Positions 1 to 64,000 of a stretch of 64,000 bases of DNA are shown piece by piece. A program made the translations under genes and the position numbers. The notes under the pieces are model-generated. The model ran no database searches. It was not told where the DNA came from and worked only from the letters and a program-made list of their open reading frames with translations. Source of the DNA: an uncultured Candidatus Saccharibacteria bacterium (lineage in GTDB: Bacteria > Patescibacteriota > Minisyncoccia > Portnoybacterales > UBA2143); assembly GCA_964517275.1 (NCBI GenBank), contig CAZFBL010000001.1, positions 14,144 to 78,143 of the forward strand. Reading direction: 5' to 3'. Positions within the stretch are counted from its first letter, which is position 1. The number at the start of each line of letters is the position of its first letter.

Positions 1-410
1 AAATACCTCCTTAAAGCGACCCTTGCCAGATTGTCTAAAGGTATGCTTAATTGTCTAGGATTTTTAAAGGTAAACTCGTCACCTTCAAGATAATCGGTAA
101 TCTGCCCTCTAATTTCACAAAGGAATATCTCTATAAGCCAACCGTGAGTTCCTTTGGGACCACCTCTGTCTCCTGGAATCGTGCCTAAAGAGAAAACTAC
201 CTTTATCTCTGTTAAACCAGCTAGTTCTTCAAGCATTTCTCGTAAAATAGCCGCCTCAGCCGTAACGTCGTCAGATTCCATGGTGCCAGTAGGCACAGTC
301 CAACATTTAGCACCTCTGTTGTGGACAAATAAAATTTCCCCTTTCTTATTTTGCAATAAGCCAGCCACGCCGGCAGCCGGCCTAAACGTCTTTCCTGTAT
401 GTATTCCCAT
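1..410 (-). CDS. NUDIX hydrolase, partial: N-terminus at 410, C-terminus runs past position 1
   Basis: The minus-strand frame from the ATG at 408-410 stays open to the window edge. The translation MGIHTGKTFRPAAGVAGLLQNKKGEILFVHNRGAKCWTVPTGTMESDDVTAEAAILREMLEELAGL... carries a Nudix-box-like G-x5-(E/D)-x7-REx2EExG. It is absent from the ORF track because there is no in-window stop. Confidence 0.5.
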   Translation of the reverse strand, partial: MGIHTGKTFRPAAGVAGLLQNKKGEILFVHNRGAKCWTVPTGTMESDDVTAEAAILREMLEELAGLTEIKVVFSLGTIPGDRGGPKGTHGWLIEIFLCEIRGQITDYLEGDEFTFKNPRQLSIPLDNLARVALRRY

Positions 411-536
411 GGCAAACCTCTTTTCATTCCCAAAAGGTCTATTCTTCTAACCAAAAATTATCCAAAGAACTATTCTACTTTAATATCCTAATTATATTCT
501 TTACACCCAGCCAGTCAAGATAATACAATAAAAACC

Positions 537-2006
537 ATGGAAATAAATCAATTCTTAGAAGAATTAAAGAAAATTAATCCTCACCTCGACTTTGACTTGA
601 TTGAGAAGGCTTGCTTCTTCGCCCAAGAAAAATATCGGGGTCTGGTCCGTCTTTCCGGTCAAACCTATTTTGCTCATTGCCTAGAGGTCGCTCTAGACTT
701 AGCTAAGATGAAATTAGACTCAACCAGCGTAGCGACCGCTGTCCTTCACGAAACCATAGAAAGAGCTGGAGTGGCTAAAGAAGAAGTTAAAAAAGAATTT
801 GGGCCGGAGATTGCTTTTTTGGTCGAAGGGGTAACCAATGTCGGTAAAATAGAACACCAGAAAGCGGCCCGAAGCATAGAGAATCTACGCAAGTTGTTCT
901 TGGTTATGGCCCAAGATGTTCGAGTCGTCATCATCAAATTAGTCAACCGTCTTCACAGTTTAAAAACACTTTCGGTCTTCCCGACAGAAAAACAAAAAAG
1001 ATTAGCGCTGGAGACTCTGGAAATTTACGCTCCTTTGGCTTATCGTTTAGGAATCGGCGAACTCAAAGGACAACTGGAAGATTTAGCTTTTGCTCACGCT
1101 TATCCTCAGGAGTATCAGAAACTGACCGGCCAAGTTAAAAATAGATATGAGCAAAGCGAAAAATACCTTAAAAAAATCATTCCTCTAGTTAAAAAAGTTT
1201 TGGTTCGAGAAGGAATCAAGGTGATTGAAATTCACGCTCGCGCTAAACACTATTATAGTCTGTACAAAAAACTGCAGCGTTATGAGATGGATTGGCACAG
1301 AATTTATGACTTAGTCGCTCTTCGAGTTATTGTCCCTGATGTTGAAAGTTGTTACGCCGCTTTAGGAATTATTCATAAGAAGTGGAAGCCGCTGATCGGC
1401 CGGATTAAGGACTATATCGCTATTTCCAAGCCTAACGGCTATCAATCTCTCCACACGACTGTCTTTTGCCAGAGCGGAAAGATTACCGAATTCCAAATCC
1501 GGACACCGGAAATGCATCGAGAAGCTGAATATGGAATTGCCGCCCATTGGTTCTACAGCGAGAAGAAAGGTTTGACTGACTATATTAAAGAAAAAATCTT
1601 AAAGCAAAAACCGAGCAAGGAACAAAAAAAAGAATTTATCTGGGTTAAGCAACTTCAAGAATGGCAGAAAGATGGGTTTGACTCGACTAAAGATTTTCTT
1701 GATTCCTTAAAAATAGATTTTTTGAAAGACCGCATCTTCGTTTTTACTCCTAAAGGCGATGTTATTGACTTACCCGAGGGAGCCACCCCGATTGACTTTG
1801 CCTATCAAGTCCATACCGATATCGGGCACCAGTGCACCGGAGCCAAGGTAGACGGCAAACTCAGTTCGCTTTCCCAGCCGCTACGAAATGGCCAGGTAGT
1901 TGAAATTATTATCCAGAAAAACAAAAAGCCAAAGAGAGATTGGCTTGATTTTGTCAAAACTAACCTAGCTAGAGAGAGAATCAGAGCAGCTCTAAAAAAA
2001 GATTAG
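537..2006 (+). CDS. rel: RelA/SpoT-family (p)ppGpp synthetase/hydrolase homologue, short form (489 aa, TGS domain, no ACT)
   Basis: N-terminal HD-like region (AHCLEV...LHETIE). Synthetase motif RAKHYYSLYKKL...DLVALRVIV. TGS-like IFVFTPKGDVIDLPEGATPIDFAY. Confidence 0.8.
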   Translation: MEINQFLEELKKINPHLDFDLIEKACFFAQEKYRGLVRLSGQTYFAHCLEVALDLAKMKLDSTSVATAVLHETIERAGVAKEEVKKEFGPEIAFLVEGVTNVGKIEHQKAARSIENLRKLFLVMAQDVRVVIIKLVNRLHSLKTLSVFPTEKQKRLALETLEIYAPLAYRLGIGELKGQLEDLAFAHAYPQEYQKLTGQVKNRYEQSEKYLKKIIPLVKKVLVREGIKVIEIHARAKHYYSLYKKLQRYEMDWHRIYDLVALRVIVPDVESCYAALGIIHKKWKPLIGRIKDYIAISKPNGYQSLHTTVFCQSGKITEFQIRTPEMHREAEYGIAAHWFYSEKKGLTDYIKEKILKQKPSKEQKKEFIWVKQLQEWQKDGFDSTKDFLDSLKIDFLKDRIFVFTPKGDVIDLPEGATPIDFAYQVHTDIGHQCTGAKVDGKLSSLSQPLRNGQVVEIIIQKNKKPKRDWLDFVKTNLARERIRAALKKD

Positions 2007-2011
2007 TTACT

Positions 2012-2917
2012 TTAGAATTTTAACAAATAGTTAACCAATTTATCTAATTCTTTTTGGTCGGTAAATTCAATCCTTAAATAACCGTGACCTTCCCTTTGAG
2101 TAATACTAACCCGCCGGCCCAAGGCCTCAGTCAGGCCTTTTTCTTTTTCCTTAAAAAGAATATTTTTCGGACCGCTAGCATAAGGTCTAGGAACAGCCAA
2201 CTGCCTCGCTTTTTCTTCGGCTCCTCGAACATCTAAATTTCCTCTAATAATCGCTTGGTAGATAGAAGAACGGGCAGCCGGTTTAGCCATTAGAATAGCC
2301 CGGCCATGTCCTTCGCTAATTCGCCCGCCAGCCAGCGCTTTTTGGGCCTGCGGCGGCAAGGTTAATAATCTTAAAGTATTAGTTACCGTCACCCGACTTT
2401 TGCCTACCTTTTGAGCAATCTGGCTGTGTTTTAATTTAAAATCCTGATGGAGTTGCTTAAAGGCCCGAGCCGCTTCCATCGGATTGAGATTTTCTCTTTG
2501 GAGATTTTCGACCAAGGCTAACTCTAATTTTTCGTAAGCCGAGCTGTCCCGAATAATGACCGGCACTTGAGGCAGGCCGACCATTTTGGCCGCTCGCCAT
2601 CTCCGCTCGCCGGCCACCAGTTCATATTCCACCTGACGTCCCCAGTCAGTCGAGCGCTCAATCTTAGTGACAATCAATGGCTGAAGAATACCGTGTTCTC
2701 TGATAGAACCAGACATCTCTTTTAAGCCCTCCTCGGACATCTCCTTCCGCGGCTGATGAGGGTTAGGTTTAATCTTATCAATTTCCACATTAAAAATACT
2801 CTCCTTCTTCGGCTCCAACCAGCTTTTTTTCCGGCTGCCATTGGTAAGCAGTTGAGCCATCTTTGGCTCTTTTTTAGGAATAAGCGATTGTAGGCCTTTG
2901 CCTAAAGTTTTTCTCAT
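2012..2917 (-). CDS. parB: ParB/Spo0J chromosome partitioning protein
   Basis: GKGLQSLIP N-terminal motif, ELVAGERRWRAAK ParB box, HTH region. Confidence 0.85.
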   Translation of the reverse strand: MRKTLGKGLQSLIPKKEPKMAQLLTNGSRKKSWLEPKKESIFNVEIDKIKPNPHQPRKEMSEEGLKEMSGSIREHGILQPLIVTKIERSTDWGRQVEYELVAGERRWRAAKMVGLPQVPVIIRDSSAYEKLELALVENLQRENLNPMEAARAFKQLHQDFKLKHSQIAQKVGKSRVTVTNTLRLLTLPPQAQKALAGGRISEGHGRAILMAKPAARSSIYQAIIRGNLDVRGAEEKARQLAVPRPYASGPKNILFKEKEKGLTEALGRRVSITQREGHGYLRIEFTDQKELDKLVNYLLKF

Positions 2918-2988
2918 AATTTTTAAACCTATTGAAGTCTGTTAAAGTCAGTCTTCAACAGAACTTCAACAGAAATGACCTTACTTTT

Positions 2989-3774
2989 TTATTCCTCTAA
3001 CTTAATTATTTCCTGGGCTAATTGCCGATAGGCCCGCGCCCCCCTGGAATGCGGGTCATATTGAAGAATCGACTGACCAAAGCTGGGCGCCTCGGCTAAT
3101 CTGACACAACGAGGGATAATAGCCTCAAAAACATAGCTATTAAAATTTCTTTCCATTTCTTTGCGAACCTGACGGGAAAGTTTATTGCGACGGTCATACA
3201 TAGTCAATAGAGCGCCTTTAATTTTAGTCGGGCTATTCAGATTTTCCTGAACTAATTCAACTGTTCTTAAAAGCTGGCCCAATCCTTCCAAAGCGTAATA
3301 TTCGCACTGAACCGGAATAATTACCTGGTCGGCGGCTACCAAGCCGTTGATGGTCAAGAGGCCTAAGCTAGGCGGGCAATCAACCAAGATATAGTCATAA
3401 TCTGTTCTGATTCGGCGGAGCAATTCATAAAGCTTGAATTCCCGATTGGCTTGAGAAACCAATTCAACGGTCGCCCCGGCCAAATCAGAAGAAGCCGGCA
3501 TTACGTCGCAGCCAAAAGAAGCAGTCCGCCGAATTATTTCTTCCGGCAACAGACCACCGATTAAAGAATGATATAGATTCAAAGGAACATTTTGAGGATC
3601 AAGGCCAATACCGGAAGTGGCATTAGCCTGCGGGTCAATATCAACTAAAAGAACGTACTTACCCAGAGCGGCTAAGTAACCAGATAAATTGATGGCCGTA
3701 GTTGATTTTCCAACACCGCCTTTTTGATTAACCAAGCTGATTATTTGAGCCATGTTTAATATATTATACTCCAA
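2989..3774 (-). CDS. parA: ParA/Soj partitioning ATPase
   Basis: Deviant Walker A KGGVGKSTTAINL. Adjacent to parB. Confidence 0.9.
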   Translation of the reverse strand: MEYNILNMAQIISLVNQKGGVGKSTTAINLSGYLAALGKYVLLVDIDPQANATSGIGLDPQNVPLNLYHSLIGGLLPEEIIRRTASFGCDVMPASSDLAGATVELVSQANREFKLYELLRRIRTDYDYILVDCPPSLGLLTINGLVAADQVIIPVQCEYYALEGLGQLLRTVELVQENLNSPTKIKGALLTMYDRRNKLSRQVRKEMERNFNSYVFEAIIPRCVRLAEAPSFGQSILQYDPHSRGARAYRQLAQEIIKLEE

Positions 3775-3821
3775 TTTTTTCTAATTGACAATAAGGTAAT
3801 TTTAAGAGAGAATAAAAATAA

Positions 3822-3908
3822 GCCGAAGTGGTGAAATTGGAAAACACGCAGCACTCAAAATGCTGTGGGCGCAAGCCCTTGTGGGTTCGAGTCCCACCTT
3901 CGGCACCA
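3822..3908 (+). tRNA. tRNA-Leu(CAA), 87 nt with long variable arm and encoded CCA
   Basis: Acceptor GCCGAAG/CTTCGGC. Anticodon stem CAGCA/TGCTG with loop CTCAAAA (anticodon CAA). Long extra arm. T-arm GGTTCGAGTCC. 3' GCACCA. Confidence 0.8.
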
Positions 3909-3910
3909 TT

Positions 3911-3942
3911 AAAAATCCCCCGCCATACTACGAGGGATTTTT
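3911..3942. terminator. Bidirectional intrinsic terminator between tRNA-Leu and tsaC
   Basis: AAAAATCCC...GGGATTTTT stem with A-run and T-run on either side. Confidence 0.5.
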
Positions 3943-4585
3943 ATATCTTCAACAGTTTCAATAAATCTTTTTTGCTGGCCGGGCCGACCCGCGAAATCTT
4001 CGGCTGTTGGCCGGTTAAATCCAAAATGGTTGATGGCTGATTATTCGGCAATTGACCGGCGTCCAAGATTAAATCTGGCCGGGGATAGGCCTTGTCAAAA
4101 ATTTTAACAACTTCAGCGGCCGAACTTAAAGGCGGCTGGCCGGAAAAATTAGCCGAAGTAGCCGTCAGCGGCTCTTCCAGCTCAGCCATTAAAGTTCGGG
4201 CTAAGCGGCAATCAGCAATGCGTAAACCGATTGTCTTTTTGCCGGCCGTTAAAAAATCGGGAACAATTTCCCGCTTTTTCAAAATAACCGTCACCGGACC
4301 AGGCCAGATAGCCGCTAGCACTTTCTCCGTTCGCCGGTCAACAAAAGCCAATTCTTTAGCCATCGCCAAGTCGCGAACAATGACCGGAACCGGTTTCGTG
4401 GCCGGCCTTTTTTTGATTTTAAAAAGCCGCTCAACGGCCGGCTCTCTCAAGGCATTAACCCCTAAACCATAAACTGTATCAGTCGGGTAAACGACTGCTC
4501 CGTTTCTTTGAACGACGGTTATCGTCTTCTGAATAATTTCCGAACTCGGTAAATCGGTTGATAAATCGATTTTAATAATTTCCAT
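3941..4585 (-). CDS. tsaC: L-threonylcarbamoyladenylate synthase (YrdC/Sua5 family)
   Basis: VVYPTDTVYGLGVNA YrdC signature. Confidence 0.85.
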   Translation of the reverse strand: MEIIKIDLSTDLPSSEIIQKTITVVQRNGAVVYPTDTVYGLGVNALREPAVERLFKIKKRPATKPVPVIVRDLAMAKELAFVDRRTEKVLAAIWPGPVTVILKKREIVPDFLTAGKKTIGLRIADCRLARTLMAELEEPLTATSANFSGQPPLSSAAEVVKIFDKAYPRPDLILDAGQLPNNQPSTILDLTGQQPKISRVGPASKKDLLKLLKI

Positions 4586-4588
4586 TAT

Positions 4589-6991
4589 CTAAACAACTAA
4601 ATTAACTAAGCGGTTGGGAATATATATCACTTTTTCCGGCTTCTTACCAGCTAACCACTTCTTAACTTTCTCTTGAGAGAGAGCCAATTTTTTAACCTCT
4701 TCCTCGCTAATACCTTTTTTAACTTCTATTTTATCCCTGACCTTGCCGTTGACTTGAATAATCAACTGCCAGCTTTCTTCTTCAGATAATTTCTGGTCAG
4801 CTTGGGGCCATTTTTCTAAAAAGATACTCTTCTGATGGCCCAGTTTTTCCCATAATTCCTCGGATAAATGAGGAGCCAGTGGGGCTAGCAAATAAAGGAA
4901 GATTTCCGCTTCCTTTTTGGCCAGAATTTGCTTGTCGGCAACCCAAAGATTAGTAAATTCCATAAAAGAGGCAACGGCTGTGTTAAATTTCATCGCCTCT
5001 AAATCGCCGCTAACCTTCTTAATTAATTGATGGATTTTGGATAATAATTCTTTACTAGTCTGCGAGCCGATTTTCTGCTGGTCATCGAATATTTGCCAAA
5101 TTCGATTAAGGAAACGATAGCAGCCTTGGACTCCTTCGGTGCTCCAATTAATCATTTGAGCAAAAGGGCCCATAAACATTTCATAAATTCTCAAAGTATC
5201 GGCTCCGTACTCGCTTACGACATCATCTGGCCGAATAACATTGCCGAAACTCTTACTCATTTTCCGCCCATCTTCAGCTAAAACCACTCCGTGAGAATAA
5301 CGACGCTGATAAGGTTCAATGGTTGGCACTATTTTCAGGTCATATAAAAATTTATGCCAGAAGCGGGAATAAAGTAAATGGAGAGTGGTATGTTCCATGC
5401 CGCCATTATACAAATCAACCGGCAACCAGTATTTTAATTTTTTAAAATCAGCCAATTCTTTATCATTTTTCGGGTCAAGGTATCTCAAAAAATACCAAGA
5501 TGAACCGGCCCAATTAGGCATAGTATCAGTTTCTCTATGGGCTGACCGGCCGCACTTCGGACATTTGGTTTCCACCCAATCTTTAATTTTAGCCAAAGGA
5601 GACTGGCCGGTCTCGCTCGGCTGATATTTTTCAACCGGCGGCAATTTCACCGGTAAATCCTTATCCGGTACGGCCACCGCCCCGCATTTCGGACAATGAA
5701 TAATCGGAATCGGCTCGCCCCAATAATGCTGGCGGGAAAATATCCAATCGCGTAGTTTGTACTGAATTGTTTTTCGGCCTGATTTGTTCTTGGCCAGCCA
5801 CTCGGTAATCTTTTTAATCGCCTCTTGAGAAGACAAGCCGTTAAACCGGTCAGAATTAACTAATTGGCCATATTCGGTGTAGGGCTCTTCAGAAATGTTC
5901 CCGCCGCTAATGACTTCTCGAATCTCCAGACCATATTTTTTAGCAAAAGCATAATCTCTTTTGTCATGAGCCGGGACAATCATGACCGCCCCGCCGCCAT
6001 AAGTGGCAATCACGTAATCACTGACCCAAATCGGTATTTTTTCCTGATTAATCGGATTCAAACAATAGGAACCGAGAAAAACACCGGTCTTTTCCTTATC
6101 TAATTGAGTTCTCTCAAACTCGCTTTTCTTTTTGGAAGCCAAGACGTATTTTTTAACCTCTTCTTTATGTTCTGGGCTGGTTAACTTATCCAATAAAGGG
6201 TGCTCGGGAGCGATAATCATAGCGGTGATGCCGAAAATAGTATCAACTCGGGTAGTAAAAACAGTAATCATATCCTTTGAATCAACGACCGGGAAATTAA
6301 TTTCGGTACCATAACTGCGGCCAATCCAGTTAATCTGTTGTCTTTTAATTTTTTCCAAATAATCAACTTTTTCCAAATCGTCAATTAACCGGTCAGCATA
6401 GGCGGTGATTTTAAGCATCCATTGCTTAAGAGTTCTCTGCTCGGTCTGAGCCCCACAGCGCTCGCATTTGCCGCCGATAACTTCTTCGTTGGCTAAACCG
6501 ATTTTACAGCTGGGACACCAGTTAATCGGCATTTCCGACTGATAAGCCAAACCTTTTTTGAAAAACTGGAGGAATATCCACTGGGACCAACGGTAATACT
6601 TCGGGTCGGTCGTGTTAATCTCCCGTGACCAATCAAAAGAAAGACCTAAGGAATTCATCTGTTTTTTAAAAACCTTAATGTTATCTTCAGTCACTTTGGC
6701 TGGATGAATGCCGGTCTTGATGGCGTAATTTTCGGTCGGCAAACCAAAAGCGTCCCAGCCCATCGGATAGAGCACATTAAAACCTTCCATTCTTTTCTTA
6801 CGAGCCAGGGCGTCTAAGGCCACGTAACTGCGAACGTGGCCAACGTGGAGGCCATCGCCCGAAGGATAGGGGAATTCAACCATCAGATATTTCTTTGGTT
6901 TTTTGGAAAAATCCTCGGCCTGGTAGATTTTCTGCTTAGCCCATTTCTGCTGCCATTTTTTTTCAATTTTCTGCGGATTATATTTAGACAT
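4589..6991 (-). CDS. leuS: Leucyl-tRNA synthetase
   Basis: HIGH region FPYPSGDGLHVGHVRSY. KMSKS as KMSKSFGN. 800 aa. Confidence 0.95.
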   Translation of the reverse strand: MSKYNPQKIEKKWQQKWAKQKIYQAEDFSKKPKKYLMVEFPYPSGDGLHVGHVRSYVALDALARKKRMEGFNVLYPMGWDAFGLPTENYAIKTGIHPAKVTEDNIKVFKKQMNSLGLSFDWSREINTTDPKYYRWSQWIFLQFFKKGLAYQSEMPINWCPSCKIGLANEEVIGGKCERCGAQTEQRTLKQWMLKITAYADRLIDDLEKVDYLEKIKRQQINWIGRSYGTEINFPVVDSKDMITVFTTRVDTIFGITAMIIAPEHPLLDKLTSPEHKEEVKKYVLASKKKSEFERTQLDKEKTGVFLGSYCLNPINQEKIPIWVSDYVIATYGGGAVMIVPAHDKRDYAFAKKYGLEIREVISGGNISEEPYTEYGQLVNSDRFNGLSSQEAIKKITEWLAKNKSGRKTIQYKLRDWIFSRQHYWGEPIPIIHCPKCGAVAVPDKDLPVKLPPVEKYQPSETGQSPLAKIKDWVETKCPKCGRSAHRETDTMPNWAGSSWYFLRYLDPKNDKELADFKKLKYWLPVDLYNGGMEHTTLHLLYSRFWHKFLYDLKIVPTIEPYQRRYSHGVVLAEDGRKMSKSFGNVIRPDDVVSEYGADTLRIYEMFMGPFAQMINWSTEGVQGCYRFLNRIWQIFDDQQKIGSQTSKELLSKIHQLIKKVSGDLEAMKFNTAVASFMEFTNLWVADKQILAKKEAEIFLYLLAPLAPHLSEELWEKLGHQKSIFLEKWPQADQKLSEEESWQLIIQVNGKVRDKIEVKKGISEEEVKKLALSQEKVKKWLAGKKPEKVIYIPNRLVNLVV

Positions 6992-6992
6992 G

Positions 6993-7856
6993 TTAAATAT
7001 TAAATAATTCCCGGGCGCTTTTAGTTGTTTGTCCGGCCACCTCGGCTAACTTTATTCCCTTAATCTCGGCAATTTTCTCGGCAACCAGCTTAACGTAAAG
7101 CGGTTCGTTACGTTTACTCCGATGAGGAAACGGGGTTAGATAAGGACAATCGGTTTCTAATAAAATTCTATCTAAGGGAAGATTTTTAATAACCTTGTCA
7201 TAATCGCGAGCGTAAGTGATTAAACCATTAAATCCGAAATAAAAGCCCATACTCATTAATTTTTCGGCCTGCGACCAGCGGCCCATAAAGCAATGAAGCA
7301 CTCCCCTAATCTTTTTATTACCGGCACCCGGACAACTAAAAGGACAATTAAGACAGCTATTTGACAAACAGTCTAAAATTTCAATCAAATCATCATAAGC
7401 CTTGCGGCAATGAAAAATTACCGGCTTATCTGTTTGTTGGGCCAATTCTAACTGTTCCAATAAAACTTGCTTTTGCTTATCCTTAGCTTCCTGACTGATT
7501 CCATCGCCATATTCCAAACCGATTTCGCCCATAGCTATCGCCTTAGGATTAGCCAATAGTTTCTGGTATTTTTCCGGCTCAAACTCTTCCAATTCCCGAC
7601 TTTCATCTTGAGCGCCTCTGTCTTGTTCAAGATTATCCTGATGAACGTGGCTGGGGTGAATGCCAACGGCTGCATAAACTCCCTCTTTATATTTTTGAGC
7701 ATATTCAACCGCCCGCCGGCTGGTACTATATTGAGCGCCAACATTAACTAGCCAGACATTTTCCTTCAAGGTCCGTTTGATTACCTGGTCGCCATCTTCT
7801 TTATAAGCGTTAAAATTAATATGAGCGTGGCTGTCAATTAAAAAAGGCTTAGCCAT
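6993..7856 (-). CDS. tatD: TatD-family metal-dependent hydrolase/DNase
   Basis: DSHAHINF, GEIGLEYG, IFHCRKA, ETDCPYL motifs. Confidence 0.8.
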   Translation of the reverse strand: MAKPFLIDSHAHINFNAYKEDGDQVIKRTLKENVWLVNVGAQYSTSRRAVEYAQKYKEGVYAAVGIHPSHVHQDNLEQDRGAQDESRELEEFEPEKYQKLLANPKAIAMGEIGLEYGDGISQEAKDKQKQVLLEQLELAQQTDKPVIFHCRKAYDDLIEILDCLSNSCLNCPFSCPGAGNKKIRGVLHCFMGRWSQAEKLMSMGFYFGFNGLITYARDYDKVIKNLPLDRILLETDCPYLTPFPHRSKRNEPLYVKLVAEKIAEIKGIKLAEVAGQTTKSARELFNI

Positions 7857-7937
7857 ATTTAAAAATATAATAGCTTATTTGATGACTCTTTTCAAGTGAT
7901 AGATTATATTATAAGATGAGTTGGAACAACTTGTTTT

Positions 7938-8684
7938 ATGGCTGACTATATTTTTTTAGGCGTTCTTCAGGGAATATTTGAATGGATTCCCATTTCCAGC
8001 GAGGGCATTGTCGCTCTGGCCAGTCATTTTTTAATTGAAGAAATTAATCCGATTGATATTGCCTTATTTTTACATCTAGGCACTTTTTTAGCTGTACTCA
8101 TTTATTTCAGAAAAGACTGGCTGGAAATTCTTTCGTTTAAAAATCTTCCCCTGCTCCGTTTTCTAATTATTGCCACCCTTATTTCTTTGGCTGTCGGCTA
8201 CCCTTTTTATAAAATGATCAGCCAAGCAACCAGCGGAGCCATTCTCTTATTCATTGTCGGCCTGGGTTTATTGCTAACTGCCCAAGCTCACAAATTCAAA
8301 AAGTCATTTAGTTTAGGTTCAGCCAAAAATCTAAATAAATTGGCTGTTTTGACCGGCTTTTTACAAGGTCTGGCTGTTATTCCCGGTCTTTCCCGTTCTG
8401 GAGCAACCATTTTTGGTCTGTCTTTAGGCCAGTTATCGCCAAGACAAATTCTCAAAATATCCTACATAATGTCCGCTCCTTTGGTTTTGGTTTCCAGCGC
8501 TTATCTTTTTTGGCAGAATCACCTTCTAATAGCTGGTTGGCCCTCGCTGGCGGCCAGTTTTCTGGTTGGCCTGGCCAGTTTATCTCTTTTAATGAAATTG
8601 GCTGAAAAAATAAACTTCTATCGTTTCGCTTTGATTTTCGCCTTACTTTGTTTTATGGGCGGCTTCATCGGTTTAGTTATTTAA
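7938..8684 (+). CDS. uppP: Undecaprenyl-diphosphatase (BacA/UppP)
   Basis: LQGIFEWIPISSEG matches the GxxQGxxEFLPISSSG motif. Polytopic membrane protein. Confidence 0.8.
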   Translation: MADYIFLGVLQGIFEWIPISSEGIVALASHFLIEEINPIDIALFLHLGTFLAVLIYFRKDWLEILSFKNLPLLRFLIIATLISLAVGYPFYKMISQATSGAILLFIVGLGLLLTAQAHKFKKSFSLGSAKNLNKLAVLTGFLQGLAVIPGLSRSGATIFGLSLGQLSPRQILKISYIMSAPLVLVSSAYLFWQNHLLIAGWPSLAASFLVGLASLSLLMKLAEKINFYRFALIFALLCFMGGFIGLVI

Positions 8685-8712
8685 AAAACAGGCCGAGACC
8701 GGCCTGTTTTTT
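8683..8712. terminator. Bidirectional intrinsic terminator (AAAAAACAGGCC-GAGACC-GGCCTGTTTTTT)
   Basis: Perfect GC-rich hairpin flanked by an A-run and a T-run, between convergent uppP and metG. Confidence 0.6.
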
Positions 8713-8713
8713 A

Positions 8714-8796
8714 GGAAAAGGCCTGGCCTTGCCCAACTCAGACTGTAATTACTAGTTAGTTCTGAAAATTTTAGCCGGAAAGGCCAGGCCTTTTCC
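8714..8796. repeat. Conserved stem-loop intergenic element, copy A: 15-bp perfect stem GGAAAAGGCCTGGCC/GGCCAGGCCTTTTCC around a 53-nt conserved loop
   Basis: Near-identical copy at 56208..56290. A stem mismatch in one copy is matched by a compensatory change in the other. Confidence 0.6.
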
Positions 8797-8831
8797 TACG
8801 GCCTGTTTTTAAAAATGAAACTATAAAGGAT

Positions 8832-10259
8832 TTACAATCGCGGAAATAAAACCGCGCTTTTTTTATTTTGTTTGACTTGCTCCTTTATTTTTCCTGCTGT
8901 TTCCGGTATAAACGGTTCTAATAAACCAGCAATTTCTTTTAAGGCATTTAAAAGCGCTCCTAACGATTTCTTGGCCTTTTCAGAATCATTTTTGACTAAT
9001 TCCCAAATTTTATTTCTATCCACAAACTCATCGCAAGCGCCGACCAAACGCCAAACCGCCTCTAAAGCCTCATTGAACTTTATTTCTTCCATCGCCTTTT
9101 TGTATTTTTCTTGAGTTGATTTAATTTCTTTAGCTAATTGACCTTCAACAGACTTAGTTGGCTCCGTCTTCTCCGATAAAGTTAAAACCCGACTGACCAA
9201 ATTGCCCAATCCGTTGGCTAAGTCAGCATTATAACGTTCTTCAAAACGTTTAATCGAAAAATCACCATCCTGACCGAAAGAAATTTCCCTTAACAGGAAA
9301 TACCTCAAGGCATCAGCCCCGTATTTGTCAGCTAAATAAACCGGGTCAATAACATTGCCCAGGGTTTTACTCATCTTTTGGCCATTAATCGTAAAAAAGC
9401 CGTGAACGAATATTTTTTTCGGCGGCTTTAAGCCAACCGCTAACAATAGAGCCGGCCAAAAAATAGCGTGGAATTTGACGATATCTTTAGCGATTAAATG
9501 CAAATCAGCTGGCCATAATTCTTTAAATTGCTTTGGATTATTTTCATAGCCAATAGCCGTGATATAGTTTTGAAGAGCTTCCACCCAGACGTAAATTTTC
9601 TGTTCCCCGTCAAAAGGCAAATCAATTCCCCATTTGACTTTCTGACGAGAAATAGAAAGATTGCCCAAGTCTTGTTTCAATAAAGAAAGAACCTCTTTTT
9701 TTCTTTCAGGCGGCTCAATAATCATCTGGTCGGTAGTAATTAATTTTTTGACCTGAGGTAAAAAATCTTTCAGTTTGAAAAAATAATTAGTTTCGGAAAC
9801 TAACTGAGGTTCTTTTTTATGAATTGGACATTTACCGTCAACTAAATCCTTTTTAAAAATAAAATCCTCGCAATTAGGACAATAAAGGGCCTTATATTCG
9901 TCTTGATAAATCTTACCGCTTTCTTTAAGTTTTAATAAAAATTTGGTTACCCCTTCTTGATGTCTCTTGTCAGTTGTCCTGATAAAATCATTGTATTTAA
10001 TATTAAGTTTTTGCCAGGCATCCTTAAACTGTTGGGCTATTTTATCAACAAATTCTTGAGGCGACTGTCCGGCTTTTTGAGCCGCTTGAGCAATGTGTTC
10101 GCCATGCTCGTCAGTACCGGTCAAAAAGAAAACCTTCTCGCCTTGTTGCCGACGATAACGCGCCAAAACATCAGCCGCTACGGTCGTGTAAGCCGTACCG
10201 ATATGAGGCGGCTGATTAGTATAGTAAATAGGGGTGGTGATATAGAATTTCTTGGCCAT
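8832..10259 (-). CDS. metG: Methionyl-tRNA synthetase (short form)
   Basis: PIYYTNQPPHIGTAYTTV (HIGH variant HIGT). KMSKTLGNV. 475 aa. Confidence 0.9.
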   Translation of the reverse strand: MAKKFYITTPIYYTNQPPHIGTAYTTVAADVLARYRRQQGEKVFFLTGTDEHGEHIAQAAQKAGQSPQEFVDKIAQQFKDAWQKLNIKYNDFIRTTDKRHQEGVTKFLLKLKESGKIYQDEYKALYCPNCEDFIFKKDLVDGKCPIHKKEPQLVSETNYFFKLKDFLPQVKKLITTDQMIIEPPERKKEVLSLLKQDLGNLSISRQKVKWGIDLPFDGEQKIYVWVEALQNYITAIGYENNPKQFKELWPADLHLIAKDIVKFHAIFWPALLLAVGLKPPKKIFVHGFFTINGQKMSKTLGNVIDPVYLADKYGADALRYFLLREISFGQDGDFSIKRFEERYNADLANGLGNLVSRVLTLSEKTEPTKSVEGQLAKEIKSTQEKYKKAMEEIKFNEALEAVWRLVGACDEFVDRNKIWELVKNDSEKAKKSLGALLNALKEIAGLLEPFIPETAGKIKEQVKQNKKSAVLFPRL

Positions 10260-10970
10260 CTATTTATTGCTAATAACTACCACAAATTCGCCTCTTGGCT
10301 CTTTAATCTGTTCAACGACTTCTTCAACCCGGCCACGGTAAATGGTCTCAAACTTTTTGGTTAATTCGCGGCAGACAACAACTCGCCTGACCGGAGATTT
10401 TTTCGCGGAGCCTGTGCTGAGCGATAGTGAAGTGCTCGCAATGACAAGTGACAATTCATTTAATGTTTTAATAATCCGATGAGGGGACTCGTAAAAAACA
10501 ACTGTCTGTTTGGCTCTGGCCACTTCTTCAAAAAATTTCTTTCTTTTTTTCTTGGCCGGCGGAAAACCGAGGAAAAAAAACTTGTCAGCCGGAAAACCGG
10601 AAATACTTAAAGCGGTAATTAAGGCCGAAGGGCCGGGTATGGGAATAATTTTCAAATCGGGCAGCTGGCCAACCAAATAGTCAATTAACTTAGCTCCCGG
10701 ATCGCTAATACCGGGCGTGCCCGCCTCCGAGACTAAGGCCAAATTTCGACCTTTTTCCAATTGCTCTAAGATATACTTGACTTTGGCTAGCCGACTGTGC
10801 TGATGATAACTGATAACCGGCTTATCAATTTGGTAATGAGTCAAAAGTTTTTTCGTTGTCCGCGTATCTTCTGCCAAGACCAAATCAACCTCTTTTAAAA
10901 CCGCCAATCCCCTTAAAGAAAAATCTCTTAGATTGCCAATGGGAGTGGCTAGAACGTATAGATTCGCCAT
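10260..10970 (-). CDS. rsmI: 16S rRNA (cytidine1402-2'-O)-methyltransferase RsmI
   Basis: N-terminus LYVLATPIGNLRDFSLRGLAVLKEVDLVLAEDTR. Tetrapyrrole-methylase-fold protein. Stop abuts the metG start. Confidence 0.8.
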   Translation of the reverse strand: MANLYVLATPIGNLRDFSLRGLAVLKEVDLVLAEDTRTTKKLLTHYQIDKPVISYHQHSRLAKVKYILEQLEKGRNLALVSEAGTPGISDPGAKLIDYLVGQLPDLKIIPIPGPSALITALSISGFPADKFFFLGFPPAKKKRKKFFEEVARAKQTVVFYESPHRIIKTLNELSLVIASTSLSLSTGSAKKSPVRRVVVCRELTKKFETIYRGRVEEVVEQIKEPRGEFVVVISNK

Positions 10971-10983
10971 AGTCTAATTGTAT

Positions 10984-11011
10984 CTAAAAACTGCCTGGGC
11001 TGGCAAGGCAG
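10984..11011 (-). terminator. Intrinsic terminator downstream of the AI-2E transporter gene
   Basis: CTGCCT-TGCCAGCCC-AGGCAG hairpin followed by TTTTT on the minus strand. Confidence 0.5.
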
Positions 11012-11124
11012 TTCTCAAGAAAATCAAGGTTCAACCCTTCCAATAGCAATCTTCAACGTTTAGTTATCCTTCAGTGCTTAGATGCGAAGGCTAAACCTTA
11101 ATTTTCTTTAATTCCAATTTCTTT

Positions 11125-12195
11125 TTAGGCCTCCTTTTTCTGAAGGTCTTTTAAAAATTCGGCGATGGCTGCGGCTACCGGAACGGCTAGAATAATTCCC
11201 AAAATACCAGCCAGTTTGCCGCCGATAAGTAAGGCAATAATAATAACGACTGGGCTAAGGCCAACTGCTTTCCTCATCACCTGGGGAGCCAGTAAGTAAT
11301 TTTCTAACTGCTGAATAACAATATAGAGGGCAATCGTCAATAAGGCTAAAAGAGGAGACTGTAAAAAAGCCAAAATGACAGCCGGTAAAGCGGCCAGGAC
11401 TGGTCCGACATAAGGAATAATTTCGAAAAGAGCGGCGATCAAAGCCAAAACTAAAGCATATTTGATTCCCAAAAAATAAAGACCGATGAAAGTGAGTAGA
11501 CCGATAATCAACATCAGGACAAGTTGGCCTCTTAGCCAGCTGCCTATTTTACCCTCAATCCGATCAATTAATCCGGTCAAATAAGCCTGATGTTCGCTAG
11601 GCATTAAAGAAACTAAAAATCTTTTAGCTCCCCGCTCCTGAACAGATAAATAGAAAGAAATAACCAGAATAACAATCGCCGAAATAAGACCGCCAAAAAG
11701 ATTAATTGTCGTTGACAAAACGCTGGAAGCGGCCTGGGTCAATTTATCACTGATTCGGTCCAAAAAGGTTTGTAAATTATGCTCCAAATTATAGTCTTGC
11801 CACCACTGCTGAATACTCAAACCTACTTTTTCAACAATGGCCGGGAAATGAGTAGCCAATTGCTTAATCTGATCAGCCAGCGGCGGAAAAATCAAAGTAA
11901 CAATCAAGCCAATCAGTAAAAAGAGAAGCAAATAGATAAAAAGAACCCCTAAAAGACGAGGGACTTTATTGCGCTGTAGCCAACTAACCGGACTGTTAAT
12001 AGCGGCGGCAATGACAACAGCCACAAAAATAACCAGGACAATATCACGAATCAGGTAAAGAAAAACCAAAGCCAGTAAAATAATAATTGTCCGGAGGATA
12101 GTCGAAGTGGAAATATTAATTGTTTGGGCTTGATTCATAAGGGCTATCTTGAGCGTTAGCGAAAGATCCTGTGGTTTTCGCTCGAGATTTTTCAC
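11125..12195 (-). CDS. AI-2E family transporter (PerM/YhhT-like, UPF0118)
   Basis: 356 aa, about 8 hydrophobic helices, characteristic AI-2E topology and length. Confidence 0.7.
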   Translation of the reverse strand: MKNLERKPQDLSLTLKIALMNQAQTINISTSTILRTIIILLALVFLYLIRDIVLVIFVAVVIAAAINSPVSWLQRNKVPRLLGVLFIYLLLFLLIGLIVTLIFPPLADQIKQLATHFPAIVEKVGLSIQQWWQDYNLEHNLQTFLDRISDKLTQAASSVLSTTINLFGGLISAIVILVISFYLSVQERGAKRFLVSLMPSEHQAYLTGLIDRIEGKIGSWLRGQLVLMLIIGLLTFIGLYFLGIKYALVLALIAALFEIIPYVGPVLAALPAVILAFLQSPLLALLTIALYIVIQQLENYLLAPQVMRKAVGLSPVVIIIALLIGGKLAGILGIILAVPVAAAIAEFLKDLQKKEA

Positions 12196-12200
12196 TTCAT

Positions 12201-13478
12201 TCAGAATGACGATAACAAGCGGTCAAATCTTTGTTTATCTTTAAACGGGCCAATTAGAGCTAAATTAAGTTTTTCCGGCCGGAAAATATCTTGAGCGACC
12301 TGCTGAATATCATCAATTGTCACTTTATCAATTTTAGCAAATTTATCTTCTAAGGTCAAAATATTATTAGTCAACAGCTCTTGAAAACCAACAAAAGAAG
12401 CCTGGGCATCGGATGATTCCATTTCCAAAAGAGTCGTTCCTTTGGTATAATCTTTAGCCTTTTTTAACTCGGCCGGGCTAATTTTTCGGTCGGCTATCTT
12501 TCGGTACTCCTTTAAAATAAGGCTGATTGCTCTATCCACTTTACGATTATCAATTCCGGCCTGACTGGCCAGAAAACCAACATCTGTGTCAGTGTCAGCT
12601 CCGGTTTTAATATAATATGCCAAGCCTTCTTTTTCTCTAACCGACATAAAAAGTCGCGAACTCATATTGCCGCCCAAAATCGCCCCAAGTAAACCTAAAG
12701 CGTACTTATCCGGATTAAAAATATTATAAGCCCGAACTCCCAAATAGAGATGAGTCTGGTCGGTCTTTTTGTAATAAATTAGCGACTGAGGCCGGCTTTG
12801 TTTTTCCTTAACCGGTAACTTGTCTTTGGCCGGTCCTTTATTGATTGTTTGAAAATACTTTTTGACTTTGTCTAAAGCTAAACCGTGGTTAATCTGGCCG
12901 GCCACAACAACAAGAGTGTTCTGAGCCAAATAATGTTTTTTCAAATAGTCAATAAACTGAGCCCGTTTAACACTCTTGATTAACTTTTCAGTGCCAAGAA
13001 TTGGCCAACCGGCCGGCTGATCTCCATAAAGTAGCTCCAGCCAGAGGTCGCCAACATAACGAGTCGGCGTATCTAAATACATGTTTAATTCCTGCAGAAT
13101 GGTTCCTCTTTCTCGTTCAATCTCGGCAACTGGTATTTGAGAGTTTAAATAGATATCGGCCACCCAATCCAGAGCAGTTTCCAAATGGTTGGCGTCAACT
13201 TTAGCCCAATAACCGGTAAATTCTTGAGAAGTGAAGGCATTGTATTGGCCGCCAATCTTATCTAACGGCTCAATCAGTTTCAACTTATTAGGATGTTTTT
13301 TAGTCCCTTTAAAAAGCATGTGTTCCAAGAAATGAGAAATTCCGTTAATTTCTTTAGTCTCGTACTTTGAACCGGTCCCAACCAAAACCAAGACACTGAC
13401 CGCTTTAGTCCCCTTGACCGGCAGAGTAATGATTCTTAAACCGTTTTTAAGAGTTGTTTTTTTATAATTATTTTCCAT
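12201..13478 (-). CDS. M16-family (insulinase-like) zinc peptidase
   Basis: Inverted zinc motif HFLEHMLFKGT (HxxEH). Confidence 0.8.
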   Translation of the reverse strand: MENNYKKTTLKNGLRIITLPVKGTKAVSVLVLVGTGSKYETKEINGISHFLEHMLFKGTKKHPNKLKLIEPLDKIGGQYNAFTSQEFTGYWAKVDANHLETALDWVADIYLNSQIPVAEIERERGTILQELNMYLDTPTRYVGDLWLELLYGDQPAGWPILGTEKLIKSVKRAQFIDYLKKHYLAQNTLVVVAGQINHGLALDKVKKYFQTINKGPAKDKLPVKEKQSRPQSLIYYKKTDQTHLYLGVRAYNIFNPDKYALGLLGAILGGNMSSRLFMSVREKEGLAYYIKTGADTDTDVGFLASQAGIDNRKVDRAISLILKEYRKIADRKISPAELKKAKDYTKGTTLLEMESSDAQASFVGFQELLTNNILTLEDKFAKIDKVTIDDIQQVAQDIFRPEKLNLALIGPFKDKQRFDRLLSSF

Positions 13479-13686
13479 GTAATTCTTTCTCCCAACGATA
13501 AGCTACTTTGACATTAACCTTATACTCGGCTATTTGTCCATCTTTAATATCGGCCGTCTGGCTAAGTATTCTAGCCCCAGTCACATTTTTCTTCTGAGCG
13601 CAAACTTGATTTACCGCTCCTTGAAAAGCGTCGTCAAATCCTTTAGTTGAACTGCCAATAATTTCCTTGATTTTGATTAAAGACAT
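13468..13686 (-). CDS. Dodecin-family flavin-binding protein (72 aa)
   Basis: IKIKEIIGSSTKGFDDAFQGAVNQ...DGQIAEYKVNVKVAY fits the dodecin beta-alpha-beta-beta pattern. Confidence 0.55.
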   Translation of the reverse strand: MSLIKIKEIIGSSTKGFDDAFQGAVNQVCAQKKNVTGARILSQTADIKDGQIAEYKVNVKVAYRWEKELHGK

Positions 13687-13692
13687 AACTAA

Positions 13693-15033
13693 TCACCTCC
13701 CTTCCAATTCTTCCCTCAAATAATCAACTAATTTCTCAATTTTAACCCGTTCCTGTTTCATCGTATCGCGTTCTCGGATAGTTAAATCATTATTTTCTAA
13801 ACTGTCAAAATCAACGGTTAAACAATAAGGAGTGCCAATTTCATCCTGGCGGCGATAGCGCCGGCCGATGGAGCCGACTTCATCATACTGAGACATCCAA
13901 TGAACTTTGAGCAAATCATAAACTTCTTTAGCCTTTTTAACTAAATCTTTTTTATTCTTAACTAAAGGTAAAATAGCCACCTTAATCGGAGCTAATTTCT
14001 TGTCTAAACGTAAAACCACTTCTTTCTCTTTCTTGGCCTCGGTCGTCTTGGTTCGCCCGCCTTCAATCTCGTTATAAGCATTCACCAAAAAAGATAAAAC
14101 ATTGCGGTCAGCGCCAGCTGAGGTCTCAATAATATGGGGAGTAAATTTTTTCTTGGTTTGTTCGTCGTAATAGCTCAAATCCTGACCGCTGTGTCTGCTG
14201 TGATTAGATAAATCCCAATCGCCTCGGTCGTGAATCCCTTCTATCTCGTCCCAACCCCAAGGAAATTTATATTCAATATCAACTGCCTTTTTGGCGTAGT
14301 GAGCTAACTCGTCCGGCCGGTGTTCCCGGAAGCGCAAATTATCTTTTTTAATCCCCAGACCGAGATACCAACTCATTCGCTCTTTTTTCCAATAATCAAA
14401 CCACTTCTTTTTTTCTTTGGCGTCCGGTTCAACAAAATACTGCATCTCCATTTGTTCAAACTCTCTCATTTTAAAAATAAAATAACGGGTCGTAATTTCG
14501 TTACGAAAAGCCTTACCGATTTGGGCGATGCCGAAAGGAATTTTTAAACGCATCGTGTCCTTCATAAACTGGTAATTCATATAAATACCCTGGCAGGTCT
14601 CTCCTCTTAAATAAGTAACAGACGCCTCGTCCTCAACTGAACCGACAAATGTTTTCATCATCAGATTGAATTTTCTCTCTTTAGTCAATTCGCCGCCGCA
14701 ATCTGGACATTTATCCTCTTTTAAATAATCCTTACGGAAACGGTGATGACATTCTTTGCACTCAACCAAAGAGTCGGCAAAACCGGCTGTTAAATGACCT
14801 GAAGCCTGCCAAACTTTGGGCGACATCAAAATACTGGCATCCACACCAACAATGTCATCACGGTATTGAGTCATTGTTTTCCACCAGCTTTGTTTAATAC
14901 TACTCTTCAGCAGAGCGCCCAAAAAGCCGTAATCATAACAACTTTCAAAACCGCCATAAATTTCGCTGGAAGGAGTGATAAACCCCCGCCGTTTACAAAG
15001 AGAAACAATTTTTTCCATTAAATCCTGGGGCAT
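13693..15033 (-). CDS. glyQS: Glycyl-tRNA synthetase (dimeric class II GlyRS)
   Basis: GFITPSSEIYGGFESCYDYGFLGA N-terminus. Class II motifs. 446 aa. Confidence 0.9.
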   Translation of the reverse strand: MPQDLMEKIVSLCKRRGFITPSSEIYGGFESCYDYGFLGALLKSSIKQSWWKTMTQYRDDIVGVDASILMSPKVWQASGHLTAGFADSLVECKECHHRFRKDYLKEDKCPDCGGELTKERKFNLMMKTFVGSVEDEASVTYLRGETCQGIYMNYQFMKDTMRLKIPFGIAQIGKAFRNEITTRYFIFKMREFEQMEMQYFVEPDAKEKKKWFDYWKKERMSWYLGLGIKKDNLRFREHRPDELAHYAKKAVDIEYKFPWGWDEIEGIHDRGDWDLSNHSRHSGQDLSYYDEQTKKKFTPHIIETSAGADRNVLSFLVNAYNEIEGGRTKTTEAKKEKEVVLRLDKKLAPIKVAILPLVKNKKDLVKKAKEVYDLLKVHWMSQYDEVGSIGRRYRRQDEIGTPYCLTVDFDSLENNDLTIRERDTMKQERVKIEKLVDYLREELEGR

Positions 15034-15048
15034 AAATTTCTAAATTGT

Positions 15049-16917
15049 TTATTCAACAACGATGCCGTCTTGTCGACTGACCTGAGGATCGTCAGGCAAA
15101 TCTGTATCAATGGCCGAGCTAATACTTTCTAAGCTCAAACCAGTAAAAGTATCTTGACCAGTCGCTTTTGATTGACCGATTAGTTCGACAAAACCGCCTA
15201 AATGGGCCAAACCCGGAGTGATTGCTACCTGAAAGGCGACCTGCTTAACCGGCAGAAGAAGACCGGTCGCGGCTGGCAAATCGCCAACCCGCCAAGTCAA
15301 ACGGCCGGTTTGAGAATTATAACTTAGATTCTCGTTACTCGGACTAATCTTGCTCTGCCATTGAACATGAGGCGGCAGAGAAGCTTCAACCCTAACCTCT
15401 TCTAAATCATTGGCCGTATTAATTAATCGCCATTTAATTGTATAAGTAGTTGTCTGACCGACCTTCGGCGGAATTGACCCGCTGTTAGGAATCAAATCGT
15501 CATAATAGTATCCCTTGGTTTGCAAAGTCAACTGACTGGCTATCTTGCTGATTAACTGACTCTGGCCGGCAATTTGGATATCGCCCAGAGAGAGCGGTAC
15601 TTGGCTAGAGTCGATTTCGACCTTGTTAGTCACTTTAAAGTTCTTATCGCCATAGCTGTTAATCGGCAGCGGGTCCTTAATCTTAATCGAAAAACTCAGC
15701 TGACCATCCTGGCCGGGCCCCAGAAATTCCAAAGCCGGCAGGTTGCTCGTCTTCCAGGTAATCGTCCGGCTAGCCCCGTCAAAAGAGCCTTTTTCTAGAT
15801 CGAGACTGGATAAATCAAAAGCGGCCCCGTTTAGTTCCGAAGTTATGACGACCTCGCTAATACCGACATCAGTCGTATTTTGATAATCAATCAAATAATT
15901 TAACTTCTCGCCGGTCTCGGCTATATAATCCGTCTGGCCGTTAATGGTCTGACTTACTGATAAAGGCGACGAGGAAATCTCTAGAGCGTTGACTGTCTTG
16001 GCAATCAGTTCAAACTCTTCTTCTTCTTCAAAAACGCCTAATTCTGCTTTAAATGATTGAGCCTGGCCCTGTTCGCCTTGAATTAAACCTTGAATAAAAA
16101 TCTTTCCCTCCTGGCCGGCCATCAAACTATCCAATAGCCAAATATTATTTTCCTCTGCCGGCTGCGGATCGGCCGATTGGAAAGTAAAATCAGTTGGGTA
16201 GTTAATCTTAATCCCTAAATCTTCAAAAGAAACCTCGGCCTGGTTTACGTATTTCAAAGAGAATTTAAAAGACTGACCGCTAACCAGGCGACTGGGCAAA
16301 TCTAAATCTAAAATAAGGGGAACCGAAATTATTTCGTTTGAGAACTCGGCCCGATTGGTATAGGTAGAACTAAGACCGGTCGGCTGATAACTTAATTCGG
16401 CCCAAGCTGTTTTCTTCTCATCTTTTAAACCAATAATCCGGGCCGGCAGCTCGATTCGTTTCTCCTGGCCAACCGCTAAATTATCCAGTTCGATTGTCTG
16501 AACCAAATCATCTGTCTCTAAGGGAATTGACTGCTCAGGGTAATGAAAGACCAATCGGAGCTGAGTCAGTTCTAAACGAGTCTGGTTTTGACACCTGACC
16601 GTATAGGCTACTTCTTCGCCGCTAATTACTCTTTCCGCCCCGCCTACCTCTAATCTGACCTTATCTTTATCAAAGGAAGTTAGACCATGCCAAAAGAGCC
16701 AGCCGATGATAATCAGAAAGACAAGACCAGCCAGACCGCCAGCTAGCCAATATTTCCTCTGTCTCGGTGACAGACCTTTTTTCTTTAATTCCGGCCAATC
16801 GGAAGGAGTTCTCTTTTCCGGCTGACGGCCGGGTTGAAAGACCTCGGGCGGCTTAGCCCGCTCGCCAAATTGAGCGCCCGGTTTATAAATTTTCTTTTTT
16901 AATTCTTCAAGGGCCAT
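15049..16917 (-). CDS. Hypothetical membrane-anchored protein (N-terminal TM, large extracytoplasmic region)
   Basis: 622-aa ORF, TM LAGGLAGLVFLIIIGWLFW. No recognisable catalytic motif. Confidence 0.5.
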   Translation of the reverse strand: MALEELKKKIYKPGAQFGERAKPPEVFQPGRQPEKRTPSDWPELKKKGLSPRQRKYWLAGGLAGLVFLIIIGWLFWHGLTSFDKDKVRLEVGGAERVISGEEVAYTVRCQNQTRLELTQLRLVFHYPEQSIPLETDDLVQTIELDNLAVGQEKRIELPARIIGLKDEKKTAWAELSYQPTGLSSTYTNRAEFSNEIISVPLILDLDLPSRLVSGQSFKFSLKYVNQAEVSFEDLGIKINYPTDFTFQSADPQPAEENNIWLLDSLMAGQEGKIFIQGLIQGEQGQAQSFKAELGVFEEEEEFELIAKTVNALEISSSPLSVSQTINGQTDYIAETGEKLNYLIDYQNTTDVGISEVVITSELNGAAFDLSSLDLEKGSFDGASRTITWKTSNLPALEFLGPGQDGQLSFSIKIKDPLPINSYGDKNFKVTNKVEIDSSQVPLSLGDIQIAGQSQLISKIASQLTLQTKGYYYDDLIPNSGSIPPKVGQTTTYTIKWRLINTANDLEEVRVEASLPPHVQWQSKISPSNENLSYNSQTGRLTWRVGDLPAATGLLLPVKQVAFQVAITPGLAHLGGFVELIGQSKATGQDTFTGLSLESISSAIDTDLPDDPQVSRQDGIVVE

Positions 16918-16921
16918 TGTT

Positions 16922-17491
16922 CTATCTTACCAAACGAAACGCCTTTTGTAAAAAAAGACGGGAATATATTTTTTCTCTAAAAAGCGAATTAACCAAAGAA
17001 ACAATACTCTGTTCGCCTTGTCCATAACCGAGTAACTCTAACAATTGTTTTTCAAAATTATTAACTATTGTTTTCGGCTCTGTCTTTTCTTTATCGAGCT
17101 CCCGAAAACTATTTAAAACCAACTGCCAGATTTTTTCGTCTCTTTCTGGACCAATAACGGTCTTGTCAATAATTTCAGATAAATAATAGGTGGTCGCTAA
17201 ACAGGGCAACTGCTGATGAAGCCGGGGGAAACTTTCGATGGTTTCGGCGCCGGTGATAATATCCAGATTTTTGCCCGGCGCAATTAATAAATGACTGTTT
17301 AAAAAAAGCTCCAAATGGCCTCTAAGTTTTGATTGGTTTTTCCGGACCGCTTTAGCCCTGACTAAAATCTTACCAAAATCTTTAGTGTAAATAGTTAATA
17401 AGCGATCAAATTCGCCTAAATTAATCCTTTTAATAATAATCCCCTCGGTTTTATAGAGCATGTAAATATAAAATTTACCTGATAAAAGCAA
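16922..17491 (-). CDS. recO: DNA repair protein RecO (short form)
   Basis: N-terminal OB-fold region EGIIIKRINLGEFDRLLTIYTKDFGKILVRAKAVRK resembles the RecO N-domain. Confidence 0.6.
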   Translation of the reverse strand: MLLSGKFYIYMLYKTEGIIIKRINLGEFDRLLTIYTKDFGKILVRAKAVRKNQSKLRGHLELFLNSHLLIAPGKNLDIITGAETIESFPRLHQQLPCLATTYYLSEIIDKTVIGPERDEKIWQLVLNSFRELDKEKTEPKTIVNNFEKQLLELLGYGQGEQSIVSLVNSLFREKIYSRLFLQKAFRLVR

Positions 17492-17512
17492 GAAAAGTTA
17501 ATTTTCTTGTTT

Positions 17513-20500
17513 TTATCTCTTCCTAATCCCCAACCAGATTTTTTGGCCGTCTAATTTAACTTCCTTTTCAACTAAAAAAGTTTCTTTTCTTTTGGTCGTC
17601 GCCTCAATCCGGTTAGCTGAAACTTCTGCTCTGATAACTGATTCATTTTTCTGGACTAATTTCCTTAAAGAAGGACTGGTTGAGTAGCGCAGATAAATTT
17701 TATCTCCCGGTTTCAAGCCGCCGTCTTTGCGCATTCCTTGAACAAAGCGAATCAAATCACGGACAATCCCCTCGGCTCTTAGCTTCGGACTAATCTTAGT
17801 ATCTAATTTAATTTCCTTGCCAAAAACCACCTCTTTTACATTAACCTCTTCGGCCAATAAATTAGCCATTCCTTTATCAGTCGCTATCGGTTTGCTGCTA
17901 ATAGTCAATTTCTCAAGCGGTTGTCTGACTTTAAGACCGGCCTTGGCTCTTTGAGCTAAACCAACAGCCGCTATTTGACGCAGTTCCGACATTTTGGCCT
18001 CTAGTTTTTTGTCAATTAATTTCTTATCGGACTTGGGGTAATCAGCCAAATGGACTGAAGAGCCCTTTTCCAAATGCTGGTATATTTCTTCGGTCAGAAA
18101 AGGCAGAAAAGGAGCAGCTAATTTAACTAATTTCAAAAGAACAAAAGAATAAACTTTCTGGGCCTCTTTTTTCTCCGAAAGATTAATCGGCCTTTGAAAG
18201 AGACGGCGGGAACGCCGAACATACCAGTTGGAAAAATCTTCCAAAAAATCATCCAGCAAACGGGCTGCTTTGGTCAATTCATACTTATCCATCCATTTAA
18301 CCATTTCTTGATTAAGAGTGTTGAACAAAGAAATAATCCATCTGTCCAAAGCGTTTTTCGGTTTAACTGATTTGGGAGCCAAACATTCTCCGTCGGTATA
18401 GGTGTCTAAAAAAGTAAAGGAATTATAAAAAGTCATAATCGTCCGCCGAAAGGTCTCGGCAATCCTCTTTTCGGAGACGATATAATCCTCGCCCATCGGG
18501 GTGCCGGTCAATAGGTAATAGCGTATGGCATCAGCCCCGTATTTGTCAAAAATGGCCTCCGGGGCAGGATAATTTTTTAGACGCTTGGAAAGCTTTTTGC
18601 CGTCTTCGCCCAAAACCAAGCCGTTAACGATAACGTTCTTGAAGGCGGGCTGATTCTTGCCTAAGCCCAAATTCTTTAGAGTCAAGGCGCTGGCCAAAAC
18701 ATGCAAGGTATAGAACCAGCCGCGGGTCTGGTCAATCCCTTCGGCGATAAAGTCAGCCGGGAATGTTTTCTCAACCAGCTCTTTATTCTGAAAAGGATAA
18801 TGCCATTGACCGTAAGGCATTGAACCGCTTTCAAACCAACAGTCAAAAACCTCCGATGTCCTTTTCATCGTTCCGCCGCAGGAACAAGGAATCTCTATCT
18901 GGTCAACAAAAGGCCGATGTAAATTTAAATTACCCTGGTCATCAAAAGGCAATTTCTTGAACTTAAGAGACGATAATTGTCCAACTTGAACAAGTTCTTT
19001 TTCCCTATTGTTGGCTATCTCCTCGTTAGACAATCCCCGACTGGCCCCTTTGAGAATCCAAAGAGGACCGCCATGGCCGACAATTAAAATATTCTTATTC
19101 CGATATTTTTTATCCGTGGCCAGGAGAAAACTCATCATTCTTTTTTTAACCTGACTAAGATTTTCTCCGCCTGGCGGCGCTTGCTCAAACCTTTTTAGAT
19201 TATCGTTCTGGAAATAAGCAAAATATTCTTTAAGCGGCCTGCCCTTGAATTTACCCATCTCAATATCTCGTAAACGCCGGTCCTGAATAACTTTAATCCC
19301 CAGGGCTTGACCGATAATAGAAGCGGTCTGCCGGGTCCGGAAGAAATCGGAGCTGAAAATTAAATCTATCTTAGCTTTCTTTAATTCCGGCACCAAGCTC
19401 CTAATCTCATTTTCGCCTTTCCCTGTCAGAGGCATTTTTCGGTTTTCGGTATCGGTATAAATCTGATAATCTATGTTAAACTTGGTCTGGCCGTGACGAA
19501 GGATATAGTAATTATTTCTTTTCGCCTTTTGGGCCAGTTCATCAAGTCCGCCAATGACCTCGGTCCGGCCGCACTTTGAACATTGCCAAATAGGAATCGG
19601 GGTTCCCCAATAACGGTTGCGGGAGATAGACCAATCGCGTGCCCCTTCCAGCCATTTGCCAAAACGTCCCTTTTTCAAATGACCAGGCACCCATCTAATC
19701 TTTTGATTATTGGCGACCAGCTCTTTTTTAAACTTGGTTACCGCCACGTACCAACTGTTAATCGGGTAGTAAAGCAACGGACTTTCACAGCGCCAGCAAA
19801 AAGGATAAGCGTGTTTAATCTTTTCGGCTTTGAATAATAGGTCACGTTTCTTTAAATCAGCTTTGATATCCTGGTCGGCCTTCTTGACAAATTTGCCTTC
19901 GCCCGGAATCTTTAATCCTTTAATTACCTTGCCCTCTTCGTCAACGGTAATCAGACCGGGTAAATCTTCTTTCTGGCCTAATTCCATATCTTCCTCGCCA
20001 AAAGTCGGAGCAATATGAACTAAGCCGGTCCCGTCTTCCACCGAAACAAAATCAGCCGGGACAATCCGATAGCCTGGTTTATCCAATTTCATCGGATAAA
20101 GCGGTTGATATTCCAAACCAACCAAATCCCGGCCAAATAACTCTTCAACCACTTCGCACTTTCCGGCTTTAGTCAAAACATCCAGACGCTCTTTGGCTAA
20201 GATATAGTACTGGTTATTGAATTTAACTTTAAGGTATTTGAAATCCGGGCCGACAGCGACAGCTGTATTGGCGGCTAGAGTCCAAGGAGTGGTTGTCCAG
20301 ACAAATAAAAAAGTATCCGGCTGGCCCTTTAAAGGAAATTTAATATAGACCGATTCGTCTTCCACTTCCTGATAAGCACCGGGCTGATTCAATTCAAAAT
20401 TAGACAGAGGCGTGCCGCAGCGCGGGCAATAAGGAGTCACCCGAAAATCCTGATAAACTAAGCCCTGCTCCCACAATTGTTTCAATACCCACCAAACTGA

Positions 20501-20950
20501 TTCAATGTATTCATTATCCAGAGTGGCGTAAGATTGAGAAAAATCCGCCCAACGAGCAACTCGGTTAAAGGTTTTGTACCAATCGTTAATACATTGAAAA
20601 ACCGACTGACGACAGGCCTGATTAAATTTCTTAATCCCAAATTTCTCAATCTCTTTTTTGCTTTTCAAGCCCAATTTCTGTTCAATCATATTTTCAACCG
20701 GCAAACCATGGCAATCCCAGCCAACCCGCCAGCCAATACGATGGCCTTTCATCGCCCAATAACGCAAGACCGTATCTTTAATCGTCCCGGCTAGAATATT
20801 GCCGTAATGAGGCAAACCGGAGGCAAAAGGCGGTCCATCATAAAAACTAAAAAAGGGCTTCTTCTGGCGAAGCTTAATCGATTTGGCAAAAATGTCCTCT
20901 TTTTGCCAAAACTTCAATATTTTCTTCTCTATTTTAGGAATCGGATTCAT
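17513..20950 (-). CDS. ileS: Isoleucyl-tRNA synthetase (type 2) carrying an inserted histidine-phosphatase (PGAM-like) domain
   Basis: PPFASGLPHYGNILAG (HIGH variant HYGN). KLSKRLKNYP (KMSKS). 1145 aa. An insert of about 185 aa sits between PIPIW-QCSKCG and HRPFVD, with RHGQT...SSDFFRTRQTA...LIVGHGGP. Confidence 0.9.
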   Translation of the reverse strand: MNPIPKIEKKILKFWQKEDIFAKSIKLRQKKPFFSFYDGPPFASGLPHYGNILAGTIKDTVLRYWAMKGHRIGWRVGWDCHGLPVENMIEQKLGLKSKKEIEKFGIKKFNQACRQSVFQCINDWYKTFNRVARWADFSQSYATLDNEYIESVWWVLKQLWEQGLVYQDFRVTPYCPRCGTPLSNFELNQPGAYQEVEDESVYIKFPLKGQPDTFLFVWTTTPWTLAANTAVAVGPDFKYLKVKFNNQYYILAKERLDVLTKAGKCEVVEELFGRDLVGLEYQPLYPMKLDKPGYRIVPADFVSVEDGTGLVHIAPTFGEEDMELGQKEDLPGLITVDEEGKVIKGLKIPGEGKFVKKADQDIKADLKKRDLLFKAEKIKHAYPFCWRCESPLLYYPINSWYVAVTKFKKELVANNQKIRWVPGHLKKGRFGKWLEGARDWSISRNRYWGTPIPIWQCSKCGRTEVIGGLDELAQKAKRNNYYILRHGQTKFNIDYQIYTDTENRKMPLTGKGENEIRSLVPELKKAKIDLIFSSDFFRTRQTASIIGQALGIKVIQDRRLRDIEMGKFKGRPLKEYFAYFQNDNLKRFEQAPPGGENLSQVKKRMMSFLLATDKKYRNKNILIVGHGGPLWILKGASRGLSNEEIANNREKELVQVGQLSSLKFKKLPFDDQGNLNLHRPFVDQIEIPCSCGGTMKRTSEVFDCWFESGSMPYGQWHYPFQNKELVEKTFPADFIAEGIDQTRGWFYTLHVLASALTLKNLGLGKNQPAFKNVIVNGLVLGEDGKKLSKRLKNYPAPEAIFDKYGADAIRYYLLTGTPMGEDYIVSEKRIAETFRRTIMTFYNSFTFLDTYTDGECLAPKSVKPKNALDRWIISLFNTLNQEMVKWMDKYELTKAARLLDDFLEDFSNWYVRRSRRLFQRPINLSEKKEAQKVYSFVLLKLVKLAAPFLPFLTEEIYQHLEKGSSVHLADYPKSDKKLIDKKLEAKMSELRQIAAVGLAQRAKAGLKVRQPLEKLTISSKPIATDKGMANLLAEEVNVKEVVFGKEIKLDTKISPKLRAEGIVRDLIRFVQGMRKDGGLKPGDKIYLRYSTSPSLRKLVQKNESVIRAEVSANRIEATTKRKETFLVEKEVKLDGQKIWLGIRKR

Positions 20951-20951
20951 C

Positions 20952-22502
20952 CTACATTTTCTCCGGCGCTTGAATGCCCATTAACTTTAAAACGTTTCTT
21001 AAAACAATCTGTGTTGCTTTGATTAAACCAAGTCGGGCTCGGCTTAATTCTTTATTCTGTTCATCTAAAACCCGGCACTGTTCATAAAATTTATGAAAGG
21101 AATTAGCTAACTCCAAAGAATAGTAGGGCAGTCGCTGGACTTGGTAATCTCGGCTGGTTTCTTCAATAATTTCCGGGAACTTGATTAACTGGCGAATAAG
21201 GCTTAATTCGCTCAAGCCAAGGTTCGACCTTTCGAGCGCGACCTTGCCTTTGGCAATGTCGCTACTCTCAATGTCAAACCTTGCTTTCGCTTTTGCCAGA
21301 ATACTGTGTATTCTGGCGTGGGCGTACTGGACATAATAGACCGGATTCTTGGCTGATTGTTCCTGGGCCAAGGCCAAATCAAAATTCAAATGAGTATCCG
21401 GGGATTTTTGTAAAAAGAAAAATCTAACTGCGTCAGAGCCAACTTTATCCAACAACTCATCCATGCCTACATAAAAGCCGGCCCGCTTAGACATTTTTTT
21501 CTGAGCACCTTTTTCTAAAATAGTCACAAATTGCAAAAGAATAATCTCTAACTTGTCTTTATGGCCAATCGCCTCTACCGCGGCTATTAATCCGGGGATA
21601 TCGCCATGATGGTCAGCTCCCCAAATATTAATCACTCTATCAAAACCCTTGTCCTCAAACTTATACTGATGCAAAGCAATATCACCAGCTAAATAGGTTT
21701 TACCACCATCTTTTTTGACTACCACCCGGTCCCGTTGATCGCCGAACTTGGATGACTTAAACCATTGGGCATCTTCTTTCTGCTCAATTAAACCCTTTTC
21801 GGTTAAATATTTCAAGACCTTGTCTACCCGACCGGACTGATGTAAGTCAGATTCAAAAATCCATTCATCATATTTAATCCCTAATTTATCAGTCGTCTTT
21901 TGAATTGAATCTTTAACAATATGCTTAGCCGCTAGTTGACCGACCTTAAAAGGGTCTTTTTCTTTGACTTTTTTAGCTAATTCATCAATATATTCGCCTT
22001 TGTACTTGGCCTGTTCGTCTTTCAGAACGGAATGACCTAAACTCGAAATCTGCTGACCGTAATCATTAACATAATAGGCTTTTTCTGTCTGGAAACCGGC
22101 TTTTTTTAAAATATTAGCTAAAACATCGCCATAAGGACCGCCCCGGGCATTAGCTACGGTTAAAGGTCCGGTCGGGTTGGCTGAAATAAACTCTACCTGG
22201 ACCTTTTTATTCTGACCAATATCCAATTGGCCATAACTATCTCCTTGCTTAATAATTTCAGCCAATTCTTCCTGAAGCGCTTTTTCAGATAAAAAAAAGT
22301 TAATAAAACCCGGCCCAGCTTTTTCCACTTTATCGAATAAAGGATTATTCTTTAACGATCCTATAATTTTAGCAGGGTCGGTTTTAGTTTGCAGTGCAAT
22401 GTTGGTTGAATAATCGCCAAATTCCGAATTAGTCGGATGCTCTAAATGAACCTCTTTTTTGACAATTTCTTTAATTAATTTCTCAATTTTTTTTCTGAGC
22501 AT
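20952..22502 (-). CDS. argS: Arginyl-tRNA synthetase
   Basis: SANPTGPL-TVAN-ARGG (HIGH position). KKMSKRAG. DALR-domain start VQYAHARI. Confidence 0.85.
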   Translation of the reverse strand: MLRKKIEKLIKEIVKKEVHLEHPTNSEFGDYSTNIALQTKTDPAKIIGSLKNNPLFDKVEKAGPGFINFFLSEKALQEELAEIIKQGDSYGQLDIGQNKKVQVEFISANPTGPLTVANARGGPYGDVLANILKKAGFQTEKAYYVNDYGQQISSLGHSVLKDEQAKYKGEYIDELAKKVKEKDPFKVGQLAAKHIVKDSIQKTTDKLGIKYDEWIFESDLHQSGRVDKVLKYLTEKGLIEQKEDAQWFKSSKFGDQRDRVVVKKDGGKTYLAGDIALHQYKFEDKGFDRVINIWGADHHGDIPGLIAAVEAIGHKDKLEIILLQFVTILEKGAQKKMSKRAGFYVGMDELLDKVGSDAVRFFFLQKSPDTHLNFDLALAQEQSAKNPVYYVQYAHARIHSILAKAKARFDIESSDIAKGKVALERSNLGLSELSLIRQLIKFPEIIEETSRDYQVQRLPYYSLELANSFHKFYEQCRVLDEQNKELSRARLGLIKATQIVLRNVLKLMGIQAPEKM

Positions 22503-22543
22503 AATTCCATCATAGCTTATTATTGCGATTTACTCAAGTATCA

Positions 22544-22571
22544 TTGACAAATATAATAGGTATAGTATAAT
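22544..22571 (+). promoter_or_regulatory. Near-consensus sigma70-type promoter (TTGACA-16 nt-TATAAT)
   Basis: TTGACA at 22544-22549, TATAAT at 22566-22571. Followed by the 5' hairpin CCGTGG-ATGCG-CCACGG and a GGAG RBS before the ATG at 22647. Confidence 0.55.
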
Positions 22572-22646
22572 TTAATACCGTGGATGCGCCACGGTCCGCT
22601 AGCCATCTAGCAGAAAAAAATTAAAAATCTAAAAATGGAGAATACT

Positions 22647-22973
22647 ATGTTAGAAGGGGTAGCCAGAATATACGGTTTTGTGTTAGAAGCGCCAGAAGAA
22701 ATTAAAAAAGCAGCTGGCGGAAAAGTGTATCTCGAATTCGAATGGTCTGTTGAAAGCGGCGAATTATGTGTGGCTGAACAAATCACGACCTCGGCAACCA
22801 TAGGTTTTTGTTCCAATAATGGAATAAAGCTCTTCAACTTCACAGATTTTAACGATCCTCTTCACGAAAAACCGAAAAAATGGGTGGTTTTCGGTTCTGC
22901 TAAAAACTTTGACGAGGCCCGTCTACGGGCACAAGAAGCCATTGACGAAAAAATAATAGGAAGGATTAACTGA
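22647..22973 (+). CDS. Hypothetical protein (108 aa)
   Basis: ORF with GGAG 7 nt upstream of ATG 22647. The in-frame ATG at 22635 has no SD. Confidence 0.5.
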   Translation: MLEGVARIYGFVLEAPEEIKKAAGGKVYLEFEWSVESGELCVAEQITTSATIGFCSNNGIKLFNFTDFNDPLHEKPKKWVVFGSAKNFDEARLRAQEAIDEKIIGRIN

Positions 22974-23068
22974 CGTTACCATTTATAATGTCCTTCTTAG
23001 AAAAATTTATCCTGGGTCGGTATCTAATACGTATTACTGGCCCTTTTTCTATATGATATAATATATTC

Positions 23069-23518
23069 ATGCCCACCTTAGCCAAAAATCCGCGAGCTAA
23101 ATACGATTACCATATTTTAGCCACCTTTGAGGCCGGTTTGGTTTTAGCCGGCCACGAAGTTAAGGCCATCAAAACCGGACACATGAGTTTAAAAGGGGCT
23201 TATGTGACCATCAAAAATGAAGAGGTCTGGTTGATTAATGCCTTTATTCCGCCCTACCAACCGAAGAATACGCCGGCCGACTATCAGCCGGACCGAACCA
23301 GAAAATTGCTTTTGAATAAAAAAGAGATAAGAAGTTTAATCGGCCAGTCAAAACAGAAAGGCTTGACTTTAGTCCCCTTGCGGGTTTATACTAAAAAAGG
23401 AAAAATAAAGCTGGAATTTGCTTTAGGCCGCGGTAAACGACAATTTGACAAACGTCAAAAAATTAAAGAAAGAGAAAGCAAAAGGAAAATTGACCGGGCC
23501 TTGAAAAATCGCTCTTAA
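23069..23518 (+). CDS. smpB: SsrA-binding protein SmpB
   Basis: KYDYHILATFEAGLVLAGHEVKAIKTG... is a typical SmpB core. Confidence 0.9.
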   Translation: MPTLAKNPRAKYDYHILATFEAGLVLAGHEVKAIKTGHMSLKGAYVTIKNEEVWLINAFIPPYQPKNTPADYQPDRTRKLLLNKKEIRSLIGQSKQKGLTLVPLRVYTKKGKIKLEFALGRGKRQFDKRQKIKERESKRKIDRALKNRS

Positions 23519-23600
23519 AAATTATTCTCTGAGCGAGCCGAAGGGCTCTTCGATAAACATGGATCAAATGCCTTCGACAAACTCAGACAATAACCCGAAT

Positions 23601-23936
23601 GGGGGCGCTAGGCCTCGATGGGAAGTAATTTCAAAATAGGCAAGCCAAGCGGAATCTTGTTAACTTTCATAAAACAATTGCCAACTTAAAAGTTGCTCCT
23701 GCTTACGCTTAAGTAAGCAGCATCTGCTTGATTGACTCTCGATAGATAAAGCAGGTGTCATTGATCGAGATAGACAGAGCTTGAGTTAGGCAGCTCTGTT
23801 CGAAGATTACTAACTAGAGATAAGAGGATTTTGTCTTTTTTAGACCGATTATCTCAAATCTTCCAAAAAAGACTAAACTTGTAGAATATTTTGAGAGAAC
23901 TTTCTAGACGGGAGTTCGACTCTCCCCGCCTCCACC
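23601..23936 (+). ncRNA. ssrA: tmRNA (SsrA), standard non-permuted form
   Basis: 5' GGGGGCG...CUCGAUGGG. 3' GGGAGTTCGACTCTCCC T-arm plus CGCCTCCACC acceptor with a G3:U wobble. Internal ORF GCC AAC TTA AAA GTT GCT CCT GCT TAC GCT TAA (tag ANLKVAPAYA), with the stop in a GCTTAC/GTAAGC hairpin loop. Lies immediately downstream of smpB. Confidence 0.8.
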
Positions 23937-23939
23937 TCG

Positions 23940-24461
23940 ATTATTAAAGTAAAAGCTATTCAAATAAAACCACGCCTCAACAATCAAATAAGGATTAGTC
24001 CAATTCGGCTGATTGATGAAAATGGTCAGAACCTGGGTATTGTCGAGACTGGCCAAGCTTTAAGGATAGCCCGAGAGAAAGGTCTTGATTTAATTGAGAT
24101 AGCCCCGACCGTCCGACCGCCAGTCTGCCGGATAATGGATTACGGCAAATATCAATACCAGAAATCGAGAGAAGAAAGACAGCAAAAATCCAAACAGAAA
24201 AAAATAGAAGTAAAGGGAGTCCGAATTGGTTTAAAAACAGGTCAACATGACCTGGAGATTAAAGCTAAACAGGCTAACAAATTTCTTGACCAAGGGGATA
24301 AGGTTAAAATAGAAATTATCCTGCGCGGTCGGGAAAAAGCTCTTCTGGATATCGCTAAGGAAAGATTAAACAATTTTATTGAATTAATTTCGCCGGAAGC
24401 TAAGATTGAAAAACAAGCCGAAAGACAACCTCGGGGATTGAGTATGCTGGTCACCAAATAA
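23940..24461 (+). CDS. infC: Translation initiation factor IF-3 with a probable non-AUG (AUU) start
   Basis: The frame is open from 23895. Upstream of the first ATG (24135) it encodes an IF-3 N-domain, IIKVKAIQIKPRLNNQIRISPIRLIDENGQNLG...PPVCRIMDYGK. ATT codons occur at 23940 and 23943. The C-domain motifs and the infC-rpmI-rplT order are conserved. Confidence 0.7.
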   Translation: MIKVKAIQIKPRLNNQIRISPIRLIDENGQNLGIVETGQALRIAREKGLDLIEIAPTVRPPVCRIMDYGKYQYQKSREERQQKSKQKKIEVKGVRIGLKTGQHDLEIKAKQANKFLDQGDKVKIEIILRGREKALLDIAKERLNNFIELISPEAKIEKQAERQPRGLSMLVTK

Positions 24462-24462
24462 A

Positions 24463-24654
24463 ATGCCTAAACTGAAAACGAATAAACTTTTATCAAAAAG
24501 AATTAAAATTACCGGTCGGGGCAAACTGCTTCACCGCCCGGGTCATCAAGACCACTTTAACGCCAAGGATTCTGGACAGAAAACTCGGGCTAAGCGGAAA
24601 AAACAGAAATTATCCTCGGCCGGCCAAAGGATATTCAAAAATATCCCTTTTTAA
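24463..24654 (+). CDS. rpmI: 50S ribosomal protein L35
   Basis: MPKLKTNKLLSKRIKITGRGKLLHRPGH matches the L35 family. Confidence 0.85.
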   Translation: MPKLKTNKLLSKRIKITGRGKLLHRPGHQDHFNAKDSGQKTRAKRKKQKLSSAGQRIFKNIPF

Positions 24655-24666
24655 TTTTGACAATCT

Positions 24667-25011
24667 ATGCCTAGAGTTAAACGAGGAACAATGGCCCATA
24701 AGCGACGCAAAAAGGTTATTAAACAGGCTAAGGGCTTTAAATGGGGCCGTAAATCTAAATACAAATTAGCTAAGGATGCTTTAAGGCATGCCTGGCTTCA
24801 TGCTTACCGCGACCGCAAAAGAAAAAAGCGGGATTTTCGCCGACTCTGGCAGATTAAAATAAACGCCGCTTGCCGAGAAAATGGTTTGACTTACAGCAAA
24901 TTCATTAACAAACTAAAAAAAGCCAAGATTGAAATAGACCGCAAAATCCTGGCCCAGTTGGCTGAAAAAGAGCCAACCATCTTTAAAAAAATAATTGAGA
25001 AAGTTAAATAA
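24667..25011 (+). CDS. rplT: 50S ribosomal protein L20
   Basis: MPRVKRGTMAHKRRKKVIKQAKGF...YRDRKRKKRDFRRLWQIKINAA matches the L20 family. Confidence 0.9.
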   Translation: MPRVKRGTMAHKRRKKVIKQAKGFKWGRKSKYKLAKDALRHAWLHAYRDRKRKKRDFRRLWQIKINAACRENGLTYSKFINKLKKAKIEIDRKILAQLAEKEPTIFKKIIEKVK

Positions 25012-25073
25012 TTTATCAAAGCCGGATGGTGCAATTCAGGAGGCATAATTATGATATTAACTTTATCAAATGG

Positions 25074-25111
25074 AAAAGCCGTTTGGAATTTAAATCCCAA
25101 ACGGCTTTTTT
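25074..25111. terminator. Bidirectional intrinsic terminator (13-bp stem AAAAGCCGTTTGG/CCAAACGGCTTTT)
   Basis: Perfect hairpin with a 10-nt loop and a T-run. Lies between rplT (+) and a convergent minus-strand gene. Confidence 0.7.
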
Positions 25112-25127
25112 GTATTCGGTCTTTCTG

Positions 25128-25661
25128 CTAATGCCAAAAAGCGGACCAGAGTTCATCAAGAATACTATTCTGACTAATCCGGGCGATTGATTCCATTTCC
25201 TCTTTTTCGGCCAAGGCCAGTCCTCGAGCTGCGCAGAGAACCACCGCTTCGTCAACCAATTCTCCCTGTGTAGAATCTTCAAGAAAAATACTGCTTTTAA
25301 AAGAAAAAATCAGCCCCTTGCGCAGCTTAACAGCTCCACCAGCCCAAACAACATATTTTCGCTTTTGCCAGCTGCTAACCAAATTCCGATGATAAGCAAG
25401 AATCCAACCATTACGTTTCGCTAAAGTACGTAGGAATTCAACATCGCCCCCTCCCGAAATAAAATTAGCTAGCTGACCGAAGACAGCCGATAGAGTTTTG
25501 ACATATAGCCCGGGTTGATCGCCTACCATTTCCCAAAGAACAAAACAACCAACTTGTGGTCTGGAAATTGCTTTAATCTTTTCCAAACTAAACAGAGCTT
25601 CAAAAACCTCCCAAGTCCTAGACAAAATTTCAATCCTAAAATCGTCGTTTATCGGCTCCAT
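25128..25661 (-). CDS. Hypothetical protein (177 aa)
   Basis: ORF only. No motif recognised. Confidence 0.4.
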   Translation of the reverse strand: MEPINDDFRIEILSRTWEVFEALFSLEKIKAISRPQVGCFVLWEMVGDQPGLYVKTLSAVFGQLANFISGGGDVEFLRTLAKRNGWILAYHRNLVSSWQKRKYVVWAGGAVKLRKGLIFSFKSSIFLEDSTQGELVDEAVVLCAARGLALAEKEEMESIARISQNSILDELWSAFWH

Positions 25662-25758
25662 AACTACCTCCTCCCATTGAATTGACGATGACTACCTATT
25701 AATATAAAAGAGCTACAAGCTATAAATATACTATAGCAAAAATCGGTCAAGTCAATAT

Positions 25759-26691
25759 TTAAATCTCGGCCACCAATAAATCCAAGGCTGTTGGACCATC
25801 CAAGCGGCCTTTTTTTATAGCCAAATCAATTTCCAGCAAGCGTTGGTAGATTCTCTTCAGCTGGTCCAAGCTGAAATTTTGAAGGACTGACCAGTTTTTT
25901 TTAACTGCATAGGGATGAAGACCGCTTTTTTTAGCCAAAGTATGGTAGGGCGTTCCCCGGCTGATTAAATCCTTAAGTTTAAGCAAACCGCGCAGTTGAT
26001 AAATAAACATGGTTAGTAAATAGATTTCGTTTTCACCTTGATTTAAATGTTCGTGCAAAAGCTTCAAGGCCGTTTTTTTATCTCGTTGAGCCAGAGCATC
26101 CAAGGTTTTGAAAATATTAACCTCTATCTTGGGTCCAACCAACAAATCGATATCTTCTTCATTAATCGGCTGGCCGGCTCTATAGCTAGCCAGTTTGTTA
26201 AGCTGGTTATTAATCTGCCAAAGGTCGTTGTCCGAATAAGAAACTAGTTTTTTAAGAGCGTCTAGACTAATAGCTATCTTCTGTCTAGCTGCTTCTTTTT
26301 TCAGCCAATTAACCAAATATGCTCCGCTTAATGGTTTAAACTCTTCAAACATAGTCAGCCAGGATTTAAAAGGAGTGATGGCTAACTTGCCTTCTTGATG
26401 AATAACTAAAATGATATCCTGATTTTGTTTTAGTTTATTCTTCTTAACGTATTCAGAAAATTCCCCTAAGAAACTTTTGTTCTCAAAAATGTTTTCCAAA
26501 ATAATTAATTTCTTCTCATCGAACATAGAAACCGACTCCACTTTTTCTTTGACTTGAGAAAAATCCAAATCTTCTTCGCGGAAGCGAACCAAATTTAGGC
26601 CAGTTCTGTGCTTAGTCTGGTATTGTCCGATAATTTCTTTTAATTTTTGCCGCGAGCGATAACTATCCTCGCCGTAGAGAAGAATGAGCAT
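25759..26691 (-). CDS. holA: DNA polymerase III delta subunit
   Basis: MLILLYGEDSYRSRQKLKEI... is a typical HolA N-terminus. The ORF track extends to 26889, but that extension overlaps the intergenic palindromic element. Confidence 0.6.
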   Translation of the reverse strand: MLILLYGEDSYRSRQKLKEIIGQYQTKHRTGLNLVRFREEDLDFSQVKEKVESVSMFDEKKLIILENIFENKSFLGEFSEYVKKNKLKQNQDIILVIHQEGKLAITPFKSWLTMFEEFKPLSGAYLVNWLKKEAARQKIAISLDALKKLVSYSDNDLWQINNQLNKLASYRAGQPINEEDIDLLVGPKIEVNIFKTLDALAQRDKKTALKLLHEHLNQGENEIYLLTMFIYQLRGLLKLKDLISRGTPYHTLAKKSGLHPYAVKKNWSVLQNFSLDQLKRIYQRLLEIDLAIKKGRLDGPTALDLLVAEI

Positions 26692-26706
26692 AAAAAAGTT
26701 AGTGAA

Positions 26707-26877
26707 GAGGATTGTCCTAACCATTTCGAGAAACCTAGATGACAAAAGCGGCAGCCATTTGTGGCTAAGAAATGGGGCGAGCTTTTGGCATCTCGGAGCC
26801 GCCACAACAATATAGATAGAAAACAAATTAATTAACGGTGGCGGCGTTTTCGAAAAATGGTTAGGACAATCCCTAGA
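26707..26877. repeat. Palindromic intergenic element of about 170 bp with 18-22-bp terminal inverted repeats (GGATTGTCCTAACCATTT) and a nested GCCGCCAC/GTGGCGGC hairpin
   Basis: Left arm 26709-26730 pairs with right arm 26851-26872. CTAG at both ends. Confidence 0.5.
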
Positions 26878-26879
26878 AA

Positions 26880-27908
26880 CTATCGCCAAGTTACATCTTG
26901 GTAAGGCTCAACCATTTCTATCCAAATTTGGCCGGGAATAAAGGGTATTTCCTGACCCGCTTCATCCAAAAATTTAAGTTTGCTGGCCGGATTCTTCTCG
27001 CTTTTTTGCCAAGTACCATCAATGACTATTCCATTTTGATAAATTTGACAATCGCCTGTTCCCTCTAAATCCAAATCATTATAGTCTGGCCCTTCAATCT
27101 GTTTAGAAACCACCCGCATAACAACCACATTTTTAGCGGCAATCTGCTGGTTATTATCTTTATCTATTTCTTTTAAATTAGTCCGGTAACGCAGATAGGA
27201 ATTGGTCGCTGGTTCATACTGATAGGATACGTTATACGGATAAGAATAGCCAATTCTTAAAACCCGACGATTAGCCTCTTGGCTTTCACCTTGGCCGTGC
27301 GGATAACCCTCAAATTTATTTTCTAAACGATAGCCTAATTTTTGAGCACTGTTTAATAGCCGCTCCATCGAAGTAAAGCCGTTATGCGGCTGAGGAATGC
27401 TTTGTTTCTGATAAAAGGCGTTGTAGGGGTTTTTAAGAGCGTCAATGTTGTCCATCATTCCAGTGTCCAATTTGTCCAAGGCGAAATGAGAACCGCCCCA
27501 ATGGACTAAAATGGCGTCTAAGCCAAGGGCTAAAGGGATAAAATCATGACGGGCGCTGCGCAAAGAACCGATTTCGGTCGGCTCCTGACAAACGTAAAGA
27601 GCAACCATCCGGGTAATGCTGTTGGTAATAACCGGCATTTCCAAAACCAAATCAGCTTGGGAAAGACCGGCCAACGGCCGGGTAACAGGGTCTTCGGCCA
27701 AAACAACGGCTAGCGGCCGCCGTTGATAGTTTTGGCAGACTAAACCTGACAGCGGACTGCTCCCGTTCAGCTCTCCCTGATTTACCGAACTGGCCGGCTG
27801 ACCGCCTATTTCAACGGTCCGGCTGGCTCGCTGCCAAATAAAAATTAGCCCGAAGGCTAAAATAAGAAAAATGAAAAATAACCAACCTCTTTTTCTTAAC
27901 TTAAACAT
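26880..27908 (-). CDS. DUF3048 domain protein (YerB-like), N-terminal TM/signal anchor
   Basis: RPLAVVLAEDPVTRPLAGLSQADLVLEMPVITNSITRMVALY matches the DUF3048 core. Confidence 0.6.
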   Translation of the reverse strand: MFKLRKRGWLFFIFLILAFGLIFIWQRASRTVEIGGQPASSVNQGELNGSSPLSGLVCQNYQRRPLAVVLAEDPVTRPLAGLSQADLVLEMPVITNSITRMVALYVCQEPTEIGSLRSARHDFIPLALGLDAILVHWGGSHFALDKLDTGMMDNIDALKNPYNAFYQKQSIPQPHNGFTSMERLLNSAQKLGYRLENKFEGYPHGQGESQEANRRVLRIGYSYPYNVSYQYEPATNSYLRYRTNLKEIDKDNNQQIAAKNVVVMRVVSKQIEGPDYNDLDLEGTGDCQIYQNGIVIDGTWQKSEKNPASKLKFLDEAGQEIPFIPGQIWIEMVEPYQDVTWR

Positions 27909-27916
27909 ATTAATTA

Positions 27917-28303
27917 CTAGCCGCTTCCTAAAATTTTCTTGATTTTGCTTATAATCTCATCGGGGGTGAAATGAGCCTTGATTAAATAATCAACCGCTCC
28001 TAACTTTAATCCTTTTTCCACTTCTTCCTGTTGACCCAGATTACTCAAAATAATCACTGGGATTTTGCTAATCTGATTGTCGTTCTTGATCTGCTTGAGT
28101 ATCTCAAAACCATCAATGCCAGGCAGGATTAAATCTAAGAGAATCAGTTGCGGCTGTTCTTTTTTAATCATCGCCAAGGCCTTCCCTCCGTCCGGAGCAA
28201 TTGAGATAATAAAGCCTTCGCCCTTCAATTTACGAATAAGCAACTCTCGAAGGAATTTATCATCCTCAACAATGAGGATTTTGATTTCCTTTGGGTCAGT
28301 CAT
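27917..28303 (-). CDS. Single-domain response regulator (CheY-like receiver)
   Basis: ILIVEDDKFLRELL...LILLDLILPGIDGFEIL...KLGAVDYLIK. Confidence 0.85.
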   Translation of the reverse strand: MTDPKEIKILIVEDDKFLRELLIRKLKGEGFIISIAPDGGKALAMIKKEQPQLILLDLILPGIDGFEILKQIKNDNQISKIPVIILSNLGQQEEVEKGLKLGAVDYLIKAHFTPDEIISKIKKILGSG

Positions 28304-28404
28304 AATAAACTAATATCAGCTTATGTTTCAATTTACCGGTTTAAACTAACGAAGCGCCCAAAAAATAATTTTATCAAATCTTCCCTCTTTTTTCAAGAAT
28401 AGCC

Positions 28405-28779
28405 TTATTTGGACTGTCCCAGTTGCTTCTTAACTTTAACAACTACTTCTTCCGGATCGAAGTCAGTCTTGACCAAACAGTCTTTAACACCTAATTCTTT
28501 GGCTCGGTCCAGTTCAACCGGTTGGCCTGAGTTAGAAATGATAATAATCGGAATTTTTTTCAGTTCCTCATCCTGGTTAATTTTTTCTATCACCTCGAAG
28601 CCGCCCATCTTAGGCATAACAATATCCAGTAAAATCAAATCTGGTTTGTTGTCTTTTATCTTTTCTAATCCCTCCTGACCGTTTTCGGCTGTCTCCACTT
28701 GATAGCCTTCTCTGGTTAATTTTTTTTGAAGAAGCCCGAGCAGAATTTCTTCATCTTCGACGATAATAATTTTTTTCAT
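28405..28779 (-). CDS. Single-domain response regulator (CheY-like receiver)
   Basis: KKIIIVEDEEIL...DLILLDIVMPKMGGFEVIE...AKELGVKDCLVK. Confidence 0.85.
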   Translation of the reverse strand: MKKIIIVEDEEILLGLLQKKLTREGYQVETAENGQEGLEKIKDNKPDLILLDIVMPKMGGFEVIEKINQDEELKKIPIIIISNSGQPVELDRAKELGVKDCLVKTDFDPEEVVVKVKKQLGQSK

Positions 28780-28794
28780 ATTTTTAAAATTATT

Positions 28795-30294
28795 TCAATC
28801 TATCGGCAAGCTGAACCAAAAGGTAGTCCCTTGTCCTTCTTTACTCTCAAACCAAATTTCTCCGCCGTGCGCTTCGACAATATTTTTACAAATAAACAGA
28901 CCTAAACCGGTCCCTTCTGTCTCCAGCTTTATTGCGTTATCAGCTCTGAAAAATTTAGCAAAAATCCTTTTCTGTTGAGAATTAGGAATGCCAATTCCAC
29001 TATCCTTAACCATCACCTTTAAATTAATTTTATCACATTCAACAGAAATTGTCACCTGTCCGCCGGATTCACTGAAACTAATCGCGTTATCCAACAGGTT
29101 CTGAACGACCAAACTTATTTTTTCCTTATCAATTTTAACCTTGGGCAAAAATTTCTTCGGTTTTTTAAAAACGAGCTTAAGATTCTTTTTTTTAACTGCT
29201 TCGCTTACTCCTTCAATAATATTTTCAATAATTTTCTCTATCGATTGAGGAACCGGATTATAGACAAAACGACCTTCTTCAATACGAGCCACGTTTAGAA
29301 GGTCATTAATTAGATTAATCATCCTTTCATTGCTCTGATAGCCTTTTCCCAAAAAAGCAAGCTGTTCCTGATTAAGTTTCCCGACATCGCCGTCTAAAAG
29401 CATCCGCAGAGTCCATTTAATAGCCGATAAAGGAGTTCTTAACTGATGAGCGGCAATAGAAACGAATTCCGTCTTCATTCTATCAATTTCCCTTTGTCTG
29501 GTTATATCATGCAGGATAATCATTGAACCGAAAGTCTCTTTGCCAACCACAACCGGAGCGACGGAAAACTGAAAAAATCTTTTAAGCGGTTTCTCAAGAA
29601 CTAGTTCATGCTTTCGGCCGGTCCATTTTATTTCTCCTCCCAAAACTTGATAGAGCTTTTTAAGATTAGAAAGGCCGGCTAGTTGGCTAATCTTTTTGTT
29701 AATAACCTGTTCCTCTTTCAACCTCAAAACCTTTTCCGCTTCCGGATTGACCAAAGTAATTCTTTCGGCCTGGTCAAAAACAATCAAACCATCGGTCAGA
29801 CTGGTCAACATTGCCCTGGTTTTATTCTTTTCTGCCTCAACCTCTTTAGTCCTTTCTATTACTTTTTCCTCCAAATTTTCCTGGAACTTCTTAATCTCGG
29901 TAATATTAGAGATAGCCCAGAAACAACCGATTAAGGTTCCTTGATAGTCTCTTCTAACCGAGACCGAAACACTGACCGGAATCTTTTTCTTGGCCCGAGT
30001 CGATAAAACCATTTCCTGATTTTCGGCCGTCTTGCTTTTAAAAACCTTTTTAAGGAGTTTTTTCGCTGATTCTTTGTCTTCGAAGACGAATTCGATTCCC
30101 TGGCCGATTACCTCTGTTTCATTATAGCCAGTCAGCTTTTTAGCCGCTTGATTAAGGTCAACAATAACCCCGGTCGGATTGACAGTGCAAACGGCCAAGG
30201 GCAAAAAAAAGGAAAATTCTTCAATATATCTCTCCAAATTTTCCAAATCTTCTTTAAGTTGTTGACACAGAAAATGTTCTTCCTTTTTTTTCAT
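28795..30294 (-). CDS. Sensor histidine kinase with PAS domains (cytoplasmic, no TM)
   Basis: H-box FVSIAAHQLRTPLSAI. HATPase N/G boxes DSGIGIP...GTGLGLFICKNIVEAHGGEIW. Two PAS-like segments. Confidence 0.85.
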   Translation of the reverse strand: MKKKEEHFLCQQLKEDLENLERYIEEFSFFLPLAVCTVNPTGVIVDLNQAAKKLTGYNETEVIGQGIEFVFEDKESAKKLLKKVFKSKTAENQEMVLSTRAKKKIPVSVSVSVRRDYQGTLIGCFWAISNITEIKKFQENLEEKVIERTKEVEAEKNKTRAMLTSLTDGLIVFDQAERITLVNPEAEKVLRLKEEQVINKKISQLAGLSNLKKLYQVLGGEIKWTGRKHELVLEKPLKRFFQFSVAPVVVGKETFGSMIILHDITRQREIDRMKTEFVSIAAHQLRTPLSAIKWTLRMLLDGDVGKLNQEQLAFLGKGYQSNERMINLINDLLNVARIEEGRFVYNPVPQSIEKIIENIIEGVSEAVKKKNLKLVFKKPKKFLPKVKIDKEKISLVVQNLLDNAISFSESGGQVTISVECDKINLKVMVKDSGIGIPNSQQKRIFAKFFRADNAIKLETEGTGLGLFICKNIVEAHGGEIWFESKEGQGTTFWFSLPID

Positions 30295-30298
30295 TTAG

Positions 30299-30898
30299 CT
30301 ATTCCCATTCAATAACGAATTCGTGGTAGGGGTCGCCCCGGAAAACGCATTTAGTCTCTTTAATAGTCATTTTATCGGTTTTGACCGCCAGCAAGGCAAC
30401 TGATTTAAAGTATCCTCTGAAATACTGGCAGAGAATCGGATGAACCTTAAAATCTTTGAGTCGGAGGACTAATCGTTTCGTATCAACATTAACTTCCGGC
30501 GCCTCCAGTTGGCCAATCGAATAATGCTCCCTCCAATATTTGGCACTCTCATTGAAGGTCTTATCCAAGGAGACAAAGTATCTTAAAAGAGCCCTGACAA
30601 TAAAAGAATGCTTGGGAGCGGCGTAGCCCATTTCCAATATTTCCTTCTCGCCCCAGCCAAAAGTCTCTTTGATGATTAATAATGAAATGGCTCGCCAGCT
30701 CAAAGGATACCAACCAGTTGCTCTGATTTCCTTACCATAACTGATCGGCTGGCCGGTTTTTTTAATAGCCGCTTCAACTTTTTTAAGCCCGGCTTGCCCC
30801 TTTTTTTCCAAAATATACTGGGCGTCAGTCTGAAAAACGACTCCTCTGGCTTGTCCTTTTACTTTTAGTATTTTGTCAATTTCATTCTTGGTTAGCAT
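30299..30898 (-). CDS. V4R-like ligand-binding domain protein (paralogue 2)
   Basis: C-terminal HPILCQYFRGYF...ETKCVFRGDPYHEFVIEWE resembles the V4R core (C..G.....EteC...GDpyCeF). 3' end identical at nucleotide level to the neighbour. Confidence 0.5.
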   Translation of the reverse strand: MLTKNEIDKILKVKGQARGVVFQTDAQYILEKKGQAGLKKVEAAIKKTGQPISYGKEIRATGWYPLSWRAISLLIIKETFGWGEKEILEMGYAAPKHSFIVRALLRYFVSLDKTFNESAKYWREHYSIGQLEAPEVNVDTKRLVLRLKDFKVHPILCQYFRGYFKSVALLAVKTDKMTIKETKCVFRGDPYHEFVIEWE

Positions 30899-30928
30899 AT
30901 TTCTCGATTTGCTATTTATAACTTCAAC

Positions 30929-31555
30929 TTATTGATACCTATAGACATAGACGAATTCGTGGTAGGGGTCGCCCCGGAAAACGCATTTAGTTTCCTCGGC
31001 TCTAACTACTTTCGCCCCAACAATCATCTCAATAAGTTTGGAAAAGACTCCGAGAAGATAAGGACAGACAACCGGATGTTTTTTAAAATCTTCCAGTCTG
31101 ACGACAATCAGTTTTTTCTTCTCGTCATATTTATTAATCTTAACCCGACCAAAGGTATAGAATTTTCTCCAACTATCTGCTCCCATCTTAAGGGTCGTCT
31201 CGACTGACATAAAATATCTCAAGAATCTTTTTATTCCCAAATGGGAATAGACTACCGACTGACCCATTTTCATAATCTCTTCTTCCCGCCAGTTAAAACA
31301 TTTAGCGCTGGCCAGCATAAAGATGGTTGGCCAACTGCTCGGAATCCAATCCATATCCTTTATCTTAGACAGGTCCGGCAATTCGTAGCCACATCTTTTC
31401 AGTTCGGCTTTTACTTTCTTAAATCCATCCTCCCCTTTTTCTCGTCTTACATAGCTGACTAGAAACTTTATGTCATTCCCTCTTTCTTTGCCCGTATCAT
31501 CCTTTTGTATCTCTTTGATCGCTTTTTTCAAATCTATTTTATCTAAATCCAACAT
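30929..31555 (-). CDS. V4R-like ligand-binding domain protein (paralogue 1)
   Basis: HPVVCPYLLGVF...ETKCVFRGDPYHEFVYVYRYQ. Tandem paralogue of 30299..30898. Confidence 0.5.
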   Translation of the reverse strand: MLDLDKIDLKKAIKEIQKDDTGKERGNDIKFLVSYVRREKGEDGFKKVKAELKRCGYELPDLSKIKDMDWIPSSWPTIFMLASAKCFNWREEEIMKMGQSVVYSHLGIKRFLRYFMSVETTLKMGADSWRKFYTFGRVKINKYDEKKKLIVVRLEDFKKHPVVCPYLLGVFSKLIEMIVGAKVVRAEETKCVFRGDPYHEFVYVYRYQ

Positions 31556-31564
31556 ATATTTAGG

Positions 31565-32449
31565 CTATAACTCAAATAGTCTCTTGGCTAAACTATCAAA
31601 CTCTAATTTTCTTAAGAGTCTAGCCGCTTTCTCTTTATTATACCCTCCCCAGCCGGATTGGTCTAATTTAAAATCAAGAGGAACATCTTTTTTAACAGTC
31701 ACTAAATACTGACTGAAAAAAGCGTCTTTTTTGTATTCCAGCAATTTAGCTTTCAATTTGGGATTTAAATTGCTTTGAGGAAGATTTTTATAGAGTTCTT
31801 TTAAGCTGCCGAAGCGCTTAATTAAACCAGCCGCCGTCTTCTGGCCGATACCGACCACTCCCGGGACATTGTCCGAAGGATCTCCTTTCAACCCTTTAAA
31901 GTCGTTAATTTGTTTCACTTCCAGACCATAACGTTTTTTGACAGCCGCCTGGTCATAGACAGTCATCTCTTTAATGCCGGCTTGAGGAGTATAAACAAAA
32001 GTCAATCGGTCAACCAGCTGAAGAGCGTCTAAATCGCCGGTGATAATAATTTTCTTTATTTTCTTATGCTTGGTTTTTTGAACAATCGTCCCAATAATGT
32101 CATCGGCTTCAAAACCTTGTTTTTCATAAATGGGAATGCCCAAGGCTTTAATAATTTCCTTGATTAAGGGAATTTGGTCATATAATTCCTGAGACGGCTT
32201 AACCCGTTTGGCCTTATACTCCTTGTACTCAAGGTCGCGAAAAGTCGGCCCGGCCAGATCAAAAGCGGCGACCAGGTAATCCGGCTTCAAATCTTTAATA
32301 ACCTTGAAAAGAATGCTGACAAATCCGTAAACAGCGTTAACCAACCGACCTTTCTTGGTTTTTAGAGGCGGCAAGGCATGATAAGCCCGATGGATTAAAG
32401 CGTTACTGTCAATAAGAATTAGGGTTTTTATAGATAATCTTGCGCTCAT
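31565..32449 (-). CDS. 5'-3' exonuclease / flap endonuclease (Pol I N-terminal-domain-like)
   Basis: LILIDSNALIHRAYHAL...GFEADDIIGTI and a helix-hairpin-helix region. Overlaps the tsaE 3' end by 41 nt. Confidence 0.8.
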   Translation of the reverse strand: MSARLSIKTLILIDSNALIHRAYHALPPLKTKKGRLVNAVYGFVSILFKVIKDLKPDYLVAAFDLAGPTFRDLEYKEYKAKRVKPSQELYDQIPLIKEIIKALGIPIYEKQGFEADDIIGTIVQKTKHKKIKKIIITGDLDALQLVDRLTFVYTPQAGIKEMTVYDQAAVKKRYGLEVKQINDFKGLKGDPSDNVPGVVGIGQKTAAGLIKRFGSLKELYKNLPQSNLNPKLKAKLLEYKKDAFFSQYLVTVKKDVPLDFKLDQSGWGGYNKEKAARLLRKLEFDSLAKRLFEL

Positions 32450-32900
32450 CTTTAGTTAAGTATTCAAATTTAAACCAGCTAACCTTAGCTGGCAAAATCT
32501 TTTTTATCTTTTCAGCCCATTCAATAACTACCAAATTATTCGGTTGACCGATTATCTCCTTAAAACCCAAGTCGGCTAAATCATCAGCTGAACTAAGTCG
32601 GTAGCAATCAACGTGATAAAGATATTCGAAAAGGCCGGTCCGCTTTAACTCAAATTTTTTGAAAATAACGAAAGTCGGACTGGTTATTTTCTCCTTGATT
32701 CCTAACCCCCGGGCCAAGCCCCGGATAAAAGTGGTTTTACCGCCGCCTAACTCTCCCTCTAAAGCGATAACTAGAGCCTGTCTCTCTTTTGGTCGGCTTT
32801 TAATTATCTCTTCAGCTAAAATTCGGCCGGCTTGCTCTGTTTCTCGAGTATTTTTAGTAATGATTTCCGTCTTGTCTGTAATTTCCGAAGTTCCATTCAT
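32409..32900 (-). CDS. tsaE: tRNA t6A37 biosynthesis ATPase TsaE (YjeE)
   Basis: LEGELGGGKTTFIRGLARGLG Walker A. Length typical of TsaE. Confidence 0.8.
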   Translation of the reverse strand: MNGTSEITDKTEIITKNTRETEQAGRILAEEIIKSRPKERQALVIALEGELGGGKTTFIRGLARGLGIKEKITSPTFVIFKKFELKRTGLFEYLYHVDCYRLSSADDLADLGFKEIIGQPNNLVVIEWAEKIKKILPAKVSWFKFEYLTKDERKIIYKNPNSY

Positions 32901-32971
32901 TAATTCTATTATACTACATTTGACCAGAAGACCGAAATGAGCTAGACTCGAGATAGGGTTAAAGCAATCAA

Positions 32972-34645
32972 ATGACTTCCCTTAATTCAAAAACAAAAAA
33001 GCAGGCTCTCCAAGAGAAATTAACCGAATTAAGAAAAGAAGCTGAAGAAAGAAAGGCCAAACAATTAGCCGTTAAGCTTAATTTACCCTATCTTGATTTA
33101 AAGATAACACCGATTGAATCAGAAGCTCTTAAGCTGCTCTCTGAAGAAAGAGCAAAAAAGGCGAAACTGGCGGCCATCAAAAAGCAAGACAAAAAAATCT
33201 GGCTGGCCAGCCAAGAACCCGATAACCAGTCAGCTAAAAAAATTATTGAAGAACTCAAGAAAGAAGGCTACCAGATCAATCTGATTCTCGTTTCAATGGC
33301 TAGTCTGATTAAAGCTTGGGCTGGCTACCAACGAATAGCTGAGCCAGCTAAAGAAATTACCGGCAAAGTGGAAATAGCCAGTCAGGTCCTGGAAAGATTG
33401 CAAGAAGAAATTAAAAACTTAGCTGATATTAAAAAAAGAGTTGAAGAGAAATCAGTCAGCCAAGCCTCAACTATTATCGAGCTCCTTTTAGCTGGCGGCC
33501 TACAAACTAATTCTTCCGACATCCATTTGGAAAGCGAAGCCGATAAGATTAATTTACGTTACCGTATCGACGGTCTTCTCCAGGATGTCGCTTTTTTATC
33601 TCCAAAAATCTATCACTTTGTTTTGAACAGGCTAAAACTGTTAGCCGGTCTCAAATTAAACGTCCATGATATCGCCCAAGACGGCCGTTTCACCATTTCG
33701 TTGGGCAAAATTGATATCGAAATCAGGGTTTCCTGTCTGCCAAGCGCTTACGGAGAAAATATTGTCATGAGAATTCTCAATCCGAAGTCAATTGATTTGG
33801 ACCTGGAAAAATTGGGTTTGCGTCCGGATTTATTAGAGGTCATTCAAAAAGAAATTAAAAAGCCCGATGGGATGATCATTACCACTGGGCCGACTGGCTC
33901 GGGAAAAACAACTCTCCTTTATTCTTTTATTAAGAAAGTTAACAAACCAGAGGTTAAAATAATTACTCTGGAAGACCCGATTGAATATCATCTGGAAGGA
34001 ATTAGTCAAACCCAAACTGAAAAAGAAAAAGGTTATACCTTTGCCAAGGGCCTACGGGCCATTTTAAGACAAGACCCCGATGTTATCCTAATCGGCGAAA
34101 TTAGAGATAAAGAAACAGCTCAAATTGCCGTTCAGGCCGCTTTGACTGGTCATCTAGTATTTTCCACTCTTCATACTAATGACGCGGCCGGAGCGATTCC
34201 CCGTTTCCTCGATTTAGGACTACAGGCTTCTAATTTAGCTGCCTCGCTCAATCTAATTATTGCTCAACGCCTAGTCAGAAGACTTTGCTCCCATTGCCGT
34301 CAAGCCGTCTCTCCCTCGACCGAACAACTGAATAAAATAAAAAAAGCCCTAAGCGGGCTACCAAAACAAATCAAGCATAAACCGATAAATAAAAAACTGG
34401 AAATCTATCAGGCTAAAGGCTGTAACCAATGCAATCAAACCGGCTATCGGGGCCGAATTGGTATTTTTGAAATAATCCCGATTAACCAAACAATGGAGAA
34501 AATAATCAAGCCGGGCGTCAGCCACGCCGAAATTTTGGAAAAATCTTTTCAGCAAAGTCTAGTCAGCTTCCGACAAGACGCCTTGCTTAAAGTTTTAGAA
34601 GGAGTAACCAGCCTGGAAGAAGCAGAAAGAGTACTCGGCGAATAA
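32972..34645 (+). CDS. pilB: Type IV pilus / type II secretion assembly ATPase (PilB/GspE family)
   Basis: Walker A TGPTGSGKTT. Asp/His boxes. Tetracysteine CSHC...CNQC. Confidence 0.85.
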   Translation: MTSLNSKTKKQALQEKLTELRKEAEERKAKQLAVKLNLPYLDLKITPIESEALKLLSEERAKKAKLAAIKKQDKKIWLASQEPDNQSAKKIIEELKKEGYQINLILVSMASLIKAWAGYQRIAEPAKEITGKVEIASQVLERLQEEIKNLADIKKRVEEKSVSQASTIIELLLAGGLQTNSSDIHLESEADKINLRYRIDGLLQDVAFLSPKIYHFVLNRLKLLAGLKLNVHDIAQDGRFTISLGKIDIEIRVSCLPSAYGENIVMRILNPKSIDLDLEKLGLRPDLLEVIQKEIKKPDGMIITTGPTGSGKTTLLYSFIKKVNKPEVKIITLEDPIEYHLEGISQTQTEKEKGYTFAKGLRAILRQDPDVILIGEIRDKETAQIAVQAALTGHLVFSTLHTNDAAGAIPRFLDLGLQASNLAASLNLIIAQRLVRRLCSHCRQAVSPSTEQLNKIKKALSGLPKQIKHKPINKKLEIYQAKGCNQCNQTGYRGRIGIFEIIPINQTMEKIIKPGVSHAEILEKSFQQSLVSFRQDALLKVLEGVTSLEEAERVLGE

Positions 34646-34701
34646 GACTTTTCGGCTGACGGTTTTTTAAGCAAACATTATCTGGATAAACCTTTAATAT
34701 C

Positions 34702-34857
34702 AACTAACCTGTAGGCAATGACTCTCAGCCTGAGAACAGAGAGAAAAGGCTTTTCCGAGGAATATCCCAGTCGGAACCAAGATATCCTAAAGACTAAGAT
34801 AAAACCCCTATCGGACCCTATTTAAAAAATTGAGCCCTTATTGCCTACAGATTAGTT
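34702..34857. repeat. Inverted-repeat-flanked intergenic element (18-bp IR AACTAACCTGTAGGCAAT / ATTGCCTACAGATTAGTT, 17/18) enclosing about 120 bp
   Basis: Lies in the 279-bp pilB-ruvB spacer. Internal small palindromes CTCAGCCTGAG and GAAAAGGCTTTTCC. Confidence 0.45.
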
Positions 34858-34924
34858 AATATTAAAAAGGGACGACTTAATTGTCCTTCCTAACTATTAA
34901 GTATAATAGCAAACTATCGTCAAA

Positions 34925-35944
34925 ATGTCAAGACCGACAACCACTGCTAACCAATTAAAAGAAGATCGTTATCTGGATTTAACCCTCCGACCGGGTTCTT
35001 TTGAAGAATATATGGGCCAGCAAAAAATTAAGGATAATCTTAAAATTTTAATGGAGGCGGCCCAAAAGAGAAAAGAGCCGATTGAACATGTTCTCCTCTA
35101 CGGCGGCTCCGGCTTAGGTAAAACCACTTTAGCACATATTATCGCCAGAGAAATGAATTGCCAAATTAAGGTAACCTCCGGACCAGCCATCGAAAAAGTA
35201 GGTGACTTAGCTTCTATTTTGACCAATTTAGCTGATGGCGATGTTCTTTTCGTTGACGAATGCCACCGTTTGAACAAATCTATCGAGGAAGTTCTTTACC
35301 CAGCCATGGAAGATTTCCTTCTGGATATTATTATTGGCAAAGGACCGTCGGCCCGAACCCTCCGCTTGGAACTGCCACGTTTTACCTTAATTGCCGCGAC
35401 CACCCGGATTGGTCTCCTTTCTTCGCCTCTGCGGAGCCGCTTTGGGATAAATTTTCGCTTGGACTTCTACGACCCAAAAGACATTGAAAAAATTATCGCC
35501 CGGTCGGCTAAAATTCTAAAGACGTCCATTGAGCCGGCCGCTCTCCAAATGATTGCTCAATCGGCCCGCTATACGCCCCGGATAGCCAACCGCTTGCTTA
35601 AAAGAATTCGCGATTACGCCCAAGTCCGAGCGGACGGACTAATTAACCAAAAAACAGCCCGAGAAGGACTGAAAATGTTGGAAGTTGACGAAATCGGCTT
35701 AGAACCGGCTGACCGCCACATTTTAGAAACAATGATTAAAAAATTTAACGGCGGTCCGGTCGGACTGCAGGCTTTAGCGGCGGCCACTAACGAAGAGCAG
35801 GATACAATTGAAGAAATTTACGAACCCTACCTGCTTCGTTTAGGTTTTTTAGCACGTACCCCGAAAGGCCGTCAAGCAACCGAATTAGCTTATGAGCACC
35901 TAGGTATAAAATATGAAGGAGGGGATCAAGATAAATTGTTTTAG
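34925..35944 (+). CDS. ruvB: Holliday junction branch-migration helicase RuvB
   Basis: RPGSFEEYMGQQKIKDNL...LLYGGSGLGKTTLAHIIA. Walker B DVLFVDECHRL. Confidence 0.9.
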   Translation: MSRPTTTANQLKEDRYLDLTLRPGSFEEYMGQQKIKDNLKILMEAAQKRKEPIEHVLLYGGSGLGKTTLAHIIAREMNCQIKVTSGPAIEKVGDLASILTNLADGDVLFVDECHRLNKSIEEVLYPAMEDFLLDIIIGKGPSARTLRLELPRFTLIAATTRIGLLSSPLRSRFGINFRLDFYDPKDIEKIIARSAKILKTSIEPAALQMIAQSARYTPRIANRLLKRIRDYAQVRADGLINQKTAREGLKMLEVDEIGLEPADRHILETMIKKFNGGPVGLQALAAATNEEQDTIEEIYEPYLLRLGFLARTPKGRQATELAYEHLGIKYEGGDQDKLF

Positions 35945-37529
35945 CTTTAAAATTATCCTCTGTTTGTTAATCATCGGAGGGTTTTTTGTTTGGCCATTTT
36001 TTTGTTTTGGAGCAGCTAATGAGGTAGTTATTAATGAAATTGCCTGGATGGGAACAATTGAATCAACTAATGACGAATGGATTGAATTAAAAAACAATAC
36101 TGACCAAGAAATTGGTTTGACTGACTGGACTTTAAAAGCGGTTGATGGCAGTCCAGAGATATCCTTGACCGGCGTTATCCCCGCTCAAGGATATTTTTTA
36201 TTGGAAAGAACTGATGATAATTCTGTGTCTGAATTGGCGGCTGACCAGATTTATACAGGCGCCTTAGGCAATACAGGGGAAAGTTTAGAGCTAGGCGATG
36301 GAGAAAATAATCTAATTGATTCAATTGATTGCTCTGAAGGTTGGTTAGCTGGCGATAACGAAACCAAGCAAACCATGGAAAGAATAGATACTGACTGGCA
36401 AACTAGTTTGGGTATTGGCGGCACGCCAAAGACCCGAAACAGCAGCGGCCAAGGAGTCCCAGCCGAAGAACCGCCACTCGGAGGGTCAAGCCAAAAACCG
36501 GAAGCCGAGCGACAAATTCCGCCAACCACAGTTAATCAGCCGCCAGTCGCCCAAGCCGGTCCGGATCTGACCGCCTTAACCAACCGGGAAATATTTTTTG
36601 ACGCTTCCCAATCTTGCGACCCGAATAATGATTCTCTCAGCTATTTCTGGAACTTTGGTGACGGAGCAACCGCCACTGAAGCCAAGACCAGTCACGCCTA
36701 CTCTTATCCCGGCCAATATATAGTCAGCTTAATAGTCAATGATGGTGAATTTTCCGACTTCAATATTATAACTGTCAATATTTATAGCTCCTCGGTCATC
36801 ATTAGTGAATTTCTGCCTAATCCGGTTGGTTCGGACGAAGAAAGCGAATGGATTGAATTATTTAACCAAAGCAACCAGATAGCCAATCTGACTGACTGGC
36901 AATTAGATGACCAATTTGAAGGAAGCCATCCTTTTATTTTTCCGGCCAACAGCCTAATCAGCCCGAGACAATTTCTGCTTATCTTACGGCCAGTCAGTAA
37001 AATAGCTCTCGATAATGACTGCGACCAGGTTCGGTTTTTTTATCCGAATGGCTCCCTGGCCAGCGAAATCAGCTACCAAGGACAGACTGAAGAGGGCTCG
37101 GCTATTGCATTTGACGGTCGGGACTATTTTTGGACGAGGCAGCCAACTCCGGGAGCGGCCAACATTATCTCTGCGATCAGTTTAATAGATAAAAGCGAAA
37201 ATCTCTCGGCTAATAATCCTCAATCGATTATCCAAGGAAGCCAAGAACCACCAGAAATTTTAGTTCAAACTGATGCTGGTCGAAATCAGTCAACTTCAGC
37301 CCTTGATCAGCCAAGTCAAACCGAAGCCTCTCAATCGAACCAATCAATCAAGACAACAACTCATTCAACGGAAAAAAGCAAACTGGTATCTAAACAGGCA
37401 GCCGATTTAGGCCAATCAAGCAGGACAGCCGGACAAGCCAGCTTAATCTCGACCCTTTCCATTATTATCTCTGCTTCCCTGTTGGCCAGCTGGTTATTAA
37501 TTCGACTAAACATACTAAAAACTCATTGA
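35913..37529 (+). CDS. Surface protein with two lamin-tail domains (LTD) flanking a PKD-like domain, N-terminal signal peptide and C-terminal TM anchor
   Basis: VINEIAWMGTIESTNDEWIELKN and IISEFLPNPVGSDEESEWIELFN (LTD). FWNFGDGATATEAKTSHAYSYPGQYIVSLIVNDG (PKD). Overlaps the ruvB end by 32 nt. Confidence 0.7.
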   Translation: MKEGIKINCFSFKIILCLLIIGGFFVWPFFCFGAANEVVINEIAWMGTIESTNDEWIELKNNTDQEIGLTDWTLKAVDGSPEISLTGVIPAQGYFLLERTDDNSVSELAADQIYTGALGNTGESLELGDGENNLIDSIDCSEGWLAGDNETKQTMERIDTDWQTSLGIGGTPKTRNSSGQGVPAEEPPLGGSSQKPEAERQIPPTTVNQPPVAQAGPDLTALTNREIFFDASQSCDPNNDSLSYFWNFGDGATATEAKTSHAYSYPGQYIVSLIVNDGEFSDFNIITVNIYSSSVIISEFLPNPVGSDEESEWIELFNQSNQIANLTDWQLDDQFEGSHPFIFPANSLISPRQFLLILRPVSKIALDNDCDQVRFFYPNGSLASEISYQGQTEEGSAIAFDGRDYFWTRQPTPGAANIISAISLIDKSENLSANNPQSIIQGSQEPPEILVQTDAGRNQSTSALDQPSQTEASQSNQSIKTTTHSTEKSKLVSKQAADLGQSSRTAGQASLISTLSIIISASLLASWLLIRLNILKTH

Positions 37530-37564
37530 CACTCTTTCTGAATCAATAGTATGATTAAAGTAAT

Positions 37565-38104
37565 ATGAGCGGACATTCCCACTGGGCCGGCATTAAACAC
37601 AAAAAATCAATTACTGACGCTAGGCGGGGTAAACTTTTTAGCAAGATATCCCGCTTAATTATTATTGCCGCTAAAGAAAAAGGGGCCGATCCGGAGACCA
37701 ACCCCCAGTTAAGATTAGCTATTGAGAAAGCGAAAGAGGTTAATATGCCCAAGGATAACATCGATAAGGCGATTAAGAGAGGGACCGGACAGATAGCCGG
37801 CGTCCAGATAGAAGAATTTATCTATGAGGCCTACGGACCAGCCGGGATAGCTTTGATTATTACCGGCATTACCGATAATAAAAACAGAACGTTGGCTGAA
37901 ATTAAACATATCCTTAGCAGGTTTAAGGCGAAATTGGCCGAGGCCGGTAGCGTTAAGTATCTTTTCGATAAACAAGGCAAAGATTGGCAACCGAAATATC
38001 CTCTGGAAGTTAACCAGCAAACCAAAAACCAATTAGAGAATCTTTTCGAGACCCTGGATGAAAACGAAGATGTTCAAGATATCTACTCTAATTTAAAAGA
38101 TTAA
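37565..38104 (+). CDS. yebC: YebC/PmpR-family transcriptional regulator (short form)
   Basis: MSGHSHWAGIKHKKSITDARRGKLFSKISRLI...NMPKDNIDKAIKRGTG. Confidence 0.8.
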   Translation: MSGHSHWAGIKHKKSITDARRGKLFSKISRLIIIAAKEKGADPETNPQLRLAIEKAKEVNMPKDNIDKAIKRGTGQIAGVQIEEFIYEAYGPAGIALIITGITDNKNRTLAEIKHILSRFKAKLAEAGSVKYLFDKQGKDWQPKYPLEVNQQTKNQLENLFETLDENEDVQDIYSNLKD

Positions 38105-38108
38105 AAAT

Positions 38109-38579
38109 ATGACTATTATGGGCATTGATCCGGGAACGGCTATAACCGGCTATGGGGTTATTAAAAAGGTGCCGAACGAATTAACTACCATTGATTATAA
38201 TTGTATCCGGACTACTACCCATTACTCGACAGCTGAACGACTCGGTCAAATCGGACAGCAGCTAACCAGGCTCATAAAAAAATATAAGCCGGACCGAATT
38301 GCGGTCGAAGATATCTTTTTTTTCAAAAATCTGAAAACGGCTGTCAAGGTCAGCCAAGCCCGAGGAGTAATTTTAGCTCAAGCCGCTCAACTAAAACTGC
38401 CGGTCATCGAATACACTCCTCTTCAGGTCAAGCAGGCGGTTACTGGTTACGGACGAGCCGAAAAAAAACAGGTTCAGGAGATGGTCAAATTAATACTTAA
38501 CTTAAAGGAAATACCCAAGCCGGATGACGCGGCTGATGCCTTAGCTATCGCTATCTGTTGCGCTCATTCGCTTCGCTAA
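38109..38579 (+). CDS. ruvC: Holliday junction resolvase RuvC
   Basis: IMGIDPGTAITGYGVI. C-terminal acidic catalytic residue region DDAADALAIA. Confidence 0.85.
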   Translation: MTIMGIDPGTAITGYGVIKKVPNELTTIDYNCIRTTTHYSTAERLGQIGQQLTRLIKKYKPDRIAVEDIFFFKNLKTAVKVSQARGVILAQAAQLKLPVIEYTPLQVKQAVTGYGRAEKKQVQEMVKLILNLKEIPKPDDAADALAIAICCAHSLR

Positions 38580-38583
38580 ATTT

Positions 38584-39246
38584 ATGTTTTCTATCATAGA
38601 ATATATGGTCAACCAGGGTGTCCCCCAAGAGACGATCGTTCTCCTTTTAATGCTGCCTGTGGTCGCAACCATCATTGCTTTTGCCCGACAAGTCATCGGC
38701 ATTAGAGGCTTTGGCATCTATACACCTTTGATTATCTCATTGGCTTTCTTGGCCACTGGCTTAAAATACGGTCTGGTTCTTTTTGTGACTGTCTTGCTAG
38801 TCGGGACATTGACTCGCCTTCTGGTCAAACGGTCCCGCCTTCTTTATTTGCCCCGGATGGCCATTGTCTTAACCGCCGTCGCCCTGGGTATCTTTTTACT
38901 CCTCCTGGCTGGCGCTTACGCTGACCGCCGAGGTTTAATTGCCGTCTCTATTTTCGCCATTTTGATTATGGGCACCTTAGTTGAGAAATTCATCGCTGTC
39001 CAAATTGAACGCGGGGCTCGGGGAGCAATTATCTTGACTTCGGAAACTTTGATTCTTTCAATTATCTGTTATTGGGTAGCTAGCTGGTCTTGGCTGCAAA
39101 GCCAAGCTCTCGTTTACCCAATCTGGTTTATCTTAGGAGCGATTGTCATCAACATCCTTTTAGGTAGATGGACCGGTCTCCGACTGTCCGAATATTGGCG
39201 TTTCCGGGAAGTGATTAAACGGGTTGAACTGCCCGAGAAAAAATAA
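38584..39246 (+). CDS. Polytopic membrane protein (about 6-7 helices) leading the ATP-grasp cluster
   Basis: 220 aa, strongly hydrophobic. Starts 5 nt after the ruvC stop and is followed 9 nt later by the ATP-grasp gene. Confidence 0.55.
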   Translation: MFSIIEYMVNQGVPQETIVLLLMLPVVATIIAFARQVIGIRGFGIYTPLIISLAFLATGLKYGLVLFVTVLLVGTLTRLLVKRSRLLYLPRMAIVLTAVALGIFLLLLAGAYADRRGLIAVSIFAILIMGTLVEKFIAVQIERGARGAIILTSETLILSIICYWVASWSWLQSQALVYPIWFILGAIVINILLGRWTGLRLSEYWRFREVIKRVELPEKK

Positions 39247-39254
39247 GCTCGGTT

Positions 39255-40607
39255 ATGCTCGACTTCATTAAAAAATCCAGCTATCTACTCGGTCTCAATG
39301 CTCGAAACCTGACCTATTTAAGACCCTCTAATCCATTGAGGGCTATTCGTATTGCCAATAACAAACTTCTATCTAAAAAAATCTTAAGAAAAGCTGGTTT
39401 GCCTGTTTTAAAGAATCACTCAATTATCCATTATGCTAAAGAGCTTAAAGATTTTGATTGGGCCAGTCTGCCACCAAGCTTTGCTCTTAAACCCAACCGC
39501 GGACTCGGTGGTGAGGGTATTTTAGTTGTTTATGGCCGAAAGAAAAAATTTCCTTATTCTTGGATTAAAGCAGATAAAAGAGAAGTTTGCATCAAAGATT
39601 TACGTAATCACATCCTTAACATTCTGGAGGGTACTTTTTCTTTAACTAGTCTGCCTGATACAGCTTTCTTTGAAGAACGGATTAAACTATTGAAGCTTTT
39701 CAAACCATATGCTTACCGAGGCATTCCTGACATCAGGATTATTGTCTATAATTCAGTACCGATTATGGCTGAACTGCGTTTACCAACCAAGGAATCGGGC
39801 GGCAAAGCTAACCTCCATTTAGGCGGCATTGGTGTTGGTATTGACTTGGGTACTGGTGTAACTACAACGGCCATCCAGCGGGATCGTCTCATTGAATATT
39901 TCCCCAAAACTCGCGCCTTGCTACGCGGACTACCTATCCCTGAATGGAAAGAGATGCTTAAATTAGCTATACAGGCCCAAGAGGTTTCCAAGATTGGCTT
40001 TCTGGGCGTAGACATTGCCATTGACCGGGAAAAAGGACCGGTTATTTTAGAGCTTAATGCCCGATCGGGCCTTTCTATTCAAAACGCTAACCTAGCTTCT
40101 CTTAAGGACCGACTCCAACGAGTCAAAGGCCTCAAGATAAAAACCTTAATTAAAGGAGTAAAAATTGCCCAAGACCTGTTTGGCGGCGAAGTAGAAGAAG
40201 AATTAGAGGAAATTTCCGGCCGCAAGGTAATTGGGATTAACGAAGCCATTGAAATACTTGACGAACAAGGCAATAAGCATCTAACTATGGCCAAGATTGA
40301 CAGCGGTGCTTATCGAACCACTGTCTGTCGCAGCTTAGCTGAACAGTTAAAAATCAACCAACAGATTGGTTCCAAAAAGGTCAGAGGGGCTTTGGGTTTC
40401 GAGGAACGTCCCTTAATCAATCTTTTCTTTATTCTGGATAAGCGTTTGGTCACTACTGAGGCCTTTATAGCTGACCGCCAAGAAATGAAATACGACATTA
40501 TTGTTGGTCGTAAAGATTTGAAAAGATTCTTGGTTGACCCGGCTAAAAATATTTTTATGACCCCCCGGGTTTTAGAAAAAGCTAAAGAAAGACGAGGCAT
40601 AAAATGA
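39255..40607 (+). CDS. ATP-grasp ligase (RimK / alpha-L-glutamate-ligase-like) fused to a C-terminal retropepsin-like peptidase domain
   Basis: ATP-grasp motifs FALKPNRGLGGEGILVV and ILELNARSGLSIQN. C-terminal about 120 aa with HLTMAKIDSGAYRTTV (D-S-G-A) ... YDIIVGRKDLKRFLVDP, resembling the PF05618-type protease found beside rimK. Confidence 0.6.
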   Translation: MLDFIKKSSYLLGLNARNLTYLRPSNPLRAIRIANNKLLSKKILRKAGLPVLKNHSIIHYAKELKDFDWASLPPSFALKPNRGLGGEGILVVYGRKKKFPYSWIKADKREVCIKDLRNHILNILEGTFSLTSLPDTAFFEERIKLLKLFKPYAYRGIPDIRIIVYNSVPIMAELRLPTKESGGKANLHLGGIGVGIDLGTGVTTTAIQRDRLIEYFPKTRALLRGLPIPEWKEMLKLAIQAQEVSKIGFLGVDIAIDREKGPVILELNARSGLSIQNANLASLKDRLQRVKGLKIKTLIKGVKIAQDLFGGEVEEELEEISGRKVIGINEAIEILDEQGNKHLTMAKIDSGAYRTTVCRSLAEQLKINQQIGSKKVRGALGFEERPLINLFFILDKRLVTTEAFIADRQEMKYDIIVGRKDLKRFLVDPAKNIFMTPRVLEKAKERRGIK

Positions 40608-41554
40608 CAAAAAAGGATAAAAATACAGAAATTATTCTCGAAGAAGCAAAGAAACTCGGTCTGAAAGCAAAAATTATTTACCCGAAACGACAGCTCATCG
40701 AGCTAACCAAGGGCTCAGGGAAATTTTTAATTCAAGGAAATTTCAGAATTAATCTAAGCCGATTCGGCACAAAGAATATTCCTCTTTTTAAGGATCTATC
40801 CTATTTTTTCTGGCAAAAGAATAATATCCCTATTCCTAAAACAATCACCGCTTTTTCTTTTCAAGAGGCAAAAAGAAAAATGAAAAAGATTTCTTTTCCT
40901 TTAGTCATCAAAGACGCCCGAGCCAGCCAAAGTAGAAATCTCTGGGTGAATATTCCTGACTTAGCAAAGGCCTCCTCCGTTTTAAAAAAACTGTTCCTGG
41001 ATTATCTAATTGAAGCGGTTATTATTCAAGAATTCGTCCGAGGCGAAGAATTTCGAATTTTAACTCTCAAAAATAGAATCTTAGGCATAGCCCAGCTGAT
41101 TCCTCCTTTTTTAATCGGCAACGGTCAGGCAACTATAAAAAGTTTAATTAAGGAATTAGAAAGAAAAAGAAAGTGTCAGATCATTATTGACCAAGAAATT
41201 AAAGTTTTGATTAAAAAACAGGGATTCTCCTTAAACTCCATTTTGCCAATTAACCAAAAATTACTTTTAAGAGAATACTCAAAAATCAGCCAGGGCGGAC
41301 AGGTTAAAAATTTCTCATTGAATAACATCCATCCAGAAACAGAAAAATTGTGCCTGAAGGCAGTTAAAGTGACTGGTTTAGAATTAGCCGGGCTAGATAT
41401 TATAGCCGAAGATCTGACTAAATCACCAAAAGAACAAAAAATAAAATTTATAGAGATTAATGGTCGACCGGATATCTATATCCATCATTATCCCCATGAA
41501 GGAAAGCCGGTTAACGTAACTAGAGAAATATTAAAATATATCTTCAAGTTATGA
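40604..41554 (+). CDS. ATP-grasp ligase paralogue 2
   Basis: FPLVIKDARASQSRNLWV, EFVRGEEFRILT, GLELAGLDIIA, FIEINGRPDI. Start overlaps the upstream stop (ATGA). Confidence 0.6.
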   Translation: MTKKDKNTEIILEEAKKLGLKAKIIYPKRQLIELTKGSGKFLIQGNFRINLSRFGTKNIPLFKDLSYFFWQKNNIPIPKTITAFSFQEAKRKMKKISFPLVIKDARASQSRNLWVNIPDLAKASSVLKKLFLDYLIEAVIIQEFVRGEEFRILTLKNRILGIAQLIPPFLIGNGQATIKSLIKELERKRKCQIIIDQEIKVLIKKQGFSLNSILPINQKLLLREYSKISQGGQVKNFSLNNIHPETEKLCLKAVKVTGLELAGLDIIAEDLTKSPKEQKIKFIEINGRPDIYIHHYPHEGKPVNVTREILKYIFKL

Positions 41555-42411
41555 AAATACTCATTATCGGCTCCAGCCAATCCAAAGAGAGCCAACTATT
41601 AAAAGAAGAGGCCGAAAAAAGAAACCATTCGGCTGTCATCGTCCCCTTATCGAAGTTAACTTTCAGCGGCCAAGAAAAATTATCAATTACTACCCCGGCC
41701 GGCCAAGATATTAAAGATTTTGAGGCAACCTTATTTCGAGCCATCAGTCGGCACATTATTGAAGCTAAAATTATCGCTCAATATTTGGCTAGCCATCAAC
41801 GAGTAATCGTTGACCGGATTTTAGCCCAGGGAAATTACGAATACCATAAATTTTTTATGCATAGCCGTCTCTGGGCTAGCCGGATTCCTCAACCGACTAC
41901 TTTTTTTATTCTCAATCCGACCAGTTTAAAAGCGGCCGTTCGAAAAATAAAGCCGCCTTTTATCGTCAAACACATCAAAGAAATGCACGGCCGGAGTAAT
42001 TTCCGCTTTGATTCACAAGAAGAACTGGCTGCTTTCTTCAAGAAGAAAGAACGGTTAGGTCAGTATATAATACAGGAATGGCACCCGTCTAAATACTATT
42101 ATCGAACCCTGGTCTTAGGTAACAGGGTTTTGGGAGCGATGAAGAGATTATCACTTCACTGTCAAGACCGCCCTAAAATTCCTCTAAGTCAGCGATCAAA
42201 AAAAGCCAGCCTATCAGCTGACCTGGAAAAAATTTCTTTAGCTGCGACTAAAGCCATGGAGATTGAATTAGCTGGCCTGGATATTATGCCCGACCGCCAA
42301 GGCCAATTAAAGGTTTTAGAAATTAATCGCTCCCCCCAATTCAAACGCTTCAGCCAAGTGACCGGAATCAGTGTAGCTGAAGAGATAATTAAACACATTG
42401 AGAAAAAATAA
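41551..42411 (+). CDS. RimK-like ATP-grasp ligase paralogue 3
   Basis: PFIVKHIKEMHGRSNFRF, IELAGLDIM, LKVLEINRSPQFKRFSQVTGISVAEEII (RimK C-terminal pattern). Start overlaps the upstream stop. Confidence 0.65.
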   Translation: MKILIIGSSQSKESQLLKEEAEKRNHSAVIVPLSKLTFSGQEKLSITTPAGQDIKDFEATLFRAISRHIIEAKIIAQYLASHQRVIVDRILAQGNYEYHKFFMHSRLWASRIPQPTTFFILNPTSLKAAVRKIKPPFIVKHIKEMHGRSNFRFDSQEELAAFFKKKERLGQYIIQEWHPSKYYYRTLVLGNRVLGAMKRLSLHCQDRPKIPLSQRSKKASLSADLEKISLAATKAMEIELAGLDIMPDRQGQLKVLEINRSPQFKRFSQVTGISVAEEIIKHIEKK

Positions 42412-42433
42412 CTGTATCCATAATTTAAAATAA

Positions 42434-42473
42434 AAAACCCCACTCGGCTGCTAAAGCGACCTGGTGGGGTTTT
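42434..42473. terminator. Bidirectional intrinsic terminator (AAAACCCCAC...GTGGGGTTTT)
   Basis: GC-rich stem with an A-run and a T-run. Lies between the convergent ATP-grasp operon and the small Zn-ribbon gene. Confidence 0.65.
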
Positions 42474-42495
42474 GAAAATTCAGGCAGCCGTACTA

Positions 42496-42708
42496 TTACG
42501 GCGACCTCTTCCGTCTAAGAGGGATAACCTTTCTCGGCTTGGTGCCGGTGCGGTCAGACAGAACACAGTAGGTTTTACCCCACTCGTGTCCATGGTCACA
42601 AATGCCTCCTTCATCAAACCATCCTCCGCAAATAACACATCTGTTACCGAATCCTTTATTTAAAACCTTTCGCCCACCGCTGACGGGTTCTGTGCTAACC
42701 TGTAACAT
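42496..42708 (-). CDS. Small Cys/His-rich (zinc-ribbon-like) protein, 70 aa
   Basis: Perfect SD GGGGAGGAATAAAATG. CVICGG...CDHGHEW. Basic C-terminus RKVIPLRRKRSP. Confidence 0.55.
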   Translation of the reverse strand: MLQVSTEPVSGGRKVLNKGFGNRCVICGGWFDEGGICDHGHEWGKTYCVLSDRTGTKPRKVIPLRRKRSP

Positions 42709-42752
42709 TTTATTCCTCCCCAGTTAAAGGACAAAATAAATTAAGACTAAAA

Positions 42753-43961
42753 TTAATCTCCTATTTTAACTTTAACAAACTTTCTTTTGCCGACTTGAAT
42801 GATCAGGCCGTCTTTGACGACTATTTCCTTTTGCCAGTTTTTGACCACTTGATTGTCTATTTTAACCCCGCCCTGAACAATCAACCGCTTGGCTTCGCTC
42901 TTACTGGGAGCCAATTTTATTTGAACAAGCAAATCTAAAAGAGAATATTTTTTAGTCGTTAATTTTACAATCGGCATTTTCGATGGCTTTTCCTTTTTTT
43001 TAAAAACCCTGTTGAATTCTTTTTCCGCTTCGGCAGCTGCTTTTTGGCTGTGATGAACAGCCACAATCTCCAGGGCTAAACGGGCTTTGGCATCGCGCGG
43101 GTTCATTTTCCCCTGTTTAATCTGTTCTTCAATCCGATTAACTTCGGTCATCGGTATGTCCGTGCAAAGCTCCAAACCGAGTCCGATAACTTCGTCGGAC
43201 CAGGCCATAATCTGACCAAACATTTCATTGGCTGGCGTGTCTAAATTAATCATTTTGCCCTCGGTCTTGCCCATTTTTTGACCGGAAGAATCAACTAATA
43301 ATTTGGTGGTTAAAACAAATTTCTCCTTATTCTTCATCTTTTTCATTAATGTCCGGCCAGCCAACATATTAAAGGTTTGGTCATTGCCGCCGACTTCCAA
43401 ATCAACATCCATGGCCAAGCTGTCATAAGCCTGCATTAAAGGATAAAGGAATTCATGTAAATACAAATCCTCGCCTGCCTCTATTCTTTTTTTAAACATA
43501 TCTCGGGCTAAGGTTTGTTGGGCCGTAAAATTGGAAGCTATTTCAATTAAATCAATAAAGGAAAGTTTATCATTCCATTGGCTGTTATGCATTACCTTAG
43601 CCGGGTTATTGCCCGAAAAATCTAAAATCCGGCCGGCCTGGTCTTTGTACTTTTCCGAATTTTTCAAAACCTGCTTTCTGGTTAGTTTTTTTCTGGCCTT
43701 AGCCTTATCGGTCGGGTCGCCAATCATACCGGTGAAATCGCCGATTAGAAAAATAACTTCGTGACCCAAGGCCTGAAATTGGGCCAACTTCCTAATTTGG
43801 ATAGCGTTACCGATATGAAGCGAAGAAGCAGTTGGGTCAAAACCGCAATAAAGCCGGATTTTTTGACCGGATTTTAGTTTTTTCTCCAAGGCTTGGCGAT
43901 TGGGATAAATATTCTCAACTCCCCGCGTCAAGACCTCTTTTATTTTATCTTCTTGGTTCAT
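42753..43961 (-). CDS. tyrS: Tyrosyl-tRNA synthetase with C-terminal S4 domain
   Basis: GFDPTASSLHIGNAIQ (HIGH variant HIGN). KMGKT. S4-like SKSEAKRLIVQGGVKIDN. Confidence 0.9.
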   Translation of the reverse strand: MNQEDKIKEVLTRGVENIYPNRQALEKKLKSGQKIRLYCGFDPTASSLHIGNAIQIRKLAQFQALGHEVIFLIGDFTGMIGDPTDKAKARKKLTRKQVLKNSEKYKDQAGRILDFSGNNPAKVMHNSQWNDKLSFIDLIEIASNFTAQQTLARDMFKKRIEAGEDLYLHEFLYPLMQAYDSLAMDVDLEVGGNDQTFNMLAGRTLMKKMKNKEKFVLTTKLLVDSSGQKMGKTEGKMINLDTPANEMFGQIMAWSDEVIGLGLELCTDIPMTEVNRIEEQIKQGKMNPRDAKARLALEIVAVHHSQKAAAEAEKEFNRVFKKKEKPSKMPIVKLTTKKYSLLDLLVQIKLAPSKSEAKRLIVQGGVKIDNQVVKNWQKEIVVKDGLIIQVGKRKFVKVKIGD

Positions 43962-44042
43962 AAATCCAACGACCAGATTAAACTCTATAAATTCATGATA
44001 TCACCCTTGATTAAAGTGGTCAATTCTGCCAGAATAAAAGAA

Positions 44043-46574
44043 ATGTTTAGAAGAATAATTAAGCCAACAATTAAATTAGCTGTTTTTTGTTTAGTCATCG
44101 GTATTTTAGCCGTTCTGGCAATTTCGGCCTACTTCGCCAAAGACCTGCCCGATCCGACCAAAATCAGCCAGCGTCAGATAGTTGAATCAACCAAGATTTA
44201 CGACCGGACCGGCCAGACTGTCATTTATGATATCCATGGCGAGGAGAAAAGAACGGTTATCCTTTTTGAAGAAATACCCCAATTTGTCAAAGAGGCGACT
44301 GTAGTCATTGAAGATGATAATTTTTATCATCACTTTGGTCTGGATTGGCGAGGAATTCTGCGAGCCGCCTGGGCTAATTTAACCGGCAAAAAAATCGCCC
44401 AAGGCGGTTCAACCATAACCCAGCAGTTTATTAAAAACGCTTATTTAGGCGGCCCCCAATCGGCCAGGACTTTTACTCGAAAAATCAAAGAAGCCATTCT
44501 GGCTCCATTGATGGAAAGCAAGTATTCCAAGGATGAGATTCTCGGGTTTTATCTCAATCAGGTGCCTTACGGCTCCAATGCCTATGGTATTGAGGCAGCC
44601 GCCCAAACTTACTTTAGCAAACCGGCCCGAGACTTAACTTTAGCTGAATCAACTCTTTTAGCGGCCCTCCCTCAGGCGCCGAGTTACTATTCGCCTTACG
44701 GTTCTCATCCCGAAGAATTGAAAGCCAGGCAAGAATGTATTTTGGAAAGAATGGTTAAGTTCGGCTATATTACCGAAGAAGAAGCCAGCCAGGCTAAAGA
44801 AGAAGAATTAAAATACGCTTCCCAGATTGATCTCAAAGCGCATCATTTTGTAACTATGATTCAGGAATATCTGGAGGAAAACTATGGCCGCCAATATACT
44901 GATATCAATATGGCTGGCCTGAAGGTTTATACTAGCCTAGATTGGGAACTACAACAAATCGCCGAAGAGGCGGTCAAACAGGGAGCGGAACGAAACGAAA
45001 AAAACTACCGCGCTTCCAACGCCGCCCTGGTCGCCATCGACCCAAAAACTGGTCAGCTGCTCGCTTTGGTCGGCTCAAAGGGTTACCAGGAAGAACAATT
45101 CAATGTAGCAACCAGTCCCCATCGACAACCGGGCTCCTCTTTTAAACCGTTCGCTTACGCAGTCGCTTTCGAGAAGGGTTATAACCCAGAAACAATCTTA
45201 TTTGATTTAGAAACCAGCTTTGGCAAATTCGGACCAGGTGATGGTCAAGAATACGCTCCCAAAAACTATGATTTAAAATTCCGCGGCCCGGTGACCATGA
45301 GACAAGCCTTAGCTCAATCGATTAACTTACCTTCAGTCAAAACTCTTTATCTGGCCGGGGTTCAGGAAACTATCAATTTAGCCCAGGATATGGGCATTAC
45401 CACTCTTAAAGACCGTAGCCGCTACAGTTTATCTTTGGTTCTCGGCGGCGGCGAAGTTAAATTGATAGACGAAACCGCCGCCTACAGTGTTTTCGCCTCT
45501 GAAGGGATCAAGCATCCTTTGAAAATGATTCTCAAGATTGAGGACGCCCAAGGGAATATCTTGGAAGAATATAATGATGAAGCCATTCGTGTTCTCGACA
45601 AACAGGTTGCCCGGCAAATAAGCGATGTTTTATCAGACGAGGCGGCCCGAGCCCCAATGTTCGGCTATCGCTCCGACCTTTTTTTAGCCGGCCGGCCGGC
45701 CGCCGCTAAAACCGGAACGACACAAGATTATAGCGACGGTTGGACGGTTGGCTACACACCAAGTCTGGTTGTTGGTGTCTGGGCCGGCAACAACGACTAC
45801 ACCAAAAAGATGAGAATGGGCGCGGCCGGTCTCTATGTGGCCGCCCCGATTTGGCACGACTTTATGACTCAATCCTACCAACTAAAAGCTGGCCAAGAAG
45901 TCGAGGAAGAAAATCAATTCAGCCTACCAGCTGAGATAGAAGGTTTTAATCAACCACTGGCCAGCTCGACGACTACTAAGCCGATGTTAAACGGGCAATT
46001 AGCCTATCAAAAAAAGATTGAAATTGATAAGATTTCCGGCAAATTAGCCACCGACTTAACTCCGCCCGACCTGATTGAAGAAAGAATTTATCAGGAGGTC
46101 CACTCTATTCTCTATTATGTCGATAAAGACAATCCGCTGGCTGATTACACTGAATTATCCAGCCAAGATGCCCAATTTGATTACTGGGAAAAACCGGCCT
46201 TGGCCTGGGCATCAAGTCAACCCTGCTCGGCCAGCTCCTGCTACAATCAGGAGCCGCCTGAACAATATGACGATATTCACACCGAAGAGAACCAACCCAG
46301 GGTAAGGATTAGCTCGCCGCCAGATAATTCCCTGGTCAGTCAATCTGCCTTAACTGTCAAGGTTCAAGCCAGCGCTCCTTTAGACATCAAACAGTTGGAT
46401 TTCTTTTGCAATAATCGACTGGTCGGCAGCGACACGAATTATCCTTATTCGGTCAGTTTCAACCTTTTTTCTTACCTAAATACAGACTCAAGCGAACAGA
46501 TAATTAAAGTACGAGCTTATGACAAGGTGCTCAACCGCCAAGAGGATGAAATAACGATTAAAGTAAATCTGTAA
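44043..46574 (+). CDS. Class A penicillin-binding protein (glycosyltransferase + transpeptidase) with C-terminal extension
   Basis: GT51 motifs EDDNFYHHFGLDW and GGSTITQQFIKN. TP motifs including KTGTTQD. Start moved to ATG 44043 (TM MFRRIIKPTIKLAVF...) to avoid overlap with the tyrS start. Confidence 0.8.
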   Translation: MFRRIIKPTIKLAVFCLVIGILAVLAISAYFAKDLPDPTKISQRQIVESTKIYDRTGQTVIYDIHGEEKRTVILFEEIPQFVKEATVVIEDDNFYHHFGLDWRGILRAAWANLTGKKIAQGGSTITQQFIKNAYLGGPQSARTFTRKIKEAILAPLMESKYSKDEILGFYLNQVPYGSNAYGIEAAAQTYFSKPARDLTLAESTLLAALPQAPSYYSPYGSHPEELKARQECILERMVKFGYITEEEASQAKEEELKYASQIDLKAHHFVTMIQEYLEENYGRQYTDINMAGLKVYTSLDWELQQIAEEAVKQGAERNEKNYRASNAALVAIDPKTGQLLALVGSKGYQEEQFNVATSPHRQPGSSFKPFAYAVAFEKGYNPETILFDLETSFGKFGPGDGQEYAPKNYDLKFRGPVTMRQALAQSINLPSVKTLYLAGVQETINLAQDMGITTLKDRSRYSLSLVLGGGEVKLIDETAAYSVFASEGIKHPLKMILKIEDAQGNILEEYNDEAIRVLDKQVARQISDVLSDEAARAPMFGYRSDLFLAGRPAAAKTGTTQDYSDGWTVGYTPSLVVGVWAGNNDYTKKMRMGAAGLYVAAPIWHDFMTQSYQLKAGQEVEEENQFSLPAEIEGFNQPLASSTTTKPMLNGQLAYQKKIEIDKISGKLATDLTPPDLIEERIYQEVHSILYYVDKDNPLADYTELSSQDAQFDYWEKPALAWASSQPCSASSCYNQEPPEQYDDIHTEENQPRVRISSPPDNSLVSQSALTVKVQASAPLDIKQLDFFCNNRLVGSDTNYPYSVSFNLFSYLNTDSSEQIIKVRAYDKVLNRQEDEITIKVNL

Positions 46575-46586
46575 ATATGTATAATT

Positions 46587-47438
46587 ATGTATAATCCGGA
46601 AGAATTGCTTTTAAAAAAACAGGCCGCTCCCGAAGAAGAGCTTTGCCCGAATGAAGAAAAAGTCTACCATGACTATGTTTTAAGCTATAAAAAAGAGAGC
46701 GTAAAAATAGATAATTTTTCTGATATTTATCCGGAAATAAAAATCAAGAGAGATGTAAAAAGGGTGGCTGAGATTAAAGAAAAATTCTGGTCTGGTAAAA
46801 CCGAGCGTTCGGAGATTCTAGAGGCAATTCTGGCCAGGCAGATTGAGCAAGCCAATTGGTTTGGCGAGAATTGTTCCGTCGTCCGGACTTCTGAATATGA
46901 TGATTTGGTCAATCACACCGACTTGGTCGCTGAATTCGAAGAAGAAGGTATATTCATCAGACTGGCTCTAGATGTGACAACCAGTCAGGATAAAGACACT
47001 TTAGCCGATAAGATAAGATCTATTGAAAAAGAAATAGACCAAGGTAAATTAACTAGCTTGGAATATTATTTATCCGAAGAAACCGAACCGCCAACCAAGG
47101 GTCGGCTGGAAATGGTCCCCCGGGTAATTATTGGGACTGATAGAGAGGGAGTTAAAGAATTAAGCGACCTGGTTAAGAAAACAATTGACCAGGAGAAAGG
47201 AAGTAATCTTGAATTGGCTAATTCTCAGGTCCAAATTGAATTACTAACCGAAGTCAAAGAACAGCTGGAATACTTTATTGATTACGCTAAAGAGAAGAAG
47301 GCTGCCCCTTTTTTGATTAACCAACAAAAGAAAGTTTTGAAAATTATTGAGCGAGCTTTGGAAAATAAAAAGAGCTCGATTGGTCCAACCAACCGAGCTC
47401 GCCAGAATGACACCTATCAGTTTCTCAGCTCTCTTTAG
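46587..47438 (+). CDS. Hypothetical protein (283 aa, acidic)
   Basis: ORF only. Confidence 0.4.
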   Translation: MYNPEELLLKKQAAPEEELCPNEEKVYHDYVLSYKKESVKIDNFSDIYPEIKIKRDVKRVAEIKEKFWSGKTERSEILEAILARQIEQANWFGENCSVVRTSEYDDLVNHTDLVAEFEEEGIFIRLALDVTTSQDKDTLADKIRSIEKEIDQGKLTSLEYYLSEETEPPTKGRLEMVPRVIIGTDREGVKELSDLVKKTIDQEKGSNLELANSQVQIELLTEVKEQLEYFIDYAKEKKAAPFLINQQKKVLKIIERALENKKSSIGPTNRARQNDTYQFLSSL

Positions 47439-47630
47439 CTTCTTTTTGGTCTTTATCTTTAGGGATTTCTTTACTTCTTTCCTTTTTTAATATAGAAGAA
47501 ATCCTATAAAATATCCCACCTTTAGGAATTTCCTGTTTAGGGATTTTTTTATCCCCTTTTTCCATCTCCTCCTCCTTTTTAAATCTAAGATAACTTAATA
47601 ATAAAACAAAAAAATAACTAATGTCAATAT

Positions 47631-48734
47631 TTAAGCCTTAATCGGCATAACTAAATAAGTGTAACTAGTGTCACCAACCGGCCTAATAACTATTGGCTTG
47701 TCGCTTCCGTTAAAACCTAAGCTAATTTTATCGCTAAAAATATTATTCAAGCCATCTAAAAGATAGCGGTAATTAAAAACTGTCTCAACTTCCCGGCCGT
47801 CGATTTTAGCCTCAATTTGAGACTTGTTTTCGCCAATATCAACATCTTTAGCGACAATCTCTAATAACGACTTCTCTGAATTAATGATTATCTTAATATT
47901 ATTTATTTTTCCGCTAAAAAGGCTGGCTACTTTAATATTACTAATTAAGTCTTCCCGATTAATAATTACTTCGGTCTTAAAATCATTAGGGATAATTTGT
48001 TGATAATCTGGGTATTGACCGTCGATTAACCTGGAGATAACTTGGTAATCTTCTAAATCAAATAAAATCTGGCCGGTTGATAAAACTATTTTAACCTCAT
48101 TTTCATTATCATTTAATATCCTAATTAGCTCTTGAATGGTTCTATGAGGAATAATTACTGTATGAGTTTTTGAGCTTTGAATGTTTTTAACTTCAATATT
48201 TTTTTCAGCTAAACGGAAACTATCAGTTGCCGCCAGTTTAATTAAACTTTTGTCGAATTTAGTATATATCCCTGAAATTTCCGGTCGCGATTCAGAAAAA
48301 GAAACCATCTCAACCACCTGAGATAAGCTATTTTTTAAAACCAACCCGTTAATTTTAATAACTGGCTCTTCTTTGATTTTTGGAATAATCGGGAAATCAT
48401 CAGCGCTTAACCCATTAATAATAGATTTAAATTTTTCACAACGTAGTTCTAATTGATTATTCTTGGTTTTAAGTTCTACTTTTTTATTAGGTAGGTTATT
48501 AATTAAATCGCTAATTAACCTCGCAGGAACGGTAATTTTACCTGATTCCGTTACTTTACCACTTAACCAAGTATTAATACCGATTTCTAAATTAGTTGAG
48601 GAAACCTTTAATTTACTTTTCTCAACCACTAAAAGAAGATTATTTAAAATAGGTAAAGATAAATTACGTCCAATAATCCTTTCAGTAATATTAAGAGCTT
48701 GTTTTAATTTTTCTTGAAGACAAATTATCTGCAT
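47631..48734 (-). CDS. dnaN: DNA polymerase III beta sliding clamp
   Basis: Three-domain length (367 aa). N-terminus MQIICLQEKLKQALNITERIIGRN. Immediately downstream of dnaA. Confidence 0.85.
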   Translation of the reverse strand: MQIICLQEKLKQALNITERIIGRNLSLPILNNLLLVVEKSKLKVSSTNLEIGINTWLSGKVTESGKITVPARLISDLINNLPNKKVELKTKNNQLELRCEKFKSIINGLSADDFPIIPKIKEEPVIKINGLVLKNSLSQVVEMVSFSESRPEISGIYTKFDKSLIKLAATDSFRLAEKNIEVKNIQSSKTHTVIIPHRTIQELIRILNDNENEVKIVLSTGQILFDLEDYQVISRLIDGQYPDYQQIIPNDFKTEVIINREDLISNIKVASLFSGKINNIKIIINSEKSLLEIVAKDVDIGENKSQIEAKIDGREVETVFNYRYLLDGLNNIFSDKISLGFNGSDKPIVIRPVGDTSYTYLVMPIKA

Positions 48735-48908
48735 AATTATAATAATAATTATAATAATAATTATAATATATAATATTATTATTAATGTTAGGGTTTTAAA
48801 AACTGGGGAAAAACTATTTTAGTTTAATTATTAATTAGTAAAACAGTTTTAAAACTTGTTGAATTTATAATTAATAATCTGTTGATAATATTTTGATAAC
48901 TTTATAGG
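48735..48908. promoter_or_regulatory. AT-rich DNA-unwinding-element-like tract of oriC between dnaA and dnaN
   Basis: Direct repeats ATAATAATTATAAT x2 in a tract of >85% AT. DnaA-box-like TGTTGATAA (TTATCAACA) at 48877-48885. Confidence 0.55.
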
Positions 48909-50264
48909 CTAACTATAAATTCTTTCCTTGATTAAATTTATTTCTTGTAGGAGTGATTCGTTATTTTCAATATTCTTATTGATTTTTTGGTAGGCATACA
49001 TAACTGTTGTATGGTCGCGGCCGCCTATTTTTTCACCGATATATGGGTAAGAACCGTTAAGTTCTTCGCGAATTAGATACATAGTTATCTGACGGGGATA
49101 AACCAACTCTTTTTTTCGAGAACGGTTGATTAATTCATTAATACTGATATCATAAAATTCAGCGACTGCCTTAAGAATATTTTTTAAATTAGTCTTTCTT
49201 TTTGGGCTACTAATGATTTTAGAAAGAATCTGTGAGGTATTTTTTAAATTAGGTGAAATTTCATTCATTTGACAAAAAACAATTAATCTATTAAGCGCAC
49301 CTTCTAATTCTCTGATATTTTTTTGGACATTATTGGCAATGTAATTTACGACTTCTTCTTGTATTTTGAAATTTTTATCCTTAACTTTACTTCTAAGGAT
49401 AGCCATTCTTGTCTCTAAGTCGGGATAACTAATATCAGCAATCATTCCTCCTTCAAAACGGGAACGAAGTCTTTCTTCTAAAGTAGAAATTGCCTTGGGT
49501 GGCCGGTCAGAACTAATGATAATTTGCTTATTTTTCTGATAAAGAGAATTAAAGGTGTGGAAAAATTCCTCTTGGGTCTTCTCTTTGCCGGCAATGAAAT
49601 GAATATCGTCAATAATTAAAGTGTCTATTTTCTGGTATTTCTTTTTAAAACTATCCATTCCTTTTTTGGAAATAGCGTCAACTAGTTCGCTGGTGTATTT
49701 TTCAGAACTAAGATATTTAACTTTTTTATTGGGATATTTTTTAACTAACTCATTCCCGACAGCCTGAAGAAGATGAGTTTTACCTAGACCGACTCCGCCG
49801 TAAATAAAAAGAGGGTTGTAAAGCGTGCCTAAATGTTTAATAACCCCCAGGCCGGCCGCCTGGGCCAGTTCATTAAAGGAGCCGATAACAAAATTTTCAA
49901 AACTGTATTTAGGGTTTAGATTGGTTTCTCCATTAACATTAAACTCCTGGAATTTAAGTTGGTCTTCAGAGAAAGTGAAAGGAGGTTTTCTTTTAGCTGG
50001 ACTGGTTTCCAAAATAACTCCTCCCTCGATAATGAATTTAATTTCTTTGATATCAGGAGAATTATTACGTAGGATTTTTAAAATGAGTTTATTATATTTA
50101 TTTTCCAGCCATTCTTTAGTAAATGCGTTAGGGACGCCAATAGTAATCACTCCATCTTTTTTTGAGTGAATCCTGGTGTTTCTGAACCAAGTGATAAAAT
50201 TAGCTTTGGAAATACTTAATTCTATTTCGCCTAAGATAGCCTGCCAGAGTTCTTTTAAATTCAT
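48909..50264 (-). CDS. dnaA: Chromosomal replication initiator DnaA
   Basis: AAA+ Walker A GGVGLGKTHLL. DnaA signature and C-terminal DNA-binding helix region. Confidence 0.95.
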   Translation of the reverse strand: MNLKELWQAILGEIELSISKANFITWFRNTRIHSKKDGVITIGVPNAFTKEWLENKYNKLILKILRNNSPDIKEIKFIIEGGVILETSPAKRKPPFTFSEDQLKFQEFNVNGETNLNPKYSFENFVIGSFNELAQAAGLGVIKHLGTLYNPLFIYGGVGLGKTHLLQAVGNELVKKYPNKKVKYLSSEKYTSELVDAISKKGMDSFKKKYQKIDTLIIDDIHFIAGKEKTQEEFFHTFNSLYQKNKQIIISSDRPPKAISTLEERLRSRFEGGMIADISYPDLETRMAILRSKVKDKNFKIQEEVVNYIANNVQKNIRELEGALNRLIVFCQMNEISPNLKNTSQILSKIISSPKRKTNLKNILKAVAEFYDISINELINRSRKKELVYPRQITMYLIREELNGSYPYIGEKIGGRDHTTVMYAYQKINKNIENNESLLQEINLIKERIYS

Positions 50265-50521
50265 TGTGTTTTATCCGAGTTAAAATATTATAAAGAAAAA
50301 GGTGGTGAAAAATATTTCCTCTGTGCTTCAATTGACCGGATAATTGAAGAATCTGTTGTTATTCTACCACAATTAAAAAAATAATAAACAGGTCTTTTTT
50401 GTTAACAAGTTGTGGAAGAAGAGTGGATAAATTAAAGGCATAAATTAACAGCTTGTTGATTTGACGAAATACTCCTTAAATGCTAATCTGAATTAACAAA
50501 CCTTCTGTCTATTTTAATCCT
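50265..50521. promoter_or_regulatory. DnaA-box cluster upstream of dnaA (oriC part 1)
   Basis: TTATCCGAG (50267-75), CCGGATAA, TGTGGAAGA, AGTGGATAA (8/9 to TGTGGATAA). Confidence 0.5.
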
Positions 50522-50656
50522 ATGTCTATTACTTATCAACCCAAAAAGAAGAAACGCAAGAAAACCCACGGCTTTCGGGCTAGGATGGCTACTCGATACG
50601 GTCGACGGGTTTTGTCTCGTCGCCGGCGTAAACAACGGGAAAAAATAACCGTCTAG
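50522..50656 (+). CDS. rpmH: 50S ribosomal protein L34
   Basis: [44 protein letters not shown]. Not in the ORF track (44 aa). Confidence 0.85.
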
Positions 50657-50742
50657 TTTTATTGACTTAATGAGCGAAGGAAACGAAAATTTGTTTCTAT
50701 TTCCAAGCAAGTGAATTAATATATAGGTAATAAAATTTTTTA

Positions 50743-51081
50743 ATGTTACCTGGAAAATATAAGCTAAAAAAAGAAAGCCATTTCAAGAGAGTTTTCCGTC
50801 AAGGGAAAACCTGCCAAGGAGAATTTATCCGTCTTAAGTTTTTTAGGAATAATTTAGAGATTAGCCGTTTTGCGTTTGTTGTTAGTTTAAAAACATCCAA
50901 AAAAGCCAGTCAGCGGAATAAAATCAGGCGTCAATTAGAAGAAATAATCCGTTCAAGATTAGAATTAATCAAACCCGGACTTGATATGGTTATTTCTGTT
51001 AATCCGGAAATAATTAATCAAAATTACCAAACCATTGAAAAAAAACTGATGAATTTATTCAAAAAAGCTAAACTGATCTAG
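50743..51081 (+). CDS. rnpA: RNase P protein component
   Basis: Basic 112-aa protein following rpmH, with ...RNKIRRQLEE... RNR-like motif. Confidence 0.8.
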   Translation: MLPGKYKLKKESHFKRVFRQGKTCQGEFIRLKFFRNNLEISRFAFVVSLKTSKKASQRNKIRRQLEEIIRSRLELIKPGLDMVISVNPEIINQNYQTIEKKLMNLFKKAKLI

Positions 51082-51082
51082 T

Positions 51083-51808
51083 ATGGAAATATTAATAAAT
51101 TTTTTTAATCAAATCCTTTATTACCCTTTATTCAACGCCCTAATTTGGCTTTATAATAATATCCCAGGCCAAGATTTAGGGATAGCCATCATTGTTTTGA
51201 CCGCTCTAATACGTTTTATTTTATACCCTCTTTCCCAAAAGGCAATCCAGTCTCAAAAAGCGATGGCTAAATTACAGCCGGAGATAAAGGAAATTAGGAA
51301 GAAATACAAAGGGAAAGAAGAACAGGCCAAGGCGATGATGAATTTATATCAGAAATACAAGATTAATCCTTTTTCCGGTTGTCTGCCTATTCTTATTCAA
51401 CTACCCATCCTGTTCGCTCTTTATAGGGTTTTCTTCACCGGTTTAGACCCCCAGAGATTAAATGGACTTTATAGCTTTATTGAACAGCCGACATCGTTAA
51501 GCCCGATGTTTTTGGGGATAGTCGACCTTTCTCAAAGAAGTATCATTTTAGCTGTTTTAACTGGTATTCTTATGTTTATTCAATCTAAAATGATTATGCC
51601 TAAAAAAACAGCTCAACCGACCCAAGGGGTGAAAATAGCTGGTTTGGACATTTCTTCTCTAATGAGTCAACAGATGCTTTACTTTATGCCGTTAATCACT
51701 GTTTTAATTGCTTGGAATTTGCCGGCCGCTCTGCCTCTTTATTGGATAGTTATTACCCTATTCGGAATTATTCAGCAGTATTTTACAAAAGTTAAAATTG
51801 AAGGTTAG
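51083..51808 (+). CDS. yidC: Membrane protein insertase YidC (short Oxa1-like form)
   Basis: LGIAIIVLTALIRFILYPLSQKAIQS...PFSGCLPILIQLPILFALY. Confidence 0.85.
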   Translation: MEILINFFNQILYYPLFNALIWLYNNIPGQDLGIAIIVLTALIRFILYPLSQKAIQSQKAMAKLQPEIKEIRKKYKGKEEQAKAMMNLYQKYKINPFSGCLPILIQLPILFALYRVFFTGLDPQRLNGLYSFIEQPTSLSPMFLGIVDLSQRSIILAVLTGILMFIQSKMIMPKKTAQPTQGVKIAGLDISSLMSQQMLYFMPLITVLIAWNLPAALPLYWIVITLFGIIQQYFTKVKIEG

Positions 51809-51823
51809 AATATAAATACAAGT

Positions 51824-52285
51824 ATGGAGAAAGAAAATCTTATCAAAGATACAATTAACCAGTTATTAAAAATAATCGGAATTGACGGTCAGTTGACTGT
51901 CGATGGTTTAAACCAAGATAATATTTTAGTTAATATCCAGACTGAGCAAGGCGGATTTTTAATTGGTCAGGCCGGAGCTAATTTAAACGCTCTCCAACAC
52001 ATCGCTCGTTTGTTGGTTAATAAGAAAAACAATCAGACGATTCGATTTATCCTGGACGTCAATAATTATCGTCGTCATCGTTTAGAGTTACTGGAAGAGT
52101 TAGCTCAAGATATGGCTAAGCAGGCTTTAACCAGGCGAGTCTCTTTGATTTTACACCCAATGCCGGCCTATGAAAGAAGAATTATTCATTTAGCGTTGGC
52201 TGAACAGCCGGAAATAAACACTCAAAGCACTGGCCAAGAGCCGAAGAGGAGGATAGTCATCAAACCGGTCAGTCAGGATAAATAA
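51824..52285 (+). CDS. jag: Jag/KhpB R3H-domain RNA-binding protein
   Basis: C-terminal R3H YERRIIHLALAE. Downstream of yidC. Confidence 0.75.
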   Translation: MEKENLIKDTINQLLKIIGIDGQLTVDGLNQDNILVNIQTEQGGFLIGQAGANLNALQHIARLLVNKKNNQTIRFILDVNNYRRHRLELLEELAQDMAKQALTRRVSLILHPMPAYERRIIHLALAEQPEINTQSTGQEPKRRIVIKPVSQDK

Positions 52286-52297
52286 ATCGACTACCCA

Positions 52298-53713
52298 ATG
52301 CTTGGTAGAAAAATTACCTATAATACGATTGTGGCGGCTGGGGCTAGAGTTATTAATCTAGCCCTTTCTTTAATTATTATTGGTTTTATCACCCGTTACT
52401 TGGGACAAACTGGTTTTGGCCAATACACAACTATTCTGGCTTTCTTGTACTTCTTCAGCGTTTTGGCTGATTTGGGCCTTTACTCTATTTGTCTGCGGGA
52501 AATTTCCCGACCGACCGCCGATGAGAGAAAAATAGCCAGTAATGCTTTTACTCTGAGATTAGTGGCCGGCTTATTTATTTTCAGCTTAGCCCCCTTAGCC
52601 GGCTATTTCTTCCCTTATCCGGGACAGGTCAAGTTAGGTATTTTGATTGGAGCAATCGGTTTCTGGCTTTTGTCAAATCAGCAGGTTCTGATGAGTGTCT
52701 TCCAAAAGTATCTGCGAGTAGATAAAGTCGCCTTGGCTGATTTCTTGGGTCGGCTGCTTCAATTGAGCTTAGTCCTCTTTTTTATCTGGCAGGAGAAAGA
52801 TTTTCTGTTTATCGTCAGCGCGATGGTTGGAGGCGCTTTGGTTAATTTTCTGCTGGTTTTTATTTTTAGTCAAAAGTATATTCCTATCTCATTGCAATTT
52901 GATTTCATCTTTTGGCGCTCTTTACTTAGAGAATCCCTGCCTCTGGCTTTGGCTATCGTTTTCACAATGATTTATTTTCGGATAGATACTATTATGCTTT
53001 CCCTAATGAAAAGCGCGGCCGAAGTCGGTATTTACGGTTTGGCTTACAAAATTCTGGAAAGCCTGATTTTCTTTCCGGCTATGTTCGTCGGCTTGGTTAT
53101 GCCTCTACTTTCCAGGTACGCCCTGGCCGCTAGGGAAAAATTCAGAAAAGTCAGCCAACAAACTTTAAATGTTTTGCTTATTTTTATCATTCCCATGGTT
53201 GTCGGCACCATCTTTCTTTCTCGGCCGGCAGTTACTTTGATTGCCGGTCGAGAATTTTCTCTTTCGGCCGGCGTTTTGAATATTCTTATTTTTGCGACCG
53301 GCCTTATTTTCTTGGGTACGCTTTTAAGCAACATGATTATTGCCCTAAAGGAACAAAGAAAATTGACTTATATTTACGGCTTAGGGGCTTTATTGAATCT
53401 GGTTGCCAATTTTATTTTTATTCCCAAGTATTCCTATTATGGAGCGGCCGTAACAACCGTTCTGACCGAATTAATTGTTACTTTACTGATGCTGGTCGTT
53501 CTTTATCGGCTTTTGAGAAAATTTATTTCCTTCAGCTCGTTGGTTAAATGCCTGGCGGCCGGCTTGATTATGGCCGCTTTGCTTTATGTCTGGCCGACAG
53601 CTAATTTATTTATCGTAATTATTTTAGCCAGCTTGGCTTACTTCGGTAGTCTGTATCTAATTGGCGGTTTTTCAACCAAAGACCTGTTAGCTTTAGTTAA
53701 GAAAAATGTTTAA
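52298..53713 (+). CDS. Polysaccharide/oligosaccharide flippase (Wzx/PST family)
   Basis: 471 aa with about 12-14 TM. N-terminus RVINLALSLIIIGFITRYLGQTGFGQY is typical of the PST family. Confidence 0.65.
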   Translation: MLGRKITYNTIVAAGARVINLALSLIIIGFITRYLGQTGFGQYTTILAFLYFFSVLADLGLYSICLREISRPTADERKIASNAFTLRLVAGLFIFSLAPLAGYFFPYPGQVKLGILIGAIGFWLLSNQQVLMSVFQKYLRVDKVALADFLGRLLQLSLVLFFIWQEKDFLFIVSAMVGGALVNFLLVFIFSQKYIPISLQFDFIFWRSLLRESLPLALAIVFTMIYFRIDTIMLSLMKSAAEVGIYGLAYKILESLIFFPAMFVGLVMPLLSRYALAAREKFRKVSQQTLNVLLIFIIPMVVGTIFLSRPAVTLIAGREFSLSAGVLNILIFATGLIFLGTLLSNMIIALKEQRKLTYIYGLGALLNLVANFIFIPKYSYYGAAVTTVLTELIVTLLMLVVLYRLLRKFISFSSLVKCLAAGLIMAALLYVWPTANLFIVIILASLAYFGSLYLIGGFSTKDLLALVKKNV

Positions 53714-54983
53714 ATGGCTTCTTTTCTTAATCGCTTATTTGCCTTTCCAGGTTGCTCTTAATCCTTGGCCGGGCATTGATTTGGCCTCTTTACGATTATT
53801 TATTGTTCTGCTTCTAGGCTTTTGGCTAGTTGAGACTTTAATCAGTAGAACTTGGCCGAACTGGGTTTATTTTAAGAACTTACAGAGTCTGACTTTGTTA
53901 TTTTTTTTAGGTCTGGCTTTTTTCTCTTTAATCGGAGCCGAAAACACCATCTGGGGGTTAAGGAAAATCGGTTTTTTCTTGTCCGTCTTTCCTTTATATT
54001 TCTTAGTTTTAATTTTGGTTGATAGTTGGTCGCGGATGAGAAAAATTATTTTAATTTTAATAACCAGTGGTCTGGCTATGGCTTTAATCGGCCTCAGCCA
54101 ATTTTTAGCTCAGTTCGTCTTTGGTCTGGAAAAGGTTTACCAGTTCTGGGCGGTAAATATCGTTCCTCTTTTCTCCGGTTTTAATTTAGGGACGATGATT
54201 TTAGCTTATCCCAGTTGGCTGGTTAATCTTGACGGTCAAACCGTTTTAAGGGCTTTTTCTTTTTTCTCCGACCCTCACGTCTTCAGCTTTTACCTGGGGC
54301 TCCTCTTGCCTCTCGGCTTCATCCTTTATTTAAAAGAAAAAAAACCTTTTCTATTATTTTCCTCCGCCGCCTTATTTACTGCCTTGCTGTTTACTTTTAC
54401 CAGGGGCGCTTATCTGGCCGTTGTCGTCTCTTTTTTAACGCTAGCCTTCTTGGTTTGGAAGTATCTTCAAAAAAGGAAAGCCGCTCTCGGACTTGCCTTA
54501 GTCCTGCTTATTTTTTTGATTCCAGGAACACCAATCGCTGATAGATTTTATTCTTCTTTTGATTTGGACGACGGTTCTAACAAGGGCCGTTTAGAGATGT
54601 GGCAGCAGGCCGGTCAGGGCGGTTTGAAAAACTTGTGGCAGGGGGTCGGCCTTGGCAATTATTCTTTACTGGTTGAACCTGACTTGGATTACCGTAATCC
54701 AGCTACCGCCCACAACCTTTATTTAGATGTTTTTTCAGAAATGGGTATTTTCGCTTTGGTTATCTGGCTGGCCCTGGTTCTTGGGACGCTTGTCCAGTTG
54801 GTTTGGAGACCGGCCCAGTTCGGGCAAGCCGAGGAATATCTTAGACTGGGTTTAATTGGTTCGCTGGTTTACTTAACCGTCCATAGTTTTTTTGAAACAA
54901 CTATCTATAGTCCGGTTGTTTTGGCTCTTTTGATGATTATTTTGGCTTTATCGACTATTATCGCCAAGAAGGGCCTTGATTAA
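53706..54983 (+). CDS. O-antigen ligase-like (Wzy_C) membrane protein, paralogue 1
   Basis: FTFTRGAYLAVVVSF (Wzy_C signature). Polytopic. Confidence 0.65.
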   Translation: MFKWLLFLIAYLPFQVALNPWPGIDLASLRLFIVLLLGFWLVETLISRTWPNWVYFKNLQSLTLLFFLGLAFFSLIGAENTIWGLRKIGFFLSVFPLYFLVLILVDSWSRMRKIILILITSGLAMALIGLSQFLAQFVFGLEKVYQFWAVNIVPLFSGFNLGTMILAYPSWLVNLDGQTVLRAFSFFSDPHVFSFYLGLLLPLGFILYLKEKKPFLLFSSAALFTALLFTFTRGAYLAVVVSFLTLAFLVWKYLQKRKAALGLALVLLIFLIPGTPIADRFYSSFDLDDGSNKGRLEMWQQAGQGGLKNLWQGVGLGNYSLLVEPDLDYRNPATAHNLYLDVFSEMGIFALVIWLALVLGTLVQLVWRPAQFGQAEEYLRLGLIGSLVYLTVHSFFETTIYSPVVLALLMIILALSTIIAKKGLD

Positions 54984-56178
54984 TATGCTCCAGAAGTTTG
55001 TTAATTTGTTAATCTATTTAGTCGCCTTGCTTCTACCGGTTTATTTAATCCGTTTTGAAGTTTTTTCGTTGCCGATTAATTTACTGGAATTAATTATCGC
55101 TATTCTGTTGGCTCTTTGGTTAATTCTGAAAGTAAGCTCGACTCCTTTCCGATTCCGAGGACCAGCCTTTTTTTATCCAATTTTTCTAATCTTTGTTGGT
55201 CTGACTTTAGCCACTTTCTTTTCGGCTGATTTGAGAATAAGCGCTGGTATTTGGAAAAGCTGGTTTATTGTCCCCTGGCTCTATCTGGTCGTTTTAGTTG
55301 ATAATCTACAGACCGAAAAACAAGTCAATAAACTATTAATTGCTCTGACTTTATCCGGCCTGGGCGTTGCTTCAGTCGCTCTTGTCTATCGGCTGACTGG
55401 TCAGTTGACCTATGACGGTCGACTGAATGCCTTTTATCTTTCCCCTAATCATCTGGCTATGTATCTGTCGCCAATTCTCATTCTTTCTTTTTATCTTTAT
55501 TTCTGTTTTAAACGCAGCTTTTTCAAAATATTATTATTGTTAGTCGACTGCTTATTGTTATTGACCGTTTTTTTGACCTATTCCTATGGCGCCTGGCTGG
55601 GTTTATTGACTGCTTTTATTTTTCTGCTGATAATTCTGTATAGAAATAGGGATTGGTTTAGAAATTCAAAGATAGCCCTGGCGGCGATTAGCCTGATTTT
55701 TTTAGTTTTTATTCTAGCCTGCTTGAGTCAAATTCCCAGTCATAAATTCCAGAGCCTGGCTGATTTATCTTATCCCTCTTTGCAGTCGCGATTGGCGATT
55801 TGGCGGAGCGCTTGGCAAATAGCTGTTGACCATCTTTGGTTAGGCATCGGCCCCGGGCTTTTTCAGCAATATTATTTGGACTATCAGAACCAAATGCCTC
55901 CTTACTTGGAATGGGCTGTTCCACAGCCTCATAATCTTTTTTTGGCCTTCTGGTTACAGACTGGCTTGCTTGGTTTAATCGGCTTTATTTGGCTTTTAGC
56001 TCTCTTTTTTAAGCAAATATTCAAGCAAATAAAAAACAGCCATCTGATTGCCTGTTTTTTAATGGCGGCTATGATTTATCTTTTAATCCACGGTTTAATC
56101 GATACTACTTATTGGAAGAATGATTTGTCAATTATCTTTTGGTTGATAATCGGTCTGGCTTCCAGCCGGCTTGCTTAA
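54976..56178 (+). CDS. O-antigen ligase-like (Wzy_C) membrane protein, paralogue 2
   Basis: YSYGAWLGLLTAFIFLL (Wzy_C signature). Polytopic. Confidence 0.65.
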   Translation: MINMLQKFVNLLIYLVALLLPVYLIRFEVFSLPINLLELIIAILLALWLILKVSSTPFRFRGPAFFYPIFLIFVGLTLATFFSADLRISAGIWKSWFIVPWLYLVVLVDNLQTEKQVNKLLIALTLSGLGVASVALVYRLTGQLTYDGRLNAFYLSPNHLAMYLSPILILSFYLYFCFKRSFFKILLLLVDCLLLLTVFLTYSYGAWLGLLTAFIFLLIILYRNRDWFRNSKIALAAISLIFLVFILACLSQIPSHKFQSLADLSYPSLQSRLAIWRSAWQIAVDHLWLGIGPGLFQQYYLDYQNQMPPYLEWAVPQPHNLFLAFWLQTGLLGLIGFIWLLALFFKQIFKQIKNSHLIACFLMAAMIYLLIHGLIDTTYWKNDLSIIFWLIIGLASSRLA

Positions 56179-56207
56179 TTAAAGCGAAAGTGGGTCCTTG
56201 TCGCCGG

Positions 56208-56290
56208 CGAGAAAAGGTCTGGCCTCGCCCAACCCAGCTCGTAATTATTGGTTAGTTTTGAAAATTTTAGTTGGAAAGGCCAGACCTTTT
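56208..56290. repeat. Conserved stem-loop intergenic element, copy B (GAAAAGGTCTGGCC...GGCCAGACCTTTTC), followed by two extra copies of the 3' arm
   Basis: About 85% identical to 8714..8796. The C-to-T change in the left arm is compensated by G-to-A in the right arm. Extra arms AAAAGGCCAGGCCTTTTC and GAAAGGCCAGACCTTTTCC through 56336. Confidence 0.6.
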
Positions 56291-56341
56291 CAAAAGGCCA
56301 GGCCTTTTCGAAAGGCCAGACCTTTTCCTTTCTACTGGTTA

Positions 56342-57478
56342 TCAAAGTTCTAAGCTATAAAGCAGACTGTTGAGTTTATTGATAAAAAGAAGATAGTCTT
56401 CCAAGGGGGATAAAAGCAGTTGTTGGGCATCGTAAGACATAGTTTCTTCTTCAGCCTCGGCCGATGGATAAATCTGAATCTTCTCTCCGGTATCTAAATT
56501 AACCCGCCAAAAATTATCAGCCAAGACAACTAACCCTTTGTAATAATCATCAGGCAAGGTGGCTGTGGTCGAAATATTCTTAGGAACGGCGCAGAAAATG
56601 GTTCGGTTATCCTGAGACCAAACGCATTTTTCCGGCAAAGTGACAAAATCCAATTCCTTAGTCGTCTGCTTAGCCAAATTGGCTATTTTTAATTTGAGAT
56701 TTTTGCCCCGTTCATCAGTCTCCGAAAAGAGTATTTTGTCTCCCTGCGGCGACCAAATAACAGTCAAGCCATAAGTTTCGCTAATAAGCTTCTGTAAATG
56801 GCCGTTGGCCAAATCAATTGAATAGACAACGCTTTGTGCTAAACCGCTTGGTCTGGTCCGAATGGATAATTGGCTGGAATTGGGCCACTCAACAATCAAG
56901 TTTTTCATCCGGGTGGCTAAAATATTAGTCCAGTTTGAACCATCCGGATTGGCAATACTAATATTATTGTCTTCAGTCTGCGGATTATAGTATTGATAAG
57001 CGATTTTGTCTTGGTTAGGCGACCAGGTGATGTGTCGGATATTTGAATCAAGCTGGGTCGCTTTTTCGGTTTGGTAATCATAAAGATATTTTTTTATTTC
57101 TCCTCCGTCATCAAAAATAGCAATAACCTTATCTCGCTGGGGTGACCAGAGAGCTTTTAACAAATCGGTTAGTAGATTAGCCGAAACCCTTGTTTTATCG
57201 GAGCCATCAAAATCGGATTCGAAAACATTGCCGTTACCCATTAGATAATACTTGACTTTTTGTCCATCAGCAATCGGACTTAAAATTGATTCTTGGGTGA
57301 TTGTCTTGATTCGACCGGCTTGCTTTAGCTCGGTTGAGGAAGCTGGGCCGGTTGTCGGTTTAGTCGGTTCTTCTTCTTTGAAAAAGTAATTATAAGCAAT
57401 TAAAAAACCTACTACAAGGACAAGTAGGACGATTAAAATGATAAAGATTTTTTTGAGCGACATATTTTTATTTAGCAA
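56342..57478 (-). CDS. Membrane-anchored PD40/TolB-like beta-propeller repeat protein
   Basis: N-terminal TM. Repeated W-SP-(Q/N)-DK-I motifs (WSPQRDKVIAIF, WSPNQDKIAYQ, WSPQGDKILFSE). Confidence 0.55.
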   Translation of the reverse strand: MLNKNMSLKKIFIILIVLLVLVVGFLIAYNYFFKEEEPTKPTTGPASSTELKQAGRIKTITQESILSPIADGQKVKYYLMGNGNVFESDFDGSDKTRVSANLLTDLLKALWSPQRDKVIAIFDDGGEIKKYLYDYQTEKATQLDSNIRHITWSPNQDKIAYQYYNPQTEDNNISIANPDGSNWTNILATRMKNLIVEWPNSSQLSIRTRPSGLAQSVVYSIDLANGHLQKLISETYGLTVIWSPQGDKILFSETDERGKNLKLKIANLAKQTTKELDFVTLPEKCVWSQDNRTIFCAVPKNISTTATLPDDYYKGLVVLADNFWRVNLDTGEKIQIYPSAEAEEETMSYDAQQLLLSPLEDYLLFINKLNSLLYSLEL

Positions 57479-57491
57479 GAGTTAACTATTA

Positions 57492-57953
57492 TTAGGGGCC
57501 AGCTGTTTCTATGCACTGACAAGAACTGAAATCCCAGGAGTAGTTCGGCTCACAGGGTATTTCGCATTGAGCCGGGCAATGGCCCGGATGGCACGGTTCA
57601 TGCCAACTGACTAAGTCTGGATTGATTGTGTTTAAAATTAAATAGGCGGCTAATGCTAATAATAGGCCGGAAATAGCTCCCCAAATATATTTCTTGGCTT
57701 CTTCTTTAGAGGTAATTGTTCCGGAGAGCATATAGTTGAAGCCGCCATAAACTAAAGCGGCTAGAGCGGCGATACCGACTAGACCTAGGCCAAAAAGATA
57801 AATATAGCGAAGATAGGTCAATAAATCAGGTTCGGTTTCGGTCATCTGGGGGATGCTTACTTCTATTTCGTAAGCAGTTTGACCGATAAAAGGAATTAAT
57901 AATAAACAGCCGAGCGCGGAAGACAAGATAATTTTAATTAATAGTTTTTTCAT
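57492..57953 (-). CDS. VirB2/TrbC-pilin-like small membrane protein with Cys-rich C-terminal tail
   Basis: Signal peptide, two hydrophobic helices, then HEPCHPGHCPAQCEIPCEPNYSWDFSSCQCIE (7 Cys). Confidence 0.4.
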   Translation of the reverse strand: MKKLLIKIILSSALGCLLLIPFIGQTAYEIEVSIPQMTETEPDLLTYLRYIYLFGLGLVGIAALAALVYGGFNYMLSGTITSKEEAKKYIWGAISGLLLALAAYLILNTINPDLVSWHEPCHPGHCPAQCEIPCEPNYSWDFSSCQCIETAGP

Positions 57954-57976
57954 TGATTATGAATTAGTCGTAAAAC

Positions 57977-58723
57977 CTAAGGGATGAGGTTTATTTCTGC
58001 TTTAGTTTGGGCATCTTGTAGAGAGTTATTCTTGTTTTCTAAATTAATAGTCAAGTCTTCTTCAATTGATTGGCCTACTTGGCCTACTTTAATAATAACG
58101 ACGTTAGGATGTTCGTTGCCGGTTTGGGACAATTCTTTTTCTCCCCAGTTCCATTGGTAATTTAGTTCGTTTAAATTTTGAATGTTGAAAAAATAAGGTT
58201 GGGCCGTGAATTTTACTTCCTGATTAGCTTTGATTTGATATTGAGAAGTTAATCGGCTAAGTTTCCGGGGGAATATATCAGTTTTTAAAACAACTTCTGG
58301 TTCAGCCGTTTTTAAAGAAAGAAGAGGCGAATAACCCAGGAAATTATTTTGGTTGTCTCTAATCAGTACCTTGATCAAGTATTGTTGGTTGAGGCTCTGG
58401 CTGGTCTTAAATCTGAAAATCTGTTTATCCTGGCCGGAGTCTTTTTTTTGAAGTTGGCCATCCAGAAACCATTGATAATTTAGCTCCTGGAGATTGGTTT
58501 CCAGCTGGCCGGTCAGCCAGTCAATATTAGCCACCACTTCAATCATGCTTTCCTGGCTGGGCAAGGCCTTGCCCGGGTAATTAGTCGGGACGTAGACATC
58601 GGTTGACCAAGTTAGAGTGATTGATATCCTTTGGGCTTGGCCTCCTGTGAAAGGAAACAATATAAAGAGACAGCAACAGATAAGCGGGAGGAAATATCTA
58701 ATTAAAATTATTCGTTTATTCAT
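57977..58723 (-). CDS. Secreted hypothetical protein (signal peptide)
   Basis: N-terminal hydrophobic leader. Internal duplication (LNYQWFLDG / LNYQWNWGE). Confidence 0.45.
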   Translation of the reverse strand: MNKRIILIRYFLPLICCCLFILFPFTGGQAQRISITLTWSTDVYVPTNYPGKALPSQESMIEVVANIDWLTGQLETNLQELNYQWFLDGQLQKKDSGQDKQIFRFKTSQSLNQQYLIKVLIRDNQNNFLGYSPLLSLKTAEPEVVLKTDIFPRKLSRLTSQYQIKANQEVKFTAQPYFFNIQNLNELNYQWNWGEKELSQTGNEHPNVVIIKVGQVGQSIEEDLTINLENKNNSLQDAQTKAEINLIP

Positions 58724-59124
58724 TTTATTTTAGTCGGCTTTGCTAGGGTTTTGGACAGATAGCCTTTCTCTTCCAGATAGATGCTGATAACAAAAATAGT
58801 CCAGGTTGGCAATAAATCGCCTAGGCCGGGAATTAGTTCAGTTAAAAAAGTTGTTCCAAATCTAGCGCCAGGAAAACGATGTAAGCGAACAAGACACCAG
58901 AGTCCGAGAATCCCAGCCGTAACCAGATCAATAAGTCGAAAAAGCAGTAAATCTAATCCCAGCCAGTCGCAAAGGTCGTTAATTGCCGCGATAAGGCCAA
59001 TAAGGAAGAATTCAACGTCACTAATTTCGCTAGCGGCCGGAGATAATTCTTTTCTGACTTTAACTTTTTTCTTAGTGGCCTTAGCCCTTCTGGCCTGATT
59101 AAGAGAAGCTGTATAATTAGGCAT
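58720..59124 (-). CDS. Small membrane protein (basic N-terminus, 2-3 TM)
   Basis: ORF with a hydrophobic core. Overlaps the next gene by 4 nt. Confidence 0.4.
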   Translation of the reverse strand: MPNYTASLNQARRAKATKKKVKVRKELSPAASEISDVEFFLIGLIAAINDLCDWLGLDLLLFRLIDLVTAGILGLWCLVRLHRFPGARFGTTFLTELIPGLGDLLPTWTIFVISIYLEEKGYLSKTLAKPTKIK

Positions 59125-59142
59125 ATTTGTTGTCTATTTTAA

Positions 59143-60957
59143 TCAATAGGCCGTACCGGCGGTCTCCTTCGTCTCCTTTCCGTTCTCTTCGGCCAGTTCT
59201 TTTTTGGCCTGTTCAATCTCCATCAATTGAGCTGGGTCAGAAGTGATAATCTGGTCTTCGGTGTAGGAGGCGATTACTTGGATAGCTACGTGTTTTAGGC
59301 CAGCGAAGAAAATACCCTCGCCGACGCTGGCCGCTAGTAATCTGCTTTTTTCTTGTTCGGTTAAATGAAAGGTTTCCTTAACCACGTCAATTGTCGCTGG
59401 CGACTGCTTTAATAGGAGCTGTAAAGAGGAGTTAGTGACAATCGGTTTGCCGTATTTGGATTTCATAAAGTCAGCTATGTCTTGAGTGATAGTAGTCAGT
59501 CCCAGGTAATACTTTCGACACCTTTTGGCGATTCCGAAAAGGAAAGAAGCGGCGTCCTCGTGCTGCATCATCCACCAAGCCTCGTCAACGACTAAAATCC
59601 TTTTCTTCTTTTGAGAGCGGACAATATTCCAGATATAACGAAGAATGACATACATAGCTAAAGGCCTTAATTCGTCCTCCATGTCGCGAATACTAAAGAC
59701 GACTAATTTTTTACCTAATTCTATGTTGGTTGGTTCATTAAAGAAGCCGGCGTAGCTGCCACTAACATATTTTTCTAAACGGGTGGCCAAACTTTCTCCG
59801 CCAGTCATTCCTTTTAAAACAGTATAGAGGTCCTGCATTAAAGGCGGATTGATTTTGGTGAAATCTGACTCGGCGGTGATATCGCGGGCGGCGTAAGTTT
59901 GGCTGAGCGCTTTATCTATGACAGCGTCTTCTTCCGGAGTCAAACCACCAAGCATTATTCTTAAAAGGCCGACTAGATTGATAATGTTGCTTCTTAAAAG
60001 ATTGGCCGGCTTGTCGTCTGGTCCGGGCAAGGGCAAGTCAAACGGATTAAGATGGTGAGTTGAAGTCAGGGAAATATCAATAAAGCTGCCGCCAACCGTT
60101 TCAGTCAGATATTTATATTCTTTTTCCGGGTCAATGATAATTACTTCTGCCTCCTGCATCAAAGAACGGAGAACTTCCAATTTAACTGAATATGATTTTC
60201 CTGAGCCGGATTTGGCAAAAACGACCATATTCCCGTTTTCCAAACTAAAACGGTCGAATAAGATTAGGGAGTTATTGTGAGTGTTAATGCCGTAAAGAAT
60301 CCCCTTATTGTCAGTTAAATCAGAAGAAATGAAAGGGAAAGTTGATGATAAGGGAGCGGTGTTAAAGCTGTTATGAATGATTAGTTTGTCTTCTTCTAAA
60401 GGCAAGGTTGAAATAAGGCCTTGTTCCTGTTGAAAGACAGCTGGCTTGGCATAGATGCTCTGGTTTTCTAGAATAGCCCTGATTTCGTTCTCAATTTCAT
60501 CTAACTGTTTGATTGAGTCGGAAAAAAATGTAATATAAAGGCCGAATTTGAAAAGCCTTTCCATGCCTTGCTGTAATTTGTCGCGTAAATCTTCAACATT
60601 TTGAAAGGCGGTTTCCAAAACTGGACTACGTACTCTGCCTTTCTCTTGCTGAAGAGATATTTGAGACTGAATTTGAGCCGTCTTCTTAGTTAGATTTTTT
60701 AAAACAGTTCTTGTCTCTATCGGATGAATGAATAAAGAAACATTCATTTCTTGGTCAAAAGTGATGATCGGCGAGAGCCAGCCAGTGTTCAAAACGCTCG
60801 GATAAGTAAAAACAAAGATGGTCCGGCCGTATTTTTGGCCAAGCTGGAAATAGCCGGATTCAATCTTAAGCCCAGCCGGAGCAATCAAATTAACCAAGTC
60901 TGTTTTAGAATCTATTTCCAAGGGTTCTTCTTTTTTTATTTTTTTGAACAGAGACAT
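59143..60957 (-). CDS. VirB4/TraC-like T4SS ATPase, C-terminal ATPase part
   Basis: Walker A VVFAKSGSGKSYSV. Walker B RILVVDEAWWMM. 604 aa. Confidence 0.8.
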   Translation of the reverse strand: MSLFKKIKKEEPLEIDSKTDLVNLIAPAGLKIESGYFQLGQKYGRTIFVFTYPSVLNTGWLSPIITFDQEMNVSLFIHPIETRTVLKNLTKKTAQIQSQISLQQEKGRVRSPVLETAFQNVEDLRDKLQQGMERLFKFGLYITFFSDSIKQLDEIENEIRAILENQSIYAKPAVFQQEQGLISTLPLEEDKLIIHNSFNTAPLSSTFPFISSDLTDNKGILYGINTHNNSLILFDRFSLENGNMVVFAKSGSGKSYSVKLEVLRSLMQEAEVIIIDPEKEYKYLTETVGGSFIDISLTSTHHLNPFDLPLPGPDDKPANLLRSNIINLVGLLRIMLGGLTPEEDAVIDKALSQTYAARDITAESDFTKINPPLMQDLYTVLKGMTGGESLATRLEKYVSGSYAGFFNEPTNIELGKKLVVFSIRDMEDELRPLAMYVILRYIWNIVRSQKKKRILVVDEAWWMMQHEDAASFLFGIAKRCRKYYLGLTTITQDIADFMKSKYGKPIVTNSSLQLLLKQSPATIDVVKETFHLTEQEKSRLLAASVGEGIFFAGLKHVAIQVIASYTEDQIITSDPAQLMEIEQAKKELAEENGKETKETAGTAY

Positions 60958-60958
60958 G

Positions 60959-61615
60959 TTATTCCATTCTTAACTCCTTAGCCTTGCCCAGCTCGGGCTC
61001 TTCTTTGGCGCTGGGGTTGTATAGTTTGTAGAAAAGTTCAATCAGTTCATCGGTTTTTAAGGGAACCGCCTTAAGACCAGTGCTTCTTAAACCGGCTGTA
61101 ATGAACTCAACTCTTTGCCAGAGATTATTTTTTAATTCCTCGAAGCTTTCTTGGGAGCTGGAATCCTTATTCTTTTTAAAACCGCCTAATAAGTTACCAA
61201 AGAAACCAATCTTTTTAGTAATGGAGGGATTATAAGGAACGATTAAGTAGAAGGATTCGGTCATAATATTGGTTGTCTCGGTCAGGCCTTTAACAAAATC
61301 AAGATATTCTGAAGTCTGTACTTTTAGTAATTCATTTTCTTGTTTTTCCTGATGTTGCTTTAATGTTTCTAAATACGGCTCAATGTCGAATTTTCGGGAA
61401 GCGGCCATAATTTGGATAGGAAAATCAAGCGAATTTAGAAGGGCCTGATAACGATGGACAATAGCGTCCTGCTCATCAGTTGATTTAAGGGCAAAATTAA
61501 TACTGCTAGTCATTAAAATAGCCCGCAGTCCACCGCTCTTGAGAATCAGGACGCCGTCCTTTATTTCTTTAATTGGTAAGTGTTTTTGGATAGAGGCTGA
61601 TTTTTGTTGAGACAT
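60959..61615 (-). CDS. VirB4-like N-terminal domain encoded as a separate ORF
   Basis: LPIKEIKDGVLILKSGGLRAILMTSSINFALKSTDEQDAI resembles Gram-positive VirB4 (PrgJ/TcpF) N-termini. The stop TAA is 1 nt before the ATG of 59143..60957, in a different frame. Confidence 0.5.
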   Translation of the reverse strand: MSQQKSASIQKHLPIKEIKDGVLILKSGGLRAILMTSSINFALKSTDEQDAIVHRYQALLNSLDFPIQIMAASRKFDIEPYLETLKQHQEKQENELLKVQTSEYLDFVKGLTETTNIMTESFYLIVPYNPSITKKIGFFGNLLGGFKKNKDSSSQESFEELKNNLWQRVEFITAGLRSTGLKAVPLKTDELIELFYKLYNPSAKEEPELGKAKELRME

Positions 61616-61893
61616 TATTTTTTTCGCCAGAGATATAATCTGGGCTTCCTTAAGTATTTGACTAATGAGCCCAAAAGAGAAACAAACGGCCGGCCGTTGA
61701 CTCTATAAAAAGCTAAAGCGCCGCAGAGAGCCGCCACCGGAATGGCTACAATAATAAAAGCGGTCAGCTTAAGAAAAAACCAAAGGATAAAAAGCAAGCC
61801 GGCCCCGCCTCCTAAGTAGAAAAACTGTTTTAAGGTTAAGGGACCGATAATTTTGTCTTCTACTTCAATAAATTGGGGAACATTGAACTGCAT
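61615..61893 (-). CDS. PrgI-family (VirB3-like) small T4SS membrane protein
   Basis: MQFNVPQFIEVEDKIIGPLTLKQFFYLGGGAGLL plus two TM segments. Stop overlaps the next start (TAATG). Confidence 0.6.
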   Translation of the reverse strand: MQFNVPQFIEVEDKIIGPLTLKQFFYLGGGAGLLFILWFFLKLTAFIIVAIPVAALCGALAFYRVNGRPFVSLLGSLVKYLRKPRLYLWRKK

Positions 61894-61936
61894 ATTTTGG
61901 CAAGCAAAATAATTTTTCCTGACTTTCTTGAGAAAA

Positions 61937-62497
61937 TTAATGTCCGTTTTTTAAATCGACCACATTTCCCTCTAGACGCGGTCCATCTGCCTTGGCTTGA
62001 TCTGATGTTTCAATTGGTTCGCGATAAGTATCTCCTCTGGCTGGCTGTGATTCGGCTCTTTCAGGCGGACTATCTTTTAATTTAACCACCGGCGATGGAC
62101 TTGGCTCTTTGACAGTTCCTTCTTCACGCGGCCAGGACGGGACCCGATGAATCTTTTTTAAGTTTTCTTTGACTGGTAGAAAAATAGTCTGATTAATATC
62201 TCTGGCCAGCTGACGAGCCGGTTCTTCGGCTAAGCCGCATTCTTTCTGGAGCGACTTGACAAAATTAACGATGTTGGTTTCGCCTAATAAGATTAGGCCG
62301 GTCACGTAAGAAGCCTGGACAAGCTGTTCCCTATCCAAATTGTTTTTTAAACCGATTTCTCTGACTTGGTTGGCAGTATTTTCATTAAAAAATAAGTTGC
62401 GCATCTCTGGCGGAAGTTGAAAATAAATACCGTATCTTTTTCTAATAGTCGGATTATTAACTTTTTTTAATTTTTTTACTTGTAAGGAAGTAAGCAT
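61937..62497 (-). CDS. Hypothetical protein with Pro/charged-rich C-terminus
   Basis: ORF only. Confidence 0.4.
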   Translation of the reverse strand: MLTSLQVKKLKKVNNPTIRKRYGIYFQLPPEMRNLFFNENTANQVREIGLKNNLDREQLVQASYVTGLILLGETNIVNFVKSLQKECGLAEEPARQLARDINQTIFLPVKENLKKIHRVPSWPREEGTVKEPSPSPVVKLKDSPPERAESQPARGDTYREPIETSDQAKADGPRLEGNVVDLKNGH

Positions 62498-62501
62498 GTT
62501 T

Positions 62502-64000
62502 TTATTTCTTCAGCGCTTCTCGCGACTTTTCTAATTCTTCTTCGCTTATTTTCCGGCCGCCGGCGCCGGCCGGGCTGGCTGTTTTGATGAATGGTTCGCC
62601 CTCTGGCGCGTATAAGCTTCTACCCAAGTCAGTTCCTAGATAATCTTGGACAGGCCGTGGAAAGCTTTCAATATTTTCCTTGGTCATTATTTTCTGGATT
62701 CTGCTTCTTAAACCCGGGTCAGGTCCCATCTGTCCCAAATGCGCGCTAGTCCAATGACCATCTCTAAAGGCCTTAACAATAGCTTCCTGGATTTTATCTA
62801 TTTCTTCAGGCACTATTTTCTTGGCTTGTTCAGGCTTAATTTTGTTAACTACTTCCTGGACGTCTCTGTTTACTTCTCCGGCTAAACTAGGCATGGCTTT
62901 AACTAATTTTGATTCCTGGCCGTAGCGCTGGGCTAATTTTAGTCCTTTTTTGCGCTGCTCCGGTTTCTTAAGCATATCCAAATCGTCGTTTTCATGAAGC
63001 TGAAGCATTCTGGCTACTTTTCCTTCAGCCGGCGCTCGGTCGAAAGTATCAACCAAATTTTTGCTGGCCCAGCCCTTGATAGATTCTTTTTCCTGCTGAA
63101 CCATGGCCCGGTTTTGCTCTAAGCCGCGGAAAGCCGGAATAGCTAATTTGCCGGCTATTTTAATTTTGGCTATCTGACTTAGTCCTCTCTGGATTAGGCC
63201 GCCCTCCAGCTTTCCGCTAGGCGTCTTTTTGGGCGGCGGAGCCATTTTGGCTAGGGTTCGTCTACTGACTTGGCCCGGCCACTTGGCTGCTCTGGCACTG
63301 ACTCCTTTAACTACACCCATAGCTCCTTGGGCGCCGTAAACACCCATTTTCTGAGCGACGATTAATCCGCCAAAAAGCAGGCCAATAATGCAAATAAACT
63401 GAAGAAATAAAGAGGGTACTGATAATAAGACAAAAGCGCTGGTTTCCGTAAAGCCGGAGGCATTAATAATATTTTCAGTTTGATTTCTAATCAACGAAGT
63501 AAAAGCGCCGCCTTCAGCCGCTTTAACAGCTAAGTAAACAAAAAAGAAATAAATAGGAGCAAAAAAGACCCATTTTAGAAAAGTATTCCACCATTGGCGA
63601 AAAAGATGGGCGGTATGAGGCAGAATAAACATTAGCCAGGCAATTGGAGCTAAAATAAGCAGTATCCAAAGGATAATTAAACGGACGATTAGGAAAAAAG
63701 CGCCTACCCCTAAGGCGAAAGTGGCGCAAAGAATAAGAATTATACCCAAAAAGAGAGAAGATACGACCATTAAGACGCCGCCGGCTCCGGCCCCTAATGC
63801 ATCGCCAAAGCCGGATTCCTTGTTTATTTCATAGACACTTTGGATGTTCAGGGCCTTAGCCAGTTGGGCACTTACTCCGGTCGTGCTGCCTATTTGGTCA
63901 TAAAAGAAATAGGTCAAGACCTGGGAAAAATCAATAATCAGACCGGCCAAGACCAAACTAAAATTAATTAAGAGAGCGGCGATAACTAATTTAGGCAAGA
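62502..64000 (-). CDS. Polytopic membrane protein with large C-terminal soluble domain; VirB6/TrbL-like candidate (N-terminus may lie beyond the window)
   Basis: About 6 TM helices in the first ~230 aa, then a hydrophilic charged region. Positioned with the VirB3/VirB4 homologues. Confidence 0.4.
   Translation of the reverse strand, partial: LPKLVIAALLINFSLVLAGLIIDFSQVLTYFFYDQIGSTTGVSAQLAKALNIQSVYEINKESGFGDALGAGAGGVLMVVSSLFLGIILILCATFALGVGAFFLIVRLIILWILLILAPIAWLMFILPHTAHLFRQWWNTFLKWVFFAPIYFFFVYLAVKAAEGGAFTSLIRNQTENIINASGFTETSAFVLLSVPSLFLQFICIIGLLFGGLIVAQKMGVYGAQGAMGVVKGVSARAAKWPGQVSRRTLAKMAPPPKKTPSGKLEGGLIQRGLSQIAKIKIAGKLAIPAFRGLEQNRAMVQQEKESIKGWASKNLVDTFDRAPAEGKVARMLQLHENDDLDMLKKPEQRKKGLKLAQRYGQESKLVKAMPSLAGEVNRDVQEVVNKIKPEQAKKIVPEEIDKIQEAIVKAFRDGHWTSAHLGQMGPDPGLRSRIQKIMTKENIESFPRPVQDYLGTDLGRSLYAPEGEPFIKTASPAGAGGRKISEEELEKSREALKK

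What the first reader, a model, noticed from the sequence alone, without database searches (positions are those of the whole stretch)
57492..57953. VirB2-like pilin candidate with a seven-cysteine C-terminal tail
Seen in sequence. The 153-aa protein has a signal peptide and two hydrophobic helices, which is pilin-like TrbC/VirB2 topology. It is followed by a 35-residue tail HEPCHPGHCPAQCEIPCEPNYSWDFSSCQCIETAGP rich in Cys, His and Pro. It sits at the downstream end of the T4SS-like module.

Inference. The Cys-rich tip could form a disulfide-knotted or metal-binding adhesin module displayed on a conjugative-pilus-like filament. That would be an unusual elaboration of a T4SS pilin.
Basis: partly seen in the sequence, partly recalled or inferred. 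Interest (0 to 1): 0.5.

Follow-up and report, generated by a model that had tools for sequence, protein, structure and literature searches.

The report
CPR secretion pilin with swappable cysteine knob

Summary
The ORF is real: minus strand, 57492-57953, 153 aa, with a Sec-type signal peptide and two hydrophobic helices. The tail has six cysteines, not seven; the seventh (C16) lies in the signal peptide.

The protein is an orthologue of the known Patescibacterial VirB2-like "T4SS_pilin" family (PF18895). It sits in a dnaA-proximal T4SS cluster whose gene order is conserved in relatives.

The tail is a recurrent, pilin-specific module: C-x4-C-x3-C-x3-5-C-x7-12-C-x-C with a conserved Trp. It occurs 26 times in 24 of 119 homologues. 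It can be attached directly, through Pro-rich linkers, or in tandem. AlphaFold2 predicts a compact fold (pLDDT 84-95). It matches no Pfam family and no significant PDB fold.

The histidines are not conserved. Cys counts in family tails are mostly even (95 of 119), which favours disulfides over metal binding.

Orthologues at the same locus carry no tail, this module, or other Cys-rich tails. Two near-identical strain pairs differ only in the tail-coding segment, which indicates cassette-like replacement. Elsewhere PF18895 is fused to cell-wall enzyme domains, so C-terminal additions are common in this family.

The pilin identification is already known. The module and its swapping appear undescribed. 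Filament formation, display and adhesion are inferred, not shown.

The parts
57492..57953 (-). Pilin-like gene, 153 aa plus stop codon (stop at 57492-57494)
   Evidence: ORF listing and sequence. PF18895 T4SS_pilin 21.2 bits. 119 homologues found.
57873..57953 (-). Sec-type signal peptide, residues 1-27 (MKK, a hydrophobic run, then ...GQTA|YE). It contains C16, the 'seventh' cysteine.
   Evidence: Hydropathy and AF2 helix 2-27. The cleavage site is inferred from the aligned A-x-A|[DEGA]Y of homologues.
57825..57872 (-). Acidic, variable mature N-terminal segment, residues 28-43 (net charge of the 28-48 segment is -5). Predicted to be outside the cell.
   Evidence: Charge count and 58% mean pairwise identity. 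pLDDT below 50 at residues 28-38.
57729..57824 (-). Helix 1 / transmembrane segment 1, residues 44-75
   Evidence: AF2 helix 44-75 with pLDDT 89-94 and hydropathy.
57708..57728 (-). Inter-helix turn, residues 76-82. The Lys-rich stretch K83-K88 (SKEEAKK) follows at the start of helix 2. Predicted to face the cytoplasm, or the lumen if a filament forms.
   Evidence: Three Lys and two Glu in residues 76-90, net charge +1, against -5 for each of the two termini. By analogy, the F-pilus loop faces the lumen (PMC5018250).
57624..57707 (-). Helix 2 / transmembrane segment 2, residues 83-110. This is the most conserved part (...AAYLILNTI).
   Evidence: AF2 helix 83-110. The core (residues 44-116) has 84% mean pairwise identity. 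The PF18895 match covers residues 57-110.
57609..57623 (-). Conserved boundary motif N111-P-D-L-V115, after which homologues diverge completely
   Evidence: Invariant or nearly invariant I110, N111, P112 and L114. Nucleotide identity between strain variants ends right after ...GATTTAGTTA, which encodes DLV.
57495..57608 (-). C-terminal tail S116-P153. Acidic (5 D/E, no K/R) and predicted to be extracellular.
   Evidence: AF2 pLDDT 84-95 over residues 111-150.
57513..57593 (-). Six-cysteine module C121-C147 (C-x4-C-x3-C-x3-C-x10-C-x-C, with W140). Beta-hairpin at 138-141 / 146-149.
   Evidence: Cys spacing conserved in 26 copies. The tail-only AF2 model has the same secondary structure, pLDDT 83.9. 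A local HMM finds the module only at pilin C-termini.
56342..57478 (-). Downstream gene: 378-aa membrane-anchored beta-propeller (TolB/DPP-IV-like). Its position next to the pilin is conserved.
   Evidence: Weak propeller hits. Same position in L001, L003, L005 and L091.
57977..58723 (-). Upstream 248-aa protein with an N-terminal hydrophobic, signal-like segment. No family assigned; position conserved.
   Evidence: Syntenic genes of 233-258 aa in relatives.
58720..59124 (-). 134-aa membrane protein; position conserved
   Evidence: Syntenic genes of 126-160 aa in relatives.
59143..60957 (-). VirB4-type ATPase (CD1110 family, monoderm type), 604 aa
   Evidence: NF045971 384.9 bits against a cut-off of 325. 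PF19044 P-loop_TraG 85 bits.
60959..61615 (-). TraC-like/TrsD-like protein of 218 aa, corresponding to the N-terminal part of VirB4
   Evidence: Weak hits to TrsD and to the VirB4 N-terminus. The syntenic genes in relatives carry PF26593 TraC-like.
61615..61893 (-). PrgI (VirB3-like) protein, 92 aa
   Evidence: PF12666 PrgI 47.9 bits against a cut-off of 27. ORF listing.
62502..63998 (-). Possible VirB6/TrbL-like polytopic membrane protein. It probably continues beyond the end of the window.
   Evidence: PF04610 TrbL 20.2 bits, below the 25.9 cut-off.

Best explanation
The gene encodes the single VirB2-like pilin (PF18895 family) of a chromosomal, dnaA-proximal type IV secretion system. No relaxase or coupling-protein match was seen among the cluster genes scanned. 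The organism is a Patescibacterium (CPR), with Portnoybacteria/Paceibacteria-like relatives.

Proposed path of the protein:
1. It is exported by Sec and the signal peptide is removed after about residue 27.
2. The mature protein sits in the membrane as a helical hairpin. The acidic N-terminus is outside, the Lys-bearing loop is inside, and the C-terminus is outside.
3. After the conserved NPDLV boundary, the last 38 residues or so form a compact mini-domain on a six-cysteine scaffold, most likely held by three disulfides. The last four Cys form a Trp-containing beta-hairpin unit; a C-x4-C lies in front of it.
4. [quoted passage not shown] If it does not, the knob sits on the cell surface.

The scaffold is conserved but its surface residues vary. 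The whole tail is exchanged, lost, duplicated or placed on Pro-rich stalks between closely related strains, apparently by recombination within or next to the conserved helix-2 coding region. The knob is therefore best read as a variable contact or specificity determinant, for recognising the host cell surface and/or evading pilus-targeting phages. It is not part of the secretion machinery.

Shown here: gene, topology signals, family membership, synteny, module conservation, tail replacement between near-identical strains.
Inferred: signal cleavage site, disulfides, filament formation, display, adhesion or specificity role.
For: Family and context:
- PF18895 hit in the protein (21.2 bits) and in 60 of 64 homologues. 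There are 119 homologues, all from Patescibacteria where named, and the 80 genome loci are mostly titled as Patescibacterial/CPR lineages.
- Cluster with VirB4 (384.9 bits), TraC-like and PrgI (47.9 bits) genes, next to dnaA, rnpA and yidC.
- The same gene order is found in L001, L003, L005 and L091.
- This is the only pilin gene in the window.
- The literature reports VirB2-like pilins as essential in a Saccharibacterium and widespread near virB4 and dnaA (PMC10633639, PMC12102498).

Topology:
- Net charges are -5 (N-terminal segment 28-48), +1 (loop 76-90) and -5 (C-terminal segment 114-153). The tail has no K or R.
- In F/pED208 pili the loop faces the lumen and both termini lie on the outside (PMC5018250).

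Module:
- Six invariant Cys in 26 copies and a nearly invariant Trp.
- P of about 4e-8 against the window's Cys frequency.
- AF2 pLDDT 84-95 in the full-length model, and the same fold in the tail-only model.
- The module was found only on pilins, both locally and among full-length single-stretch matches in a search of 1.84 billion representative proteins (P0039, P0070, P0140).

Disulfides:
- Even Cys counts in 95 of 119 Cys-bearing tails (p = 3e-11), and in 62 of 68 tails of 130 aa or less.

Variability and swapping:
- Core identity is 84%, against 46% for non-Cys tail positions.
- Nine protein pairs have heads 90-100% identical but tails of different classes.
- L094 and L091 are 100% identical over 942 nt. 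Then 15 mismatches fall in about 100 nt of the helix-2 coding region, and the alignment ends exactly at the tail.
- L095 and L096 are about 100% identical on both sides of a divergent island of about 240 nt that codes for the tail.
Against: - No evidence here, or in the papers read, that PF18895 proteins form a filament.
- Homology to classical TrbC/VirB2 could not be demonstrated (hhalign probability 1.4%).
- The protein itself scores below the Pfam gathering threshold.
- No disulfide-forming enzyme (DsbA- or VKOR-like) was evident in the 64-kb window. The rest of the genome was not available.
- Disulfide connectivity could not be read, because model coordinates are not returned.
- Orthologues at the same locus have no tail at all, so the knob is dispensable for the core function.
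- PF18895 hairpins fused to domains of 300-800 aa in other lineages are hard to reconcile with a major filament subunit. They hint that the hairpin may simply be a membrane anchor.
- The strain comparisons rest on short metagenomic contigs (1.1-1.7 kb), which could in principle be chimeric.
Confidence: 0.55

Rival explanations
1. The PF18895 hairpin does not polymerise. It is a two-helix membrane anchor associated with the T4SS, and it displays whatever C-terminal domain is attached directly on the cell surface. Here that domain is a small Cys knob; elsewhere it is a cell-wall enzyme. The knob would still be an extracellular interaction module, but not one carried on a pilus.
For: - In other Patescibacteria the same domain is followed by YkuD, NlpC/P60, VanY, SLT or lamin-tail domains, or by other tails of hundreds of residues.
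- No sequence or fold link to filament-forming VirB2/TraA could be shown.
- Gram-positive T4SSs generally lack pili (PMC12102498, PMC12857230).
Against: - The family is annotated as pilin.
- Structure-based annotation in a cultivated Saccharibacterium called its members pilins, and they are essential (PMC10633639).
- The topology and the short basic loop match VirB2/TraA pilins.
- A knob of about 30 aa is small enough to decorate a filament (own estimate, not tested).
Confidence: 0.25
2. The Cys/His/Pro-rich tail is a metal-binding site (a zinc ribbon or a metallothionein-like or Fe-S-like cluster) rather than a disulfide scaffold.
For: - There are six Cys and three His in 36 residues of the window's protein.
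- An even Cys count is also compatible with Cys4 metal sites.
- No Dsb-like gene was seen in the window.
Against: - All three His are replaced by T/S/N/D/K/R in homologues.
- There are no CxxC knuckles. The spacings are x4, x3, x3-5, x7-12 and x1.
- The tail is Sec-exported and predicted to be extracellular, and there is no twin-arginine signal that would allow export of a cofactor-loaded protein.
- The only structural neighbours, all non-significant, are disulfide-rich toxin and EGF-like modules.
Confidence: 0.07
3. The tail is a pro-region or cargo that is cleaved off at the conserved NPDLV boundary during maturation. RP4 TrbC loses its C-terminal residues before cyclisation. The tail could be discarded or released as a free Cys-rich peptide.
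For: - There is a sharply conserved boundary motif directly before the variable tail.
- Tail-less orthologues end about 9 residues after it.
- C-terminal processing of TrbC/VirB2-type pilins is established (own knowledge, not checked here).
Against: - A discarded pro-region would not be expected to keep six invariant Cys, a Trp and a confidently predicted fold, or to be duplicated or set on Pro-rich stalks.
- No TraF-like maturation peptidase was noticed among the cluster genes scanned.
- Enzyme domains fused at the same position argue for retained, tethered domains.
Confidence: 0.08
4. The Cys-rich tail is an artefact, produced by a frameshift, read-through or assembly error extending a tail-less pilin gene.
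For: Tail-less orthologues exist at the same locus.
Against: - The same module with the same Cys spacing occurs in 24 independent homologues from many samples.
- The exact protein is recorded in three sources (NCBI, JGI/IMG, Logan), on one contig.
- The next gene starts 13 nt after the stop codon.
Confidence: 0.01

Closest known systems
Patescibacterial VirB2-like pilins (Pfam PF18895 T4SS_pilin; Wang et al. 2023, Quinonero-Coronel et al. 2025)
   Same: - Same family by sequence.
- Signal peptide plus two hydrophobic helices.
- Encoded beside virB4, prgI and the TraC-like gene, in a cluster near dnaA in which no relaxase was seen.
- Monoderm-type (MPF-FATA-like) VirB4.
   Different: - The published descriptions that I read discuss arrays of divergent pilin paralogues. 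They do not discuss C-terminal domains. In PMC12102498, 'cysteine' appears only in the VirB1 context.
- Here there is a single pilin gene. Its variation lies in a swappable C-terminal six-Cys module.
Classical conjugative pilins TrbC/VirB2 (PF04956) and F-type TraA
   Same: - Small Sec-exported protein with a helical hairpin and a short basic loop.
- Both termini are predicted to be outside, as in the F/pED208 pilus.
- Encoded in a T4SS cluster.
   Different: - No demonstrable sequence or profile similarity and no specific fold hit.
- Classical pilins have no appended folded domain. Their C-termini are short, trimmed or cyclised.
- The host is a monoderm.
Small disulfide-rich modules: CXCXC/BR3P-type repeats (PF03128), EGF-like modules and knottins
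   Same: - The last four Cys (C-x3-C-x10-C-x-C, with an aromatic-x-Trp-Asp hairpin) resemble repeat units in proteins that carry PF03128 (P0121, P0123) and in bacterial repeat proteins (P0120, P0126).
- The weak, non-significant Foldseek neighbours are a spider-toxin knottin and EGF-like modules.
   Different: - The tail itself hits no Pfam family at E of 1 or below.
- All fold matches have E of 5 or more.
- The Cys spacing fails the knottin consensus.
- The full six-Cys module was found only on pilins.
Variable pilins used for antigenic or host-range variation (Bartonella and Anaplasma VirB2 paralogues; Neisseria type IV pilin cassettes)
   Same: A conserved assembly core is combined with an exposed, hypervariable part that changes by recombination. 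The comparison with Bartonella and Anaplasma VirB2 paralogues is made for Patescibacterial pilin arrays in PMC12102498.
   Different: - Here the variation is seen between strains at a single-copy gene, as replacement of a whole C-terminal module.
- No silent cassettes or paralogue arrays were seen in the window.
- The Neisseria analogy comes from my own knowledge and concerns an unrelated pilus type.

Membership tests
PF18895 T4SS_pilin (Patescibacterial VirB2-like pilin) | Match to the Pfam model at or above the gathering score | tested here: inconclusive
   - The protein itself scores 21.2 bits against a cut-off of 26.6, E = 3e-4, over residues 57-110.
- 60 of 64 aligned homologues hit PF18895 at E of 0.01 or below, best 2.8e-8.
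- Orthologues 65-70% identical (P0004, P0010) carry precomputed PF18895 hits.
PF18895 T4SS_pilin (Patescibacterial VirB2-like pilin) | Signal peptide plus two hydrophobic helices joined by a short polar or basic loop | tested here: met
   Hydropathy, AF2 helices 2-27, 44-75 and 83-110, and charge distribution.
PF18895 T4SS_pilin (Patescibacterial VirB2-like pilin) | Encoded within or next to a Patescibacterial T4SS cluster (virB4, prgI, TraC-like/TrsD gene) | tested here: met
   VirB4 384.9 bits, PrgI 47.9 bits and a TraC-like gene lie within 4 kb upstream. The synteny is conserved in four relatives.
Classical TrbC/VirB2 pilin (PF04956) | Sequence or profile homology to VirB2/TrbC | tested here: not met
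   - hhalign of the 64-sequence family alignment against five annotated VirB2/TrbC proteins gave probability 1.4% and E = 0.036.
- PF04956 was hit by 1 of 64 members, at E = 0.0094.
- The VirB2/TrbC alignment is small, so sensitivity was limited.
Classical TrbC/VirB2 pilin (PF04956) | Pilin fold specifically similar to solved T4SS pilins | tested here: inconclusive
Classical TrbC/VirB2 pilin (PF04956) | Polymerises with phospholipid into an extracellular filament; matured by trimming or cyclisation | not testable with these tools
   This needs cryo-EM/ET, lipid analysis or mass spectrometry.
Knottin / inhibitor cystine knot | Six Cys with spacing C-x3-7-C-x3-6-C-x0-5-C-x1-4-C-x4-13-C and a knotted 1-4, 2-5, 3-6 connectivity | tested here: not met
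   - The observed spacing is 4, 3, 3-5, 7-12, 1. Loops 4 and 5 fall outside the consensus, which I give from my own knowledge.
- The best knottin fold hit has E = 5.0 and TM 0.46.
- Connectivity was not readable.
Zinc ribbon / Cys-His metal site | Two CxxC-type (or CPxC-type) knuckles, or conserved Cys/His ligand sets | tested here: not met
   There is no CxxC in the tail. H118, H122 and H125 are not conserved in any of the aligned modules.
CXCXC repeat (PF03128, BR3P-type) | Match to the PF03128 model | tested here: not met
   The tail gives no Pfam hit at E of 1 or below. The only resemblance is partial profile matches (positions 11-34) to proteins that carry PF03128.

The most novel reading that the evidence does not exclude
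The C-terminal region of the Patescibacterial T4SS pilin is a recombination-shuffled cassette site. In this reading, a conserved polymerising hairpin displays interchangeable disulfide-rich knobs: single, tandem, on stalks, or absent. These knobs set which host cell surface the epibiont's essential T4SS filament can engage, or let it escape pilus-specific phages. That would be a population-level equivalent of pilin antigenic variation. The six-Cys module would be a new pilin-restricted domain family.
Probability: 0.3. Interest if true: 0.7.

Novelty: new variant of a known kind. Interest (0 to 1): 0.5.

Why it matters
The T4SS and its pilins are essential for the epibiotic life of the only genetically tractable Patescibacterium. 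What the machine touches or transports is unknown.

A surface-exposed, scaffolded, rapidly exchanged knob on the pilin is a concrete candidate for the host-contact or specificity determinant. It gives a direct experimental handle: swap or delete the tail, then score attachment, host range and phage sensitivity.

It also defines a small disulfide-rich module with no Pfam family. And it shows that the PF18895 hairpin is a general carrier for extracellular domains in CPR bacteria. This matters for annotation, because many long "pilins" are fusions with cell-wall enzymes. It also bears on the open question of whether monoderm T4SSs really build pili.

Tried and rejected
2. Foldseek against the PDB with the tail-only model gave seven hits, all with E of 5 or more. 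There is no knottin, EGF or zinc-ribbon assignment.
3. A family-profile sequence search against PDB chains found nothing meaningful.
4. hhalign of the family against five VirB2/TrbC proteins fetched from plasmids gave probability 1.4%.
5. A word-indexed protein search with the tail alignment failed twice: first the query was too short, then there were only 2 candidates and no hits.
6. The exhaustive profile search with the tail worked. However, most hits were partial, multi-repeat Cys-rich proteins. Only three full-length single-stretch matches appeared, and all were pilins. Clustering at 50% identity hides most module-bearing pilins, so no census was possible.
7. PHROGs gave no hits for the pilin or its neighbours.
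8. A look for an exported CxxC (DsbA-like) protein in the window found none. This says nothing about the rest of the genome.
9. Disulfide connectivity could not be derived, because model coordinates are not exposed.
10. dN/dS was not attempted. The module-bearing orthologues with DNA in hand are only 44-66% identical at the protein level, so synonymous sites are probably saturated.
11. Considered and rejected: a RiPP or SCIFF-like precursor, because the tail is fused to a Sec-exported membrane hairpin; and an Fe-S ferredoxin-like motif, because of the wrong spacing, Sec export and lack of a Tat signal.

Full report
**Observation**

The ORF exists at 57492-57953, on the minus strand. It encodes 153 aa from an ATG, and the stop-to-stop frame is only one codon longer. 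Hydropathy shows an N-terminal signal-like segment (MKK followed by a hydrophobic run, residues 1-27) and two hydrophobic helices. AlphaFold2, run with a 64-sequence alignment, gives helices 2-27, 44-75 and 83-110 (mean pLDDT 82.8).

The quoted tail is correct in sequence, but it has six cysteines: C121, C126, C130, C134, C145 and C147. The seventh Cys of the protein is C16, in the signal peptide. The quoted tail is 36 residues long, not 35. Cys makes up 0.73% of residues in the window's long ORFs. Six Cys in 27 residues has P of about 4e-8, and this is the densest Cys cluster in the window.

**Identity and context**

The protein gives a sub-threshold hit to Pfam PF18895 T4SS_pilin (21.2 bits against a cut-off of 26.6). 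It also gives a weak hit to the Mycoplasma ICE pilin-like family NF045849.

A database search returned 119 homologues. Those that are named come from Patescibacteria, including Portnoybacteria. Many carry precomputed PF18895 hits, and 60 of 64 aligned members hit PF18895.

The gene lies in a co-directional cluster on the minus strand, in this order:
- a possible VirB6/TrbL-like gene (weak hit),
- a 186-aa gene,
- PrgI/VirB3-like (47.9 bits),
- a TraC-like/TrsD-like gene,
- VirB4 of the monoderm CD1110 type (384.9 bits),
- a 134-aa membrane protein,
- a 248-aa protein with an N-terminal signal-like segment,
- the pilin,
- a membrane-anchored beta-propeller.

The cluster sits a few kb from Wzy/polysaccharide genes and from jag, yidC, rnpA and dnaA. 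The same gene order occurs in four related contigs.

This matches published descriptions of the Patescibacterial T4SS. It is related to monoderm conjugation machinery, is often dnaA-proximal, usually lacks a relaxase, and has VirB2-like pilins that are essential in Southlakia epibionticum (PMC12102498, PMC10633639, PMC12857230). The pilin identification is therefore sound, but it is already known. Only one pilin gene is present in the 64-kb window.

**The tail is a real module**

In homologues the conserved core ends at ...LILNTINPDLV. After that point the sequences diverge completely.

Twenty-four of the 119 homologues carry 26 copies of the same module: C-x4-C-x3-C-x3-5-C-x7-12-C-x-C, usually with N-C-P at the second Cys and a nearly invariant Trp. 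The module is attached in three ways:
- directly after the core, as in the window;
- after Pro/Ser-rich linkers of 20-50 residues (P0017, P0024, P0032, P0035, P0070, P0075);
- in tandem (P0012, P0014).

The three His residues of the window's tail are not conserved.

AlphaFold2 predicts the tail with pLDDT 84-95. It has a short helical turn and a beta-hairpin (138-141 / 146-149). A tail-only run reproduces this fold (pLDDT 83.9).

The tail hits no Pfam family, and no PDB fold matches significantly (best E = 5).

An exhaustive profile search of 1.84 billion representative proteins gave full-length, single-stretch matches only to pilins (P0039, P0070, P0140). The other hits matched only the last four Cys (C-x3-5-C-x9-10-C-x-C, with an aromatic-x-Trp-Asp hairpin). 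They were repeat proteins, some of which carry the CXCXC repeat PF03128. In about 900 kb of fetched Patescibacterial loci, a local HMM found the module only at pilin C-termini.

**Disulfides rather than metal**

Four observations point this way:
- Net charges are -5 for the mature N-terminal segment, +1 for the loop (three Lys), and -5 with no K or R for the tail. This fits an N-out / loop-in / C-out topology after Sec export.
- Across unique family tails that contain Cys, 95 of 119 have an even count (p = 3e-11). Among tails of 130 aa or less, 62 of 68 are even. This bias is the one expected for exported disulfide-bonded proteins. That logic is established knowledge (Dutton et al. 2008), cited from memory.
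- There are no CxxC knuckles and no conserved His.
- There is no Tat signal.

No Dsb-like gene was seen in the window, but the rest of the genome is unavailable.

**Tail variability and replacement**

Among 13 orthologues that carry the module, mean pairwise identity is 84% in the core, 46% at non-Cys tail positions, and 58% in the exposed N-terminal segment.

Among the 119 homologues, the tails fall into these classes:
- 23 scored by the module pattern (a 24th, P0017, was caught only by the direct scan),
- 34 with other Cys-rich tails,
- 33 with short tails (typically ...NWSLILPE),
- 25 with long tails that have few Cys,
- 4 in which the boundary motif was not located.

Syntenic orthologous loci carry different tail types: none in L003, linker plus module in L001, and a 19-Cys tail in L005. 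Nine protein pairs have heads 90-100% identical but tails of different classes.

At the DNA level there are two clear cases.
- L094 (tail-less) and L091 (with module) are 100% identical over 942 nt, spanning the upstream gene and the 5' part of the pilin gene. Fifteen mismatches then fall in about 100 nt of the helix-2 coding region. The alignment stops exactly after the DLV codons.
- L095 (linker plus module) and L096 (Cys-free tail) are about 100% identical on both sides of a divergent island of about 240 nt, which is the tail-coding end of the gene.

These are signatures of localised allele replacement between close strains. The caveat is that the contigs are short metagenomic assemblies.

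**Wider family**

Among 98 PF18895-like ORFs in the 86 loci held at that point (80 from the species-representative genome scan plus six contigs fetched earlier), 45 have other Cys-rich tails and 19 have long tails with few Cys. Several are fusions to YkuD, NlpC/P60, VanY, SLT or lamin-tail domains. A C-terminal extracellular addition is therefore a general property of this family. The six-Cys knob is one clade-restricted solution.

**Mechanism**

By analogy, if this hairpin polymerises, each subunit would display its knob on the outer surface of the filament. If it does not, the knob sits on the cell surface.

A conserved scaffold, variable surface residues, optional stalks, tandem copies and strain-level replacement together point to a contact or specificity determinant. 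The likely roles are host-surface recognition by an epibiont, or escape from pilus-binding phages. They do not point to a core secretion component, since tail-less orthologues exist.

Filament formation, tail retention, disulfide bonding and an adhesive role are all inferred.

**Comparison and membership**

Membership of the PF18895 family is supported at family level. Membership of classical TrbC/VirB2 could not be shown: hhalign probability was 1.4%, and fold searches were non-specific. Knottin, zinc-ribbon and PF03128 membership tests were not met.

No paper in the searchable library links Patescibacterial pilins with cysteine-rich tails. The key genomic survey mentions cysteine only for VirB1.

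**Verdict**

This is a known kind of gene (Patescibacterial T4SS pilin) carrying an apparently undescribed, pilin-restricted six-Cys module that is exchanged between strains. I class it as a new variant of a known kind, of moderate interest.

Noticed in passing
window 48909-56178 and 56342-63998: The T4SS-like cluster lies within about 6 kb of dnaA (48909-50264), rnpA, yidC and jag. This is the origin-proximal placement reported for Patescibacterial T4SSs. The same arrangement, including two Wzy-like genes and a polysaccharide flippase between them, is conserved in related contigs.
   Followed up: partly
window 61615-61893 (-): A 92-aa PrgI (VirB3-like) gene, 47.9 bits. It overlaps the start of the TraC-like gene by one base.
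   Followed up: yes
window 60959-61615 and 59143-60957 (-): The VirB4 function is split. A 218-aa TraC-like/TrsD-like protein, matching the N-terminal part of VirB4 models, is followed directly by a 604-aa ATPase. The same split is seen in all syntenic relatives.
   Followed up: partly
L076, L077, L062, L084, L049 (genome-contig loci): In other Patescibacteria, the PF18895 'pilin' hairpin, or in L076 an ORF found with the family profile, is fused to cell-wall-active or other extracellular domains. These are YkuD L,D-transpeptidase, NlpC/P60, VanY, SLT and lamin-tail domain, giving 'pilins' of 250-860 aa.
   Followed up: partly
L094 vs L091 (9201-10700); L095 vs L096: Near-identical strains differ only in the tail-coding 3' end of the pilin gene. 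In the first pair the break begins in the helix-2 coding region. In the second pair it begins just after the core, in the linker-coding region. The upstream gene, and in the second pair most of the downstream gene, are about 100% identical.
   Followed up: yes
window 56342-57478 (-): A 378-aa protein with an N-terminal membrane anchor and weak TolB/DPP-IV-type beta-propeller hits always follows the pilin gene in relatives. It may be an unrecognised component or partner of this T4SS.
   Followed up: no
window 57977-58723 and 58720-59124 (-): Two conserved genes lie between virB4 and the pilin. One is a 134-aa membrane protein. The other is a 248-aa protein with an N-terminal signal-like segment and only a weak PKD-like hint. 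Neither has a family assignment. Their coding regions overlap by 4 nt.
   Followed up: no
window 6996-7874 (-), around residue 169: This is the second most Cys-dense stretch in the window (CLSNSCLNCPFSCPG..., 5 Cys in 27 aa), in a 287-aa ORF (6993-7856). It was not examined.
   Followed up: no
window 23601-23936 (+) and 3822-3908 (+): A tmRNA gene (tag peptide ANLKVAPAYA) and a tRNA-Leu(CAA) gene. The window is chromosomal, with 40.8% G+C.
   Followed up: no
P0140; P0012, P0014; P0046, P0056, P0058: The tail modules combine in several ways. P0140 has the six-Cys module followed by a different Cys-containing extension. P0012 and P0014 have two tandem six-Cys modules. P0046, P0056 and P0058 have tails with 19-25 Cys on otherwise orthologous pilins.
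   Followed up: partly

What the first reader, a model, noticed from the sequence alone, without database searches (positions are those of the whole stretch)
59143..61893. Gram-positive-type T4SS core (PrgI/VirB3-like then VirB4) with VirB4 split into two ORFs at a TAAcATG junction
Seen in sequence. A PrgI-like 92-aa protein (MQFNVPQFIEVEDKIIGPLTLKQFFYLGGG...) is followed by a 218-aa ORF resembling the N-terminal domain of PrgJ/TcpF-type VirB4 (...KDGVLILKSGGLRAILMTSSINFALKSTDEQDAI...). Next comes a 604-aa ORF with the VirB4 Walker A (AKSGSGKSYS) and Walker B (ILVVDEAWW). The two VirB4 parts are in different frames. They are separated only by TAA-c-ATG, with stops in both frames, so a simple indel would not fuse them.

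Established knowledge. VirB4 is normally a single ~800-aa polypeptide. CPR/Saccharibacteria genomes carry a reduced T4SS implicated in episymbiosis or DNA uptake.

Inference. This is either a genuinely two-piece VirB4 expressed by translational coupling or a recently disrupted gene.
Basis: partly seen in the sequence, partly recalled or inferred. Interest (0 to 1): 0.55.

Follow-up and report, generated by a model that had tools for sequence, protein, structure and literature searches.

The report
Conserved two-gene VirB4 secretion ATPase
The motor protein (VirB4) of this bacterium's type IV secretion machine really is encoded as two adjacent genes. The same split is conserved across dozens of related ultra-small (CPR/Patescibacteria) species and is already in the literature, where the small piece is called TrsD, so this is an ordinary member of a known system and not a broken gene.

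Summary
On the minus strand lie a 92-aa PrgI/VirB3-like gene (61893..61615), a 218-aa gene (61615..60959) and a 604-aa VirB4 ATPase gene (60957..59143). They are joined by TAATG and TAAcATG.

The 218-aa protein is the missing N-terminus of VirB4. It matches the first ~120-170 positions of three VirB4 models. Its predicted fold hits TrwK/VirB4 best. It aligns collinearly, together with the 604-aa protein, to full-length ~790-aa VirB4 proteins of other Patescibacteria.

The split is not recent damage. In all 32 related species loci where the junction could be read, each piece has its own stop and start. Gaps run from -4 to +330 nt, in all three relative frames. Both genes are under purifying selection (median dN/dS 0.135 and 0.09).

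The break point matches TrsD|TrsE of staphylococcal plasmid pSK41. A 2025 paper already reports PrgI-TrsD-VirB4 as the widespread, origin-proximal chromosomal T4SS of Patescibacteria. In this window dnaA lies 9 kb away, and no relaxase or coupling protein is present.

Verdict: real, functional, already known, low interest.

The parts
62502..63998 (-). 498-aa polytopic membrane protein, a VirB6/TrbL-like candidate and first gene of the conserved cluster
   Evidence: Weak PF04610 TrbL match, E 5e-4, below the cut-off. A homolog sits upstream of PrgI in 29 of 36 related loci.
61937..62497 (-). 186-aa conserved protein of unknown function, between the VirB6-like gene and PrgI
   Evidence: No family match. 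Present in the same position in 26 of 36 related loci.
61615..61893 (-). 92-aa PrgI/VirB3-like membrane protein
   Evidence: PF12666 PrgI, E 2e-12, 47.9 bits against a cut-off of 27. Its stop overlaps the next gene's start (TAATG). Present in 33 of 36 loci.
60959..61615 (-). 218-aa TrsD-like protein, the detached first ~215 residues (first N-terminal subdomain) of VirB4
60955..60961 (-). Junction TAA-c-ATG: stop of the N piece, one base, then the start of the ATPase piece
   Evidence: Across 32 related loci the median gap is 4 nt, and 25 of 32 gaps are 11 nt or less.
59143..60957 (-). 604-aa VirB4 ATPase piece, comprising the second N-terminal subdomain and the P-loop C-terminal domain
   Evidence: NF045971 positions 183-733/752, 384.9 bits against a cut-off of 325. 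PF19044, E 5e-24. PDB 4ag5, E 7e-44. 54% identical to P0262 residues 232-796. Collinear with pSK41 TrsE from residue 19 to residue 32 of TrsE.
60193..60207 (-). Walker A, GSGKS
59572..59598 (-). Walker B, ILVVDEAWW
58720..59124 (-). 134-aa membrane protein, a conserved downstream cluster member
   Evidence: Present in the same position in 21 of 36 loci. No significant family match.
57977..58723 (-). 248-aa protein with an N-terminal hydrophobic segment, a conserved cluster member
   Evidence: Present in 21 of 36 loci. No significant family match.
57492..57953 (-). 153-aa VirB2-like T4SS pilin candidate
   Evidence: Weak matches: PF18895 T4SS_pilin, E 3e-4, and NF045849 Mbov_0395 pilin-like, E 1.4e-3, both below their cut-offs. 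Present in 22 of 36 loci.
56342..57478 (-). 378-aa membrane-anchored beta-propeller-like protein, last conserved gene of the cluster
   Evidence: Weak propeller matches. Present in 18 of 36 loci.

Best explanation
This is the chromosomal, origin-proximal type IV secretion cluster typical of Patescibacteria. It is related to monoderm (MPF-FATA) conjugation systems.

Its VirB4 motor is encoded by two genes. The 218-aa TrsD-like protein equals the first ~215 residues of a full-length VirB4. The 604-aa protein equals the rest, namely the second N-terminal subdomain plus the Walker A/B ATPase domain.

Shown here:
- The two pieces are complementary and collinear with full-length VirB4.
- The split is conserved across many species.
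- Both pieces are under purifying selection.
- The break lies in a variable stretch that the structure models predict with low confidence.
- The break point is the same as TrsD|TrsE of pSK41.

Inferred:
- PrgI, the N piece and the ATPase piece are translated from one mRNA by termination-reinitiation (TAATG, TAAcATG), which would give roughly equal amounts.
- They then assemble non-covalently at the membrane into the equivalent of a VirB3-VirB4 protomer.
- The resulting hexamer powers a T4SS used for epibiotic growth or macromolecule uptake rather than conjugation.
For: Complementarity:
- N covers model positions 3-170 and C covers 236-724 of TIGR00929.
- N covers 8-118 and C covers 183-733 of NF045971.
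- N residues 4-206 align to P0262 residues 3-214, and C residues 23-586 align to P0262 residues 232-796. P0262 is a 797-aa single-chain VirB4 of another Patescibacterium.
- P0262's model aligns end to end with R388 TrwK/VirB4: 813 columns, E 2.5e-26.

Conservation:
- There are 4840 homologs of N. The best 120 are all 214-255 aa.
- 149 of the best 150 cluster representatives at 50% identity are standalone.
- All 32 species loci with a readable junction keep the order PrgI-N-C, with a separate stop and start, gaps of -4 to +330 nt, and all three relative frames.
- Median dN/dS is 0.135 for N and 0.09 for C.

Linker: N residues 206-218 have pLDDT below 50. The junction-equivalent residues 211-230 of the fused model have pLDDT 58-63.

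Same break as pSK41: the order there is TrsC-like, trsD (227 aa), TrsE (672 aa). C residue 19 aligns to TrsE residue 32.

Literature: TrsD is described as a remote homolog of the VirB4 N-terminus, found next to virB4 in 1664 Patescibacteria cases and listed as essential in Ca. Southlakia epibionticum. The cluster often lies near dnaA (PMC12102498).

Window context: dnaA, dnaN and yidC lie 9 kb away. No relaxase or T4CP was found among the ORFs of 120 aa or more.
Against: - No protein-level data exist here. Physical association of N with C and with PrgI is inferred from fused orthologs and gene coupling only.
- Sequence similarity of N to staphylococcal TrsD itself is weak: hhalign E 5.6e-4 over 83 columns, and NF041427 at 29 bits against a cut-off of 200.
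- There is no clear Shine-Dalgarno sequence before the ATPase gene in most loci, and 7 of 32 loci have gaps of 20-330 nt. Translational coupling is therefore common but not universal.
- Read-level support for the junction could not be checked.
Confidence: 0.88

Rival explanations
1. A recently disrupted VirB4, either a pseudogene in the making or a frameshift introduced by sequencing or assembly error near the homopolymer runs.
For: A single-base deletion at 60959-60971 would restore one 823-aa ORF. A T7AT7 run lies 10-25 nt downstream of the ATG. Genuine artefactual 'splits' exist elsewhere: P0289 and P0385 are cut by 100-N scaffold gaps.
Against: The same two-gene layout, with each gene having its own stop and start, is found in all 32 related species loci with a readable junction. 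Junction sequences, gap lengths and relative frames differ between them. Both halves show dN/dS of about 0.1. Standalone ~217-aa homologs number in the thousands.
Confidence: 0.02
2. Programmed +1 frameshifting or stop bypass at the junction produces a fused full-length VirB4 from the two ORFs.
For: The ATPase frame is open for four codons before its ATG and is offset by +1 from the N frame, so a shift in the last three codons would fuse them.
Against: No conserved slippery site was found. In relatives the two genes stand in all three relative frames, sometimes overlap as ATGA, and are sometimes 20-330 nt apart with intervening stops. A conserved ATG followed by M(S/L)LF begins the ATPase piece in most loci.
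Confidence: 0.03
3. The TrsD-like protein is an evolutionary derivative of the VirB4 N-terminus but now acts on its own. It could be a regulator, a substrate adaptor or an assembly factor, rather than a stoichiometric part of the ATPase.
For: [quoted passage not shown] Many standalone homologs carry long low-complexity C-terminal tails, with total lengths of 300-443 aa (for example P0141 and P0235). That is only possible with a free C-terminus.
Against: Fused orthologs at 40-54% identity show the module works as part of the VirB4 chain. The 604-aa piece lacks exactly this region. Gene adjacency and tight junctions are conserved.
Confidence: 0.07

Closest known systems
TrsD/TraD + TrsE/TraE of staphylococcal conjugative plasmids pGO1/pSK41 (MPF-FATA, pGO1 subclass)
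   Same: The gene order is the same: small VirB3-like membrane protein, then a ~220-aa protein, then a ~600-670-aa VirB4-type ATPase. The ATPase pieces start at equivalent positions: C residue 19 aligns to TrsE residue 32, E 1e-40. N matches the TrsD/TraD model, E 8.6e-7.
   Different: The plasmid system is conjugative and comes with a relaxase and a VirD4-like coupling protein. This cluster is chromosomal, lies near dnaA, and has no relaxase or T4CP in the window. Similarity of N to TrsD is far below the NCBIfam cut-off (29 bits against 200).
Patescibacteria chromosomal T4SS as described by Quinonero-Coronel et al. 2025 (PMC12102498) and functionally in Ca. Southlakia epibionticum ML1
   Same: The same component set is present: VirB4, TrsD, PrgI/VirB3, VirB6-like and a VirB2-like pilin. 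The location near dnaA/dnaN, rnpA and yidC is the same, and so is the absence of a relaxase.
   Different: Nothing essential differs. The paper treats TrsD as a separate component of unknown function and does not discuss it as a gene fission with fused counterparts inside the phylum (no occurrence of 'fission', 'shorter' or 'domain architecture').
Full-length VirB4 (R388 TrwK; CD1110 family; ~790-aa VirB4 of Colwellbacteria-type Patescibacteria)
   Same: N plus C together cover the whole protein collinearly. The fold of N and of the fused relative matches TrwK. Walker A and B are intact.
   Different: Here the first ~215 residues are a separate polypeptide.
VirB3-VirB4 fusions (some Campylobacter plasmids) and SCO6880-family proteins of Actinobacteria
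   Same: These also redistribute the VirB3 / VirB4-N / VirB4-ATPase modules among genes. PrgI, N and the start of C each give weak hits to successive parts of the SCO6880 model: positions 12-80, 234-295 and 348-475 of 477.
   Different: Those are fusions of VirB3 with VirB4 parts. Here all three modules are separate genes. The hits are far below the cut-off.

Membership tests
VirB4 family T4SS ATPase | C-terminal P-loop NTPase domain with Walker A and Walker B | tested here: met
   GSGKS at residues 251-255 and ILVVDEAWW at residues 454-462. PF19044, E 5e-24. PDB 4ag5 VirB4 CTD, E 7e-44.
VirB4 family T4SS ATPase | Passes a curated VirB4 family model | tested here: met
   The 604-aa ORF scores 384.9 bits against NF045971 (CD1110-family VirB4-like ATPase), cut-off 325. 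It falls below the cut-offs of TIGR00929 (125 against 643) and of the proteobacterial models.
VirB4 family T4SS ATPase | Single ~800-aa chain that includes the first ~200-residue N-terminal subdomain | tested here: not met
   That subdomain is a separate 218-aa ORF with its own stop. The layout is conserved in 32 of 32 related loci with a readable junction.
VirB4 family T4SS ATPase | Encoded next to a VirB3-like membrane protein | tested here: met
   PrgI (PF12666) lies directly upstream, with an overlapping stop and start.
TrsD/TraD family (NF041427) / Pfam PF26593 TraC-like | Standalone ~200-230-aa protein homologous to the VirB4 N-terminus | tested here: met
   [not shown]
TrsD/TraD family (NF041427) / Pfam PF26593 TraC-like | Encoded between the VirB3-like gene and the VirB4-type ATPase gene | tested here: met
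TrsD/TraD family (NF041427) / Pfam PF26593 TraC-like | Reaches the NCBIfam curated score for NF041427 | tested here: not met
   29 bits against a cut-off of 200. hhalign against pSK41 TrsD gives E 5.6e-4 and probability 30%. This makes it a distant relative, not a member of the staphylococcal subfamily.
PrgI / VirB3-like | Passes the Pfam PF12666 gathering score; small protein with hydrophobic helices | tested here: met
   47.9 bits against 27.
Patescibacteria-type chromosomal T4SS (PMC12102498) | VirB4 + TrsD + PrgI clustered with VirB6-like and VirB2-like genes | tested here: met
   The three core genes are firm. The VirB6-like and pilin-like genes have only sub-threshold hits (E 5e-4 and 3e-4), but their positions are conserved in relatives.
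Patescibacteria-type chromosomal T4SS (PMC12102498) | Chromosomal, near dnaA, without an adjacent relaxase or T4CP | tested here: met
   dnaA is at 50264..48909, dnaN at 48734..47631 and yidC at 51083..51808. No relaxase or VirD4 was found among the window's ORFs of 120 aa or more. Anything beyond position 64000 is unseen.
Patescibacteria-type chromosomal T4SS (PMC12102498) | Required for epibiotic growth | not testable with these tools
   Reported only for Ca. Southlakia epibionticum ML1, as cited in PMC12102498.

The most novel reading that the evidence does not exclude
The first ~215 residues of VirB4 may be an autonomous module that has toggled between separate and fused states inside one phylum.

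In a rough tree of the N domain, the fused ~790-aa forms (Colwellbacteria type) make one clade nested among standalone forms. That would make the fused state a secondary re-fusion.

Standalone copies have in several lineages acquired long disordered C-terminal tails, which hints at an added adaptor role.

If confirmed, this natural fission/fusion series would define a functional domain boundary of VirB4. It would also give TrsD, which currently has no assigned function, a concrete role as the VirB3-binding piece of the motor.
Probability: 0.35. Interest if true: 0.3.

Novelty: already known. Interest (0 to 1): 0.15.

Why it matters
For annotation, the 218-aa gene should be called a TrsD-like VirB4 N-terminal-domain protein. 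The pair should not be flagged as a pseudogene or frameshift.

For biology, the finding adds little beyond the published description of the Patescibacteria T4SS. There is a modest increment. TrsD plus the short VirB4 is an exact, collinear complement of the full-length VirB4 proteins found in sister lineages. This supports the view that TrsD is a detached structural part of the motor rather than an unrelated accessory protein.

Tried and rejected
- phmmer of the 218-aa ORF against PDB sequences gave nothing meaningful. Fold comparison was needed instead.
- An exact-sequence look-up of the window's own N protein (P0001) found no contig on record.
- The two 600-aa 'split' proteins inside the fused clade (P0289, P0385) looked like independent fissions. 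They turned out to be artefacts of 100-N scaffold gaps inside a fused gene.
- I considered whether the two N-terminal subdomains of VirB4 are an internal duplication, because their secondary-structure order in the fused model looks similar. A profile-profile comparison found no similarity (E 0.23), so the idea was dropped.
- Guglielmini et al. 2014 (PMC4027160) does not mention TrsD in its main text. The statement about TrsD homology therefore rests on PMC12102498.
- Programmed frameshifting was considered and rejected, because relative frames and gap lengths vary among relatives.
Full report
**1. The observation**

The minus strand of window 59143-61893 carries three consecutive ORFs, exactly as described: 61893..61615 (92 aa), 61615..60959 (218 aa, 'N') and 60957..59143 (604 aa, 'C').

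- The PrgI stop overlaps the N start (TAATG). N ends GAA TAA, followed by one C and then the ATG of C.
- Walker A (AKSGSGKSYS, residues 248-257) and Walker B (ILVVDEAWW, residues 454-462) are present.
Deleting any one base at window 60959-60971 yields a single 823-aa ORF.

**2. What the pieces are**

- The 92-aa protein passes Pfam PrgI: PF12666, 47.9 bits against a cut-off of 27.
- C passes NCBIfam NF045971, 'VirB4-like conjugal transfer ATPase, CD1110 family': 384.9 bits against 325, model positions 183-733 of 752. It matches the solved VirB4 C-terminal domain 4ag5 at E 7e-44.
- N matches only the N-terminal positions of VirB4 models: TIGR00929 3-170/792, NF045971 8-118/752, and NF045975 98-233/894 at E 4e-11. 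It also matches the TrsD/TraD model NF041427 at E 8.6e-7.
- N and C are therefore complementary and do not overlap.

**3. Is the split real or recent damage?**

- A search of 5.8 billion proteins found 4840 homologs of N. The best 120 (62-77% identity) are all 214-255 aa.
- Among cluster representatives at 50% identity, 149 of the best 150 are standalone proteins of 161-443 aa.
- A scan of one genome per species returned 36 loci, all Patescibacteria. The named ones are Portnoybacteria and one Terrybacteria.
- Thirty-four of these loci hold both pieces, in the order PrgI-N-C wherever PrgI is also on the contig. In all 32 where the junction geometry could be computed, N has its own stop and C its own start.
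- The gap ranges from -4 (ATGA overlap) to +330 nt, with a median of 4 nt. The two genes occur in all three relative frames.
- Pairwise dN/dS for pairs with dS below 2 has a median of 0.135 for N and 0.09 for C.
- The whole nine-gene order is conserved: VirB6-like, orf186, PrgI, N, C, a 134-aa membrane protein, a 248-aa protein, a pilin-like protein and a beta-propeller protein.
- A recent frameshift, a pseudogene or an assembly error is therefore excluded as the origin of the split. The variable frames and gaps also argue against programmed frameshifting.

**4. Fused counterparts**

- One representative, P0262 (797 aa), contains both parts in one chain. N residues 4-206 align to P0262 residues 3-214 (40% identity). 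C residues 23-586 align to P0262 residues 232-796 (54% identity).
- P0262 is encoded next to PrgI and close to rnpA, yidC and dnaA in another Patescibacterium.
- A search with P0262 found that 118 of the best 120 hits are ~780-807-aa single-chain proteins. Several are labelled Candidatus Colwellbacteria.
- The two 600-aa exceptions are cut by 100-N scaffold gaps.
- The model of P0262 aligns end to end with TrwK/VirB4 (813 columns, E 2.5e-26).
- The stretch equivalent to the break is only moderately confident: residues 211-230 have pLDDT 58-63. In the N model, residues 206-218 fall below 50.
- The 34 residues flanking the break in the window are replaced by 17 unrelated residues in P0262.
- The break therefore sits in a variable stretch between the first ~215 residues and the rest of the protein. 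I read this stretch as a linker.
- In a rough neighbour-joining tree of the N domain (midpoint rooted, no support values), the fused forms make one clade nested among standalone forms. This suggests, tentatively, that the fused state is secondary.

**5. Comparison with what is known**

- In pSK41 the transfer operon reads: CagC-like pilin, a 135-aa hypothetical protein, trsD (227 aa), then a 672-aa DUF87 ATPase (TrsE).
- C aligns with TrsE from C residue 19 to TrsE residue 32 onward (E 1e-40), so the break point is the same.
- N resembles TrsD only weakly (hhalign E 5.6e-4).
- Quinonero-Coronel et al. 2025 (PMC12102498) make several relevant statements:
[quoted passage not shown] - It is listed as essential in Ca. 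Southlakia epibionticum ML1.
  - The cluster usually lacks a relaxase and often lies near dnaA.
- The window fits this description. dnaA (50264..48909), dnaN and yidC are 9 kb away. Every other ORF of 120 aa or more is a housekeeping gene, with no relaxase or coupling protein.
- That paper does not discuss the arrangement as a fission, and it does not mention fused counterparts.

**6. Mechanism**

Shown:
- A conserved, selected, two-gene encoding of a complete VirB4.
- A break in a variable stretch that the models predict with low confidence.
- Junctions of 11 nt or less between N and C in 25 of 32 loci.

Inferred from established knowledge of R388 (as summarised in PMC12857230), where the VirB4 N-terminal domain contacts VirB3 and VirB8:
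- The three genes are co-translated by termination-reinitiation.
- N docks non-covalently onto C and onto PrgI at the membrane, reconstituting the VirB3-VirB4 unit that hexamerises and energises the machine.
- The biological role is presumably host-dependent growth or macromolecule uptake rather than conjugation, as proposed in the literature.

A minority alternative is that N has gained an independent adaptor or regulatory role. Some standalone homologs carry long disordered C-terminal tails.

**7. Verdict**

The arrangement is the known TrsD+VirB4 layout of Patescibacteria and pGO1-type plasmids, so novelty is 'already known' and interest is low. The small increment is the explicit demonstration that the two pieces complement each other, together with the finding of fused orthologs within the phylum.

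Noticed in passing
L012:1263-5075 and L008:868-3996 (homologs of window 60957..59143): In two related species the VirB4 ATPase gene is one continuous ORF carrying a ~667-aa insertion exactly inside Walker A: AKSGSGK | S(V/I)(C/R)GSEP ... LAGLIDADG-like motifs ... GGLFVHN | SYA(V/I)KLEV. Removing it restores the uninterrupted P-loop. This looks like a homing-endonuclease intein (Ser1 ... HN / Ser+1) in the VirB4 P-loop.
   Followed up: partly
window 17513-20950 (-): The 1145-aa isoleucyl-tRNA-synthetase-like ORF contains a histidine-phosphatase-superfamily domain (PF00300, E 1e-32) at residues 482-646, inserted between the two stretches of the class I synthetase core.
   Followed up: no
P0141, P0235 and other 300-443-aa entries: Many standalone TrsD-like proteins in other Patescibacteria have long, low-complexity (P/Q/S/A/E-rich) C-terminal tails after the ~210-aa domain. 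The window's copy has none.
   Followed up: no
[not shown]
   Followed up: no
L039:1545-1647 and L040:1802-2008: Runs of 100 N (scaffold gaps) inside a fused virB4 make gene callers emit a 600-aa 'split' VirB4 (P0289, P0385). This is a source of false fission calls in database surveys.
   Followed up: yes
window 56178-56345: The intergenic stretch between the O-antigen-ligase-like gene and the T4SS cluster translates in several frames as repeated hexapeptides (KVWPFE / KARPFQ). This indicates a short ~18-bp tandem DNA repeat.
   Followed up: no
window 32972-34645 (+): A PilB-type T2SSE ATPase (PF00437, E 7e-122) stands alone among housekeeping genes. It is probably part of the type IV pilus system known in these bacteria.
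   Followed up: no
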